Source: an uncultured Spirochaetaceae bacterium | GTDB taxonomy: Bacteria > Spirochaetota > Spirochaetia > UBA9216 | Reading direction: 5' to 3' | Assembly (NCBI GenBank): GCA_964472775.1 | Contig: CAYYNJ010000001.1 | Span: forward strand, 1 to 47,580 | Length of the DNA: 47,580 nucleotides | Shown: in pieces, positions 1 through 47,580 of the stretch | Numbering within the stretch: position 1 is the first letter of the stretch | How the letters are laid out: the number at the start of each line of letters is the position of its first letter | Position numbers and translations under genes: made by a program | Notes under the pieces: generated by a model | What the model was told of the DNA's origin: nothing | Database searches by the model: none | What the model saw: only the letters and a program-made list of their open reading frames with translations

Positions 1-8
1 CAGACCTA

Positions 9-545
9 TTGAGCTTCCGAATATATTCTATGACTTCGGCAAGTGGGACCTCAGGGCTGACCGGGCTTTCCACCCCCCGGCGGGAAGTCCTCAGGTTCGG
101 TCTGCTGTTGGAAGATCTCAATGCCCCCTTCGCTGATCTTCCCCGGGCGGACCGGAACATCATTTCATTCCGGCGCCGGGGTGAGGCGGCGGTGCTGGAT
201 CTGGTTTTGACCCGGGAGAACTTTACCCAGGTTTCGGCGTTTTTTCCGGCCCTGGATCAAGGACTCCTGGATTACTTCATCCCCCAGGGGCAGGGCTTTG
301 TCAGTGAGGAGCTCTACAAGGAAGATTTAGCCTACGCCTTGGAAGATTATCTGGGGGAGTACCGGCTCGAACAGGTTCTGGAAGAATCGGTGATCGAAAT
401 AAGCATCGATGTGGAGGGGCGCGTGGAGTCCCAGAGGGGAGGCCGAATTTCTTCGGAGGGGGGGGTTTTTTCCATTCCCTTGCTGAAGGTTCTTCTTCTT
501 AATCAGCCTCTGGAGTACAATCTTACTTTTCTGCCCCGGGACTGA
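9..545 (+). CDS. hypothetical protein; may be 5'-truncated by the window edge
   Basis: ORF-track ORF starting at TTG 9. The frame stays open back to the window edge. No motif I recognise. Confidence 0.35.
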   Translation: MSFRIYSMTSASGTSGLTGLSTPRREVLRFGLLLEDLNAPFADLPRADRNIISFRRRGEAAVLDLVLTRENFTQVSAFFPALDQGLLDYFIPQGQGFVSEELYKEDLAYALEDYLGEYRLEQVLEESVIEISIDVEGRVESQRGGRISSEGGVFSIPLLKVLLLNQPLEYNLTFLPRD

Positions 546-579
546 AAAAAATCGGGGCGGCGGTCTCCCGGAAAGGGGG

Positions 580-1371
580 ATGTTATATTATAGTGAAGCT
601 ATGGAAAACCGGTTTAACGAGGGAAAGAGGGTCTTTTTCGTCTATCCCCACAGTGTCTTTCAAGAAAATCTGATTCAGAATCTGGTAAATCAGGAGTATG
701 AGATTTACCTGATCAAGGATCACACCTACATAAATACCATCATCGATACCTATCCTGACGCCATTTTGTTTCTCAACATCGACAAAGGTCTGACCCGCTT
801 AGAGTGGGAAAAGTTTATCCGGAGCCTTCTTGGGTCGGAAGATCCGCCCACTTTCAGGATAGGCATCATCAGTTATGAATTTGAGCAGGCCCTGGCGGAA
901 CTTTATTTGATGGAACTTGCCTTACCCGGAGGATATATCCAGCTGAAACAGAGCCTGGATAAGGCTACCAACATCATTTCCAAAACCCTTGAGGCCAACG
1001 AGGTCCGGGGCCGGCGGAAGTATGTCCGGTGTCAGATGGAGCCTGAACGGGCTCCGGATTTTAACGTGATGATGGACGGTACCCTGGCGAAGGGTAAGGT
1101 TTTAGACATCAGTTCCGCGGGAATGGCGGTTTCCGTGTCGGGGGGAATCGAATTTCCCAAAAACATCCTCCTCCGGGACATCCAGATTAATTTGACCGGC
1201 CGCCGTCTTAGGGTTTCCGGAGTGGTCATAGGATTCAGGGAAACTCCCGGGGGGCCCAAGGTTTTTGTGCTTCTCTTTGACAAGTCCGTGGACTCTGAAA
1301 CCAGGGGAACCATCAGGAGTTTTGTCCACAATCGGCTCCAGGAACAGCTGGACCGTAAGTTCCAGCTTTAG
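580..1371 (+). CDS. PilZ-domain c-di-GMP receptor with an N-terminal receiver-like domain (PlzA-like architecture)
   Basis: The C-terminal half carries RKYVR followed by DISSAG, matching the RxxxR / (D/N)xSxxG PilZ signature. Size 263 aa. Confidence 0.7.
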   Translation: MLYYSEAMENRFNEGKRVFFVYPHSVFQENLIQNLVNQEYEIYLIKDHTYINTIIDTYPDAILFLNIDKGLTRLEWEKFIRSLLGSEDPPTFRIGIISYEFEQALAELYLMELALPGGYIQLKQSLDKATNIISKTLEANEVRGRRKYVRCQMEPERAPDFNVMMDGTLAKGKVLDISSAGMAVSVSGGIEFPKNILLRDIQINLTGRRLRVSGVVIGFRETPGGPKVFVLLFDKSVDSETRGTIRSFVHNRLQEQLDRKFQL

Positions 1372-1376
1372 AAAAT

Positions 1377-1826
1377 CTAAACTCCCAGCATTTCCTTAAG
1401 TGACCGTTTGTCCAGCACCTCGAAATAGAGCCTTTCCCCCGTGGTGAGGGTGAGTTCCTGGATGGGGCGGCCGAAGAAGGCCGCCAGGGATGTTATCACC
1501 GGGGTTTCTCCCGGGGCTCCGGAGAGTTTTCTTTTAGCCGTACTCTGGGTAACCGGTTTTACCCCGGCGATATCAGCGGCGGGAATCTCATAGATGGTTT
1601 TCTCATATTTTTTCTTTGTCGTTTTGACAATGAGGCCCATCAAAGCCGATTCTTTCTCAAAATCTTCAAACACCAGGGTTTCTCCCGCCAGGTAGAGGAG
1701 CCCCGAAAGTTCTCTCTCCTCCCGTTCTGTGGATCCCAACAACCGGGCGAAGCTGCGGAATCGGAGGTCTCCTCCGTATTGGTTCGTTCTTTCCGCCCAG
1801 AAATCATCTGTATCGTGGTTAGTCAT
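1377..1826 (-). CDS. hypothetical protein
   Basis: ORF-track ORF 1377..1841 begins at TTG. The first ATG (MTNHDTDDFW) is at 1826. No recognisable motif. Confidence 0.4.
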   Translation of the reverse strand: MTNHDTDDFWAERTNQYGGDLRFRSFARLLGSTEREERELSGLLYLAGETLVFEDFEKESALMGLIVKTTKKKYEKTIYEIPAADIAGVKPVTQSTAKRKLSGAPGETPVITSLAAFFGRPIQELTLTTGERLYFEVLDKRSLKEMLGV

Positions 1827-1855
1827 ACCGTGACTATACAACGAAGTCTTTCCTT

Positions 1856-2305
1856 TTGGTAGGGCCTTTGGGATGGGTTACCACCGCTTTGACAGACCAT
1901 TCCTTTGGGGCTACACTGATCTCAGCCTGGAAGGTTTTAGGCGGGAGGATTTTTTTGCCGGAAGAAGAAAAGGACCGAAGCAGGTATCATCAAATCCTCG
2001 ATTTTCTCGATGGAAAGACCGAGCTCTCCGGGGAAGAAGGAGAGGCCATGAACAGCCTTCTCTGGTCTCTTCAGGAAGAGTGGATGTACCTTTGGCTTCG
2101 TACCAAGGACCGGGGGCTTCTTTCTGAAATCATTTCCCTGGCTCACAGGCTCCAGGCCCTGGGCCGGGAGCGGGGGATTGTCATGGTGACCCTCTACGGT
2201 CAGGAATTAGAAGAGAGGGCCCTCAGCTTTGAACACACCGCCTATGAGGAAGTCTTGGGTCTTTTCCCCCGGCTGGTGCAGATCCTGGGGAGGGGGCGGG
2301 CATGA
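1856..2305 (+). CDS. hypothetical protein, coupled to the downstream kinase gene
   Basis: 149-aa ORF. Its stop overlaps the kinase start (ATGA at 2302-2305). The TTG start is uncertain. Confidence 0.4.
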   Translation: MVGPLGWVTTALTDHSFGATLISAWKVLGGRIFLPEEEKDRSRYHQILDFLDGKTELSGEEGEAMNSLLWSLQEEWMYLWLRTKDRGLLSEIISLAHRLQALGRERGIVMVTLYGQELEERALSFEHTAYEEVLGLFPRLVQILGRGRA

Positions 2306-3423
2306 ATCGGATCATCATCATGGATCCCGGGGGGGATCATCTTTCCCGCCTGGCCCGGATCTTTTGGGAAGACGGCTACGATCTATCCCTGGTAAGGGAT
2401 GAAAGCCTCTTCTGGAAGAGGATGAAGATTGTCAGTTTCGATGCCGTGATAGTCCTGACGGGACCGGGTTTTTCTGAAGCGGAGTCGTTCTGCCGCCGGT
2501 TTAAGGAAGAATACGGCGGGCAGGGAATTTCTCTGATTCTCCTTCTCTCTTCACCAGTCTCCTATTCTCCCGGCCTCTACCTCCAGTGGGGGGCTTCGGA
2601 TTATCTCCGGCCGCCCTGGGACAAGGAAGAACTCCTGGTCATCACAAAGATGAACATCAAAGAAAGGGAGCAGATTCACTTTCTCATGGAACGCAACTAT
2701 GTGTTAGAAAAGGCGAATCAGGAGAAGGACCGGTTTTTCTCAATTCTCAGCCACGATCTCAAGGCGCCGTTTCAGGGCCTGGTGGGGCTGCTGGAAATAC
2801 TCTACGGCGAGTTTGATGACCTCAAGGTGGAAGAAATTAAGGGATACATTCGCAATATCCATGATTCCACGAAGAGGACCTTTCGGGTCCTGGAAAACCT
2901 TCTGGACTGGTCGGGGTTTCAGGCCGGGAGGCTTCGATGGAGTCCTCAGGATCTGGATCTGCGGATCCTGGCGGAGGATACGGTGTCCCTGTTTCCCTTC
3001 TGTTCCCGGGACAAGGGAGTGACCCTGGTAAACCGGGTGCCGGACAATTTTCTGGTTTTCGCCGACCAGAGAATGATCGAATCGGTGATGCGTAACCTGG
3101 TGTACAACGGCATTAAGTTCTCTCACCCCGGCGGAGAGGTGATCATTTCCGCCCGGGAATCGGTGGATTATTACGAGGTTTCGGTGGATGACCAGGGGGT
3201 GGGCATCTCCCGGGAAACCCTTTCCCGGATCTTCAGCCGGGGTCTCACCGAAAGTTCTCCCGGGACCGCCCAGGAAACCGGCACCGGTATGGGGCTCCAG
3301 CTCTCCATGCAGTTCATCGAAAAACACGGCGGTCAGTTCTGGATTCACAGTGAGCCCGGCGAGGGTTCCAGCGTCAGGTTCAGTCTGCCGAAACGGCAGG
3401 TTCCCCTGGACCGCTGTCTGTGA
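2302..3423 (+). CDS. sensor histidine kinase with an N-terminal degenerate receiver-like domain
   Basis: H-box FFSILSHDLKAPF, N-box NLVYNGIKFS, G1 DDQGVGIS, G2 GTGMGLQL. The N-terminal ~120 aa look REC-like, but the usual phospho-Asp position reads DAVIVLTGPG. Confidence 0.8.
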   Translation: MNRIIIMDPGGDHLSRLARIFWEDGYDLSLVRDESLFWKRMKIVSFDAVIVLTGPGFSEAESFCRRFKEEYGGQGISLILLLSSPVSYSPGLYLQWGASDYLRPPWDKEELLVITKMNIKEREQIHFLMERNYVLEKANQEKDRFFSILSHDLKAPFQGLVGLLEILYGEFDDLKVEEIKGYIRNIHDSTKRTFRVLENLLDWSGFQAGRLRWSPQDLDLRILAEDTVSLFPFCSRDKGVTLVNRVPDNFLVFADQRMIESVMRNLVYNGIKFSHPGGEVIISARESVDYYEVSVDDQGVGISRETLSRIFSRGLTESSPGTAQETGTGMGLQLSMQFIEKHGGQFWIHSEPGEGSSVRFSLPKRQVPLDRCL

Positions 3424-3446
3424 GAGGCCCGGGCGCCGGCGGCGCC

Positions 3447-3878
3447 CTATCCTTTTTGTCCCTGTAGGGTTACCACCACCCGGCGGGATCCTCCCCTGTT
3501 CCGGTGTTCGCAAAGGTAGATCCCCTGCCATGTTCCCAGGTTGAAACGGCCCTTCGTCACCGGCAGGGAAAGGCCGGCCCCCAGGAGGGCGCTTTTCCCG
3601 TGGGCGGGCATGTCATCGGGCCCCTCCAGGGTATGAACGTAGTACGGTTCTCTCTCGGGCACCAGATGATTGAACAGCGATTCCAGGTCTCTTCTCACAT
3701 CGGGGTCGGCATTTTCGTTGAGACTTAATGAGGCGGAGGTGTGCTTCAGATGGATGTGGGCCAGGCCCAGCTCAAGTTCCCGCATCTCCGGCAGGGCCGA
3801 TTCAAGCTCGGCGGTGATCAGGTGAAAGCCTCGGCTCCGGGGTTTTAGGGTAATCTCTTTCTGTATCCAGGTCATCAT
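3447..3878 (-). CDS. YjbQ/UPF0047-family protein (secondary thiamine-phosphate synthase-like)
   Basis: 143 aa. Family-typical motifs: GFHLIT, HTSASL, NENADPDV, H.KS.L.G, G.LNLGTWQGIY..EH. Confidence 0.75.
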   Translation of the reverse strand: MMTWIQKEITLKPRSRGFHLITAELESALPEMRELELGLAHIHLKHTSASLSLNENADPDVRRDLESLFNHLVPEREPYYVHTLEGPDDMPAHGKSALLGAGLSLPVTKGRFNLGTWQGIYLCEHRNRGGSRRVVVTLQGQKG

Positions 3879-3920
3879 TCCAGCATAGCCGGAAAATGGC
3901 CGGTTGTGCTATAGTCGGGT

Positions 3921-5435
3921 ATGCTGCTGATTCATCCTCCCGGGGCGCGGGCGGGGGAGCCGTTTCCCGGCCCCGCCCGTCTCGCCGGAGCCCTGAAAAG
4001 CGCCGGGACCCCCGGCTTCGTCTGGGACGCCTCCCTGGAGGGGCTTCTGTATCTGGTCCGCCAAGCCCGGGCCGTTCCGGGGGATACCCGGCACAACCGG
4101 GCGGTGAAAAACCGGGCGGCGGTATTAGCGGGGCTCTCCGGGCCGGAGGGGTACGGGAATTTTGACCGGTACAAACAGCTTACCGAGTACCTTGCCAGCC
4201 TTTTGCCCTCTTCCGGCCGGGGCAGCCGGTGGGATATTACTCCTTCCAACTACACCGATACCCTTTGGGACCCCCTGGAGCCGGCGGATCTGGCTGCTGC
4301 CGCGGAAAATCCCGAAGAGAGCCCCTATTTCTCCTGGTTCTCCCGCCGGATTCCTGAATTGATGCAGGAGCGTTTTCCCGGCGGCCCGCCCCGCCGGGCG
4401 GGATTCTCCTTCAGCTTTCTCAGTCAGGCCTTGCCGGGGATGGCCCTGGCGGGATTCCTCCGCCGGGAGTATCCGGAGACGGAGATTTTCTTCGGCGGCG
4501 GTTTAATTACCTCCTGGGTCCGGAGAGTGGGCTCCCTGGCGTTTTTATCACCCTGGGCGGACCGGGTGGTGGCGGGGCCCGGGGAGGATGCGGTGGCTCC
4601 GGAGAGGGACGCCGGCGCCTTAACCCACGATTTTTCTCATGTCCACTCCCTGCCCTACCTCTCTCCGGGGCTGGTTCTGCCCTTCGGTTCCGCCCTGGGC
4701 TGCCCTTGGCGGAAATGCAGCTTCTGTCCCGAGACCTGCGAGCAGAATCCGTATCTGCCCCTGGGGGCCCGGCGGAGCCTTCAGGAGATGCGGATTCTGG
4801 GGGAACAATACGACCCCGTGCTGTTTCACATCACCGACAGCGAGATCTCCCCGGCCCTGCTGAAGGGGCTGGCCGGCGGCGGGGTGGGGGTTCCCTGGTA
4901 CGGCTTCGCCCGGTTTTCCCCCCTTCTGGAGGATCCCCGGTTCTGCCGGCGCCTGGCGGTGTCGGGGTGCCGGATGTTGGCCCTGGGGCTGGAATCGGGG
5001 GATCCGGCGGTGCTGAGGGCCATGAACAAGGGGATTAACCTGGAAAAGGTACCGGAGGTTCTGGAGAACTTGAAGGAAGCGGGCATCGGAACCTACGTGT
5101 ATCTGCTTTTCGGGACCCCCGAAGAGGACGAAACCGCCGCCTTGAGGACCCGGGATTTCACCGCCGCCCACGCTCACCTGATGGATTTTATCAGTCCTGC
5201 GGTTTTCAACATGCCCCTGGGGCCGGGATCTGATTCCGGGGAAGCCGGTGACGGGGCGGGGCTTCGGCCTGCCCCCTTGAGTCTCTACCGGGATTTTACC
5301 CATCCCCGGAACTGGAGCCGGGACAGGGTCCGCCGGTTTCTGGCGGCGGATTTTCGGGGGACTCCGGAGATAAGGACGGTACTGAATCGGACCCCGCCCT
5401 ATTTCACCTCCAGTCATGCTCCGTTTTTTTTGTAA
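3921..5435 (+). CDS. radical SAM protein with an N-terminal B12-binding-like domain
   Basis: N-terminus MLLIHPP... is typical of B12-binding/radical SAM fusions. Cys cluster GCPWRKCSFCPETC at 4698-4739. Confidence 0.65.
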   Translation: MLLIHPPGARAGEPFPGPARLAGALKSAGTPGFVWDASLEGLLYLVRQARAVPGDTRHNRAVKNRAAVLAGLSGPEGYGNFDRYKQLTEYLASLLPSSGRGSRWDITPSNYTDTLWDPLEPADLAAAAENPEESPYFSWFSRRIPELMQERFPGGPPRRAGFSFSFLSQALPGMALAGFLRREYPETEIFFGGGLITSWVRRVGSLAFLSPWADRVVAGPGEDAVAPERDAGALTHDFSHVHSLPYLSPGLVLPFGSALGCPWRKCSFCPETCEQNPYLPLGARRSLQEMRILGEQYDPVLFHITDSEISPALLKGLAGGGVGVPWYGFARFSPLLEDPRFCRRLAVSGCRMLALGLESGDPAVLRAMNKGINLEKVPEVLENLKEAGIGTYVYLLFGTPEEDETAALRTRDFTAAHAHLMDFISPAVFNMPLGPGSDSGEAGDGAGLRPAPLSLYRDFTHPRNWSRDRVRRFLAADFRGTPEIRTVLNRTPPYFTSSHAPFFL

Positions 5436-5484
5436 CAACCCCGTTCCGCCGGGTGTAAACTCCCTGGTGTTTCGCACCGTGGAT

Positions 5485-5513
5485 AAAAAAAGCCCCGCCG
5501 TTCAGGCGGGGCT
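5485..5513 (-). terminator. intrinsic terminator downstream of aspS
   Basis: Hairpin AGCCCCGCC / GGCGGGGCT (5491-5513) preceded on the plus strand by A7, which reads as a U7 tail on the minus strand. Confidence 0.6.
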
Positions 5514-5543
5514 CCGGCAGCTTCGTGCCGCGGACAGGGCCGG

Positions 5544-7316
5544 TTATTCCTCTTCTAGGGTAGAGGCGATAAACAGCTCCTCCAGCTGTTCTTCCTCCAC
5601 CAGTCCCGGTGCCTCGGTCATCAGGCAGGTGGCCTTCTGGGTCTTGGGAAAGGCGATGACATCCCGGATGGATTCGGTGCCTAAAAGCAGCATGATCAGC
5701 CGGTCTAGTCCCAGGGCGAGGCCTCCGTGGGGGGGGGCGCCGTACTTCAGGGCATCTAAAAGAAAACCGAACTTATCCCGGGCCGCTTCCTCGTCAATTC
5801 CCAGGATGGCGAAGACCCGCTCCTGCAGTTTCCGGTCGTGGATACGGATGCTGCCGCCTCCCACCTCACAGCCGTTCATCACCAGGTCGTAGGCGTTGGT
5901 CCGGATGGCGTAGATGTCGTCGTCTAAAAGGTGTTCGTCTTCGGGCACCGGAGCGGTGAAGGGATGATGAAGCGCCGAAGGTTTGGCCCGGTGATCCTTT
6001 TCAAACATGGGAAAATCAACCACCCAGGTGAAGGCGAAGGAAGAGGGATCGTAAAGCCCCAGCTTGCGGCCGAAGTGGAGGCGCAGCTCCGACAGGCTCT
6101 GGCTCACCACCTCTTCCTTGTCCGCCAGGAAGATCAGTACATCCCCGGTTTCAGCCTTCATGGTTTCGTAGAGAGACCGGGTTTCCTCTTCGCTGAAAAA
6201 CTTGATGATGGGCGACTGGGGTCCTTCGGGGTTCATCCTTATCCAGGCCACCCCCTTGGCCTTGAACTGGGCCGCCAGGGGGGTCATATCGTCCAGATCC
6301 TTCCGGCTCAGCTTCTCCGAATGGCCCTTCAGGTTGATGGCCCGGACGCAGCCGCCGGCCTCTACGGCCTTGCGGAAAACGGTGAACTGGCTTTCCCGGA
6401 AGATCTCCGTCACATCCTGAATCTTCAGGCCGAACCTCAGGTCCGGAGCGTCGTTTCCGTATTCCGCCATGGCCCGCTGGTAGGTGATCCGAGGCAGCGG
6501 CAGGGGCAGCTCTTCACCCCGAAGCTCTTTAAAGAGCCGGGCGAAGAGGCCTTCCACCATGGCCATCACGTCTTCCTTGTCCACGAAGGCCATCTCCAAG
6601 TCCACCTGGGTAAATTCGGGCTGCCGGTTGGCCCTCAGATCCTCGTCGCGGAAGCAGCGGGCTATCTGGATATACCGGTCGTAGCCGGCGATCATCAGGG
6701 CTTGTTTGTAGAGCTGGGGGCTCTGGGGCAGGGCGAAAAATTTCCCCGGGTTCACCCGGCTGGGGACCAGGTAATCCCGGGCTCCCTCGGGGGTGGCCCG
6801 TCCCAGGATGGGGGTCTCAATATCAACGAACTCGTTGTCTTTGAAATATTCCCTGATCAGGCTTACCACCCGGCTGCGGAAAATGAGCATCTCCTGCTGT
6901 TTGGCCCCCCGCAGGTCAAGGAAACGGTTTTTTAACCGGGATTCTTCGTTGACTCCCTCGGCGTGCTGGACGTCGAAGGGAGGGGTGGAAGATTTATTCA
7001 AAAGTTCGAAGTCGGTGACGTAGAGCTCCACCTCACCGGTAAGAAGCCGGGGGTTCTGCATCCCCTCGGGCCGGGCTCTCACCTCTCCTGTGACGGAGAT
7101 GACATCCTGGCTTCTGAGGTGGTGGGCCTCTTTGTGAAAATCTCCCGCCGTTTCGGGGTGGAATACCACCTGGGTCAGCCCCCACCGGTCCCGCAGGTCG
7201 ATGAAGGCCACCCCGCCGTGGTCCCGGTAGTTTTCCACCCAACCGCTTAAGGTGGCGCTGCTTCCGGCATCGGTTCGTCTTAGTTCTCCGCATCTATGGG
7301 TTCGTTTCAGTCTCAT
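5544..7316 (-). CDS. aspS: aspartate--tRNA ligase
   Basis: 590 aa. N-terminus RTHRCGELR; class II AspRS motifs (FRDEDLRA, GGGSIRIH, GLDRL). Confidence 0.95.
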   Translation of the reverse strand: MRLKRTHRCGELRRTDAGSSATLSGWVENYRDHGGVAFIDLRDRWGLTQVVFHPETAGDFHKEAHHLRSQDVISVTGEVRARPEGMQNPRLLTGEVELYVTDFELLNKSSTPPFDVQHAEGVNEESRLKNRFLDLRGAKQQEMLIFRSRVVSLIREYFKDNEFVDIETPILGRATPEGARDYLVPSRVNPGKFFALPQSPQLYKQALMIAGYDRYIQIARCFRDEDLRANRQPEFTQVDLEMAFVDKEDVMAMVEGLFARLFKELRGEELPLPLPRITYQRAMAEYGNDAPDLRFGLKIQDVTEIFRESQFTVFRKAVEAGGCVRAINLKGHSEKLSRKDLDDMTPLAAQFKAKGVAWIRMNPEGPQSPIIKFFSEEETRSLYETMKAETGDVLIFLADKEEVVSQSLSELRLHFGRKLGLYDPSSFAFTWVVDFPMFEKDHRAKPSALHHPFTAPVPEDEHLLDDDIYAIRTNAYDLVMNGCEVGGGSIRIHDRKLQERVFAILGIDEEAARDKFGFLLDALKYGAPPHGGLALGLDRLIMLLLGTESIRDVIAFPKTQKATCLMTEAPGLVEEEQLEELFIASTLEEE

Positions 7317-8746
7317 TATCTTCCTGCCTCAAGTTTATCCTGTATAATTTTCTGGGCGATTTTCGGGATCGCCGAACCGCCGGTGGCTTTCATGATCTGG
7401 CCCATGAGAAACCCTATCTGCCGCTGTTCTCCCGCCCGAACCGCTTCCACCACCTGGGGATGAGCGGTGAAAACCTGTTCCACCACCGCATCCAGTTCTC
7501 CCTGATCCGCCACCTGTTCCATCCCCCGTTCGCCAACGATGGTTTCGGGGTCCTTATCTTCCTCAAATAGTATTTCCAGCACCTCTTTGCCCATCTTGTT
7601 GCTGATGCGGTCGCTTTCTACCAGATTAACCAGGTCCGCCAGCCTCTGAGGAGTCAGGGGGCTCGCATCGAGGGTCAACCCCTCACGGTTAAGAAGCTTC
7701 TGAATATCCGAACCGAGCCAGCTGGCCGCCGCCGGAGCGGGGGCTCCCGCCGCCACAGCAGCTTCAAAAAAGTCGGCGGTGGCTTTTTCGGCGATGATAA
7801 AGTCCAGCTGCTGGTCGTTAAGGCCGTGGGCCTCCCGGAGCCGTTCTTTCCTGGGAAGGGGAAGTTCCACCATCAGGGCGTCCACCCCGGTGAGAAATTC
7901 CGGGCCCGGGGCGACGGGAGGCAGGTCGGGTTCGGGAAAATACCTATAGTCGTTGGCGTTTTCCTTGCTCCGCATGCTGGCCGAGCGGTTTTGCCCCTCA
8001 TCCCAAAGCCGGGTTTCCTGTTCCACCGTTCCGCCGGATTTTAAGACCTTGGCTTGCCGCTTTGCTTCGTATTCCAGGGCCTTCTTGACGAACCGGGAAG
8101 AGTTGAGGTTTTTGATCTCCACTTTCCGGCCCAGGCCTTGCCCTCTTTCGTTCAGGCTGATGTTGGCGTCGCACCGCATGGAGCCTTCCTCCATGTTGGC
8201 GTCGGTGACCCCCAGGTAGCGGACCATCCGCTGGAACTGCTGCAGAAAGAGTTCCGCCTCTTCCCCGCTCTCCAGATCCGGTTCGGTGACAATTTCCAAG
8301 AGGGGGGTTCCCGCCCTGTTATAGTCCAGCCGGGACTGAAAGGGGGTATGGATCATTTTCCCCGCGTCCTCTTCCAGGTGGACGTCGTGAAAATGGACAG
8401 TCTTAACTTTTCCATTTCCCAATTCGATATCCATGGTACCCCCCAGCCCGCAGGGGGCGGCGTACTGGGTAATCTGATAGTTTTTGGGCATGTCGGGGTA
8501 GAAATAGGTCTTCCGTTCGAACACCGCCTTATCGCTGAGGCGGCAGTTCAGGGCCCGGGCCACCATGTAGCTCTTCTTAACGGCTTCTTCGTTCAGCGAG
8601 GGAAGCACCCCGGGATAGCCCAGGCAGACGGGGCAGACATTGGTATTGGGTTCGTCGCCGAACCGGTTGGCGCATCCGCAGAAGATTTTGGTTTTGGTGA
8701 GAAGCTGGATGTGAATCTCCAGGCCGATGAAAATCTGATAATCCAT
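7316..8746 (-). CDS. gatB: Asp-tRNA(Asn)/Glu-tRNA(Gln) amidotransferase subunit B
   Basis: 476 aa. Starts IGLEIHIQL..KIFCGC, typical of GatB. Its stop overlaps the aspS start (TAATG). Confidence 0.95.
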   Translation of the reverse strand: MDYQIFIGLEIHIQLLTKTKIFCGCANRFGDEPNTNVCPVCLGYPGVLPSLNEEAVKKSYMVARALNCRLSDKAVFERKTYFYPDMPKNYQITQYAAPCGLGGTMDIELGNGKVKTVHFHDVHLEEDAGKMIHTPFQSRLDYNRAGTPLLEIVTEPDLESGEEAELFLQQFQRMVRYLGVTDANMEEGSMRCDANISLNERGQGLGRKVEIKNLNSSRFVKKALEYEAKRQAKVLKSGGTVEQETRLWDEGQNRSASMRSKENANDYRYFPEPDLPPVAPGPEFLTGVDALMVELPLPRKERLREAHGLNDQQLDFIIAEKATADFFEAAVAAGAPAPAAASWLGSDIQKLLNREGLTLDASPLTPQRLADLVNLVESDRISNKMGKEVLEILFEEDKDPETIVGERGMEQVADQGELDAVVEQVFTAHPQVVEAVRAGEQRQIGFLMGQIMKATGGSAIPKIAQKIIQDKLEAGR

Positions 8747-10145
8747 CAGTTTGCCTCCTGTCCGTAATCCAGGGCATCCGGGGGGGAGAGAAGGGGATAG
8801 ACCTCCCGGAACCGACGGGCCAGGGTAAAGAGGCGGTTTTCACCGAAGGCGGGGGTCATGAACTGCACCGCCGTGGGAAGACCTTCTTTCAGGCCCGTGG
8901 GGACCGAAAGGGCCGGAAGGGCCGCCAGGTTGGCGGCGCCGGTGAACCGGTCCGCCAACTTCTGGTGAAACGGATCCAATCCTCCCTCGCCGTGGGGAAA
9001 GGCCTGGGTGGGAAAGACGGGCATCATCACCGCCCGGGCGGACCGGAAGACCCGGTCAAAGTCGTTCCTGATGGCGGTGCGGATTTTCTGGGCCCGGATG
9101 TAGTATTGATCTTGAAATCCCGAACGAAGCACGTAGGTTCCCAGGAGAATTCTCAGTTTTACCTCCGGTCCGAAGCCCTGGTGGCGGCTTTCTTGGACCA
9201 GGCTGTCGGGATCCTCTGCTCCGGCGGCGCGGAGGCCGTACCGGATGCCCGTGTACCGGGCCAGGTTGGCACTGGCTTCGGCGGTGGCGATGGTGTAGTA
9301 GGCGGGCACTCCGTACTCCAGGGTGGGCAGTTCCACCTCTTCCACCGGGTAGCCGAGTTTCTTTAAGGTTTCCACCGCCTCGTCGTAGGCGGCCTGCACC
9401 GGGGGGGTGAGACCCAGGTCTCCCCGGAGTACTCCCACGGGAGAACCGTCTTCGAGGTCTGCCAGCGGTGGATGAGCACCGCCGCCGTCTTCGGGATGGG
9501 CCAGGGAGGTATTGTCCCGGGGATCCATTCCCCGCATGGTTTTATAGACCGTTTCAAGCAGATCCACATCCTTGGCAAAGGCGCCTATCACCTCCAGCGA
9601 GGAGGCGTAGGCCACCAAACCGTACCGGGAAACCGTGCCGTAGGTGGGTTTCAGCCCGTAGACCCCGCAGAACGCCGCGGGCTGCCGAACCGATCCGCCG
9701 GTGTCGCTGCCCAGGGCAAAGGGTACCAGCCCCAGGGCCACCGCCGCGGCGGAGCCTCCGCTGGAGCCGCCCACCACCCTGGTGAGGTCCCAGGGGTTGT
9801 TGGTTTGCCCCAGGGCAGAGTCATCGGTGGAGGAGCCCATGCCGAACTCGTCCAAATTGGTTTTTCCCGCCGGCACCGCCCCGGCGTTTATCAGTTTCTC
9901 CACCGCCGTGGCGGAAAAGGGAGAGGTAAAATTTTCCAGAATTTTAGAGCCGCAGGTCAGGGGAAGCCCCGCCACGGCGATATTGTCTTTCACTCCGAAG
10001 GGCAGTCCCTGCAGGGGGCTCGAAGAGCCGCCGGCGGGGATCAAAGCATCGGCGTCCCGGAAGATGAGGCTGACATTTGTGCGGACGTTTTCAAATACTG
10101 TTCCCGTCCGGCGGAATCCTTCAGAATCTGGTTCCAGTTTTCCAT
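8746..10145 (-). CDS. gatA: amidotransferase subunit A, with an apparent frameshift near the 5' end
   Basis: Amidase signature GGSSGGSAAAV and GSDTGGSVRQPA in ORF 8746..10044. The SD-preceded ATG at 10145, just after the gatC stop, is in a different frame. See finding. Confidence 0.85.
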
Positions 10146-10157
10146 GGTATTTCCCCC

Positions 10158-10433
10158 TTACAGCACGTTCGGGATGGTAAAAAAACGTTCATCCCGTTCG
10201 GGGGCCCGGTCCAGCAGCTCGTCGGGGCTGCCCTTGCCGGGTTCGTCGGGACGAACCACATTCTCATCCTGAAAGGCGTGGGTTGTGGGGGCGAGATGGT
10301 CCACATCAATCTCTCTCATCTTAGAAAAATAGGAGAGCATCTGGTCCACCATCTCCGTTAATTTTTGCGCCTCCTCGTCTCCCAGGGAAAGACGGGCCAA
10401 GGCCGCGGTGGTTTTCAGTTCTGATTTGTCCAT
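10158..10433 (-). CDS. gatC: amidotransferase subunit C
   Basis: 91-aa ORF immediately upstream of gatA. GatC-like LARLSL..EE......L..IL.....L..VD. Confidence 0.9.
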   Translation of the reverse strand: MDKSELKTTAALARLSLGDEEAQKLTEMVDQMLSYFSKMREIDVDHLAPTTHAFQDENVVRPDEPGKGSPDELLDRAPERDERFFTIPNVL

Positions 10434-10569
10434 AGATGCTCACAATACTTTGGATGGGAGCATTTAGTCAATCCGCCTATCATTCTTATCTAAATCTTGT
10501 TGATTCTATAGAGATTTTGAAATAAAATAGGGGTATCTTTGAAATAGTCTAAATATGAGGAACTCATTG

Positions 10570-11028
10570 ATGGGATATGAATTGGATGATCTGGACCGTA
10601 AAATTGTTCAAGAGCTGCAGCGGGACTCGCGAAAACCCTTTCAGGAAATAGCCCGGGATCTGAAGGTTTCCGGCGGTACCGTCCATGTCCGCTACAACAA
10701 AATGAAAGAAGAAGGGTTTATCCGGGGGGGGCGGCTTGCCTTGGATCCCCAGAAGCTGGGTTACACGGTTTGTGCCTTCATCGGAATTAATCTGCATAAT
10801 GCCCGGGATGTCAATAAGGTGGTGCAGGAGCTGTCCCATCTGCCCCAGATTGTGGAGGCCCACTTTACCACCGGCAGCTACAACCTCTTTTTAAAGGTGG
10901 TGGAAAAAAGCATCCCCGGCCTTCACACCTTCCTGGCGGAAAATCTTCAGGTAATTCCCGAGATACAATCTACCGAGACCCTGCTTTCCCTCGATATGGT
11001 GATAGAGCGGGAAATAATCCTTCCATGA
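10570..11028 (+). CDS. Lrp/AsnC-family transcriptional regulator
   Basis: LDDLDRKIVQELQRDSRKPFQEIARDLKVSGGTVHVR HTH plus a C-terminal RAM/AsnC_trans_reg-like half. The ATG at 10570 has a GAGGA 8 nt upstream. The ORF track starts at 10555. Confidence 0.85.
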   Translation: MGYELDDLDRKIVQELQRDSRKPFQEIARDLKVSGGTVHVRYNKMKEEGFIRGGRLALDPQKLGYTVCAFIGINLHNARDVNKVVQELSHLPQIVEAHFTTGSYNLFLKVVEKSIPGLHTFLAENLQVIPEIQSTETLLSLDMVIEREIILP

Positions 11029-11105
11029 CGGGAAGATGATGCTCTTTTTTTCGGAAAGAATCCCCTCTTCTTGCGGTTGCGGTACCATTACAGTAGTATT
11101 GTAGC

Positions 11106-13322
11106 ATGGGACTGCTCCATACGGCCGCTACAAAGCGGGATGATGAAGGGCGGCGGGAGAGAGATCATCTTCCAGCCGCTCCGCGGACTGCAGATACAAA
11201 CTCCCCCTCTTCATTCCGGCCGGGCTGCCGTATCTGTGATCTTCTTTTTGATCAGAACGATCACGGCTTGGTGCTTATCGATCCCCAAGGGGCGGTCATC
11301 CGTTCTAACCTGGAAAAACAAAATCTCTATACTGCCCCTTTTCCTCAGACCCTGACGGGGGTTCTGAAAATCATCCACTCCCAATACTGGGGGGAATTGT
11401 CCCAGGGAATTGAAAGTCTGTTTCAAGGCCAGCGGAACCGGTTTTCCTTTGAAGGAGAATCATCCGGCAACGGCTGGATCCATGTGGAGGCCCACCTTGT
11501 CAGGGATAGTGATGAAGAACCGTCTTCGGTGCTTCTCTCAATCCGGGATTTAAGCGAGAAGATGAAGCTTAACCAGCAGGTAGCCTGGGCGGAAACCCAT
11601 TCGGCCATGCTGCTCAAGGCTATTCCGGATGTGATGCTGCGCTTTAACTACAAGGGCATTTTGATCGATTCTTTTCTACCCGAAGACTTTTCCCTTCTTT
11701 TTGAAGAGGCTCCCGCCTTGGGCCAGGTTCTCGAGCGTTTTTTCCCCGCCGATGTGAGTGAAAGAATCCGCCGGCAGATGGAGTTGATTAGGCAGGACGG
11801 AAAGATGAAGGTCTTCAGTTTCACCACCCGCCGGCGGGGAAGACTTCACTACTTCGAGGCCAGGCTGCTGGCCATGGAGGAGGGACGTTTCTTTATCCTC
11901 CTGAGAAACATCGATAAGCTGCGCCGTCAGATGAACTCCCTGCAGAAAAGCCGGGAACTTTTCCGGGTTACCATCGGTTCCCTGGTGGACGGTGTCATCA
12001 TCACCGACCGTCGGGGCCGTATCCAGGAGATAAACGAAACGGTAACTGCCATGCTGGGGGTTACCGTGGAAGAGGCTCTGGGGAAACCTTTCTGGACGGT
12101 GATTCATCCCCGGACCGAAGGGTGGGATGACCACCGGAAGCAGCTCATGACCCGGGTTTTTCAGAAAAGGGAAACCGCCAGCCTCGAAGAGGGCATTGCC
12201 GTGGTGAGTCCCCAGGGAGACATCCGGGTCCTGACCCTCTACTATTCGCCCATCGAACGGGATGAGAAAGAACTGCTCTGGGGGGGAGTCCTTATCCTGC
12301 GGGATGTGACCAGCCAGTACGACTGGAAAAACAAGGTTAAGTTTTTAAGTTTTCACGATAGGCTTACGGGGTTGTACAACCGGTCATTTTTTGATGAGGA
12401 GATGCGCCGGATCGAGCGGGAAGCGGTTTTTCCTCTCTCCATCATTAATATGGACATGAACGGCCTCAAGCTGGCCAACGACGGTTTCGGCCACGAAGAG
12501 GGGGACCGGCTGCTCAAGAAGCTGGCGGCGGTGCTTCAGTCGGTTTGCCGGCGTGATGATGTGGTGGCTCGTTGCGGGGGCGATGAATTTTCGGTCATTC
12601 TTCCCGGGGCGACCGCAGAGGTAACGCAGGTCATTGTGGGCCGGATCCGGGAAAAAACTGAAGAGATAAATCTGGAAGAGGGCGTCGTTCCTCTGAGTTT
12701 CGCCGTCGGTATGGCCACCCTGCAGGAGGGGGAATCTCCCCAGGAAATGATGGCCCGGGCCGATGAAGCCATGTACAAAGACAAGCTTGATAACCGGCAA
12801 TCCTTCCGGGACAGGGTTTACGAGACCTTCCGGAAATCTCTCATAGAACTGCAGTTTAAGAGCCCCGAAAGGATGACCGCCTTGGGCGACTTATCCCGGC
12901 GGTTCGGTGAATACCTGGACTATGACGAGGTCATGATCGACCGGCTGGAGCAGCTGTCTTTCTTCGGTGTCATAGGGGTGCTGGAGCAGGGAAGCCTGGC
13001 GGAGGATCTGTTTTCCAACGACAGCCAAGAGGCCCAGGAGCGGTGCGCCGTGGTGGGTTACCGGGTCGCCTTGACCCTTCCTCAGCTGGCGCCCCTGGCG
13101 GACGAAATATTAGCCCGTTTTGAGCGGTGGGACGGAAAGGGTGTTCCCCGGGGTATTCCCGGAGAGGATATTCCCCTGCTCTCCCGGACCGTGAGAGTGG
13201 TGACCGCCTACTTCTTTGCCCCTTCCCCGGAAGAGGGGGTTAAACGGCTTAACGAAAGGGCCGGCAACGTGTTAGACCCATCCCTGGCGGAAAGTTTCCT
13301 CTTTTTCTTGGAAAATGAATAG
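11106..13322 (+). CDS. PAS-containing diguanylate cyclase (GGDEF) with a C-terminal degenerate HD-GYP-like domain
   Basis: Intact RCGGDEFSV motif with RLTGLYNR upstream. In the C-terminal ~150 aa, FFGVIG replaces HDxGK and WDGKGVP replaces the GYP motif. The true start is uncertain. Confidence 0.85.
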   Translation: MGLLHTAATKRDDEGRRERDHLPAAPRTADTNSPSSFRPGCRICDLLFDQNDHGLVLIDPQGAVIRSNLEKQNLYTAPFPQTLTGVLKIIHSQYWGELSQGIESLFQGQRNRFSFEGESSGNGWIHVEAHLVRDSDEEPSSVLLSIRDLSEKMKLNQQVAWAETHSAMLLKAIPDVMLRFNYKGILIDSFLPEDFSLLFEEAPALGQVLERFFPADVSERIRRQMELIRQDGKMKVFSFTTRRRGRLHYFEARLLAMEEGRFFILLRNIDKLRRQMNSLQKSRELFRVTIGSLVDGVIITDRRGRIQEINETVTAMLGVTVEEALGKPFWTVIHPRTEGWDDHRKQLMTRVFQKRETASLEEGIAVVSPQGDIRVLTLYYSPIERDEKELLWGGVLILRDVTSQYDWKNKVKFLSFHDRLTGLYNRSFFDEEMRRIEREAVFPLSIINMDMNGLKLANDGFGHEEGDRLLKKLAAVLQSVCRRDDVVARCGGDEFSVILPGATAEVTQVIVGRIREKTEEINLEEGVVPLSFAVGMATLQEGESPQEMMARADEAMYKDKLDNRQSFRDRVYETFRKSLIELQFKSPERMTALGDLSRRFGEYLDYDEVMIDRLEQLSFFGVIGVLEQGSLAEDLFSNDSQEAQERCAVVGYRVALTLPQLAPLADEILARFERWDGKGVPRGIPGEDIPLLSRTVRVVTAYFFAPSPEEGVKRLNERAGNVLDPSLAESFLFFLENE

Positions 13323-13373
13323 TTTACCCTTCTCTTCGGCGGCGCTGGGCGGCTTTCCGGGCCCCCGGGCCGG

Positions 13374-14396
13374 TTATCGAAGATAACTGGCAGCGGTATA
13401 CCCCACGTATAGAAGCAGGAGAACGATCCCCTGCCGCGGCCGGATGGCCTTTCTTTCAAAATGAGAGATCCCCTTGAAGGTGAGAAGAATCAGCAGCATC
13501 ACCGGAAGCTGAAGGAAGTAAAAACTCGGAGGAACCAATAGTCCGCCCCGGGTGGCCGAGGCGGAAAACCCCACCACAAAGAGAACATTCAAAATATCCG
13601 CGCCGATGATGTTGCCTATGGCCAATTCGCCGTGCCCCTTCCGGGCGGCGGTAACTGCGGTTACCAGCTCGGGGAGGCTTGTTCCGAAAGCCACCAGGGT
13701 GGCGGCGATCACCGCCTGGGGGATGCCGATCCGGAAGGCGGAAACTTCCACCGCAGGAATCAGCACCTTAGACGAAAGAATGATCAGGGCCACCCCCGCC
13801 GCCAGCTTGAGAAGCAGTATCGCCGCCGGGGCGGGTTTGGTTTCCTCTTCCACCTCTTCGGTCATCTCCATGATGGCCCCTCTGGACCAGCGGATGGAAA
13901 CCCAGAGATAGAGGGCTAAAAGGATGACAAAGAGAAATCCCACCGCTTGGGGGATCCTGCCCCCCAGGGGGGCATCCCGAAAGAAGGTGGCGTAGGGAAG
14001 GCTCACCACCACCAGAAGAACACCCGCTCCCAGCTGAAGCCAGCCCTGGCGGTTTACCATCTGTTTGTCTAGGGTGAGGGGTCCGATAAGGGAGGCCACA
14101 CCGATGATCAAGCCCGTATCACATATGATGGACCCCACGGCATTTCCCAGGGCCAGGTCGGGGTTTCCCTGAATCGCCGCCAGAACCGATACCGCCGCCT
14201 CCGGCAGGGTGGTTCCCAGGCTCACGATGGTGGCTCCGATGAGAACCTTGGGTATCCGCCAGAGGATGGACAGCCGTACCGCCTCTTCCACCAGGATGTC
14301 TGCTCCCTTGCTTAGGGTGAAGAGGGTGGCGAAGATGATGAGAAAGAGAATGATGGTGGGAAGAGATTCTATGATTCCCAAAATAAAGGCGTCCAT
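13374..14396 (-). CDS. CaCA-family cation/Ca2+ antiporter (YrbG-like)
   Basis: Two alpha-repeats, GTTLPEAAVS and GTSLPELVTA, plus GNAVGS and GNIIGA. The likely start is the ATG at 14396 (MDAFILG). The ORF track extends to 14450. Confidence 0.85.
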   Translation of the reverse strand: MDAFILGIIESLPTIILFLIIFATLFTLSKGADILVEEAVRLSILWRIPKVLIGATIVSLGTTLPEAAVSVLAAIQGNPDLALGNAVGSIICDTGLIIGVASLIGPLTLDKQMVNRQGWLQLGAGVLLVVVSLPYATFFRDAPLGGRIPQAVGFLFVILLALYLWVSIRWSRGAIMEMTEEVEEETKPAPAAILLLKLAAGVALIILSSKVLIPAVEVSAFRIGIPQAVIAATLVAFGTSLPELVTAVTAARKGHGELAIGNIIGADILNVLFVVGFSASATRGGLLVPPSFYFLQLPVMLLILLTFKGISHFERKAIRPRQGIVLLLLYVGYTAASYLR

Positions 14397-14465
14397 GGCG
14401 GCTCCTATTCCGGTGCGGGGACGGGGATAAAAAAAGACCCCTATCCACATCCTCCCGCTGCCGAA

Positions 14466-14497
14466 AACAAACGAAGAAAACGCCCCGTCCGGCGGCG
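14466..14497 (-). terminator. candidate terminator/expression platform of the riboswitch
   Basis: The minus strand reads CGCCGCCGGACGGGGCG followed by UUUUCUUCGUUUGUUUU, between the aptamer and the start codon. Confidence 0.4.
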
Positions 14498-14519
14498 AAG
14501 TTCCTCACAGGTAGATTTG

Positions 14520-14668
14520 GATAAAGGTCTTGCTGTACCCGTAGAAAACGGGTGAGGCCCGCCGGGTTAAAAATCCATCTGGAAATTCAACCGTACTGAC
14601 GACGGGCTTCTTCCCGGTCCGTCCCGCCCTGGGGGGAACTACCGGGAATGGGCTACTCCCCTTCTGTT
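14520..14668 (-). promoter_or_regulatory. yybP-ykoY (Mn2+) riboswitch aptamer
   Basis: The minus strand reads GAAGGGGAGUAGC...CCCGUCGUCAGUACGG...ACCCGGC...CCCGUUUUCUACGGGUACAGCAAGACCUUU. These match the conserved family blocks (GGGGAGUAG, GUCGUCA, CCGGC, AGCAAGACC) with a closing P1 GAAGG/CCUUU. Confidence 0.8.
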
Positions 14669-14674
14669 TCTCTC

Positions 14675-14703
14675 ATAGTATAAAACAGCCGGGGCGGTGT
14701 CAA
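14675..14703 (-). promoter_or_regulatory. sigma70-type promoter driving the riboswitch-antiporter transcript
   Basis: Minus strand: TTGACA (14703-14698), 17-nt spacer, TACTAT (14680-14675), about 8 nt upstream of the aptamer. Confidence 0.5.
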
Positions 14704-14796
14704 GGTAACCCCCTGGGCGGTGATTTCTATTTTGCCAAAGACCCCATCAGGATAAAATATTAAAAGCTAATCGGTACAGCTTCGAGGTTTTTATTA

Positions 14797-15624
14797 TCAA
14801 AGTAATAAAGACTCTTTTTTGACCCGGTTTTTCATGTTCAGCATGGTTGTAACCAGGATTCGTTTTCTGTATTTAATTTCCCGGGCCTTTTTCCCGCAAA
14901 TTCTCACACAAGCGAAGCATCTTAAGCATTTTTCTTCATCGATGAACAAACTCTCGTCAATGGCTCCCATGGGGCACTTTAAAATACAACGGCGGCAGTT
15001 GGTACATGATGAATTAATCACAGGGGGTTTCGTGAAAAGCTTGGCACTCCCCTTTGGAAGGATCCGTGCCATGAGAGGTAACTTCCCCGGGATTTCATCA
15101 GGGGCGAGGGGGGGGCTCTTTGTTAGAAGTCGAGATACAAACAGCTCGGCAAGTTTTTTGGCATCCTCTTTGTCATTTTCATCCGGTCTGCCTTTTGCCA
15201 GGGGTGTTTCCTGGCTTGAAAAGGAGTGTTCTCCGATAAAGGCTCCGAGGGCTATGGGGGATAGTCCTTTTTTTGTTAGTTCGCCATGTATTTGTTTCAA
15301 ACTTAAACCATAGCCGATATTCCCATAGACGGCGAATGCCAAAACCGGCTGGCCCTGGAATTGGTTTTTCCGGAGACAATCAACCACAACCTCGGGAAGA
15401 TATTCTTCATATACAGGCGCCCCGAAGACCACTAGGTCGGAGGCTACAAGGATGTCTCCCGATCTCACTCGGGGATCAGTTAAGTTTATTTCCTCGACAT
15501 GCGGCACACCGAGCTTTTGGACCATGGTGTCGGCTATTATTTTGGTGGTACCGGTGGGGGAAAAGTAAAGAAGAGACAAGCTTTGGGGCCCCAAGTTTTC
15601 TCTGCCTTCATTTTGGTTGGTCAT
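14797..15624 (-). CDS. flavodoxin-like protein fused to a 4Fe-4S ferredoxin domain (EFR1-like)
   Basis: N-terminus LLYFSPTGTTK is flavodoxin-like. C-terminus has CTNCRRCILKCP and CLRCFACVRICG, two CxxCxxCxxxC clusters. Confidence 0.7.
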   Translation of the reverse strand: MTNQNEGRENLGPQSLSLLYFSPTGTTKIIADTMVQKLGVPHVEEINLTDPRVRSGDILVASDLVVFGAPVYEEYLPEVVVDCLRKNQFQGQPVLAFAVYGNIGYGLSLKQIHGELTKKGLSPIALGAFIGEHSFSSQETPLAKGRPDENDKEDAKKLAELFVSRLLTKSPPLAPDEIPGKLPLMARILPKGSAKLFTKPPVINSSCTNCRRCILKCPMGAIDESLFIDEEKCLRCFACVRICGKKAREIKYRKRILVTTMLNMKNRVKKESLLL

Positions 15625-15625
15625 T

Positions 15626-16438
15626 CTACTCCTCCATCTCCCTAAGCCGGTCTTCTATTTCCTGAAGTTTGGCTTCCAGGGTCCGGATGGTGTTTTCGAG
15701 CTTCTGTTTTTCCTTCTGCAGCTGGGGCAAGCCCGGCTCCTGGGGCTCCTTCGGTGACGGTTTAACCGCCGCCTTGGCCACATCCCGGCTCTCACCGCCC
15801 AGAAGCCGCCGGGTCAGTTCTTCCCGGAGTTCCTGCTTTTTTTCTCCGGCGATGAGTTTCAGGTTTTCATATCCCAGCCGGGGCGGTACATCCAGGGAGG
15901 GAATCTTCATGATGGTTTTTATGGTTGACTGGTCAAACTGTAGGACCCGTTCCACATAATCTTCAAACCGGAGGCCGTGGATCTCACAGAGACCCTGGGC
16001 CTTAATGAGCATAATGCCAAATTCCCGGGCTTGCTGCCCCTGGGTGGTGAGAATTTTTTGCCGTATTTCTTCGGTAAGGGCCTGCATGTCCGGGTTGGCG
16101 GTGAAGGGGTTCTCCATGAGTTTCATCTTTTCGGCTTTTTCCAAAAGGCCGTGGAAGATCCGGCGGAACTCTCTGGTGTGGGCCCGCATACCCACCGGAC
16201 CGGCGGCGGTGGTGAAATGGATGTGATGGGCGAATTCGTGGACCGCCGTGTAGAGCAGGGCCCCCTCCCGGAATCCTTTATCAGAGACAAAGTTCCGGTT
16301 ATGGATGATGATTTCTTTTTTTTCGGGGTGGTAAACCCCGTAGGCTTTCCGGCTTTCTTTACCGGAAAAGAGAAGGGTGAAGGGTTCTGCCTGGGGTTCT
16401 AGTTTCCTCAGGATGTCCGTAACTTGGTCTTGATTCAT
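15626..16438 (-). CDS. SprT-like HExxH metallopeptidase-fold protein with a C-terminal coiled coil
   Basis: AVHEFAHHIHF (HExxH) followed by HTREFRRIF. The K/E/Q-rich C-terminus is predicted coiled coil. The ATG at 16438 (MNQDQV) is preferred over the ORF-track start at 16528, which translates an A/T-rich promoter region. Confidence 0.5.
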   Translation of the reverse strand: MNQDQVTDILRKLEPQAEPFTLLFSGKESRKAYGVYHPEKKEIIIHNRNFVSDKGFREGALLYTAVHEFAHHIHFTTAAGPVGMRAHTREFRRIFHGLLEKAEKMKLMENPFTANPDMQALTEEIRQKILTTQGQQAREFGIMLIKAQGLCEIHGLRFEDYVERVLQFDQSTIKTIMKIPSLDVPPRLGYENLKLIAGEKKQELREELTRRLLGGESRDVAKAAVKPSPKEPQEPGLPQLQKEKQKLENTIRTLEAKLQEIEDRLREMEE

Positions 16439-16527
16439 GAAAAGGAGAGTAGAGGATGGAGAGGCTTGTGACAAGGGGCAGAAAAAAGCAAAAAAAATCT
16501 TTTTTGCCTTATTATCAGACAATAGCA

Positions 16528-16555
16528 TTGACAGAACATTGGGATGTGTTACAAT
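16528..16555 (+). promoter_or_regulatory. sigma70-type promoter for tal
   Basis: TTGACA (16528-16533), 16-nt spacer, TACAAT (16550-16555), about 40 nt upstream of the tal start. Confidence 0.5.
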
Positions 16556-16596
16556 AAGAGAGTAGACTTGAATAAATACCGAGAGGAGGATTTGAT

Positions 16597-17670
16597 ATGA
16601 CTTATAAAGGACCTTTGCACGAGACCGTAGAAACCACCGCCACCGAGGTGTGGAACGATTCCTGCGCCGTCTCTGAGCTGAAATACGCCATCGAAAACGG
16701 GGCGGTGGGAGCCACCACTAACCCGGTTATCGTGGGTAACGTTTTAGACATCGAGATGAATCTTTGGGAAGGCCGCATCAAAGAGCTCATCAAACAAATG
16801 CCCGAAGCCACCGAAGAAGAGATTGCCTGGAAATTGAACGAAGAAATGGCCATCAAGGGCGCCGAGATGCTCAAACCTGTTTTCGATGCCTCTAAGGGCA
16901 AAAAAGGCCGGATCAGCATCCAGACCAACGCTAAATACTACAGAAACTGGAAATTGATGGCCGACCAAGCCATTTATTTTGATACATTAGCGGAGAATAT
17001 GCAGGTGAAGATGCCTGTCACCGCTGCGGGGGTTAAGGCCATCGAGGAGGCCACCGCCGCAGGGGTGAACATCAATGCCACCGTCAGCTTTACCGTGCCC
17101 CAGGCTTTAGCCGTGGCGGAGGCGGTGGAGCGTGGCCTTAAACGCCGGGAAGCCGAGGGACACGATGTGAGCGGGATGATTCCCGTTTGTACCATCATGG
17201 TGGGCCGAACCGACGACTGGCTTAAAATTGTGGCATCCAAAGAAAAAGCCGTTACCACCCCGGGTGTTCTGGATTGGGCCGGGGTGGCGGTTTTTAAGAA
17301 CGCCTACCGGATCTATCAGGAGAAGGGTTACCGGACCCGGCTGCTGGCGGCGGCTTACCGGAACCACCTTCACTGGAGTGAGTTCATCGGCGGAAATGTG
17401 GTACTCACCATTCCCTATAAGTGGCAGGTGATGTTCAACAAGAGCGATGTGGAAGTGAAAAACCGGATGGATAAACCGGTGGATCCCGCCATTCTGGCAG
17501 AGCTGAAGAAGTTTCCCGAATTCCTCAAGGCCTACGAACCCGACGGGTTGAAGCCGGAAGAATTTGAGACGTACGGTGCCACCGCCCGGACCCTCCGGGG
17601 TTTTATCGAGGGGTACCACTACCTTCTCGGGGTCATCCGGGATTTCATGATGCCCAATCCGGATAAATAG
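16597..17670 (+). CDS. tal: transaldolase-family protein
   Basis: 357 aa. Motifs GATTNPVIV, RISIQTNA and the rest of the fold are typical of transaldolases. Confidence 0.85.
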   Translation: MTYKGPLHETVETTATEVWNDSCAVSELKYAIENGAVGATTNPVIVGNVLDIEMNLWEGRIKELIKQMPEATEEEIAWKLNEEMAIKGAEMLKPVFDASKGKKGRISIQTNAKYYRNWKLMADQAIYFDTLAENMQVKMPVTAAGVKAIEEATAAGVNINATVSFTVPQALAVAEAVERGLKRREAEGHDVSGMIPVCTIMVGRTDDWLKIVASKEKAVTTPGVLDWAGVAVFKNAYRIYQEKGYRTRLLAAAYRNHLHWSEFIGGNVVLTIPYKWQVMFNKSDVEVKNRMDKPVDPAILAELKKFPEFLKAYEPDGLKPEEFETYGATARTLRGFIEGYHYLLGVIRDFMMPNPDK

Positions 17671-17705
17671 GAAAAAACCAAGTACCCGGTGTTTCGCACC
17701 GGGGA

Positions 17706-17757
17706 TAAAAAAACCGGCTCAAGTCTCCTTCCGGAGGCTTTTAGCCGGTTTTTTTTT
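17706..17757. terminator. bidirectional intrinsic terminator between tal and the GntR gene
   Basis: Hairpin AACCGGCT...AGCCGGTT (17712-17750) flanked by A7 on the left and T9 on the right. Confidence 0.7.
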
Positions 17758-17787
17758 GCTCTTTCCGATTTCGGGAAGCGGCCTCGT

Positions 17788-18498
17788 TTAGGACCGTCCG
17801 ATTAAGTTTTTCGTGTTATCAATGTGGGTGTTGAAGGTCTGCATCGCCAGGGCGGTGTCGCCGGTTTTTATGGCATCCAGAATCTGGAGATGGTCTCGCA
17901 CCAGGTTTTCGGGGTTCTCGAAACCGCGGTGGGCTAAGCCGATCTCTTCGTACATGAAACTTTTCAAAGTTTTGTAGATGGTATCGAAAATTTCGTTTTC
18001 GTTACTGTGGATGATGATGTTGTGAAAGCGGTAATCCGCCTCCGCCAGAACATCACCGGACCGCAGTTCCAATCCGCGGCGCATCTGTTCTATCTGTTCC
18101 TCCAGCTCTTCAATGAAGGGTTCTGCCTTCTCACGGTTCTCCCTGTAGAGGGCGGTGAGGTTGATCAGACTCCAGAGTTCCAGAGCCCCCCGGGCGTGGA
18201 TCAAGTTGTTCATCTCTTCCCGGCCCAAAAGAATGGACCAGGAGAGGGCTTCTGCGGAGATCCGGGCGCTTTCCGAGAGGAACGTTCCCTTGGCAGCCTT
18301 GGATTCCAATACTCCCAGGTAGTTAAAGATTTTAATAGCTTCCCGGATAGAGGAGCGGCCGATGCCGAACATCTCCGCCAGCTCCTGCTCGGTGGGAAGT
18401 TTATCCCCCGGTTTGTAACGGCCCGAGGCTATCAGGTCCTTCATTTTTTCCATGACCTGGCCTACCACCGTTTTCTGGCGAATTTTTTCAATTTTCAC
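17788..18498 (-). CDS. GntR-family (FadR/FCD-type) transcriptional regulator
   Basis: N-terminal wHTH (GDKLPTEQELAEMFGIGRSSIREAIKIF) plus a C-terminal all-helical FCD-like domain. GTG start. Confidence 0.85.
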   Translation of the reverse strand: MKIEKIRQKTVVGQVMEKMKDLIASGRYKPGDKLPTEQELAEMFGIGRSSIREAIKIFNYLGVLESKAAKGTFLSESARISAEALSWSILLGREEMNNLIHARGALELWSLINLTALYRENREKAEPFIEELEEQIEQMRRGLELRSGDVLAEADYRFHNIIIHSNENEIFDTIYKTLKSFMYEEIGLAHRGFENPENLVRDHLQILDAIKTGDTALAMQTFNTHIDNTKNLIGRS

Positions 18499-18524
18499 TG
18501 CCGCGCCCCCTTGGATGTGGGGTT

Positions 18525-18553
18525 ATTATACTGGATGTAATACTATCTGACAA
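18525..18553 (-). promoter_or_regulatory. sigma70-type promoter of the GntR gene with a possible operator
   Basis: Minus strand: TTGTCA (18553-18548), 17-nt spacer, TATAAT (18530-18525). The spacer contains the palindrome GTAATAC, which fits a GntR-type GT-N-AC core. Confidence 0.45.
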
Positions 18554-18569
18554 TAAGCACATTGTTGAC

Positions 18570-18700
18570 CTGCCCGACCCGGGCTGGCGGAAGGGGTAAC
18601 CAGGGTGAATCGAAGATTCTCGAGGATGAGCACCCGGGCTCAAAAAAAATCGCCCGGGCACCCATCCTCTACATTTTCGATTTACCCCGCTGGCCGGGGC
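18570..18700. repeat. palindromic intergenic repeat, copy A
   Basis: Hairpin core 18607-18683: GAATCGAAGATTCTCGAGGATGAGCACCCGGGCTCAAAAAAAATCGCCCGGGCACCCATCCTCTACATTTTCGATTT. It shares a 16-nt identical block and collinear similarity with copies at 22352-22512 and 28713-28866. Confidence 0.6.
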
Positions 18701-18721
18701 GGCTCCAGCCCCGGCGGCCTT

Positions 18722-19813
18722 CTATTGCTTCACCGGCCGGAGCTGGCCGCAGGCGGCCATCAGATCATCGCCCCGGGAGTCCCTGATCCGGTACGCCTGG
18801 CCCCGGGAAGCTACCCGGCGGCAGAACCGCTCCACCTCTTCCCGGGTGGGCGCCCGATAGGGGCTCTTCCTGCCGGGATTGTATTTGATAACATTCAGGG
18901 ACGCCCGAAGATCTTCCAGGTAGTCCGCCAGTCTATCGGCGTCTTCGGCGGTATCATTCTCACCCGGAATAAGCACGTATTCCAAAAAGAGCCGCTGTTC
19001 CCGATGGTGCCCGGGGAATTCCCGCAGCATTTCCTTTAAGACCCCCATGTTATAGACCCGGTTAACCGGCATGATCCTGTTCCGGCCTTCGTCGTGGGAC
19101 CCGTTCAGACTCACCGCCAGCCTAAGGGCATGACGCTCCTCTCCCGTGGTTCCGGCCTTCATCCAGTCGATCAATTTTCCGATTCCCGGTACGTTGCCGC
19201 AGGTGGAAACGGTCATCCGGGCGGTGGGAATATTAATGCCTCTCTTGTCGGAGATGATTGTTATCGCCCGGGTCACCGCTTCGAGATTGTCCAAGGGTTC
19301 CCCCATCCCCATGAAGACAATATTCTTAAGAGGTTTATCCGATTCCCGCCCCGCCACCAAGGCTTGAGCCACGATCTCGCCGGCGCTTAAGTTCCTTACC
19401 AGTCCCATCTTGGCGGTTTCACAGAACAGGCAGCCCCGGGCGCAGCCCACCTGGCTGGAGACACAGAGGGTGGCGTGGTGGTGCATGTTGATCAGCACCG
19501 ATTCCACCTCGGCGCCGTCACGGAAAGCTAAAGTGTATTTGCGCACCTCCGGGCTGGTCAATTCTCCGGTGATGCGGGGCAGGGAGAGGGGGTAGTCTTC
19601 ACAAATTTTTCCGGCCAGGGCGGGGGTTTTCAAAAAATGAGGGTGATTTTCTAACCCCTCTAAGGTCCGCCGGCCGTAGAGATGGCGGAAAAGCCCCTCG
19701 GCATGGTAGCGTCCCTTCTGATAACGGCTTTCCATCAGCTTCACCAGATCGGGAAAGGGACAGCCCAACAGCTCCAGGCCGCTGTTCCCTTCTCTTGGCG
19801 CCCCTCTATCCAT
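18722..19813 (-). CDS. rlmN: 23S rRNA/tRNA adenine-C2 methyltransferase (radical SAM, RlmN family)
   Basis: VSSQVGCARGCLFCETAKMG radical SAM cluster. MGMGEPLDN and the C-terminal conserved Cys (MAACGQL) are typical of RlmN/Cfr. Confidence 0.9.
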   Translation of the reverse strand: MDRGAPREGNSGLELLGCPFPDLVKLMESRYQKGRYHAEGLFRHLYGRRTLEGLENHPHFLKTPALAGKICEDYPLSLPRITGELTSPEVRKYTLAFRDGAEVESVLINMHHHATLCVSSQVGCARGCLFCETAKMGLVRNLSAGEIVAQALVAGRESDKPLKNIVFMGMGEPLDNLEAVTRAITIISDKRGINIPTARMTVSTCGNVPGIGKLIDWMKAGTTGEERHALRLAVSLNGSHDEGRNRIMPVNRVYNMGVLKEMLREFPGHHREQRLFLEYVLIPGENDTAEDADRLADYLEDLRASLNVIKYNPGRKSPYRAPTREEVERFCRRVASRGQAYRIRDSRGDDLMAACGQLRPVKQ

Positions 19814-21107
19814 GGCGGCTCAGGAGAACCTCTTTCAGGTCTTCCAGGGTGCCGCCGATTTTTTCCGCCCGTTTCGGCAGATCCAGCAGCCCCTTCAGAC
19901 GTTCCGGCAGCTCCGGGGCCGACCCCAGGGCTTCGGCAACCATCTCCTGAAACTTTCCGGGGTGGGCGGTGGACAAGGTGATGATTTTGCGGCCGTCTCC
20001 GGCGGCATCCAAAAACCGGCGGGCTCCCAGATATCCCACGGCAGTATGGGGGTCCATCAGGTAGCCCGTCCGGTTCTTCACCTCCCTGATGGTGGCGATG
20101 GTCTCTTCGTCGGTAACCACCTGCTGGGCGATCATCCGGGACATCTTCTCTCTGTCTCCGTCAAAAATCGCCAAGAGCCGTTCAAAATTGGAAGGATCCC
20201 CCACATCCATGGCGTTGGAGGGTGTTTGAAGCGAAGCCCGGGGGGTAAAATCCCCCGAAATCAGATACTGGGGCACCACGTCGTTGCGGTTAGTCACCGC
20301 CAGAAACCCCGGAACCTTGAGTCCCCAAGTCCAGGCCAGGATGCCGGCGGTAAGGTTTCCGAAGTTGCCGCTGGGTACGGCGAAGTAAGAGTTATCCGCC
20401 CGGGCCCGGGTCCAGGCCCAAACGTAATAGAAGGATTGGGGCAGCAGCCGGCCCAGGTTGATGGAGTTTGCCGACGCCAGGGGCAGCCGGTTCCGTAATT
20501 CAGGATCCACGAAAGCCTGTTTCACCATCCTTTGACAATCGTCAAAAGATCCCTCCACCTCCAGGGCGATGACATTGTCTCCCAGGGTGGTGAGCTGCTT
20601 TTCCTGAAGAGGGCTCACCCGGCCGCTGGGATAGAGAATCACCACATCGATGTTGTCCCGTTTGTGGAAGGCCCGGGCCACCGCGCTGCCCGTATCACCG
20701 GAGGTGGCGGTCAGAATCACCGCCTTCCGGTCGCTCTCCTTGAGAAACTCCTCCATACAGGCGGCCAGAAAAGAGGCGCCAAAATCCTTAAAAGCGCAGG
20801 AAGGACCGTGGAAAAGCTCCAGCACCGAAATATCCTTATCCACCTTTGCCAGGGCCGGTTCGAAGGTGAAAGCCCGGCGGCAGATCGATTCCGCCTGTTC
20901 CGGCTTCAGTTCATCCTCAAGCAACGCCGCCGTGAGGGCCGAAGCCATCTCCACAAAAGGGGTGTCGCCGGAGAAACTTTCCATGAGGGCGGAAAGGTCG
21001 GGGGTCTTCAGGGGGTGGTAGAGCCCTCCGTCCGGGGCGAGGCCTTGGAAAACACCCTCCTGAAAGGTGACGAGATTCTTCGTGTTTCTGGTGCTGTAAA
21101 AAAGCAT
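19806..21107 (-). CDS. thrC: threonine synthase
   Basis: MLFYSTRN... start at 21107 with AGGAGGG 6 nt upstream. PLP-lysine region HGPSCAFKDFG. The ORF-track N-terminal extension to 21380 is Gly/Ala/Pro-rich and unlikely to be translated. Confidence 0.9.
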   Translation of the reverse strand: MLFYSTRNTKNLVTFQEGVFQGLAPDGGLYHPLKTPDLSALMESFSGDTPFVEMASALTAALLEDELKPEQAESICRRAFTFEPALAKVDKDISVLELFHGPSCAFKDFGASFLAACMEEFLKESDRKAVILTATSGDTGSAVARAFHKRDNIDVVILYPSGRVSPLQEKQLTTLGDNVIALEVEGSFDDCQRMVKQAFVDPELRNRLPLASANSINLGRLLPQSFYYVWAWTRARADNSYFAVPSGNFGNLTAGILAWTWGLKVPGFLAVTNRNDVVPQYLISGDFTPRASLQTPSNAMDVGDPSNFERLLAIFDGDREKMSRMIAQQVVTDEETIATIREVKNRTGYLMDPHTAVGYLGARRFLDAAGDGRKIITLSTAHPGKFQEMVAEALGSAPELPERLKGLLDLPKRAEKIGGTLEDLKEVLLSRHG

Positions 21108-21297
21108 GAGCCCTCCTGGATTGCAAATCCCCTTTTTTATACCGTAAATACAAGTTTTTTGGTAGGCCCGGGAGAAGGGGGGATCTTCTTTTTCCTTCAG
21201 GCGGGGGAGTCTCCCCCCCGCTTCAGCCCGGCGGTTCCCCGCCGCTGTTCCGGCTCCGTCCCCTCCGCCGGGCGGCGCGGGCCGGTCTTCCGCTTCC

Positions 21298-21352
21298 CCC
21301 TCGAAGACTTTCGGTTCAGCGCCTCCGGCGGAACCGAAAATATCCGCCGGTG
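21298..21352. repeat. degenerate partial copy of the palindromic repeat (copy D)
   Basis: CTCGAAGACTTTCGG...CCGGCGGAACCGAAAATATCCGCCGG resembles the CGAAGATTCTCGAGG...CCGGGCTCAAAAAAAATCGCCCGG core of copies A and B. Confidence 0.3.
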
Positions 21353-21360
21353 ACCGACAA

Positions 21361-21415
21361 AATTGTCCTGGCGGCCTCATTTTGACGAAGCTGAGGGTTA
21401 CGGTTTAAAAGGAAG
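21361..21415 (+). repeat. 55-nt direct repeat: isolated left arm of the hairpin element (copy C1)
   Basis: AATTGTCCTGGCGGCCTCATTTTGACGAAGCTGAGGGTTACGGTTTAAAAGGAAG matches 22348-22403 with 3 substitutions and 1 indel. Confidence 0.75.
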
Positions 21416-21466
21416 TTATGCACCCGCTTCGCAGGTAAAGAAGAAAACCTTTAAAAATTATATGTG

Positions 21467-21592
21467 GGCGCCTCAAAAAAACCAAATTGGGGTTTTTGAG
21501 GCGCCTTGGAGTTTATTTATTTCCTTTACAGGAAATAAATAAACATCCACTACATCTAAGGTAGACCTCTAAAAACGGCAGTTTTTAGAGGT
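21467..21592. other. three consecutive perfect-stem hairpins (terminator/insulator-like)
   Basis: H1 21467-21505 GGCGCCTCAAAAA...TTTTTGAGGCGCC. H2 21511-21545 GTTTATTTATTTCCT-TTAC-AGGAAATAAATAAAC. H3 21565-21592 ACCTCTAAAAAC-GGCA-GTTTTTAGAGGT. Confidence 0.5.
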
Positions 21593-21630
21593 TCCCATGT
21601 TTCATTCCCGTTAGGGTAAAAAGCAGATAC

Positions 21631-21698
21631 ACGTAACATTTGTAGAATACTATACGTAACTATTGATTTGTACGTGTATTTATTTTATATTGTTACGT
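21631..21698 (+). promoter_or_regulatory. cassette promoter with four ACGT-core boxes (candidate antitoxin operator)
   Basis: TTGATT (21663-21668), 17-nt spacer, TATATT (21686-21691). Boxes: ACGTAAC at 21631 and 21654, TACGTGTA at 21671, GTTACGT at 21692. Confidence 0.45.
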
Positions 21699-21708
21699 GG
21701 AGGGAGAT

Positions 21709-21951
21709 ATGAATAAGAAACTTACACTCAATATTGATGAATCAATTATTGATTTTGCAAAAACATATTCAAAAGTGAATAATCAATCGATTTCAAACAT
21801 CTTTGAAAAATATCTTATCAGATTAAAAGAAGAAACAAAGGAAATTAAAATTTCTGAAGAGGCAAGAGAATTATATGGAATAATCAGTAAAGATGAATTT
21901 CCCGATAAAAAAGAAATGAGAAAGAGATTTTATGAAAACAGTATTGATTGA
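21709..21951 (+). CDS. antitoxin (DUF6364/RHH-like, PIN-associated)
   Basis: MNKKLTLNIDESIIDFAKTYSKVNNQSISNIFEKYL resembles small antitoxins paired with PIN toxins. GGAGGGA lies 6 nt upstream of the ATG at 21709. It overlaps the toxin gene by 20 nt. Confidence 0.65.
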   Translation: MNKKLTLNIDESIIDFAKTYSKVNNQSISNIFEKYLIRLKEETKEIKISEEARELYGIISKDEFPDKKEMRKRFYENSID

Positions 21952-22342
21952 TTTAAATATTATTATTGATTTTCTGAATAAGCGAAATGATCATGAAGCA
22001 GCATTAGCTGTCTATGATAAATGTGTAAAAAAAGAAATAAAGGGGTATGTATGTTCCCATGAAATAACTACGTTATCGTATTTTTTAGAAAAACAAAAAT
22101 ATGAAAGAACAAAGAGAAATAAGATTATTTCCAACTTATTAGACAATTTAAGTGTGTTGACAGCACACGAAGAGATTTTAAGAAGGTCTTTATTCTCAGA
22201 TTTGGAAGATTATGAAGATGCTGTAATTGATGAATTGGCATTGAATGAAGAAATAGATTATATCGTTACAAGAAATTTGAAAGATTTTAAAAAATCCAGG
22301 AATAAAATTTATTCGGCCAGAGAAATACTGGATCTACTATAA
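21932..22342 (+). CDS. vapC: PIN-domain toxin (VapC-like ribonuclease)
   Basis: 136 aa. Acidic PIN residues in LIDLN (D7), SHEITT, DYEDAV and the C-terminal TRNLKDF. Confidence 0.8.
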   Translation: MKTVLIDLNIIIDFLNKRNDHEAALAVYDKCVKKEIKGYVCSHEITTLSYFLEKQKYERTKRNKIISNLLDNLSVLTAHEEILRRSLFSDLEDYEDAVIDELALNEEIDYIVTRNLKDFKKSRNKIYSAREILDLL

Positions 22343-22351
22343 GAAAGAATT

Positions 22352-22512
22352 GTCCTGGGGGCCTCATTTTGACGAAGCTGAGGGTTTCTGGTTTAAAACG
22401 AAGATGTAGAGGCGAAGGGGCGGCGCGATTTTCTTTGAGCGCCGCTGCTTCTCCTCGAGAATCTTCGTTTTACAGGGAAAAACCCTTCGTCAAAATGAGG
22501 CGGCCTGGGGAC
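22352..22512. repeat. 161-nt long-hairpin palindromic repeat element, full copy C2
   Basis: Stems: 22362-22377/22485-22500 (16 bp perfect), 22395-22405/22461-22471 (11 bp perfect), 22409-22417/22448-22456 (8 of 9), 22420-22426/22439-22445 (7 bp). Loop GATTTTCTTTGA. Confidence 0.8.
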
Positions 22513-22565
22513 CGAAAAGATAAAAGACTGGCCCCGCCCCCTCTTCCCTGTTACTATAAAGGGCC

Positions 22566-23774
22566 ATGAAGATCTTTTATTCCGCCGCCCTGGGGTTGGT
22601 CATACTTTTTCTTTTCTCTTGTGCCACCGGCGCCCCCTCCTCACGCCATCGGGAAGAGAATCCCCTGGAATCGGAGGATGTGGAAATCTCGCTGCCCCAC
22701 GCAACGGGGAGTCAGAGTTTTGAACCGGAAGGGCCTGATGAGGAGGAGGAAGAACCTCCACCGGCTTTGACCAAGGGGCTCTTGGTCGACACCGCCTTGG
22801 ATAGGCTCCCTCCCGGGCTCACTCCGGTTTTCAAGGATGACCAGCCCTGGGGCCTTTTTCATGATCTGGATAAAAACGGATACACCGATTACCTCCTGCT
22901 GGTTTTAGAGGAGGAAGTGGATCCGGGGCAGGCCCAATCCGGTTATCTTCAAGATAGCCTGAGGCTGTTCGATGAAGATTCTCCCTACCGCCCCTTCGGT
23001 TTGGTCATTTTTTATCAATATCCCGAGGATGTGATCAGCCGGTATCACATCTCCCTGGGCAAGAAACTGGTACTTCGGGATTTTGTCTTTCAAGAAATCC
23101 GTCTGGGCCGCGATTTCCCCTACACCGTGGTGGTTTCTTTTCAAACCTTGGAAGGCACCGAGGCGGAATGGGTCACCCTCCAGGGCCGGGGAATCAGCCG
23201 GTTATCCCTGGACTATACCTTGTCGAAGACCTCCCGGATCGGTGATGTCGACGGAGACGGATGGGTGGACATCCTTGTTTTTCAACAGGGCTTTGAGGAA
23301 GGCCGGGGTTATGAAACCTTTATCTCGTGGCTTCGTTGGAACGGTGAGGAGTACGCACCCCATAACCGAACCAACGTGATGCGGAACCTCCGGGATTTTT
23401 TCACCGCCGCCGAGGAAAAAATACCCGTTCTGGGGTGGGAACACTGTTTTGATCAGTGTCTCGAGGTTTCCCAGCTTTCGGAACTCCGTTCGGCGGGGAA
23501 GGCGGGGGAAGAGATCCTCTCCCGGTTTTTTCAGCCCTTGCCCGGGCAGGATGAGGTTCCGCCCCTTTACCGTATCGATCCGGCGGGGGTGGTTTTTCCC
23601 CGGGTTCTGGAGGATCCTTTTTCCTACAGCAGTCCCGTGCCTCTCCGTTTTTCGGTCATCGTGAAGGTACAAGACCGCGGCGGCACTTCCTTTTTTTATC
23701 AAGGGCTTTTAGGCATGTCGGATAATCCCTTCGGCGAAAATCAGTTTGCCTTTGCCATGCTGGAAGGCGATTAG
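22566..23774 (+). CDS. lipoprotein with an FG-GAP/VCBS-like motif, function unknown
   Basis: Signal peptide MKIFYSAALGLVILFLFSC with lipobox LFSC. GDVDGDGWVDILVF motif. Acidic linker after the Cys. Confidence 0.65.
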   Translation: MKIFYSAALGLVILFLFSCATGAPSSRHREENPLESEDVEISLPHATGSQSFEPEGPDEEEEEPPPALTKGLLVDTALDRLPPGLTPVFKDDQPWGLFHDLDKNGYTDYLLLVLEEEVDPGQAQSGYLQDSLRLFDEDSPYRPFGLVIFYQYPEDVISRYHISLGKKLVLRDFVFQEIRLGRDFPYTVVVSFQTLEGTEAEWVTLQGRGISRLSLDYTLSKTSRIGDVDGDGWVDILVFQQGFEEGRGYETFISWLRWNGEEYAPHNRTNVMRNLRDFFTAAEEKIPVLGWEHCFDQCLEVSQLSELRSAGKAGEEILSRFFQPLPGQDEVPPLYRIDPAGVVFPRVLEDPFSYSSPVPLRFSVIVKVQDRGGTSFFYQGLLGMSDNPFGENQFAFAMLEGD

Positions 23775-23828
23775 TTTCACCCGTCGGAGCTCCTTGAAAT
23801 ATCCCCCCATCCGGGTTATCTTGCCCCT

Positions 23829-25139
23829 ATGAGCAAATCAGAACCTACCAAATATATTATCCAGGGGAATACCCCCATAAACGGCACCATCCGGGCCAAC
23901 GGCAACAAGAACGCTGCCCTGCCGTGTATTGCCGCCGCCCTCCTTACCGACGAAAAGGTGATTCTCAGGGATATCCCGGAGATTAAGGATGTTCAGGTTA
24001 TGCTGGAGGTTCTGAAGAGCCTGGGAGCCCGGGTGAAGCATCTGAAACCGGGATCTTACGAGATAAGTGTGACCAATCTTCCCACCGCCGAAGTGCCCCC
24101 CGAGATGGCCCGGTCGATTCGGGCTTCCATTCTGCTGGCGGGGCCGCTGCTGGCCCGGGTGGGCCGGGTCATCCTGCCGCCCCCCGGGGGGGATGTCATT
24201 GGCCGGCGCCGGCTGGATACCCACTTTCTGGCTTTTGAGGAGTTGGGGGCCCAGGTAGAGGTGGACGGCGTCTTTGACATTTCCGCCCTGAAGCTGACGG
24301 GGGCGGATATCTTTCTTGACGAAGCCAGCGTTACCGCCACGGAAAACTGTATCATGGCGGCGGTTCTGGCCAAGGGGCAGACGGTGGTTCGAAACGCCGC
24401 ATCCGAACCCCATGTCCAGGATCTCTGCCGGATGCTCATCTCCATGGGCGCCCAGATTAGCGGGGTGGGTTCTAATATATTAGTGATTCAAGGGGTGGAA
24501 CGGCTTCATGGAACCGACTTCACCATCGGCTGCGACTTCATGGAGGTGGGCTCCTTCATCGGCCTGGCGGCGGTGACCCGGGGCGACCTGGTGATCGAAA
24601 ACGCCTGCCCCGAGCACCTCCGGATGACCCGTCTGGCCTTTGCTAAGCTGGGGATCTGCTGGGAAACCGAGGGAACCCTTATTCATGTTCCCGCCAAGCA
24701 GGATCTTAAAGTGATTCCCGATTTAGGCGGCGCCATCCCTAAAATAGACGATGCTCCCTGGCCGGGTTTTCCGGCGGATCTGACCTCCATCATGACCGTG
24801 GTGGCCACCCAAGTAGAGGGAACGGTTTTGATTCACGAAAAGATGTTCGAATCCCGGATGTTTTTCGTGGATAAACTTATCGGTATGGGGGCGGGGATCA
24901 TCCTCTGCGACCCCCATCGGGCGGTGGTGAGCGGTCCTTCCAGTTTGAGGGGAGCCTATCTGGTTTCTCCGGACGTCCGGGCCGGCATGGCCATGGTTAT
25001 CGCCGCTCTCTGCGCCGAAGGGCAGAGCACCATCGACAACGTCTATCAGATCGAGCGCGGCTACGAGGGGTTGGTGGAACGGCTTCGGGGTCTGGGGGCA
25101 CGGATAGAACGGACAAAAACGGCGGGTCCCGACGATTAA
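23829..25139 (+). CDS. murA: UDP-N-acetylglucosamine 1-carboxyvinyltransferase
   Basis: 436 aa. [21 protein letters not shown] (active-site loop), and the C-terminus [14 protein letters not shown]. Confidence 0.95.
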
Positions 25140-25924
25140 CCTCTTTCGCTCTTGTCTTTAATAATTTTCTCATAGGCGTTGCGTATTTTCCGGAACGCCT
25201 CTTCCGACTCATTTTTTTGGGTTTCCGTCAGGTGAACCGCCGTATCGGGGTGGAACTGCGCCGCCAGGGTCCGAAAGGTCTGCTTTACCTGTTCCATCGG
25301 GGCGTCCGGGGGCAGCCCCAGCAGGTGATATTCCATATGGGGATTCTCTTCCCGGGGGAGGGGAATGTTCCAGCAGCGGCAGAGACTATGGAGAAACCGG
25401 CGGCTTTCGGCGGTTCTGTCACCCCCTGGAGAAAGGCTGAAGAGAACCTCCGCCACTTTTCTTTTTTCCTCCTCCTTGATCAGAGGCTTAACCATCTCCG
25501 AGACTGTTTCTAGCTGGGGCGGGGGCTGTAAGAAAAGGGCGGCGGCCCGGTCTATTCCCCTCTGGATATCCCGGGTTGGTTCCAGGCAGTTCCGGAGGGC
25601 CCGGGTATAGGGAATTTCCAGGCTGTTCCATCCATCTCCCCCTGCTTTCAGGGCCAGGAAGTACCTTCTTCCCAGAATCATGAGAAGAAACCCGGGTCTT
25701 TCTCCCGGCGGAATTTTTTGGAGAGTCTGGGGGGAAGGTTCTGCCAGGAAAGACCGGGCTGCTTGGAGGATCCGTTTTTCTCCGAGAAATTCATCCCAAA
25801 AGAAGCCCAAGGTCAGTCCGAGCAGGGGGCCGAAGAACCCTATCCTCAGAAGAAGCCCCAGGAAGACGCCTCCTATTTTACCCCGATGACGTGATAAGAA
25901 GCCCTTAATATCTTGGCCCGACAT
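25136..25924 (-). CDS. membrane-anchored J-domain protein (DjlA-like)
   Basis: N-terminal hydrophobic segment. C-terminal J domain [29 protein letters not shown] with an HPD tripeptide. Confidence 0.7.
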
Positions 25925-25927
25925 GAC

Positions 25928-27697
25928 TTACCGGTTGTGTTGGAAGGCGAGGTAAATGAAGCTGAGGGTAAAAAGCACGGCCTGAATAATCAGAGAAACA
26001 ATGAGGGCGGCGGTAAATCCCATGCTGTAGAGGGTAAACCCAAGGAAGGTTGTCTGAACCGTGAAATAGATTTCCTCCATCAGCCTCATCAGAAAAGGGA
26101 GGGCGGCGATGAGAAGAATCGTGGCGGCCACGGGTCTTCCGTTGCGTTGACGGTGCCGCCACCCCACCGTGGCCGCCAGGATGGCGGCGATGAAGAAGGT
26201 GAAGGGGTAGAGAATCCGGGTAAGAATTTCCCGGTCCAGGGAGGCGGAAGAAATACCCATGAGGGGAAGGGCTCTGCGGTTCTGCCAGAGGATGAAGAAG
26301 TTCTGGGTTTCAGGCCCCCGGGAATCCATGGCGAGACCCCGGAGCTGGTCACTGGAGAGGCTCAAAGGCAGCACTCCCTCTAAATATTCCGCCGGAGTTC
26401 CTTTTCTGATTTGAGCGGGGTAGAGTAGTTCTCCTTGGTTTTCCGGATCGATACCGTTGAGGATGAGCCGGCCCTGAAGAGATACCGAGGTCTCCGATGA
26501 TCCTTCCATGGATGGAAGAAGCTTTCCAAAGGGGGCGGTAATTTCATAAACCACCCCCTCCGAGGAGAGTCCCACCACCGCCACCCCTTGAGCCATCCAA
26601 TTTCCTGTTTCCGGTAAATCGGGAATGAGCCGGCGGAAGGCGACGTACTCCCTGACGGGGGTTTTCTCCGGCCGGTCTCTTTGGGTGTTGAGAAACATAA
26701 CGTTTTCGTATCCCGGGGTTATCTGGGCCGCTTCGATATCAGAGGAAAAATAGGCCATCCGGAGGGCTTCCCTCCTGCTCAAAGAGAGGTAGGTGGAGAT
26801 ATCCCGATCCTCCGGCAGGTCCCGCTGAACGAGGTAATCCCGGGCTTCCAGAAAGGTGTAGTAGGCCTCTACCGGTTTTCCCCGGCTGAGCAGTTCGGTG
26901 CCTCGTTTTTTCAGGTCAAAGAGTTCCCATCGAACCCGGTCCTCCTTTTCGGGAACGAGGCGGCTTAATTTATCCCAAATGCGGGAGGCCATGGCCCGGG
27001 CTTCTCCCAGGGTAGGATCCACCCGAAAACTGAGATCGCTGTAGTAATAGGCGGAAAATAGATCATCCTGATCCTCAAATTCCTGGGCTTGAAGGAGAAG
27101 CTGCCGGGCCGAAAGCCCCTGGAGGGTTAAAAACGGTTTGTCTTCTTCCCCGTCAACCGAGGAATCGGAGATGCGGTTGGATAGGGTATCCATGCGGTCC
27201 TTCAAATTCCTCTGTTCCCCGGGAATCAGGGCGATGGTTTTTCGAAGGGCCTCCAGGGCTTGGGTATAGCGGCCCGCTTTTTCAAAATCCGCCGCGTCGG
27301 CCTGGTACTGCCGGGCCATGGTTGTCTTTTGGGTGCGGTCAAGCTGACGTGCCTCGGCGCCGGGGGCGGCAAATTCTTGAAGAAGAAACCCCGCTCCCGC
27401 CATAAAAAGAAACAGAACCAGCGACAGCCTTACCATCTTGTAAAACGGCTCGGGGTTATCCGCCGGCCGGGGCGGCCTGAAAAAGAGGGAGAAGGCCAGA
27501 AGAACCCCCGTGGTATGAAGGATCAAAAAATTCCGGCAGAAAAGAAGCAGGGCGTTGTCGCCAATCCAGCCCCGGCGGAAAAAGAAATCGACACCTTCAG
27601 GAGCGAAGGAGAATACCGAATATCCCAGGAAAAACAAATACCCGGCCAGAAACAGCAACGCGGTAACCACGAGAACTTTAAGGGGCATCTTAAGCAT
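25928..27697 (-). CDS. integral membrane protein, 3+3 TM with a large TPR-like extracytoplasmic insert (LptF/LptG-like topology, tentative)
   Basis: Hydrophobic helices at both ends. The central ~380 aa contain TPR-like helical repeats. Overlaps the upstream gene by 8 nt. Confidence 0.4.
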   Translation of the reverse strand: MLKMPLKVLVVTALLFLAGYLFFLGYSVFSFAPEGVDFFFRRGWIGDNALLLFCRNFLILHTTGVLLAFSLFFRPPRPADNPEPFYKMVRLSLVLFLFMAGAGFLLQEFAAPGAEARQLDRTQKTTMARQYQADAADFEKAGRYTQALEALRKTIALIPGEQRNLKDRMDTLSNRISDSSVDGEEDKPFLTLQGLSARQLLLQAQEFEDQDDLFSAYYYSDLSFRVDPTLGEARAMASRIWDKLSRLVPEKEDRVRWELFDLKKRGTELLSRGKPVEAYYTFLEARDYLVQRDLPEDRDISTYLSLSRREALRMAYFSSDIEAAQITPGYENVMFLNTQRDRPEKTPVREYVAFRRLIPDLPETGNWMAQGVAVVGLSSEGVVYEITAPFGKLLPSMEGSSETSVSLQGRLILNGIDPENQGELLYPAQIRKGTPAEYLEGVLPLSLSSDQLRGLAMDSRGPETQNFFILWQNRRALPLMGISSASLDREILTRILYPFTFFIAAILAATVGWRHRQRNGRPVAATILLIAALPFLMRLMEEIYFTVQTTFLGFTLYSMGFTAALIVSLIIQAVLFTLSFIYLAFQHNR

Positions 27698-28673
27698 CCT
27701 CTTCCTCCCGGAATCGGCGGTTATAGGGGATGAAGAGAAGATCTATCAAGAGAAGCACCGCCCCCGCCGCCCCCAGGGCCAGGAATGGCAACAGGGGGAG
27801 GGGCAGTTGAAGCGGCAGGAGGGCCACGGCCTCTTCGGCTAATTCACTGGAAAATACCCTGTAGATTGATCCGGACAGCCGGAGAAGAAGGAATACCGCG
27901 AAAAGGTTAAACAGGTTCCAGCGGCTGATCCGGATGAACCCCCAGCAGCTCACCAGGTAAAAAGCCGCGGCTGTCAGGGCCGTCAGCATACTAAGCCCGG
28001 GGGTAATGGTTTTAAGCCCCTCACCGAGAGCCAGAAAGTCGGTTAAAAACGGCCGGTCCTTTTCAGGATTGCCGTAGGAGTAGCCCCTCTCAAACGGGAG
28101 GGATAGCTCTCCGCTTCCGGCCCCGCCGGTTAGACTGAGAAAGTCGGGGGAAATGGTCCCTGCCTGAAAGTAGTGGAGCCGGAAATCAGGACTTGTCAGG
28201 GGGATGAGAACCTCTTGAAGCTCGTCTCCTTCACCAGCCTCTGCAAGAACCGGAACCAGGCCGCCCTGGAGGGGGATTTTCTGAATTCCTTCGGAGCGCC
28301 AGAGGATGGTCTGAGTTTCCTCCAGGCAGGACTCACGGTTTAACCGGGGAATAAACCGGGTACCCCCCAGAAGGACCAGAAAAACAGCGGTGAAGAGGAA
28401 AATAAAGGTGAGAACCCGAATCCCCCCCCGCTTACGCAGGCGGACGATGGTGAGAAACAATCCCAGCGACACAATTAAGGGCATGTGATGCGGAAGACTG
28501 ATAACCATCTGCCGGATCAAACAGGAGAGGGAAAAGTCGCCTCCCGCCGCTCCCACCGATGCCGCCGTTTCCATGCCGATGAAAAAACATACCAGCAAAA
28601 GAAATATGAGACTGAAGAAAAGGAAAAAAAGAGGGGCCAGTAGGGAATTTTTCATCTGGTAAAATCCTATCAC
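27690..28673 (-). CDS. integral membrane protein, 3+3 TM topology (LptF/LptG-like, tentative)
   Basis: 327 aa. Three N-terminal and three C-terminal hydrophobic segments flank a ~130-aa soluble domain. Confidence 0.4.
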   Translation of the reverse strand: MIGFYQMKNSLLAPLFFLFFSLIFLLLVCFFIGMETAASVGAAGGDFSLSCLIRQMVISLPHHMPLIVSLGLFLTIVRLRKRGGIRVLTFIFLFTAVFLVLLGGTRFIPRLNRESCLEETQTILWRSEGIQKIPLQGGLVPVLAEAGEGDELQEVLIPLTSPDFRLHYFQAGTISPDFLSLTGGAGSGELSLPFERGYSYGNPEKDRPFLTDFLALGEGLKTITPGLSMLTALTAAAFYLVSCWGFIRISRWNLFNLFAVFLLLRLSGSIYRVFSSELAEEAVALLPLQLPLPLLPFLALGAAGAVLLLIDLLFIPYNRRFREEEDA

Positions 28674-28712
28674 GGGCCCTAAGGGAATGCAAGCATTCCT
28701 TATTCATCTGTT

Positions 28713-28866
28713 AAGGGTCCTTTTGGCGAAACGGCGCCCTCTGGTGAACGAATCCTTCCGAGGAAGACCCTCCGGGCTCAGGAAAAATCGCCCGGAGGGT
28801 CCTCCTCTGCGTCTTCGTTCGCCCCTGGAACGGCTCACCAAAAGGGCCCTCCTCTGCGTCTTCATT
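28713..28866. repeat. palindromic intergenic repeat, copy B, with a partial tandem duplication of its right arm
   Basis: Central hairpin GACCCTCCGGGC-TCAGGAAAAATC-GCCCGGAGGGTC. Arms GAACGAA/TTCGTTC and GGGTCCTTTTGG/CCAAAAGGGCCC. 20-nt repeat GGG(T/C)CCTCCTCTGCGTCTTC at 28797 and 28844. Confidence 0.65.
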
Positions 28867-30460
28867 TCTCCAGGCTGGCTTTAATGAAGCTGGAGAAAAG
28901 GGGGTGGGGCTTCAGGGGCCGGCTGGTGAACTCGGGGTGGAATTGAACCCCCGTACTCCAACGGTGCTTAGGCCACTGCACCGATTCCACCAGACCGTTT
29001 CCAGGCGTTACCGCGGAGATAATCAGGCCCGCTTCTTCCAGTATGTCCCTGTATTTAACCGATACTTCGTAGCGGTGCCGGTGTCGTTCATGGATCAGGG
29101 GTTTTCCGTAGCTTTCCCGGATTAAGGTGCCGTCTTTCAGATGAGTTTCCCCTTTTCCCAGTCTCATGGTGCCGCCGAAGTCTTTCACATCTTCCTGTTC
29201 TTCCAAAAGGCTCACCACGGGGGCGGGTGATTCGGGGTGGAATTCGGTACTGTTGGCCCCCTCTAATTCCGCCACATTCCGGGCGTATTCAATGACCATA
29301 ATCTGCATACCCAGACATATGCCCAGGAGAGGAATGTTGTTGATTCTGGCGTATTCGGCGGATCGGATCATCCCTTCGATGCCCCGCTTACCGAAGCCTC
29401 CGGGGATCAGAATACCGTCGATGTCTTGGAAGACCTCGGCCAGGTTTTCCTGGCTTTCCAGTTCTTCCGCATCTACCCGGATGATTTCTACCCGGCACTT
29501 GTTGGCGATGCCGGCATGAAAAAGTGCTTCGTTCACCGATTTGTAGGAGTCCGCCAGGTTGATGTATTTTCCTACCATGGCGATTCGGGCGGTGGTTTGG
29601 GCGGTGAGAAAGGTGTTGACCATTTTCTCCCAGTTGGAGATATTCGCCTTGCCCGGGGTAAGGGACAGTTTTTGGAAAATGATTTCATGAAGGCCCTGTT
29701 TCAGGTAGATCAGGGGGATTTCATAGATGGTGGTATCCACGTCATAGGCGGAGATGATGGAGTTGCGGTTTACATTGGTGAAGAGGGCGATCTTCTTCTT
29801 CATGTCTTCGTCCAGCTCGCTGGGGGCACGGCAGAGGAGAATATCGGGTTGGATTCCGATCTCCCGCAGTTCCTTCACCGAGTGCTGGGTGGGTTTGGTT
29901 TTCAGCTCCTCTCCGGCCACTAGGGGCACCAGGGTGAGGTGAACGAATAAAACGTGATCTTCCCCTATGTCATGAAGAAACTGCCGGGCCGCTTCGAGGA
30001 AGGGCACTGATTCTATATCCCCCACCGTACCGCCCACTTCAATTATGGTTACTTCCGCCGCATTTTCGTCGGCGGCGTGGACGATGCGCCGTTTGATTTC
30101 ATCGGTGATGTGGGGAATCATCTGCACCGTCCGGCCCAGATACTTTCCTTCCCTCTCTCGTTGGATCACTTCCTGGTAGATCTGGCCGGTGGTGATGGTA
30201 TTCCTTCGTCCCACCGGTGAACTGGTGAACCGGAAGTAGTTTCCCAGGTCCAGGTCGGTTTCGGCCCCGTCGTCGGTGACGTAGACTTCCCCGTGTTGGT
30301 AGGGACTCATGGTCCCGGCATCCACATTCAGATAAGGGTCAATTTTGACCATACACACCTTAACCCCGTGCCCTTCCAAAAGGGCACCGATAGATGCCGC
30401 TGCCAGCCCCTTTCCGAGGCTCGAGCAAACACCGCCTGTGACAAAAATGTATTTCTTCAT
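28862..30460 (-). CDS. pyrG: CTP synthase
   Basis: 532 aa. MKKYIFVTGGVCSSLGKG start. Glutaminase GICLGMQ and HRHRYEV motifs. Confidence 0.97.
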   Translation of the reverse strand: MKKYIFVTGGVCSSLGKGLAAASIGALLEGHGVKVCMVKIDPYLNVDAGTMSPYQHGEVYVTDDGAETDLDLGNYFRFTSSPVGRRNTITTGQIYQEVIQREREGKYLGRTVQMIPHITDEIKRRIVHAADENAAEVTIIEVGGTVGDIESVPFLEAARQFLHDIGEDHVLFVHLTLVPLVAGEELKTKPTQHSVKELREIGIQPDILLCRAPSELDEDMKKKIALFTNVNRNSIISAYDVDTTIYEIPLIYLKQGLHEIIFQKLSLTPGKANISNWEKMVNTFLTAQTTARIAMVGKYINLADSYKSVNEALFHAGIANKCRVEIIRVDAEELESQENLAEVFQDIDGILIPGGFGKRGIEGMIRSAEYARINNIPLLGICLGMQIMVIEYARNVAELEGANSTEFHPESPAPVVSLLEEQEDVKDFGGTMRLGKGETHLKDGTLIRESYGKPLIHERHRHRYEVSVKYRDILEEAGLIISAVTPGNGLVESVQWPKHRWSTGVQFHPEFTSRPLKPHPLFSSFIKASLEK

Positions 30461-30636
30461 GTAACGGAATTATCCTCGGATCAAGGGGGTTAGTCAAACC
30501 CACCAAAGCCATTTCGGCGGTTGAAAGATCCCTTGATGAAAAATTGAATGGGGGAGCCCAACGGTTTAACCGAATTCTAACAAAGAGATAACAGAAGGGA
30601 CATATAATACCCTTAGCTTGTCACCAGGAGAATACC

Positions 30637-31287
30637 ATGACTCGAAAACATTTTTCCGACGCTTTGACGGCGGTGAACGACGAAATTTTAAAAATGGGCG
30701 TGATGGTGGAAGAAGCCCTGAGGGATGCGGTGACCTCCCTTAAAAACCAGGATGCCCGGAAGGCTCAACTGGTTATTGACCGGGATGAGGCGGTGAACGC
30801 CAAAGAGATGGCCCTCTTTGACCGGGTCACCACCCTGCTGGCCACGGAACAACCCGTGGCGGGAGACCTGCGTCATCTCATCGGAGCGGTGCGGATCGTC
30901 ACCGATTTGGAGCGGGCGGGGGACTACGCGGTGCATATCGCCGAGGGAACCCTCCACCTTCAGGGGGAGGTGTATCTCAATCCCCTGACGGTGATCCCCG
31001 CCATGGGGGAGATAGCCGTTGAGATGCTTCAGAAGGCCATCAAGGCGTTTTTAGACGAGGATACCGAGGCGGCCATCGAGACCGCCGCCCTGGACCGGAA
31101 GATGGACGCCTTATACGCCCAGATTTTCGAGGTTCTTCTCCCCCATATGAGGGAAAACCCCGAAGATGTCAAACAATCTACAGAGCTTCTCTTTTTGGCC
31201 CGGTACCTGGAGCGGATGGGCGATCATGTGGTGAATATTTGTGAATGGATCGTCTATTGTCAGTCGGGAAAACACGTGGAGCTTTGA
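30637..31287 (+). CDS. phoU: phosphate signalling regulator PhoU
   Basis: 216 aa with two PhoU repeats (DLERAGDYAVHIAE and YLERMGDHVVNICE). Confidence 0.9.
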   Translation: MTRKHFSDALTAVNDEILKMGVMVEEALRDAVTSLKNQDARKAQLVIDRDEAVNAKEMALFDRVTTLLATEQPVAGDLRHLIGAVRIVTDLERAGDYAVHIAEGTLHLQGEVYLNPLTVIPAMGEIAVEMLQKAIKAFLDEDTEAAIETAALDRKMDALYAQIFEVLLPHMRENPEDVKQSTELLFLARYLERMGDHVVNICEWIVYCQSGKHVEL

Positions 31288-31363
31288 ATAATCTGTTAAA
31301 CTATCAGGAGAGAGGGTTTCTAGAACCTCTGATTTTTACATTTTCCGGGAGGAGAGAAGCATA

Positions 31364-32053
31364 ATGGCGGGGGAATCCCTTTTGGTGGTGGAGGATGAAC
31401 AGGATATATTGAATCTTCTGGCCTATAACCTTGAGAATGCGGGGTATTCGGTTCATAAGGCCGGTACGGGTTCTCAAGGGGTGGTAAAGGCCCGGGAACA
31501 TCTTCCTGACCTTATTCTTCTGGATCTGATGCTTCCCGATTTTGACGGCATGGAGGTGTGCCGCCGACTGCGGCAGGATCCCAAGACCCAGGACATTCCC
31601 ATCATCATGCTCACCGCTAAATCAGAGGATGAGGACATTGTTCACGGTCTGGAGGCGGGAGCCAACGATTACGTCACGAAACCTTTCAGCCCTAAAGTTC
31701 TGGAAGCACGGATCAAGAACGTCCTGAGGCGCCGAAACGAAAAACCCGGGGATACCGTCTCGGTGATCTCTCACCGGGGTTTGGAGATAGATAAGGCCCG
31801 CCACGAGGTGAAGTGCCGGGGCGAAGAAGTGGTTCTTTCCGCCACGGAGTTTGCCATCCTCTACCATCTGGCGGGACACCCGGGCTGGGTATTCTCCCGG
31901 AATCAGATCATCGATGCCGTAAAGGGCCAGAACTATCCCGTCACCGAGCGGTCGGTGGATGTGCAGATTTTGGGCATCAGGAAGAAACTGGGGGATACGG
32001 GCCAGTACATTGAGACCATCCGCGGGGTGGGGTACCGGTTTAAGGGGGAGTAG
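31364..32053 (+). CDS. OmpR/PhoB-family response regulator
   Basis: REC domain (LLVVEDE..., DLILLDLMLPDFDG, TAK, KPF) plus a winged-helix output (TIRGVGYRF). Confidence 0.9.
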   Translation: MAGESLLVVEDEQDILNLLAYNLENAGYSVHKAGTGSQGVVKAREHLPDLILLDLMLPDFDGMEVCRRLRQDPKTQDIPIIMLTAKSEDEDIVHGLEAGANDYVTKPFSPKVLEARIKNVLRRRNEKPGDTVSVISHRGLEIDKARHEVKCRGEEVVLSATEFAILYHLAGHPGWVFSRNQIIDAVKGQNYPVTERSVDVQILGIRKKLGDTGQYIETIRGVGYRFKGE

Positions 32054-33835
32054 GTGAAGCGAAAAACCCTGCTTTTCCAGCTCTTCTCTTTTCAGATCGT
32101 TCTTTTGGTAATATCCCTGGGGGTTATTACCGGGCTTTTCATCCAAAGCACCCGTTCCTTCTACTACCGGGAGCGCCGGGCCGACCTGGAGTCGGTGACC
32201 TTGTTTGTTCACAATCTTTTAGCGGCGCAGGGATTTCCCGATTCCCCCGAAGAGGCCCGTTTCTACAGTGACGGCTTGGCCCGGGACACCCAGATCAGGA
32301 TCACCCTTATCCTGCCCGACGGGACCGTGGTGGCCGATTCTGAGGAAGACCCTGCCGCCATGGGAAACCATGCGGGCCGGCCGGAAATTATGGACGCCCT
32401 GCGGGGACGGCGGGGCTACTCCCTGCGCTACAGCGCCACCCTGGACCGGACCATGATGTATACCGCCCTGGCGGTGAGGGGCGAAGACGGCCTGTCCGGT
32501 GTCATCAGGGCCTCCTTTCCCGGGGATACCATCAACGACCGCATGGCGTCTCTCTACCTTCGTGCCGCCCTGGCGGGATTCGTCATTATGGGAACCGCCG
32601 TGGCGGTCAGCGGTTTTACCGCCCGCCGTTTAAGCCAGACGGTCAGGGCTTTGAAAGAGGCGGCGGTCCGGTACGCCCGGGAAGATTTCAACTATCCCCT
32701 GGTTCAGGACGGGCCGGTGGAACTGAAGGAAACCGGAGATGCCCTGCGCGCCATGGGGCAGCAGCTTAAGACCCGGCTTGCCACCATCCGGGACCAGAAA
32801 AAAGAGCTCCAGACCATTTTGGATAATATGGATGAGCCGGTGGTTTTTACCGACCGTCTGATCCACATTATCAAACTCAACAGCGCCGCCGAAGCACTTT
32901 TTCAATGTTCCGACCGGGAGAGCCGGGGGAAGAACCTGCTGGAGATTTTCCGTAATTCCGAGATGCACAGTTTTGCCGAGGGGATTCTGGAGGATGCCCG
33001 GGAGGCGGACAAGGAACTCTGTATCGAGGAGGCCGGAGGACGTACCTTCGAGGTCCACGGAACACCCCTGACGGAGGAGGTTCCGGGCGGATCCGGGCGG
33101 GAAGAGGGCGGTCTTTTACTGGTGTTCCACGACATCAGTCAGCGTAAGAAGCTGGAGGTGCTGAGAAAGGAGTTTGTGGCCAGTGTCTCCCACGAACTAA
33201 AAACTCCGGTGACCAACATCAAGGGGTATGTGGAGACCCTGCTGTCGGCGGAGGCTCTCTCCGGTCCCCAACCGCACCAGTTTCTTGAGATCATCGCCAA
33301 ACATACCAACCGGTTAAGCGCCATCATCGACGATCTTCTGACCCTGTCGGAGATCGAAAACACCGGTAAATCCGAGATCGTCAAGGAGCCGGTTCTAGCT
33401 CGAGACCTTCTTTCCAGCGTTCAGTGGGTCTGTTCTCCCCGGGCGGATCTTAAGGGGATTTCCCTGAAGGTTCAGTGTCCCCCGGATCTGGTTCTGACGG
33501 TTCATCCTTTGTTGGCGGAACAGGCGGTGCTCAACCTGGTGGATAACGCCATTAAGTACAGCGGCGAGGGCACTGAGGTGGCCATTACCGCCCTGGGAAG
33601 CGGAGAAACCGGGGGTGGGGCGGTTACCGTGGCGGATCAAGGGCCGGGAATCCCCGAGGCGGATTTGGAGAGAATCTTTGAACGGTTCTACACCGTCGAT
33701 AAGGCGCGAAGCCGCCAGGTGGGCGGCACCGGTTTGGGCTTGTCGATAGTTAAACATATTGCCCTGGTTCACGGCGGATGGGTTTCGGTGAAGAGCCAAT
33801 GGGGCCGGGGAAGCCTCTTCAGGATTGATTTTTAA
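32054..33835 (+). CDS. PhoR-like sensor histidine kinase (TM-HAMP-PAS-HisKA-HATPase)
   Basis: H-box FVASVSHELKTPVTNIKGY, N-box NLVDNAIKYS, G-boxes DQGPGI and GGTGLGLSIV. GTG start abuts the regulator stop. Confidence 0.9.
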   Translation: MKRKTLLFQLFSFQIVLLVISLGVITGLFIQSTRSFYYRERRADLESVTLFVHNLLAAQGFPDSPEEARFYSDGLARDTQIRITLILPDGTVVADSEEDPAAMGNHAGRPEIMDALRGRRGYSLRYSATLDRTMMYTALAVRGEDGLSGVIRASFPGDTINDRMASLYLRAALAGFVIMGTAVAVSGFTARRLSQTVRALKEAAVRYAREDFNYPLVQDGPVELKETGDALRAMGQQLKTRLATIRDQKKELQTILDNMDEPVVFTDRLIHIIKLNSAAEALFQCSDRESRGKNLLEIFRNSEMHSFAEGILEDAREADKELCIEEAGGRTFEVHGTPLTEEVPGGSGREEGGLLLVFHDISQRKKLEVLRKEFVASVSHELKTPVTNIKGYVETLLSAEALSGPQPHQFLEIIAKHTNRLSAIIDDLLTLSEIENTGKSEIVKEPVLARDLLSSVQWVCSPRADLKGISLKVQCPPDLVLTVHPLLAEQAVLNLVDNAIKYSGEGTEVAITALGSGETGGGAVTVADQGPGIPEADLERIFERFYTVDKARSRQVGGTGLGLSIVKHIALVHGGWVSVKSQWGRGSLFRIDF

Positions 33836-33895
33836 CGGGAAATCCTTTATGTTTCTGCTGCGCTGGTAGTTTTTTTGTTACCCACAGGAGAGAAA

Positions 33896-34825
33896 ATGAC
33901 CCCTTCCAAGTGGATTCCCGTGAAGAAATCCCATTTAAAGTACTACACGGCTATTGAGCTTTACTACAAAGCCCCATCTGGAAATATCCTCCTCTACAAA
34001 CCCAAGGGGATGCCCTTCACCGACGAGAGCCTCAGTTCGAAATCTTACCTGGGGGACCTTTTCGTCAAGCAGGAAGACCGCATCGCCTGCCTCCAGGCGG
34101 CCCAGAAGGGATTTAATAAACAGCTGGCCAACGACATTCGTTCTAAGGACCTGGCAGAGATAAAGACGTCTCTCCTTTCCATCGTGGGGGACACCCTGGC
34201 GGAACCCCGGTCCGGCGGGCTCAAGGCCATGGGAGAGACGGTTCAGGCGGTGTTGGACGGTTTTTCCAGCAAGAAGGATGTTATCAGAAGTCTGGTAAAG
34301 ATCTCTTTTAAGGACTACACCACGGCGGTTCATTCGGTGAACGTAATGGCCTTGATGGTGGGCTACTGCTACTATTCCCGGAAAGACGAAGAAACCACCC
34401 GCCGGTACGGCCTGGCCGCCCTTCTTCACGATGTGGGGAAAATCGATATTCCCGATGCTATCCTCACCGCTCCCCGGCCCCTGGAGGAAGCGGAATTTGA
34501 AACCATGAAGACCCACACGTCCATCGGGGCAGATATTTTAGATGCCTACTCAGAGCCTGAGATAAAGGCCGCCCGGCTGGGCTGTCTGGAACACCACGAA
34601 AAGCTGGACGGTTCGGGCTACCCCACCGGAAAATCCCATATTTCAGAGTGCGGCCGAATACTCAGCATCATCGACTGTTACGAGGCGGTGACCAACGATA
34701 ACCGCCCCTATAGAACCGCCATGAACCCGATCCACGCCCTGGAGCTGATCAAGAAGGATGTGGATGCCAAGAAATTCGACCGGGCTATCTTCAAAGATTT
34801 TGCCTACAGCCTGGCGGACTATTAG
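33896..34825 (+). CDS. HD-GYP domain c-di-GMP phosphodiesterase
   Basis: ALLHDVGKIDIP and HHEKLDGSGYPTG are intact. The ATG at 33896 is preceded by GGAGAG. Confidence 0.85.
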   Translation: MTPSKWIPVKKSHLKYYTAIELYYKAPSGNILLYKPKGMPFTDESLSSKSYLGDLFVKQEDRIACLQAAQKGFNKQLANDIRSKDLAEIKTSLLSIVGDTLAEPRSGGLKAMGETVQAVLDGFSSKKDVIRSLVKISFKDYTTAVHSVNVMALMVGYCYYSRKDEETTRRYGLAALLHDVGKIDIPDAILTAPRPLEEAEFETMKTHTSIGADILDAYSEPEIKAARLGCLEHHEKLDGSGYPTGKSHISECGRILSIIDCYEAVTNDNRPYRTAMNPIHALELIKKDVDAKKFDRAIFKDFAYSLADY

Positions 34826-35259
34826 AAGCTGCCCAGCTGACAGGGCCGGATGGAGATCTCCAGGGTTTCGCATCCGCAGGCGGCCTCAAGCCGGGTCATT
34901 TCCAGCTTTTTTGCTATACGCCAAACATCCACACACGGTACGGTGCCGTCTTCGGCGGCGGCTTTGATTTCTTCTTCCAGTTTCGGAGGCATGGATTCCA
35001 GAGCTTTTATTCTCTTTTTATCGGGCGGGGGGAACCCGAAAAGGCCGCACTGGCAGTGGGTCAGACGCAGTTCCAAAAGGTCCAGGGTTTTTCCCATTTC
35101 CAGGGGGGGAATGGCACATTCCTCGGCAATTTTAAAAGCCTTGGCGCAGGATAGACCCCCATCGACGGCTCTTTCTTTGGCCATCCGGGCGGCTTCGCCA
35201 TGGGGGACCGCCGTGGCCTCATGTTTCTGAGCATACTTCTCATCGCTGTTTTTCGACAT
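34822..35259 (-). CDS. Cys-rich hypothetical protein with an internal duplication
   Basis: Two ~55-aa halves share the pattern C..(F/W).IA....LE......LE.....CQ.G.F. The stop overlaps the HD-GYP stop (TTAG). Confidence 0.4.
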   Translation of the reverse strand: MSKNSDEKYAQKHEATAVPHGEAARMAKERAVDGGLSCAKAFKIAEECAIPPLEMGKTLDLLELRLTHCQCGLFGFPPPDKKRIKALESMPPKLEEEIKAAAEDGTVPCVDVWRIAKKLEMTRLEAACGCETLEISIRPCQLGSF

Positions 35260-35426
35260 TATCTAGACTCCTTAGAGATGATGTGGCACGTTTAAAAATG
35301 GATGCTGATTTTTCTATGTTAATGAGAATTATACCGTTTTTCCAGGGATGTTAGGGGGAAAAACCGCATAATTGACCAGAGGTTGTTTCTAAACAGAAGA
35401 TTCAGGCCCCCATGTGGCCTGAGAGC

Positions 35427-35455
35427 TTGACATATTCGCCCGGTATTTTCATATT
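35427..35455 (+). promoter_or_regulatory. candidate sigma70 promoter for eno (would give a ~145-nt leader)
   Basis: TTGACA (35427-35432), 17-nt spacer, CATATT (35450-35455). Confidence 0.35.
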
Positions 35456-35602
35456 TAAGGGGTAACCGAAAGAAACTAGAGGAGGGCCGGTAAAAACACG
35501 TTTTCGTGCTTTTATCAGTCTGGAGAAGAAAAGCGTTGCTGGTCTTCTCCTCATCCTCAGCCATCCGTGGCTCTCGGCCAACGCCGTGTATATATGGAGT
35601 AG

Positions 35603-36904
<1,302 letters not shown>

Positions 36905-36931
36905 TTTACCATTTGAATTAGTTAGAAGGAC

Positions 36932-36969
36932 GGGGCTGTCTGGTTTGACCAGGCAGCCCCATTGTTTTT
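36932..36969 (+). terminator. intrinsic terminator of eno
   Basis: GGGGCTGTCTGG-TTTGA-CCAGGCAGCCCC followed by ATTGTTTTT. Confidence 0.7.
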
Positions 36970-37121
36970 CCTTTATATATCTTTTTTACTGATAATATGG
37001 TATATTCCACAGGTAAAGCTTCTCTCAATCTGAAAAAAATACCGATAAGACTAAAGTAGAACTATCTCGTTAAAAATACTTTTTGGCGCCGCGGTATTGG
37101 TGGGCTTCTAGGGGGGATCGG

Positions 37122-40100
37122 TTGAGAAAGATTTTTTTGACATGGCTGTTGGTGAGTTCTCTCTGTGTTTTAGGCGCCCAGGATGCCCCGGAAACCCCGG
37201 CAAGCGGGGCGGCGGATTCCCTTTTGCAGACGTACCACCCTGTGGAGGGGCTTTATCAATGGCAGAAATCCCTGGATGTCTCGGGCCTCAAACCGGGTAC
37301 CTATAACATCGTTGTGACCGGCGAGGATACCGCCGGTAATACCTTTGAAACCGCGGCGGTGGATATCCGTATCGATCCTGAGTCGGACAAACCCCTTAGT
37401 TCCATAACCTATCCTTCCTCCCGAATGAGAATTGCCGGAGATCTGTCGGTTCTAGGCAGTGCTAAGGATGACGACCAGGTGGCCCATGTGGATGTGCGTC
37501 TGGGGCAGGGTGAGTACATCAGGGCTGGGGGGACCGATTTCTGGTCCGCGGATTTTTCTACCCAAGCCTTGGAGGATGGGGTCTATGATTTAACCTGCCG
37601 GGCCACGGATATCAACGGAATAGCCGGAGATGAATACACCTTGTCATTCATCCTAGACCGCAGGGCTCCCCAAATAGCGGTAACCTCTCATGAAAACGGA
37701 GGCCTGGTCAGCGGAAAATTTAACATTGAAGGCTCTGTTCGGGACACCAACGGCCTGAGCCGGGTGGATTTTTCCTACGATCAAGGCCAAAACTGGAATT
37801 CCGCCGATCTCAAGGGAGGAGGAAAGGACCAGGATCGGAAGTTCACTTTCCCCCTGGACAGCCGGGAAATGGCCGACGGACCCCGGGTTATCCTGATAAG
37901 AGGTACGGATCAGCAGGGATCCAGCGCCAATTTGGCCCTCCTGCTCTACCTGGACAATACCAAACCGGAACTGGAAATCGTCTACCCCGCCGCCGAAGAG
38001 CCGGAAAACGGCCGTTTCCAGGTCATGGGGCGCGCCACCGATGAAACCGGGGTGGCCCGGTTGAGCTGGGCTTACAAGGGGGAAGAATCTAGGGAGATTC
38101 CCCTGGAACCGGGCAATCCCTATTGGGCCATCGACGTGGACTATACGGGGCAGAAAAAGATGGCCTTGGAGTTTCTCCTCACCGATGTGGCGGACAATAC
38201 CCGCCGGGTGGTGCTGGAGCGGGATCTGTCCTGGCAGGAAGATCTGCCGCGGATAGAATTGCTTCATCCCCGGGAAGGGGTGCCCACCGACGACCCCCGG
38301 TTAATGGGCTGGGTCTTGGACGACGACGGCCCCGGGGGGGTGGTCTATCAAATCGGTAAAACCCCGGAGGTTCGACAGGAGGGGGGGCGCCGTTTCACCC
38401 TTGATCTGCCCGGCCTTCCCCCGGGGGAACATCAGATTACCCTGCGGGCCCTGGACCGGTACGGTGTGGAGGGGGATCCCCAGGTCCTCACGGTTTCCCT
38501 TCTTCCTCGGGAGCCCCAGGTGTCTCTCGACGGCTTCTACACCTCCGGGGATGAAACCCTGGCCTTCAAGCCGGGAATCCGGATCAGATCTAATCAGCAC
38601 CGGGGGTTTTACGGCACCGTACATTTTGACAGTGGTAAGGGCAGTGTAGCGGTTTTTTCCCCCGACGGATCCGAACGGGAACTCTCCCTGGAAAAAACTG
38701 ATCAAGCCGGTACGTTCCGTTTTACGGCGCCCTTTTCCGAACCTGTTTCCTTCGGGTTCTACCCCTTGAAACTGGTGGCCCGGGACGGCCTGGGGAGCGA
38801 AGTTACCCGGGTATTCCCCTTCTGGATGGAGGATCTTACCGTTAATCTCACGCCCTTCGGTTTTTCCCTCTCCGGTCAGGAAGAGGTGGTTTTTCATGAC
38901 CGGGCGGTGGGTTGGGATTTTCGTTTCGTGGGGCATCCTTTAAAGGATTGGGAAATTCCCGGCAAGCCGGACTTCCTGGAGCTTGAGGTTCGGGGAGAAC
39001 GATTAACCCTGAATGCCTCGGGGCCGGGCCGGGTGAGGGGCCTTTCGATTCAGGGAACCACCGACCGGGGCACCCTTTTCACCGCCCCGCTGCCTCCCGT
39101 TTTGGCGGATTTTGCTCCCCCGGAGTTAATCCTGGAGACTCCGCCGGCGGTGGAAAATCTTTCGGGGATGGTTAGGCTCTCCGGATCGGTTAAGGATGAC
39201 CTTGGTCCCGTGACTCTTTTTTCGTCCCTGGATGGGGGAGAGCTGAAGCCTCTTAACACCGGAGTCTCCCCGGAACCGGGAGAACCTCAGGAATTCACCC
39301 TGACCGTACCGGCGGACAGCTTAAAGGTCACCGGTTCGATTCTTAGGGTGTCGGCCCGGGATGTTTCCGGTAAGGAGTCTTCTTCCTACCTGGTTCTTTC
39401 CCGCCGGGCTGCGGAAGGGGAATCGGTAAAGCCGTCCCTGACGGGTTTTGTCGGAGGTACCGAAGGGGGGATTCTCCGGGGCGACCTTATGGACGGCGGG
39501 ATTTTTCTGGGGGCCCGGGCGGCGGGGGTGGATTCTCTTTCCACCCTGACCTACCAGCTCGACGGCGATAACCCCCGGCCCCTGGCTTTCTCGGCAGGCC
39601 TGCCGCAGGAAACGATCCTTCTGCCGTCTCCCGGAGCCCATCAGATTGTTTTCCGGGCCGGATATGGTGAGGGGAAAACGCTGACAGCGACGGTTAAATT
39701 TACCGTGGCCGGGGGAGCTCCTGTCTTTTTCTTCCCCGAGGTTTACTCCGGCCAGGATGTGGTAAGAAAATCCGGCATGGGGCTGAAGATAGGCTGGGCC
39801 GGTCCCGCGGAGCCGGAGGTTTTTGAGTGCCGGGTGGACGGTGAATTGATCGATACTCCCAGGTATGTTCAGGAAGGGGACCGGGGAATTTTTTCTCTGC
39901 CCCTGGAAGATCTGTCCTACGGGCCCCATACCCTGGAGGTCCACGGGAAGGATGACTTCGGCCGGGAAGCGGCGGGAAAGATCCATTTTTATCTCTTAGA
40001 AGATCCGGCAGGAAGACACCGGGACAGTGAGCCGGGGCTCTACATCCTGGAAGAGGCGGTAGGAGATTATGCCTACCTGTTTCAGGGAAGAGAAATCGTA

Positions 40101-43052
40101 TCGGCGGAACTGGATCCAAGGGAAGGGAACTTTGCTGTTGACCGGGACGGGGCCATCCTGAGGATCCGGGGGGGAGAGCCGGAAAGGAGTGAAAACCGGA
40201 CGGTTGTGGTGACCACCGAAGACCAAGAGGTGTTTCGTCTGGAAGGAAGAACCTTTACCTCCGATGTCACCCCTCCCGTGTTGACCCTGGAGCCGGGATC
40301 CGCCGACCCCTATGTGGGATCGGAAATAAACCTGACGGGAACACTCCAAGATGATCTGGCCCTGGACCGGCTGGAGTACAGCCTCTCCGGATCTTCCTTC
40401 ACCGCCCTGCCTTTTTCCCGGACCCCAGATACGGGGGATATTCAGGAAGAGGAGGACGAAGCCGAACCGTTGGTGCGGGAAGACCCGGCGGATGGATCCT
40501 TTTGGGCCGCCATCGATCTTCGGGGAGTAGCCGACGGCCCCCTGTCCCTGACCGTCCGGGCCAGGGATACCTCGGGGAATGAGACGGTGGTGGAACGGCT
40601 TTTAGTGAAAGACACCCTGCCGCCCCGGCTCAAGCAGATCCTGCCGGATCCGGCGGAGGACATCAATGGGCGGACGTCCCTCTTTTTCCGGGTGGATGAT
40701 GCCTGGGGTGAAGACTTTTCCGGATCTTTCACTTTGGGAGAGACGGAAACCCCGGTGGAAGCCCGGGACGGTTTTATCCGCCTGGGACCGGACTTCTCGC
40801 CCTATCAGGAGCTTCCCGAGCTTTTCGATCTCAAAGTGAAGGATAGCGGCACTAATCTGGTAAGTCAGAGACCCTCGGTATCTTTTGAGCCCGCGGCGGA
40901 CAAGCCGGTGGTGGCTATTCAATTTCCCCAGGCCGACGCACTTTTCCAGGAAGACCCTCTGTTCAGCGGTACCGTCCGTGACGATGACGGAGTGAAGGAA
41001 ATTCAGTACCGGGTGGATGGAGGAGATTTCCTATCCCTTCCCGGAGCGGGGCGGTTCGAGATCCGTCTGCCCTTTTCCTCCCTGGGGGATAACGGCCATG
41101 AAATCGAGGTGGTGGCTTACGATCTAGAGGGTGTGCCCAGCGATCCTTTGATCCTCCCCTTCCGGATCTCCCGGGAAGTTCCCGAGGCGGCCCTGATGGC
41201 CCCCGAACTGGGAACCACCAACCGGGGGGAGGTTGTTTTGACGGGAACCGCTGGGGACGCCAACGGTATTTCCGCGGTGTTTCTCTCATTGGACAACGGC
41301 AACAGCTACCACCTGGCGGAAGGCCGGGAGGCTTGGTCCTATCCCTTGAATTCCCGGGTCCTGGTGGACGGAACCTACATGATTCTCATCAAAGCCCTGG
41401 ATGGCTACGGGGTGGAATCGTTGTCTTCGGGACTCCTTACGGTGGATAATACCGCCCCCTACATGAATGCTTCCCAGCCCGTGGACGGGGTGGTGGTTTC
41501 CGACTTTCTTTCCCTGCAATTACGGACCACCGATGAACTATCGGTCCGGCGGCTCCGTTACGTCATCACCCCCCTGGAGACACCCCTCCCTGAACCAGAG
41601 TCCGGCGGGGGCGGGGCTGACCTTGCGGAAGCCGCCGAAGCCGGGTCTGCGGCGGGGGAGAAACCGGTCCTTACGGGAGAACTTCCGGTGAGCCGGGTGG
41701 TCCTGGAACAGATTGATGTGACGGCCCTGGAGCCGGGTCTCTATAATTTCAGTGTTTTTGCCTACGACGCCGCCGCCAATGAGTCGATCATCTCCCGGGA
41801 TTTTGAAAAGCAGGAACCCGGCGTGGCCAACAGGATAGATCTTCTCTATCCCCTGACCGGCGCTACCCTAACCGCAGGCTTCGGCCTCTCCGGCCGCGTC
41901 AGCGGTGATGACATCCCCGGGCAAGTGGAAATTTTTATGGACGGCCGGCTCTTTGACCGGGTGGAGGTAAAAGCCGACGGTTTCTTTACCCGCCGGATGG
42001 AACCGGAAGAAATGACAGAAGGTTCCCGCAGCTTGTCGGCCCGTTTTACCGACTCCCAGGGGACGGTTCTTGAAAGCCGGCCGGTTACGATGGAATACCG
42101 CACCGAAGGCCCCTGGGTGAGCATCGATTCGGTCAGTACCGGTTCCTATGTGAGCAATAGGCCCTGGATCCGCGGTACCGCCGGTTATTCCGCGGCGGAC
42201 CCAGAGGAGGGCCGGCGGGAAAACCGGGACCTGCTGAAGTCCCGGGAGCTGGTGAAGCTTGAGTACAGCCTGGATAACGGGCGAAACTTTTCCGAGATGA
42301 AAGCCCGGGAAGAATGGCGGTTTAGGCTGGAGACCCAGGATCTCCCCGACGGTCCCTTAAGCATCCTGGTACGGGGGGAATTCCGGAATGGGGAAAAGGC
42401 GGTCTCCCAGGCCTTTGTCTTTGCCGATGATACACCGCCCCGGATCACCCTGCTCACCCCCGACGAAGGTTCCGCCTTGAACCAGGAGCTGGAAATCAGC
42501 GGTACCGCCGAGGACGAAAACGGCCTGCGCCAGATTCAGGTGATGCTGCGGGCCAAGAGCAAGAGCAGCTATGAGGTTCCCCAGTTCATCCAGGGGCTGT
42601 TTCTGGATACCCACTTTCTGGGGGCTACCTATTATGAACTCGGGTTGGGGCTGACCTTCTTTGACAACAACGTGAAGATCCAGGGAATTTTTGGGAAGGC
42701 CCCTCCCGGGCGGTTCAACGGGAATGTTTTCGGCGTCAAACTTCTGGCCAATGTCGCGACCCTGCCCTATGGGTACTTCTTCGGCCCGGACTGGAACTTT
42801 CTCTCCTCCAGCGTCGCCTTAGGGGCGGCCTTTGAGTACTTCACCATGACCGAGGGGGATACTGAAGAAAACGGCCTGGTTTTAGGGGCGGCGATTCTTC
42901 AGCTGGAGCTGCTGAAGTTCTCCCTGGATCACCGGACCTTCCTCAACGGTTTGAGTGCCTATCTGGAAAATCAGTTCTGGTTCATTTCTTCGGATATTCA
43001 GGGAGGCATCGAGTACCGCCTGGCCCTGGGGCTGAGGGCCAACATTTTCTAG
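37122..43052 (+). CDS. giant secreted surface protein: at least ten Ig-like (Big-type) repeats plus a C-terminal beta-barrel-like anchor
   Basis: The TTG at 37122 follows GGGGGGA and gives signal peptide MRKIFLTWLLVSSLCVLGA-QD. The ORF track starts at 37083. Recurrent module D..(P)P.I.......G..VSG...L.G...DD.G...V..S.D.G..W. The last ~190 aa alternate hydrophobic/polar residues and end RANIF. Confidence 0.75.
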   Translation: MRKIFLTWLLVSSLCVLGAQDAPETPASGAADSLLQTYHPVEGLYQWQKSLDVSGLKPGTYNIVVTGEDTAGNTFETAAVDIRIDPESDKPLSSITYPSSRMRIAGDLSVLGSAKDDDQVAHVDVRLGQGEYIRAGGTDFWSADFSTQALEDGVYDLTCRATDINGIAGDEYTLSFILDRRAPQIAVTSHENGGLVSGKFNIEGSVRDTNGLSRVDFSYDQGQNWNSADLKGGGKDQDRKFTFPLDSREMADGPRVILIRGTDQQGSSANLALLLYLDNTKPELEIVYPAAEEPENGRFQVMGRATDETGVARLSWAYKGEESREIPLEPGNPYWAIDVDYTGQKKMALEFLLTDVADNTRRVVLERDLSWQEDLPRIELLHPREGVPTDDPRLMGWVLDDDGPGGVVYQIGKTPEVRQEGGRRFTLDLPGLPPGEHQITLRALDRYGVEGDPQVLTVSLLPREPQVSLDGFYTSGDETLAFKPGIRIRSNQHRGFYGTVHFDSGKGSVAVFSPDGSERELSLEKTDQAGTFRFTAPFSEPVSFGFYPLKLVARDGLGSEVTRVFPFWMEDLTVNLTPFGFSLSGQEEVVFHDRAVGWDFRFVGHPLKDWEIPGKPDFLELEVRGERLTLNASGPGRVRGLSIQGTTDRGTLFTAPLPPVLADFAPPELILETPPAVENLSGMVRLSGSVKDDLGPVTLFSSLDGGELKPLNTGVSPEPGEPQEFTLTVPADSLKVTGSILRVSARDVSGKESSSYLVLSRRAAEGESVKPSLTGFVGGTEGGILRGDLMDGGIFLGARAAGVDSLSTLTYQLDGDNPRPLAFSAGLPQETILLPSPGAHQIVFRAGYGEGKTLTATVKFTVAGGAPVFFFPEVYSGQDVVRKSGMGLKIGWAGPAEPEVFECRVDGELIDTPRYVQEGDRGIFSLPLEDLSYGPHTLEVHGKDDFGREAAGKIHFYLLEDPAGRHRDSEPGLYILEEAVGDYAYLFQGREIVSAELDPREGNFAVDRDGAILRIRGGEPERSENRTVVVTTEDQEVFRLEGRTFTSDVTPPVLTLEPGSADPYVGSEINLTGTLQDDLALDRLEYSLSGSSFTALPFSRTPDTGDIQEEEDEAEPLVREDPADGSFWAAIDLRGVADGPLSLTVRARDTSGNETVVERLLVKDTLPPRLKQILPDPAEDINGRTSLFFRVDDAWGEDFSGSFTLGETETPVEARDGFIRLGPDFSPYQELPELFDLKVKDSGTNLVSQRPSVSFEPAADKPVVAIQFPQADALFQEDPLFSGTVRDDDGVKEIQYRVDGGDFLSLPGAGRFEIRLPFSSLGDNGHEIEVVAYDLEGVPSDPLILPFRISREVPEAALMAPELGTTNRGEVVLTGTAGDANGISAVFLSLDNGNSYHLAEGREAWSYPLNSRVLVDGTYMILIKALDGYGVESLSSGLLTVDNTAPYMNASQPVDGVVVSDFLSLQLRTTDELSVRRLRYVITPLETPLPEPESGGGGADLAEAAEAGSAAGEKPVLTGELPVSRVVLEQIDVTALEPGLYNFSVFAYDAAANESIISRDFEKQEPGVANRIDLLYPLTGATLTAGFGLSGRVSGDDIPGQVEIFMDGRLFDRVEVKADGFFTRRMEPEEMTEGSRSLSARFTDSQGTVLESRPVTMEYRTEGPWVSIDSVSTGSYVSNRPWIRGTAGYSAADPEEGRRENRDLLKSRELVKLEYSLDNGRNFSEMKAREEWRFRLETQDLPDGPLSILVRGEFRNGEKAVSQAFVFADDTPPRITLLTPDEGSALNQELEISGTAEDENGLRQIQVMLRAKSKSSYEVPQFIQGLFLDTHFLGATYYELGLGLTFFDNNVKIQGIFGKAPPGRFNGNVFGVKLLANVATLPYGYFFGPDWNFLSSSVALGAAFEYFTMTEGDTEENGLVLGAAILQLELLKFSLDHRTFLNGLSAYLENQFWFISSDIQGGIEYRLALGLRANIF

Positions 43053-43231
43053 CCCAGAGCGTGCCGGAGGGCACCGGACCGGTTCGCCGTACCGGTCGAG
43101 TTTTACCGGGGAATGCGACGGCGGGGTCGAATGATTTTTACGGCCAGCCCTGAAGAGGGCTGAAAGCGGCGGAAACAGAGGGTTTTTACCCGGATTCGGG
43201 AGAATCGGCGCCGGAATAGCCCAGGCTAATT

Positions 43232-43246
43232 TGGCATGGTTTTTGC
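43232..43246 (+). promoter_or_regulatory. sigma54 (RpoN)-type -24/-12 promoter
   Basis: TTGGCATGGTTTTTGCG against consensus YTGGCACGrNNNTTGCW. The GG and GC elements have the correct 12-nt register. Lies 94 nt upstream of the ATG at 43340. Confidence 0.5.
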
Positions 43247-43251
43247 GTAAT

Positions 43252-43316
43252 GGTTGTGTTTGTGTCTCTTATTTTGTTTAAGGCTCAAGGTTGTGTTTCG
43301 ATTGTTTGTTTTAAGG
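43252..43316 (+). repeat. GT-rich imperfect tandem repeat in the 5' leader of the giant lipoprotein gene
   Basis: GGTTGTGTTTGTGTCTCTTATTTTGTTTAAGG (43252-43283) and GGTTGTGTTTCGATTGTTTGTTTTAAGG (43289-43316). Confidence 0.5.
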
Positions 43317-43339
43317 CGGAAATCCGCCACGGGGGAAAT

Positions 43340-46300
43340 ATGATGCAGAGAAAGATCGCTGATAGATTTCGCTTAACCGCCCTGGGGGTGTTACTCCTGT
43401 TGGTGACGAACTGTGATCTGTTTATGCCCGGTCTGGGGGATGAGGTGGATATCGATGTTCCCCAGATTGAGGTGGAGAGCCACCGAAACGGCGACTATGT
43501 GTTCGGCCAATTTACCCTCACCGGCCGGGTGGAGGATGATTATGAGGTCAGCGAGGTCACCGTCAGCGATGGCGACACCTCTATCACCGCCGTTTTAGAC
43601 GGTGATTTATGGTCTGCCCAGATTAACTCATCTCCCCTCGGCGACGGGGACCGGGATTATCAGATTACGGTTACCGATGCCACGGGGAAAAAATCCAGCA
43701 TCAACCTCCTCCTCACCGTGGACAACAATCCCCCCACGGTCTTGGTTAATGTTCCCGATTCCTACCTGCCTCCGGCGGAGTACAACAAGGTGATCACCCT
43801 TAAAGGCGAAGCCGCCGATACCACCCGCATCAAGGAGGTCCTGGTATCGTTGTACGATAATGCCACGGGAACCGCCATCTTTGAAGATGAGGCGGCCACG
43901 GGAACCTCAAGCTGGTATTATAGTTTCGATTCCGAGGCCCTGGGAAACCTGAACGGAACTTACTATCTGGTGGTTGAAGCTTTCGACAACGCCGGAAACA
44001 GCAACGGCTGGTTTTACCACTTCAGCGATATTCTCTCCAGCGCTTCCAACCCCGGGGATCTTCCCAACATTGAAGACATCAACGGCTTTGAGTCTCAGGG
44101 AGGATTCCTCCCCGGGACCCTGACGGTTCCCTTGAGCAGCCTTCGGCGTTCCGCCGCCTCAGGCGCCAGGATGACCCTCTCCATCAATCCCGATTCGGAC
44201 CGGCCCCAGTTCATCTTCATTTCCCCCAGTGTGACGGGGGAGAATCCCTTCGCTTCCCCGCAGCGGTTCAGCGGTTTTATCGAAGATGACGACGGTCTGG
44301 TGAAGACGGACCAAACGGAGATAGCGATTTATGAATACACCGGAGATTACGATGATGCCGATCCGGTTCTTCTCCCCGACGGTTCCGGCGGGTATGATGA
44401 GTGGGTTTCCTACGGCCTGGAAATCAATTCCACCCAGTGGACCTATGAAGCCGACCTGCCCAGCGGCAAAGAATACTATCTGCGGCTGAAGGCGGAAGAC
44501 ATCAACGGCCTCTCCAATACCTCTATCCCGGTAAAATTTTCGATTCCCGAAGGGGTGCCCAATCTGAGTGTGTTAACCCCTCAGCAGGGCCGGTATACGG
44601 GGATCGGCGGAACCCTCGGCTTCGAGGTGAAGGTCGAGGACATGAGCGGCAGCCTGTATATCGATCTGACCCCCGGCGTTCCGGCGGATTCCTGGAGTGA
44701 TGCCCTAGAGTATTCCCCGGTGCAGCTCTTCGACCATTTTCTGCGCACCGAGGCTGACGGAGAGGTCTACGGGTTTTCGTTCACCGCCGGTGATGATTTT
44801 ACTCTGGAGGATGGCCCGGGAAGTTTCCGGTTCCGGGCGGGGGTGGAAGGAGCCTTCGGCCAAACCACCTGGCAGTACATCGGGGATACCCAGGCCCCCC
44901 ATATCTCCCTTACCTACCCCAACGCTTTCAGCACCGCCGCCGATGCGGTAAACGGGACCATCAAAATCAGCGGATCCGCCGATGACGGATTGAATCCCCT
45001 GGAAGGGGTGTATCTATCTCTGGAACCGGGGTGGCAGGATCCCGAACCGGCCCCCGCCGACCTTACCTCCTGGTATGTGCCCACGGGGCTTTCCAGCTGG
45101 ACCAGTGCCGATATGGACACCACCGATACGGCCCTCTTTTCCGACGGGGACGGAGACTATACCCTGCGGTATTTTGTCAAAGACGCGGCGGGCAATTTCA
45201 GTGATCCGGCGGTCCGGCATATCAGGGTGGACCAGAGTTCCGATTTCCCCGTTTTTACCTTCTCTAACCTGGATCCCCTAGCCGCCGCCTCTGTCAACAT
45301 TCTCGGCAGCGGTGCGGCCCTCTTTTCTACCCTGGAGGATGATGATGCGGTGGATGTGTCTACCCTGGAAATCAGGATAGATGTGTTCGGCGACGGCCTT
45401 TCGGGGGTCGATTTGACTTCCGACGGGGATACCCTTGATGCCAACGAGAGCGAAGGTTGGCAGCCCGCGGCCAACAAACCCGAGACGGACAGCCGTATGG
45501 TCAACTGGAACCATCCTCTGACCAACCTGCCCCAGGGAGTTCACAGCTTCGAGGTGCGGGTGGAAGATGTGTACGGCACCGCTAAAGCGGTGGGTCCGGT
45601 TTTTTTCACCATCGACACGGGTCCTCCGGAGTTAACCGTCACGGCTCCCCTGGACAACAGTTTTTTGAATGAGTCTTTTACCGTTTCCGGCAGCGCCGGC
45701 GATGCGAACAGTATCGAAGCGGTGCGGCTCTATCTTGCCCGGGAGGATGGGGCTCTGGAGGAAATCCCCGGTGATCAAATCGTCCTGAGTACGGCGCTGC
45801 CCGCTCCTTCGGTCAACTGGAGCTATGAATTCGCCGTGGATACCGCAGGTCACGGGGACGACGGCGATTACCTCGTCCATGTCCAAGCCGATGACACCAC
45901 CACCGGAGTGAATAAAACCTCGGATACCAGCTGGACTTTTACTATCGATACCAGTTCTCCCGAGCTTCTCGTCACCGCCCCGGTGAGTGATGAACTGATC
46001 GACGGAGACAGCAATCCCTACACCCTCAGCGGTCAGGTGAGCGATACCGGAGCGGGGGTGAAAACCCTGGCATACAGCCAGGACTACACCGATGACGGCG
46101 ACGATACCAACGATACCTGGCACGCCATTCCCTACGGAGGCGGGTTGAGATGGAGCGTCCCGGGGGTAGATTTTTCCGGCAGCGAGGGACTTAAAAGACT
46201 CTTCGTCCGGGCCGGCGACGGGCTGAATGCTCCCGCCCAGGCGGAGGTGGGTTTTTACTTTGACCTTTCCGCCCCGGATCTTTCAGAAACCGCCGCCCCG

Positions 46301-47580
46301 GCGGTGACCAACGGGTCCTTCTCCCTTTCCGGGAGCGTCTCCGACACAAATTCCCTGGACAGTCTTTCCGTAACGGCGAAAAAGGACGGTGCCGATCAGG
46401 GTGAAGTATTTTTCACCGGCACTTCCGGCTCTTACAACTTTCCTGTCGGCCTTTCCGGCGACGGCGGCCTGGACGGAACCTGGGTTTATACCCTCACCGC
46501 CTCGGATGCGGCGGGCCGGACCACGGTGATCGACAGAACCGTGGTTATCGACGAGACCGCCCCGGAAAACATCGTCTTCGAGAATCCCGGCGATTACATC
46601 TCCGGCAATACCGCCAGCCTGTTGGGAACCTCCTCCGATTCGGGCAGCGGACTGGCCGCCTTGGCGGAAGGAGGGGTCCAGTACTCTCTGGATTACACCG
46701 ACGACGGCGACGATACCAACGATACCTGGAATCCCGTGGCCGGCTCGAGTTCCAACTGGAATATCTCTCTTAACCTCGATATAGACGGCGCCGGTGCCGA
46801 TACCGGTTTGGCAGAAGGTTCTCATCAAGTCTGGGTCAGGGCGTCTGACCGGGCGGGGAACCTGGCTTCTCCGGTGAGCCAGCCTTTTGTGATTGATCAG
46901 GCGGCGCCGGTTATTTCTGCCCTTACCGAGGCGGGCGGTGCATCCTGGACCGCCGACGAGATTTACAACTCCTCCGATTTTACCATGGGAGGTACTGCGG
47001 AAGACACCAACGGTGTGGCCTCGGTCACGGTGACTCAGAGCAAAGATGCGGGCGAAGCTATTCCCCTGACCGTGAACCTTGACGGGGCTGCCGGGGACGA
47101 TTCCCGAACCTGGACCGCCGACACCTCCTTAAGCGGAGAAGGTAGCTATGTTTACACCTTCAGCGTCACCGACAGGGTGGGACGGGAAGCTTCCCTGGTA
47201 AAAACCCTCATCGTGGATACTTCGGCTCCCGATTCCCTCACCGTGTCCGCTCCCACGCCGGCCCAGACGGGGCTTGATGCCCTGTTGGGTGATTCTTATA
47301 TCTTCCGCGGCGCCGCCTCCGACGCCGGGGTAGGGATAGGAAAAATTTATTACCTCATCGACCAGAATCCGGGGGCTTCCTCGGTGATTGGTGATTACAC
47401 CGCCCTGGATACCAGCGGGACCTGGAGCTTCTTCGATGATTTTGATACCGATGGATCCGGTGCCGATGAGGGCCGGGCCGAGGGGGCGTGGTATCTCCAC
47501 GTTCTGGCAGAAGATAAGGCAGGGAACAGAACCGCCTTCGGATCCGCCGTTACGGTCCTCTTCGATATCGACCAGGGGTC
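43340..47580 (+). CDS. giant lipoprotein with tandem Ig-like (Big-type) repeats and Asp-rich Ca-binding-like loops; 3'-truncated by the window edge
   Basis: My own translation is open from the ATG at 43340 (GGGGG 5 nt upstream) to the window end, at least 1413 codons. The gene is absent from the ORF track because no stop is reached. N-terminus MMQRKIADRFRLTALGVLLLLVTNC has a lipobox-like Cys25. Repeated modules: D.(S/T)(A/P)P......P......G...(L/I)(S/T)G...D..G(V/L)..(V/L). Confidence 0.8.
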   Translation, partial: MMQRKIADRFRLTALGVLLLLVTNCDLFMPGLGDEVDIDVPQIEVESHRNGDYVFGQFTLTGRVEDDYEVSEVTVSDGDTSITAVLDGDLWSAQINSSPLGDGDRDYQITVTDATGKKSSINLLLTVDNNPPTVLVNVPDSYLPPAEYNKVITLKGEAADTTRIKEVLVSLYDNATGTAIFEDEAATGTSSWYYSFDSEALGNLNGTYYLVVEAFDNAGNSNGWFYHFSDILSSASNPGDLPNIEDINGFESQGGFLPGTLTVPLSSLRRSAASGARMTLSINPDSDRPQFIFISPSVTGENPFASPQRFSGFIEDDDGLVKTDQTEIAIYEYTGDYDDADPVLLPDGSGGYDEWVSYGLEINSTQWTYEADLPSGKEYYLRLKAEDINGLSNTSIPVKFSIPEGVPNLSVLTPQQGRYTGIGGTLGFEVKVEDMSGSLYIDLTPGVPADSWSDALEYSPVQLFDHFLRTEADGEVYGFSFTAGDDFTLEDGPGSFRFRAGVEGAFGQTTWQYIGDTQAPHISLTYPNAFSTAADAVNGTIKISGSADDGLNPLEGVYLSLEPGWQDPEPAPADLTSWYVPTGLSSWTSADMDTTDTALFSDGDGDYTLRYFVKDAAGNFSDPAVRHIRVDQSSDFPVFTFSNLDPLAAASVNILGSGAALFSTLEDDDAVDVSTLEIRIDVFGDGLSGVDLTSDGDTLDANESEGWQPAANKPETDSRMVNWNHPLTNLPQGVHSFEVRVEDVYGTAKAVGPVFFTIDTGPPELTVTAPLDNSFLNESFTVSGSAGDANSIEAVRLYLAREDGALEEIPGDQIVLSTALPAPSVNWSYEFAVDTAGHGDDGDYLVHVQADDTTTGVNKTSDTSWTFTIDTSSPELLVTAPVSDELIDGDSNPYTLSGQVSDTGAGVKTLAYSQDYTDDGDDTNDTWHAIPYGGGLRWSVPGVDFSGSEGLKRLFVRAGDGLNAPAQAEVGFYFDLSAPDLSETAAPAVTNGSFSLSGSVSDTNSLDSLSVTAKKDGADQGEVFFTGTSGSYNFPVGLSGDGGLDGTWVYTLTASDAAGRTTVIDRTVVIDETAPENIVFENPGDYISGNTASLLGTSSDSGSGLAALAEGGVQYSLDYTDDGDDTNDTWNPVAGSSSNWNISLNLDIDGAGADTGLAEGSHQVWVRASDRAGNLASPVSQPFVIDQAAPVISALTEAGGASWTADEIYNSSDFTMGGTAEDTNGVASVTVTQSKDAGEAIPLTVNLDGAAGDDSRTWTADTSLSGEGSYVYTFSVTDRVGREASLVKTLIVDTSAPDSLTVSAPTPAQTGLDALLGDSYIFRGAASDAGVGIGKIYYLIDQNPGASSVIGDYTALDTSGTWSFFDDFDTDGSGADEGRAEGAWYLHVLAEDKAGNRTAFGSAVTVLFDIDQG

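Follow-up and report, generated by a model that had tools for sequence, protein, structure and literature searches.

A toxin-antitoxin gene cassette of probable integron origin within a copy of a dispersed hairpin repeat in an uncultured Spirochaetaceae bacterium

A 932-nt segment (21416-22347) of a 47,580-nt stretch of spirochaetal DNA, hereafter the window, can be read, with a probability of about two in three, as an integron gene cassette that encodes a type II toxin-antitoxin (TA) pair (a DUF6364 antitoxin and a PIN_3 toxin), was inserted outside any integron into a copy of a dispersed hairpin repeat and later lost its own attC site. On this reading, the cassette would probably derive from AT-rich cassette arrays such as other Spirochaetia possess. 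The locus would then be a natural instance of a recently described route of cassette insertion, and no new class of mobile element emerges from it.

The segment lies between thrC (start 21107, minus strand) and a lipoprotein gene with an LFSC lipobox (start 22566, plus strand), has a G+C content of 29.3% as opposed to 56% for the whole window, falls to a minimum of 25-28% in 200-nt windows, and is the sole AT-rich island within the 47.6 kb. A sequence-only reading had described this segment as foreign, self-contained cargo that was mobilised in trans, and this part of its account is supported: as it had stated, no recombinase is found in the window, with neither an integrase or transposase detected by Pfam among ~29 substantial ORFs nor any tyrosine recombinase. 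Relatives without the cassette at this site also exist (L029 and L030, ~79-81% nucleotide identity). A plasmid or phage origin was rejected, as the best plasmid matches stay below 32% identity and phage matches are absent. Exact-protein look-ups with the window's toxin and lipoprotein matched no record.

The toxin-antitoxin module and its relatives in attC arrays

The two coding sequences of the segment (Table 1) overlap by 20 nt, and ORF and Pfam analyses agree with the sequence-only reading on their sizes and on the identity of the PIN toxin. The antitoxin also shows a weak RelB-like similarity (NCBIfam RelB antitoxin, 0.0098, under the cut-off). The toxin has 202 homologues, the closest with 95% identity, and retains the acidic residues of its family (D7, E44, D96/D100 and D118 in an alignment with 13 homologues). 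With these residues, a small overlapping antitoxin and a common promoter, the pair has the attributes of a type II TA system with a VapC-like PIN toxin. Both genes look intact, and the pair is therefore likely to be functional, serving addiction or stress. The combination of DUF6364 with PIN_3 is not known among the integron TAs that have classically been studied.

Upstream of the genes, a promoter is recognizable at 21663-21691 (-35 TTGATT at 21663, a 17-nt spacer, and -10 TATATT ending at 21691), accompanied by TACGT boxes at 21631, 21653, 21671 and 21694, which correspond to the ACGT-type boxes noticed earlier, and by the RBS GGAGGG at 21699. Promoter and boxes alike are conserved in the sister copies. 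Strong DNA homology to related cassettes sets in at 21631-21663, and the module is predicted, with reasonable likelihood, to possess its own, autoregulated promoter. Further upstream, three leader hairpins (21467-21505, 21511-21544 and 21565-21592), also correctly recognized before, yield only self-matches by BLAST and are missing from all sister copies. The possibility that they represent a displaced attC or a known repeat was discarded, as the attC profile gives no match and no second copy was found anywhere.

Sister copies of the TA module (L031, L032-34, L035, L036, L037/L088 and L038, where L088 is L037 extended to 20 kb) share 82-89% nucleotide and 88-95% amino acid identity with that of the window and lie in attC-bounded arrays on AT-rich contigs of Spirochaetia. 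These arrays (G+C 29.5-37%, compared with 29.3% for the cassette and 56% for the host) consist of small ORFs and TA pairs on the same strand, the latter including ParE, VapB-PIN and Gp49/HTH modules, separated by imperfect palindromes of 115-140 nt with an R'' box (R)YATAAC and an R' box GTTATRC. They hold from 4 to at least 10 attC sites (L031 has 6 within 5.7 kb, and L088 no fewer than 10 within 20 kb). When the bottom strand of attC is folded, the R box and the L box, the latter with a bulged base, are separated by an unpaired spacer. Of 15 array junctions, 14 have an R' that is complementary at 7/7 positions to the R'' of the next attC, as against a mean of 5.6/7 for the attC it abuts; such a pattern marks exchange at G|TT. 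The L038 copy is an exception, since it lacks the 5' frame of the cassette and has no intact attC. No integrase was found next to the sister arrays: L088 shows only further cassettes and IS elements over its 20 kb, and L035 has a C-terminal Xer/IntI-type fragment whose scores as XerA/C/D and as IntI are equal. Chromosomal integrons are known from spirochaetes, and integrons typically carry TA modules (PMC4889954, PMC8352920).

Table 1. Features of the insertion locus and further element copies in the window
Feature	Position	Strand	Basis or remark
Second element copy (core C + R, profile 172-268)	18590..18686	-	nhmmer E = 2.5e-22
Small hairpin ('sh') of the resident element	21295..21353	+	inverted repeat I3; sh modules of L030 and the Ga0334882 family are homologous
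Left direct repeat: linker end + L arm of big hairpin	21361..21415	+	element profile positions 128-183
Cassette 5' frame	21416..21461	+	homology to L031, L032 and L037 cassettes starts at first base after G
Three near-perfect leader hairpins, terminator-like	21462..21597	+	inverted repeats I4, I5
TA promoter/operator region	21598..21708	+	boxes conserved in every sister copy
Antitoxin gene, 80 aa	21709..21951	+	Pfam PF19891 (DUF6364), E = 6.7e-18
PIN-domain toxin gene, 136 aa	21932..22342	+	Pfam PIN_3, E = 4.3e-18
Cassette 3' tail + right junction	22343..22351	+	comparison with sister cassettes
Right direct repeat: L arm of intact hairpin	22348..22403	+	element profile positions 128-183
Intact 161-nt L-C-R hairpin	22352..22512	+	fold; profile match E = 1e-25
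Third, diverged element copy (profile 177-249)	28747..28819	-	nhmmer E = 5e-5 to 5.5e-4

The hairpin element at the insertion site

The segment is bracketed by the 55/56-nt direct repeats that the sequence-only reading had pointed out, which differ by 3 substitutions and 1 indel (7%) and share an identical 25-nt core with no further copy in the window and no match in 100 shuffles. The left repeat belongs to a profile alignment at 21337-21415 that spans positions 102-183 of the element model, and it stops exactly at profile position 183. The right repeat forms, as proposed, the left arm of an intact hairpin whose DNA fold has a free energy of -53.9 kcal/mol (z = -9.9; 0/200 shuffles as stable) and whose remaining parts are a C stem-loop (~22404-22455) and an R arm (~22456-22512). 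Because this hairpin is found without a cassette in L030 and L089 and as a mere remnant in L029, and because 13/51 of its pairs are compensatory relative to L030, it is native to the locus and predates the cassette.

The hairpin is part of a composite, MITE-like element of ~287 nt with the termini CAGCAATTCCAGATTTG / CAAAATTGGAATTGCTG. That it belongs to a dispersed repeat family, as had been surmised, is evident from three loci in the window and from ~35 copies/contigs in one related metagenome (sample Ga0334882); its many dispersed non-coding copies, conserved structure and inverted termini are those of a MITE/REP-like repeat. The hairpin is accordingly not unique to the cassette site, and partial copies are present at two further positions of the window (Table 1). 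One of these lies directly 3' of the rlmN stop codon and has an ortholog at L029 1-72; the other lies directly 3' of the pyrG stop codon and looks like an internal-deletion derivative of a tandem array present there in L029 and L030. At the cassette site, the 'sh' copy is 5'-truncated and meets the thrC-upstream DNA at ~21303-21307. The element commonly occurs in tandem arrays and with internal microhomology deletions, as seen at the L030 locus and at the window's pyrG site, and L030 carries tandem element arrays at the very locus orthologous to that of the cassette. Across a related genome, copies sit after housekeeping genes with no cassettes in between, and in one genome the element keeps a constant 17-nt distance to promoter-like hexamers downstream.

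The expectation that other hairpin copies would bracket genes in the same way is not supported, with none of ~45 copies examined holding coding cargo, and in a search of all loci compared for further 'element arm | TTAT' junctions or type-1 cassette frames, only the window's own was found. An 18-mer of the hairpin arm gave 27 single matches in 185,579 representative genomes, which is about the chance number, in unrelated taxa and with none paired; the scan is uninformative because the arm sequence evolves fast. Rfam recognizes no family at its gathering score in the window, with only sub-threshold noise in 21100-22600. Two further candidates were dismissed. The element is not cut at a precise point 183|184, since truncated starts scatter over profile positions 172-189 with differing junctions, as at a module boundary; and the resemblance of the L038 flanks to the hairpin element is not significant, with 35/500 shuffles scoring equally.

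Junctions and the proposed course of insertion

The left junction points to an integron origin. The insert starts with TTATGCACCCGCTTCGC... directly after a host G, and homology to sister cassettes begins at that very base. Its 5' frame opens with TTATGC, which corresponds to the remainder of an attC R' core (TTRRRY-type) after crossover at G|TT, and continues with the conserved sequence ACCCGCTTCGC(A/G)GGTA. The sequence-only reading had likened the logic of the locus to that of integrons, a good instinct; its statement that recognizable attC cores are absent needs correction, as the R' remainder stands exactly at the boundary used by the sister cassettes. A random breakpoint would fall on such a boundary with a chance of ~1 in 1000, the cassette being ~1 kb long. 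The junction reads ...GGAAG|TTATGC, as compared with AAAACGAAG|ATGTAG in the right copy, where the intact hairpin preserves the uninterrupted target AAAACGAAG|ATGTAGAGG at 22395-22412. It shows no microhomology (host ...GGAAG versus sister attC ...CGTCG). Integron integrases insert cassettes at genomic attG sites with the consensus 5'-GWT-3', cleaving after the G (Loot et al., bioRxiv 10.1101/2022.09.11.507474), and the host target G|AT fits this consensus, a match that is weak evidence alone because such triplets are everywhere.

The right junction is of a different kind. The cassette tail GAAAGAATT(G) is homologous to the ...AAGAATTTGCAT(A/G)AC of the sisters and its end coincides with the beginning of the right repeat, so that the cassette is joined through a 4-5-nt microhomology to a second copy of the hairpin arm. 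TTATGC at the left end predicts an R'' box GCATAAC for the cassette's own attC (GCATAAC...CGTCGTTATGC), and the sister TA cassettes do have GCATAAC. In the window, homology to the sisters ends ~8 nt before the expected start of this box: their pre-R'' tail AAGAATT is kept and is followed by host sequence. Searches with a type-1 attC profile (nhmmer, 8 sites) gave no match at E<=10 in the window, in L028-L030 or in L038, and a crude structural scan for R''/R' pairs also found none in the window. As its attC is missing, the insert is a derivative and not a mobile cassette, and since its tail is joined to the second arm copy, it is stranded. Moreover, precise insertion would have kept attC without duplicating the target, whereas here 55 nt are duplicated and attC is gone, and therefore at least one further, unobserved event is required. 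The right junction is identical in L028, a contig from another sample with 99.2% identity; the left junction is known from this contig alone.

The following course of events would account for both junctions. An integron integrase, acting in trans since no recombinase is encoded in the window, would have joined the R' of a circular cassette (G|TTATGC) to a secondary attG-type site, AAAACGAAG|ATGTAG, in the stem of the element copy resident between thrC and the lipoprotein gene, thereby forming the left junction. The junction itself is observed, and from it we infer catalysis by the integrase. Subsequently, the cassette's own attC (~135 nt, with the expected R'' GCATAAC) may have been lost by microhomology-mediated slippage or template switching that joined the cassette tail (..AAGAATT) to the element linker (..AAAATTGTCC), 55 nt upstream of the target point. 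The favored version of this second step, itself tentative, assumes two tandem element copies, with deletion of the stretch between the cassette tail and the second copy, for which the tandem copies of L030 at the same locus provide a precedent. The sequence-only reading had itself considered that the direct repeat might stem from two separate insertions of the element, and this is a viable explanation. The outcome would be an intact hairpin beside the lipoprotein promoter, an arm present as a 55/56-nt direct repeat, and a TA cassette without attC, which the integrase could no longer excise and which only rare homologous recombination between the repeats might remove. Several observations weigh against this scenario. 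Neither an integron integrase nor an attC array is present in the window, and the surroundings of the sister arrays provide no integrase either, the L035 fragment being ambiguous. Canonical attC x attG insertion is precise and preserves attC, so that an extra event is needed here. Finally, the repeats differ at 4/55 positions, which fits an old event as well as pre-existing copies and does not separate the sub-models.

A single event could also have produced both the duplication and the loss of attC. In this version, strand exchange at G|AT in a single-copy element would be resolved by replication, and a polymerase stalling at the folded attC would switch template at an AATT(T)G microhomology to the host linker, re-copying 55 nt and skipping attC. 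Such a course would explain the microhomology at the right junction and the fact that repeats and flanks are fully accounted for by a single 5'-truncated element and a duplication of 55 nt, nothing of a second copy being left over, and it draws on the findings that attC x attG recombination involves a single cleavage with replicative resolution and that attC hairpins are prone to slippage (Loot et al., bioRxiv 10.1101/2022.09.11.507474). However, a product of this type has not been described, the repeats differ by 7% whereas two strains sharing the insertion differ by 0.8%, and tandem copies pre-existing at the orthologous L030 site offer a simpler deletion route; we therefore consider it rather unlikely, if still the closest competitor. 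Much less probable is an origin without any integrase, in which the module arrived by transformation and both of its ends were joined by illegitimate or microhomology recombination, possibly where the fragile hairpin had broken. Long palindromes are break-prone, from which this explanation gains, as it does from the microhomology join on the right and from L038, where the module was rearranged without integrase and lacks both the 5' frame and an intact attC. It would nevertheless make G|TTATGC a coincidence, or the end of a donor fragment that happened to coincide with a cassette boundary, and it conflicts with a left breakpoint at the exact boundary nucleotide, under a rule validated in 14/15 sister junctions, with a GWT site on the host side and with the lack of microhomology there.

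Equally hard to sustain is the interpretation originally put forward, in which the repeats are attL and attR, left by the conservative site-specific integration of a circular TA cassette whose ~55-nt arm served as attachment site for a hairpin-specific recombinase acting in trans. The repeats do bracket the insert exactly, a dispersed hairpin repeat could supply many targets, and no recombinase is encoded in cis, but BLAST of 21200-22600 found the 55-nt sequence in 0/7 sister cassette loci, the left boundary falls on precisely the base at which integron cassettes cross over (G|TT), the right one is a microhomology join in the cassette 3' tail that replaces the expected attC, and the other element copies are devoid of coding cargo; we judge this reading very improbable. 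Least credible of all is a degraded array (CALIN) in which the big hairpins are the attC sites and the TA pair is one cassette. An ORF pair followed by a long imperfect palindrome, together with the tandem palindromes of L030, gives a superficial likeness to an array; yet the hairpin is one part of a 287-nt composite element whose copies follow housekeeping genes throughout a related genome, with no cassettes between them, it has no AAC...GTT closing boxes in the window, and the attC profile searches described above were negative. The sequence GTCGGTTATAG of L030, considered as a possible attC R' box, proved in the family alignment to be the left module of the tandem copy that follows. A more far-reaching idea, to which we likewise assign very little weight, is that integron integrases recognize the hairpin element by its structure, as a mimic of attC or attI, and that its copies are preferred landing pads taking cassettes out of integrons. 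The similarity of AAAACGAAG|AT to L'-spacer-R' ends such as TAAAACGGTCG|TT in L032, and the many element copies that start near the target point, are compatible with this idea and no proof of it. If it held true, cargo followed by a long imperfect hairpin would represent an early stage of a gene gaining an attC-like site, which would bear on the unsolved origin of cassettes and attC sites.

Relation to known systems

The preferred reading, insertion by an integron integrase followed by loss of attC, places the locus closest to the attG insertions (Loot et al., bioRxiv 10.1101/2022.09.11.507474), with which it shares a lone cassette outside an integron, no integrase nearby, a crossover at G|TT and a GWT target (here G|AT), as well as a cassette that carries or lands near a promoter and could thus be expressed. 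Unlike these insertions, which are precise and keep attC, the present one lacks attC and has 55 nt of the target on both sides; it also differs in its target (the stem of a dispersed repeat), its spirochaete host, its TA cargo and an integrase that is only inferred. An earlier case of a secondary site is the aadB cassette in RSF1010 (Recchia and Hall, 1995). A complete integron, with intI, attI and Pc, is not found in the window, and the sister loci show only the ambiguous Xer/IntI fragment of L035.

As an isolated integron-derived cassette in a region without intI, the locus also resembles SALINs and CALINs, that is, a single attC or a cluster of attC sites without an integron integrase (definitions of IntegronFinder, PMC4889954; Loot et al., bioRxiv 10.1101/2022.09.11.507474). 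In contrast to these, which have a detectable attC, it has none by either the type-1 profile or the structural scan, and it was recognized through its 5' boundary and its sister cassettes. Loss of attC has parallels: fused or attC-less cassettes are described within class 1 integron arrays, where neighboring cassettes are joined (PMC4670013), and 'domestication' of cassettes through slippage loss of attC has been proposed (Loot et al., bioRxiv 10.1101/2022.09.11.507474). The present case shares with fused and attC-less cassettes the proposed cause, replication slippage promoted by a hairpin, and differs in that the loss took place at a genomic site and is coupled to a duplicated or retained second host hairpin arm. 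Experimental proof of integrase-mediated insertion at ordinary genomic sites is recent, and its natural footprint has been counted through lone attC sites, i.e., SALINs. The locus would thus be a cassette one step beyond a SALIN, with its attC lost as predicted for domestication. Since such stranded cassettes are invisible to attC-based tools, the route may be under-counted; they could be sought, as here, by comparing cassette 5' frames with those of sisters in arrays.

The TA cassettes of sedentary chromosomal integrons such as the Vibrio superintegron (PMC4889954) are likewise type II modules with their own promoter, and the sisters of the present cassette lie in long arrays with highly similar attC sites. 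The window's copy differs in lying outside an array, and therefore it cannot be stabilizing one; it illustrates that an addiction module can become fixed between housekeeping genes.

The hairpin element itself is comparable to REP/BIME, ERIC, Correia and RUP repeats in being a short structured non-coding repeat with inverted termini and many intergenic copies, often after stop codons; like them, it forms tandem arrays, has other insertions nested within it and is used by mobile DNA as a landing site. Some repeats of these types are preferred insertion targets of particular IS elements. Unlike them, the element is composite and ~287 nt long, and the likeness concerns layout, with no relation in sequence claimed and no match in Rfam. 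The locus links two kinds of hairpin-based genome dynamics, those of integron cassettes and those of MITE-like repeats.

The insert as a probable stranded cassette

We read the AT-rich segment, at a probability of about two in three, as a stranded integron toxin-antitoxin (TA) cassette that lacks its attC and lies at a GWT site inside a MITE-like hairpin repeat of a Spirochaetales genome. All features that the sequence-only reading had described here were found in the sequence (see table). The insert has a G+C content of 29.3% against 56% in the window and is the sole AT-rich island across the 47.6 kb. A 25-nt core is the same in both direct repeats and absent elsewhere in the window, and shuffles yielded no double occurrence. 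An alignment of homologues shows that the toxin retains the family's invariant acidic residues. The window's approximately 29 ORFs are housekeeping genes (aspS, gatAB, tal, rlmN, thrC, murA, pyrG, phoU/BR, eno), and Pfam searches of them were negative for recombinases, in agreement with the same reading. Since the right junction is identical in L028, an independently assembled contig from a different sample (99.2% identity), an assembly chimera is unlikely. The named relatives are Spirochaetales (Sediminispirochaeta, 84%).

Features of the TA locus and element copies in the window
Feature	Coordinates	Strand	Description
Element copy	18590-18686	minus	profile match, directly after rlmN stop codon
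Left direct repeat	21361-21415		3 substitutions and 1 indel from right repeat
Insert	21416-22347		AT-rich TA segment
Leader hairpins	21462-21597		three, near-perfect, 136 nt in total
Promoter-like site			TTGATT-17-TATATT amid four TACGT boxes, upstream of TA genes
Antitoxin			80 aa; DUF6364, E = 6.7e-18; behind promoter-like site
Toxin			136 aa; PIN_3, E = 4.3e-18; 20-nt overlap with antitoxin gene
Right direct repeat	22348-22403		3 substitutions and 1 indel from left repeat
Hairpin	22352-22512		161 nt
Lipoprotein gene	22566-23774
Element copy	28747-28819	minus	profile match, directly after pyrG stop codon

The first leader hairpin, GGGCGCCTCAAAAA...TTTTTGAGGCGCC, has T-rich runs on either side and resembles a bidirectional terminator. 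The leader hairpins are missing from all sister cassettes, and no further copy was found in any sequence compared.

Sister cassettes and the two junctions

Of the toxin's more than 200 homologues, those closest to it (85-95% amino acid identity) are mainly unnamed metagenomic proteins; the named close ones come from Spirochaetia and one Bacteroidales MAG. At the DNA level, the module is 82-89% identical in seven loci, from the promoter (window ~21631-21663) to shortly after the toxin stop (22344-22351). These AT-rich sister loci (G+C 29.5-37%) are long one-strand arrays that combine small ORFs with further TA pairs (ParE, VapB-PIN, Gp49/HTH, BrnA) and whose units are separated by 115-140-nt imperfect palindromes that start with (R)YATAAC and end with CGTCGTTATRC. 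An attC profile built from eight of these palindromes matched six sites in 5.7 kb of the sister locus L031 and at least ten in 20 kb of L088 (the longer version of L037), in uniform orientation. In the folded bottom strand, the R box is paired, a short spacer stays unpaired, the L box has a bulged base, and the centre varies. In the decisive test, the 7-nt attC end (R') was compared with the starts (R'') of neighbouring sites: at 14 of the 15 junctions it perfectly complements that of the following site (mean 6.9/7, versus 5.6/7 for the abutted site), which is the signature of once-circular cassettes inserted by exchange between G and TT of GTTRRRY. PMC4889954, citing Hall et al., gives this crossover as established for integrons. 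Chromosomal integrons whose attC sites are specific to the taxon are known from spirochaetes, and TA pairs are a usual cargo (PMC4889954, PMC8352920).

No integrase was found beside the sister arrays, nor anywhere in the 20 kb of L088. In another sister locus (L035 1548-2628) lies a 129-aa C-terminal fragment of a Xer/IntI-type tyrosine recombinase, with a candidate N-terminal piece in a separate ORF; the fragment sits directly upstream of the array's first attC, in the orientation of the cassettes. The fragment may represent a decayed integron integrase in 'inverted' orientation, an arrangement reported for spirochaete integrons. In L031, L032 and L037/L088, several type-1 cassettes whose cargoes are unrelated have in common a conserved extension directly after the R' core, TTATGC-ACCCGCTTCGCGGGTATAGA; it forms a small GC stem closed by a TTCG loop (e.g., L031 3588-3615, L037 2453-2480). 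This sharing suggests that in this type of integron the site that functions in recombination, or else a terminator, reaches past the canonical attC.

The TA unit of the L031, L032 and L037 sister cassettes starts as TTATGCACCCGCT(T/C)CGCGGGTATAG immediately after ...CGTCG, and at the window's left junction ...TTTAAAAGGAAG is followed by TTATGCACCCGCTTCGCAGGTAAAG; homology therefore begins at the first base past the host G, the exact cassette boundary. The TTATGC at the start of the insert predicts that the lost attC began with GCATAAC, a sequence that the sister TA cassettes have. The uninterrupted host target, kept in the right copy as AAAACGAAG joined to ATGTAGAGG, is a 5'-GWT-3' site. Integron integrases insert cassettes at high frequency into such minimal genomic 'attG' sites, which are used as double-stranded DNA with only one cleavage (Loot et al., bioRxiv 10.1101/2022.09.11.507474).

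After the stop codon, sister cassettes run ...AAGA(A/G)...AATTTGCAT(A/G)AC, the start of R''. At the window's right junction, where TAAGAAAGAATT meets GTCCTGG, the cassette tail switches to the element linker inside AATT (left copy: GACAAAATTGTCC), and no attC was detected across the whole window; the attC was thus removed in the microhomology join that forms the right junction. That genome-inserted cassettes could be domesticated when slippage deletes the folded attC has been explicitly anticipated (Loot et al., bioRxiv 10.1101/2022.09.11.507474). The closest copy of the module (L038 1-1350; 95% amino acid, 89% nucleotide identity) has lost the 5' TTATGC frame, and 3' of its toxin carries only a mutated R'', GCATGAC, before unrelated DNA and an ATPase-like ORF. 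It is a second, independent stranded copy, and the TA module has therefore been stranded more than once.

The hairpin element and its surroundings

The right direct repeat is the left arm of a hairpin (DNA fold -53.9 kcal/mol, z = -9.9) that is native to the thrC-lipoprotein locus. A cassette-free site, proposed as a check, exists in a relative (L030; ~81% nucleotide identity, rlmN-thrC-lipoprotein-murA synteny kept), where the homologous hairpin occurs as tandem units of 300 nt and the TA genes are absent. Two further relatives have the right arm at the corresponding position (L089) or a remnant within a 131-nt spacer (L029). Comparison of the window with L030 shows 13 of the 51 hairpin base pairs altered in both bases, with pairing kept.

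The supposition that the hairpin is a genome-wide repeat holds. Scanning metagenomes with its most conserved 20-mer returned 49 loci, ~35 of them on separate contigs of sample Ga0334882, whose alignment gave a composite element of ~287 nt with a left module, a small hairpin, a linker, a big L-C-R hairpin and inverted termini. Its profile finds three loci in the window, and a search of the window gave no Rfam match. The direct repeat corresponds to profile positions 128-183: position 183 is exactly where the left partial copy stops, the right copy begins at 128, and the cassette sits between 183 and 184. At the pyrG site, L029 and L030 carry two to three tandem copies (L029 8858-9211; L030 12215-12801), and L029 has a further copy at 1-72. 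The window's pyrG copy is a collapsed version with GAAGACGCAGAGGAGG twice, flanking an L arm, and apparently arose by microhomology deletion within a tandem array. Other copies were expected to bracket cargo as well; coding cargo occurs in none of ~45 copies examined. Their non-coding interruptions are nested mini-hairpins of 54-157 nt (e.g., ...GGAAATTCAAAAATCTCTTATTTTTGAATTTCC...) that recur at profile position ~199 (L044, L061, L064, L069, L072, L073, L075, L081, L084) and ~127 (L051, L059), and suggest that the ~287-nt element is itself the target of another small palindromic element or subfamily.

In the Ga0334882 loci (L045-L086), a sigma70-like promoter lies at a fixed distance past the right end of the element in otherwise unrelated flanks: in 12 of ~35 genuine right ends, the best -35/-10 match, with a 17-nt spacer, starts exactly 17 nt beyond the element (e.g., TTGACG-17-TATAAT in L047). 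The alternatives are that a degenerate outward promoter forms part of the element and that the element is targeted to, or kept at, sites upstream of promoters. In the window, at 22512-22565, the hairpin is followed by CTGGCC-N18-TACTAT and, 8 nt on, by the lipoprotein ATG; the mRNA may be leaderless. Because the Ga0334882 elements sit 17 nt from promoter-like hexamers, the intact hairpin beside the lipoprotein promoter may matter. The lipoprotein shows weak FG-GAP-like matches and 73% identity to its L029 orthologue, and the enolase from that contig is 99% identical to the window's. The lipoprotein is fast-evolving and probably surface-exposed.

Origin of the direct repeat and competing readings

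We tentatively favor a route in which the cassette would have entered the first of two tandem element copies, like those of L030, between positions 183 and 184, after which slippage between the cassette tail and the second copy's linker would have deleted the attC and the remainder of the first copy. The window's pyrG copy is a comparable internal-deletion derivative of a tandem array, and the divergence of the repeat copies, 7% versus 0.8% between the two strains that share the insertion, is likewise consistent with the tandem-copy route. By a less likely route, replication would have switched template while resolving the single-strand exchange, re-copying the 55 nt and skipping the attC. By either route, the intact hairpin would end up beside the lipoprotein promoter.

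The attL/attR model of the sequence-only reading does not survive comparison with the sister cassettes: they lack the 55-nt sequence, and the two junctions differ in kind. Purely illegitimate acquisition of the module is improbable, as it needs the base-exact left boundary to be a coincidence. It is also unlikely that the hairpin family works as a landing pad through structural mimicry, or that new attC sites arise from it. A CALIN reading does not hold, the hairpin being a dispersed element without R''/R' boxes; an L030 motif taken for an attC box proved to be the left module of the next element copy, and delivery by plasmid or phage is unsupported. As an integron cassette at a GWT site, the locus is a natural case of a known, recently characterized insertion route, with an unusual second junction.

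What the first reader, a model, noticed from the sequence alone, without database searches (positions are those of the whole stretch)
22352..22512. Previously unrecognised family of long palindromic (MITE/REP-like) hairpin elements
Positions 22352-22512 fold into an almost continuous hairpin. The stems are CCTCATTTTGACGAAG (22362-22377) with CTTCGTCAAAATGAGG (22485-22500), 16 bp; AAAACGAAGAT (22395-22405) with ATCTTCGTTTT (22461-22471), 11 bp; GAGGCGAAG with CTTCTCCTC, 8 of 9; and GCGGCGC with GCGCCGC, 7 bp. They close a 12-nt loop, GATTTTCTTTGA. The reverse complement is collinear with elements at 18570-18700 and 28713-28866. All three share the layout CGAA..TTC.GAGGA, then a GC-rich stem, then CTCA(R)(R)(R)AAAATCGC, then a GC-rich stem, then CCTCT.C.T.TTCG.T. 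One block, CGAAGATTCTCGAGGA, is identical over 16 nt (18611-18626 matches the complement of 22452-22467). For the three full copies, the U-rich version of the loop lies on the sense strand of the flanking genes. All three sit in intergenic DNA next to gene 3' ends. That placement would fit an RNA-level role such as 3' stabiliser or terminator, a mobile MITE, or both. I do not recognise it as any named repeat family (REP/BIME, ERIC, Correia, BOX, RUP).
Basis: seen in the sequence. Interest (0 to 1): 0.65.

Follow-up and report, generated by a model that had tools for sequence, protein, structure and literature searches.

The report
New promoter-hugging MITE family in spirochaetes
The long hairpin is one copy of a previously undescribed small mobile DNA element (a MITE) from an uncultured spirochaete lineage, and most copies sit at one exact distance upstream of ordinary gene promoters.

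Summary
Window 22350-22507 folds into a ~150-nt hairpin (-93.8 kcal/mol, z = -9), and 18571-18693 and 28709-28849 are collinear copies on the other strand.

The element is a non-autonomous DNA transposon (MITE).
- 30 more copies lie on about 22 contigs of one metagenome, which includes a relative syntenic with the window at ~80% nt identity. One further copy is in a second metagenome.
- Full-length copies are ~290 nt: an upstream hairpin (unit 1) followed by the finding's hairpin (unit 2).
- They have ~24-bp terminal inverted repeats (CAGCAATTCCAATTTTGATGAAGG) and 9-bp target-site duplications, perfect in 7 copies.
- Two clean filled/empty site pairs were found.
- The element has no conserved ORF, no Rfam match and no match in the literature searched. 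No transposase was found.

The main surprise is placement. The 3' tip lies exactly 17 bp (9-bp duplication plus 8 bp) upstream of a TTGACA-N17-TATAAT promoter in 12 of 32 copies. Every other offset holds two or fewer. Orientation is fixed, and element-free relatives keep the same promoters.

The anchor is therefore the downstream promoter, not the upstream gene's 3' end. A terminator or 3'-stabiliser role is not supported. Stem pairing is kept by compensatory changes.

The parts
22350..22507 (+). E2: unit-2 hairpin copy of the MITE (the finding). Linker ttgtcctggggg, left arm, core, right arm and 3' terminus ...GGCGGCCTG.
   Evidence: Fold -93.8 kcal/mol, z = -9. CM score 92 bits. Arms identical to the L027 copies.
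22427..22438 (+). 12-nt apical loop GATTTTCTTTGA, U-rich on the sense strand. GAUU...UGA is conserved in all copies, including L034, which was found by the covariance model rather than by the pattern.
   Evidence: Conservation among the metagenome copies is partly imposed by the search pattern.
22485..22507 (+). 3' terminal inverted repeat of E2 (CTTCGTCAAAATGAGGCGGCCTG). Its complement carries the -35-like TTGACG motif.
22362..22377 (+). Left outer arm of E2 (CCTCATTTTGACGAAG), an internal TIR-like copy.
18571..18693 (-). E1: core plus right arm of a unit-2 hairpin. The left outer arm is replaced by a GC-rich hairpin. Orthologous to the L010 9458-9553 copy in the relative.
18525..18553 (-). 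Promoter of the GntR-family gene: TTGTCA (18553-18548), 17-nt spacer, TATAAT (18530-18525). The -35 hexamer starts at +18 from the E1 3' tip.
28709..28849 (-). E3: unit-2 hairpin copy immediately after the pyrG stop codon. Orthologous copies are in L008 (relative) and L034 (strain with 97% aa-identical pyrG).
28850..28866 (-). Partial arm (GAAGACGCAGAGGAG), the start of a former tandem copy that is still intact in L008. It overlaps the pyrG stop codon.
28664..28692 (-). Promoter TTGCAT-N17-TAGGAT of the gene whose ATG is at 28655(-). It starts at +17 from the E3 tip and is conserved in element-free relatives L032 and L033.
21300..21415 (+). Degenerate unit-1 module (TTTCGGTTC...GAACCGAAAATATCC...) plus a second copy of the unit-2 left arm (21363-21415). 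This is the 5' part of the element that E2 belongs to, split off by the TA insertion.
21416..22349 (+). Foreign AT-rich segment (29% GC) carrying a DUF6364 antitoxin-like gene (21697-21951) and a PIN toxin gene (21932-22342), inserted into the element and flanked by a 54-nt direct repeat.
22549..22557 (+). Extended -10 (TGTTACTAT) of the leaderless-type gene starting at 22566, about 45 nt from the E2 tip.
   Evidence: Read from the sequence. Conserved in L008. Not called by the consensus scan.

Best explanation
The hairpin is one copy of a multi-copy, non-coding, non-autonomous DNA transposon (MITE) family found in a narrow clade of uncultured Spirochaetota.

Anatomy. The full-length element is ~290 nt (~345 nt with an optional 60-nt insert) and consists of two consecutive long hairpins.
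- Unit 1 has arms CCAGTTTTGGCGTTTT / AAAACGCCAAAACTGG around a small perfect palindrome.
- Unit 2 is the finding's hairpin.
- The element is bounded by ~24-bp terminal inverted repeats, 5'-CAGCAATTCCARTTTTGRYG ... CATCAAAATTGGAATTGCTG-3'.

Mechanism. Inferred: a DDE-type transposase supplied in trans recognises these ends, makes cuts staggered by 9 bp in the target, and so leaves the observed 9-bp duplications. Shown: insertion is strongly site- and orientation-selective. The unit-2 end lands 8 bp upstream of a -35 hexamer, so tip, 9-bp duplication, 8 bp and TTGACA follow in that order. Inferred: the transposase reads a TTGAC-like motif that it also reads in its own ends (TTGAYG at positions 15-20 from each tip), or it reads promoter-bound RNA polymerase.

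After insertion, copies decay by internal deletion, by recombination between tandem copies, and by capture of foreign DNA, as with the TA cassette in E2.

Hairpin pairing is kept by compensatory changes. This could reflect a structural requirement of the element or of its read-through RNA, or it could come from quasi-palindrome template switching.
For: Copy number and distribution: 30 exact-pattern copies on 25 stretches of one metagenome, plus L034 from another metagenome and 3 in the window.

Extent: the repeat unit runs -189 (or -245) to +100 around the core, and nothing longer is repeated.

TIRs.

Target-site duplications: the 9-bp duplication abuts both ends, 9/9 identical in L007, L011, L016, L021, L022, L023 and L028, 8/9 in L006, L018 and L030, and 7/9 in L009, L020 and L024.

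Filled/empty pairs:
- L024 5249-5535 is filled, while window ~3925 is empty with a single GCAGCAT.
- L018 is filled, while L045 and L047 are empty at the parB/tRNA-Ser junction and the covariance model finds nothing there.

Relatives with 80% aa-identical pyrG have no copy within +/-10 kb.

Non-coding: no conserved ORF.

Structure: 94% of stem cells are paired, 17 of 32 pairs change on both sides, and 0 of 500 shuffles reach this. Orthologous E3 copies differ by compensated pairs. The full element folds at -126.9 kcal/mol, z = -11.

Promoter anchoring:
- TTGAC at +18..+22 and TAtAnT at +41..+46 in 9-12 of 14 copies of the dominant subfamily.
- In the offset histogram, 12 of 32 copies fall at +18 and no other offset holds more than 2.
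- The same promoters are present in element-free relatives.
- The downstream gene is co-oriented in 26 of 32 copies.
Against: No autonomous partner was found. There is no transposase in the window or next to TIR-like hits in the held loci, and collection scans were exhausted before a TIR search could be run.

The three window copies themselves are degraded and show no clean duplication of their own. E1 lacks its left arm, E2 is split by the TA cassette, and E3 is a deletion derivative.

All but one of the outside copies come from one metagenome, and they were ascertained with an exact pattern. Conservation of GAGG, GCGATT, TGAGC and TCCTC among them is therefore partly imposed.

The mechanism behind the fixed offset is inferred, not shown.
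Confidence: 0.85

Rival explanations
1. The element is primarily a host cis-acting RNA element, conserved by selection rather than spread by transposition. It would act as a 3'-UTR stabiliser, a terminator, or an insulator that protects the downstream promoter from read-through.
For: The sense strand folds better than the antisense strand (-93.8 vs -83.0 kcal/mol). There are three conserved G.U/U.G pairs, with 104 G.U cells against 11 A.C cells. Compensatory changes occur, including between orthologous copies. The loop is conserved. Many copies begin 0-40 nt after a co-oriented stop codon with no terminator in between. The L019 copy lies between a stop codon and its terminator.
Against: TIRs, 9-bp duplications and filled/empty sites show that spread is by transposition. 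Outside the four inherited majority-wobble columns the G.U excess is only 20 vs 10. Seven copies lie between divergent genes, and the upstream gene is co-oriented in only 20 of 29. There is no U-tract and no sense-strand terminator call. Quasi-palindrome template switching can create compensated changes without selection (established knowledge). This reading can still hold as a secondary, exapted role.
Confidence: 0.1
2. The elements are REP/REPIN-type palindromes moved by a RAYT (IS200/IS605-like Y1) enzyme through single-stranded DNA.
For: A GTAG tetranucleotide (GCAG in E3) sits directly 5' of the apical stem in most copies. The location is intergenic, tandem arrangements occur, and stem mismatches are strand-asymmetric.
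Against: REP/RAYT and IS200/IS605 transposition leaves no target-site duplication and uses subterminal hairpins. Here 9-bp duplications abut true terminal inverted repeats. The unit is 150-290 nt, not 20-40 nt. No RAYT gene was seen in the window.
Confidence: 0.03
3. The hairpin is an integron attC-like recombination site at the 3' end of a gene cassette, namely the TA pair upstream of E2.
For: A small foreign TA cassette ends 8 nt before E2. attC sites are imperfect palindromes of similar size in a fixed orientation (established knowledge).
Against: There are no RYYYAAC/GTTRRRY core sites in E1-E3 and no integrase in the window. The internal sequence is highly conserved, unlike attC. The other copies flank housekeeping genes and carry TIRs and duplications. 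The TA cassette is flanked by a 54-nt direct repeat of element sequence, which fits homologous (Campbell-type) integration into a pre-existing element.
Confidence: 0.01

Closest known systems
Bacterial MITEs that fold into long hairpins (Coxiella QMITE1/2, Neisseria Correia/NEMIS, Acinetobacter MITEAba12)
   Same: Small, non-coding and multi-copy, with TIRs of 20-30 bp, short direct repeats and an intergenic location near gene starts. The transcript is predicted to form a very stable hairpin. QMITE2 has 7-9 bp direct repeats, 23-29 bp TIRs and a ΔG value of -113.09 (printed as cal/mol in the figure legend), and MITEAba12 has a 9-bp duplication (review PMC10969869; PMC6382973 listed).
   Different: There is no sequence similarity to anything searched. 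The architecture is two hairpins. In those families promoters lie inside the MITE, whereas here the promoter is host DNA at a fixed 17-bp distance outside the tip and the orientation is fixed. The host is an uncultured spirochaete. The parent IS is unknown.
REP / REPIN elements with RAYT transposases
   Same: Intergenic palindromes, often in tandem or inverted pairs, with a GTAG tag next to a GC-rich stem (PMC3733652, listed).
   Different: REPs are 20-40 nt, leave no duplication and depend on a Y1 enzyme. These elements have TIRs and 9-bp duplications.
ERIC/IRU and RUP/BOX-type enterobacterial and pneumococcal repeats
   Same: Imperfect palindromes of ~100-150 nt in transcribed intergenic DNA, with effects on mRNA proposed (own knowledge).
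   Different: Different sequence and host. No defined 9-bp duplication and no fixed promoter offset is described for them (own knowledge; not tested here).
Position-specific integration next to transcription machinery (yeast Ty3, Dictyostelium TRE5-A) and IR-targeting by IS30/IS3-family transposases
   Same: Works alike: insertion at a fixed distance and orientation from a promoter landmark, or next to a sequence resembling the element's own end (own knowledge). Here the geometry is right TIR, 3 bp, then a pseudo-left-TIR carrying TTGAC.
   Different: Those are eukaryotic retroelements, or IS families with 2-4 bp duplications. No membership is claimed and no protein was identified here.

Membership tests
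MITE (non-autonomous DNA transposon) | Small size and no coding capacity | tested here: met
   Size classes of 150-345 nt. No ORF is conserved between copies.
MITE (non-autonomous DNA transposon) | Terminal inverted repeats | tested here: met
   5' CAGCAATTC(C/G)ARTTTTGRYG and 3' CATCAAAATTGGAATTGCTG, with 0-3 mismatches to the 24-mer consensus at the right ends.
MITE (non-autonomous DNA transposon) | Target-site duplication of constant length | tested here: met
   9 bp. It is 9/9 identical in 7 copies, 8/9 in 3 and 7/9 in 3, always abutting both tips.
MITE (non-autonomous DNA transposon) | Many dispersed copies and insertion polymorphism | tested here: met
   34 copies at about 30 independent sites. 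Filled/empty pairs are L024 vs the window and L018 vs L045/L047.
MITE (non-autonomous DNA transposon) | Cognate autonomous IS with the same ends | not testable with these tools
   None in the window or the held loci.
REP/REPIN-RAYT | No target duplication; 20-40 nt palindrome with a GTAG/CGTC tag; linked RAYT gene | tested here: not met
   9-bp duplications are present and the unit is 150-290 nt. GTAG lies next to the apical stem, but no RAYT was seen.
Integron attC site | R''/R' core sites RYYYAAC...GTTRRRY at the base of the hairpin; nearby IntI | tested here: not met
   Neither motif occurs in E1-E3. There is no integrase in the window.
Intrinsic (Rho-independent) terminator | GC-rich stem-loop followed directly by a U-tract on the sense strand | tested here: not met
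   No sense-strand terminator-like site at E1, E2 or E3. The tails read AAUUGGAAUUGCUG or GGCGGCCUG.
Any Rfam RNA family | Covariance-model match at or near the gathering score | tested here: not met
   0 matches at gathering thresholds in the window. Only sub-threshold noise at E <= 1.
IS200/IS605-derived PATE | Subterminal hairpins, insertion 3' of a fixed tetra- or pentanucleotide, no duplication | tested here: not met
   The duplicated 9-mers are variable, and the inverted repeats are terminal rather than subterminal.

The most novel reading that the evidence does not exclude
Insertion is actively targeted. The transposition machinery would use the -35 hexamer, or sigma70-RNA polymerase bound to the promoter, as a ruler, placing the element 8 bp upstream of -35 (tip at about -53) in one orientation. 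That would make this a bacterial DNA transposon anchored to promoters, analogous in logic to Ty3 and TRE5-A. A corollary is that repeated hits at the same landmark would explain the head-to-tail arrays at three loci.
Probability: 0.55. Interest if true: 0.75.

Novelty: new member of a known kind. Interest (0 to 1): 0.55.

Why it matters
The result adds a defined MITE family, with its ends, duplication length, size classes and decay routes, to a phylum in which the literature search found no comparable MITE family.

It also explains why contigs of this lineage break at particular intergenic sites.

More importantly, it provides a natural data set in which a bacterial transposon lands at single-base precision relative to sigma70 promoters that existed before the insertion. 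If that precision reflects targeting, it is a way for a mobile element to colonise a compact genome without breaking genes. It would also give a handle for studying how transposases read promoter DNA or polymerase-bound DNA, and it would be a potential source of insulating or regulatory modules upstream of many genes.

Finally, the E2 locus shows a foreign toxin-antitoxin cassette entering the chromosome through homology with a MITE.

Tried and rejected
1. A genome-contig scan with the strict core pattern gave only 5 hits, in Pseudomonas and Rhizomicrobium. They score 12-15 bits with the covariance model against 55-110 bits for real copies, so they are chance matches, and the lineage is absent from that species-representative set.
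2. Exact-protein look-ups of two window proteins (the 22566-23774 ORF product and pyrG) found nothing on record.
3. Viral contigs gave 0 core-pattern hits. Ten single hits to a 17-nt TIR word were judged to be chance and were not followed. A plasmid blastn search gave nothing.
4. The covariance-model search of all held DNA found no diverged extra copies, only antisense echoes. One right-half-only copy (L019 7060-7136) was found by TIR search instead.
5. In the search for the parent IS, the two TIR-like words outside known copies sit next to CNNM/CorC and phosphorylase genes, not transposases.
6. A lone TIR-like word in L010 lies inside a coding region and is chance.
7. My first crude ORF-based orientation count was unreliable, so I replaced it with codon-scored gene calls.
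8. A coding reading of the open frame through L021 and L016 was rejected because the frames are not conserved between copies.
9. The attC, terminator, REP and PATE readings were rejected (see the membership tests).
10. The idea that the promoter is part of the element was rejected. The duplications lie between the tip and -35, the spacers are unrelated between copies, and empty sites keep the promoter.

Full report
OBSERVATION

The sequence at 22352-22512 is as described. On the + strand it folds into one nearly continuous hairpin of -93.8 kcal/mol. Dinucleotide shuffles give -55.7 +/- 4.3, so z = -9.0 and none of 200 shuffles folds as well. The complementary strand folds less well, at -83.0 kcal/mol. 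The repeat finder returns the outer arms (22354-22377 / 22485-22508) and the perfect 12-bp stem (22394-22405 / 22461-22472).

The stretches at 18550-18720 and 28700-28880, read on the minus strand, align collinearly with it and fold with z = -5.2 and -5.6. The core pattern GCGATTTT-N3-TGAGC-N11-TCCTCG occurs exactly three times in the window and zero times in 100 shuffles. In all three copies the U-rich loop is on the sense strand of both flanking genes.

A FAMILY BEYOND THE WINDOW

The window's lineage is missing from the species-representative genome set. The strict pattern gave five hits there, in Pseudomonas and Rhizomicrobium, which score only 12-15 bits with the later covariance model.

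A looser pattern (GAGG-N12-GCGATT-N5-TGAGC-N11-TCCTC) found 30 matches on 25 stretches of metagenome contigs, all from one sample, Ga0334882. Three of these stretches (L008, L010, L024) are syntenic with the window at 77-86% nucleotide identity, so that sample holds a related species. Contig Ga0334882_1000227 carries both window-like copies and copies of the most common subfamily, so that subfamily lives in the same genome.

Best named pyrG and parB homologues are from Spirochaetales/Spirochaetia MAGs. A strain with 97% aa-identical pyrG, from a second metagenome (L034), has a copy at the E3 site. Three relatives at ~80% aa identity have none within +/-10 kb.

ANATOMY

All-against-all comparison shows that the repeated unit runs from about -189 (or -245 with an optional 60-nt insert) to +100 relative to the 48-nt core. 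Nothing longer is repeated.

The full element (~290 nt) folds into two consecutive hairpins at -126.9 kcal/mol, z = -11.3.
- Unit 1 is closed by CCAGTTTTGGCGTTTT / AAAACGCCAAAACTGG and holds a small perfect palindrome, TTTTTGATCCAACAG-aca-CTGTTGGATCAAAAA.
- Unit 2 is the hairpin of the finding.

The ends are inverted repeats: 5'-CAGCAATTC(C/G)ARTTTTGRYG and CATCAAAATTGGAATTGCTG-3'. The left arm of unit 2 is a third, internal copy of the same motif.

Subfamilies differ in their outer arms: CCAATTTTGATGAAGG (dominant), CCTCATTTTGACGAAG (E2 and L027) and CCCTTTTGGTGAGCC (E3 and L008). No reading frame is conserved.

IT IS A TRANSPOSON

A 9-bp direct repeat abuts both tips.
- 9/9 identical in L007, L011, L016, L021, L022, L023 and L028.
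- 8/9 in L006, L018 and L030.
- 7/9 in L009, L020 and L024.

Two clean filled/empty comparisons exist.
1. The relative has a 288-bp element at L024 5249-5535. The window at ~3925 has an uninterrupted site with a single GCAGCAT.
2. Between parB and a tRNA-Ser gene, L018 carries an element flanked by GGAAACCGG / TGAAACCGG. L045 (ParB 93% identical) and L047 (80% identical) have no element, and the covariance model finds nothing there.

These features are terminal inverted repeats, a constant-length duplication, many dispersed copies, insertion polymorphism and no coding capacity. Together they define a MITE. No transposase was found in the window or beside stray TIR-like words, so the autonomous partner and its IS family remain unknown.

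STRUCTURE CONSERVATION

On a gap-free alignment of 31 cores, 94% of stem cells form standard pairs. 17 of 32 pairs show changes on both sides, no shuffle out of 500 reaches the observed values, and sliding the partner by 1-3 columns drops pairing to 40-47%.

Orthologous E3 copies differ by compensated pairs. The window has GGACCCT/AGGGTCT, L034 has TGACAAT/ATTGTTA, and L008 is intermediate.

G.U cells outnumber A.C cells 104 to 11. Nearly all of this comes from four inherited columns; outside them the count is 20 to 10. The strand bias is therefore weak evidence for an RNA role. Quasi-palindrome template switching could also produce compensated changes (established knowledge).

The invariance of GAGG, GCGATT, TGAGC and TCCTC among the metagenome copies is partly imposed by the search pattern. 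However, the covariance model found no deviating copies in 294 kb.

PLACEMENT

This is the unexpected part. Measured from the 3' tip in the dominant subfamily, positions +18 to +22 read TTGAC in 10, 9, 10, 7 and 9 of 14 copies. Positions +41 to +46 read TAtAnT in 11, 12, 9, 10, (not conserved) and 11 of 14. The 17 nt before the first hexamer and the 17 nt between the hexamers carry no information.

Scanning every offset in all 32 distinct copies, a sigma70-like site starts at +18 in 12 copies. No other offset has more than 2. E1 is one of the 12, with TTGTCA-N17-TATAAT at 18553-18525. E3 has TTGCAT-N17-TAGGAT at +17.

The arrangement is therefore tip, 9-bp duplication, 8 bp, -35 hexamer. These are real promoters, because start codons, ribosome-binding sites or tRNA 5' ends follow the -10 at plausible and varied distances.

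The promoters also predate the insertion.
- The tRNA-Ser promoter is intact in the empty sites of L045 and L047.
- The E3 promoter is intact in element-free L032 and L033.
- L032 has GAAAAGAA 6 nt upstream of its -35, which matches the duplication GAAAAAGAA.

On the other side, the distance to the upstream stop codon varies from 0 to about 20 nt. The downstream gene is co-oriented in 26 of 32 copies and the upstream gene in 20 of 29. Seven copies lie between divergent genes.

Tolerance of insertions only in the short gap between stop codon and promoter cannot explain a single-base peak. Either the insertion is targeted, or an exact phasing is selected afterwards. One clue favours targeting: each TIR carries a -35-like TTGAYG at positions 15-20 from its tip (TTGACG in several subfamilies). 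The target therefore looks like a right end followed 3 bp later by a pseudo-left-end. The bases after the target hexamer are weakly enriched for AAG, as in the TIR (7, 7 and 6 of 14). Guidance by promoter-bound polymerase is the alternative. Neither was tested.

THE THREE WINDOW COPIES

All three are decayed.
- E1 keeps the core and right arm only. Its orthologue in the relative is part of a tandem pair.
- E3 is a deletion derivative of a tandem pair that is intact in L008. The partial arm at 28850-28864 is what remains of the first copy, and L034 shows a different collapse of the same pair.
- E2 belongs to an element whose unit-1 remnant and left arm lie at 21300-21415. A 934-bp segment of 29% GC (the window is 56% GC), carrying a DUF6364/PIN toxin-antitoxin pair, sits between two 54-nt copies of the left arm that differ at four positions. 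This is the signature of integration by homology with the element. The relative has only a ~67-nt remnant at this locus.

E2's position next to a gene's 3' end is thus secondary.

COMPARISON WITH KNOWN FAMILIES

Rfam gives nothing at gathering thresholds and only noise at E <= 1. There are no plasmid or viral matches. Literature searches returned bacterial MITE families with internal promoters, IHF sites and hairpin transcripts, but no spirochaete family like this and no fixed host-promoter offset.

The attC core sites are absent. No sense-strand intrinsic terminator is present. REP/RAYT and IS200/IS605-type mechanisms are contradicted by the duplications.

VERDICT

The element is a new MITE family, which is a known kind of element. 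Its unusual and well-supported property is insertion at one exact position and in one orientation upstream of pre-existing sigma70-type promoters. The mechanism of that placement and the identity of the transposase are open.

Noticed in passing
window 21416-22349 (genes 21697-21951 and 21932-22342): A foreign segment of 29% GC with a DUF6364/PIN toxin-antitoxin pair is inserted inside a MITE. It is flanked by 54-nt direct repeats of the element's left arm (21363-21416 and 22350-22404; 4 differences). This looks like Campbell-type integration through MITE homology. The relative lacks it.
   Followed up: partly
window 21467-21505 and 21511-21544: Two near-perfect palindromes (GGCGCCTCAAAAAAACCAA/TTGGGGTTTTTGAGGCGCC, and a 15-bp perfect inverted repeat) lie at the left edge of the AT-rich TA segment. 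They may be a bidirectional terminator and an operator.
   Followed up: no
L027 6025-6490; L008 8850-9330; L010 9380-9789: Head-to-tail arrays occur at three loci. Each is a 5'-truncated copy whose 3' TIR directly abuts the 5' TIR of a full copy, with no duplication between them. This is reminiscent of IS-dimer junctions or repeated hits at one landmark.
   Followed up: partly
L019 7060-7136 (+): A right-half-only copy of the hairpin lies upstream of htpG. Both the exact pattern and the covariance model missed it, so copy counts are underestimates.
   Followed up: partly
window 22552-22566; 28655-28669; L030 and L022 downstream genes: Several genes start only 6-10 nt after their -10 box, which suggests leaderless mRNAs. 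Stop-codon-to-(-35) distances are 7-25 nt, so intergenic spacing in this lineage is extremely compact.
   Followed up: no
L011, L017, L018 (about -245 to -185 from the core): An optional ~60-nt insert with its own small hairpin (GGAGTAATTTGCATGGCAAATTACTCC) lies between unit 1 and unit 2 in three copies. It defines a longer size class.
   Followed up: no
window 37083-47578: Two very large ORFs (1989 aa, and more than 1442 aa running off the window end) are rich in bacterial Ig-like domains. They are probably surface proteins.
   Followed up: no
L045, L046, L047 and L034 (contigs of 1.3-3.4 kb): Contigs of this lineage in other assemblies are very short. L034 carries a copy of the element. L045 and L047 carry none and instead hold clustered tRNA genes downstream of parB. 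Whether repeats cause the short contigs was not tested.
   Followed up: no
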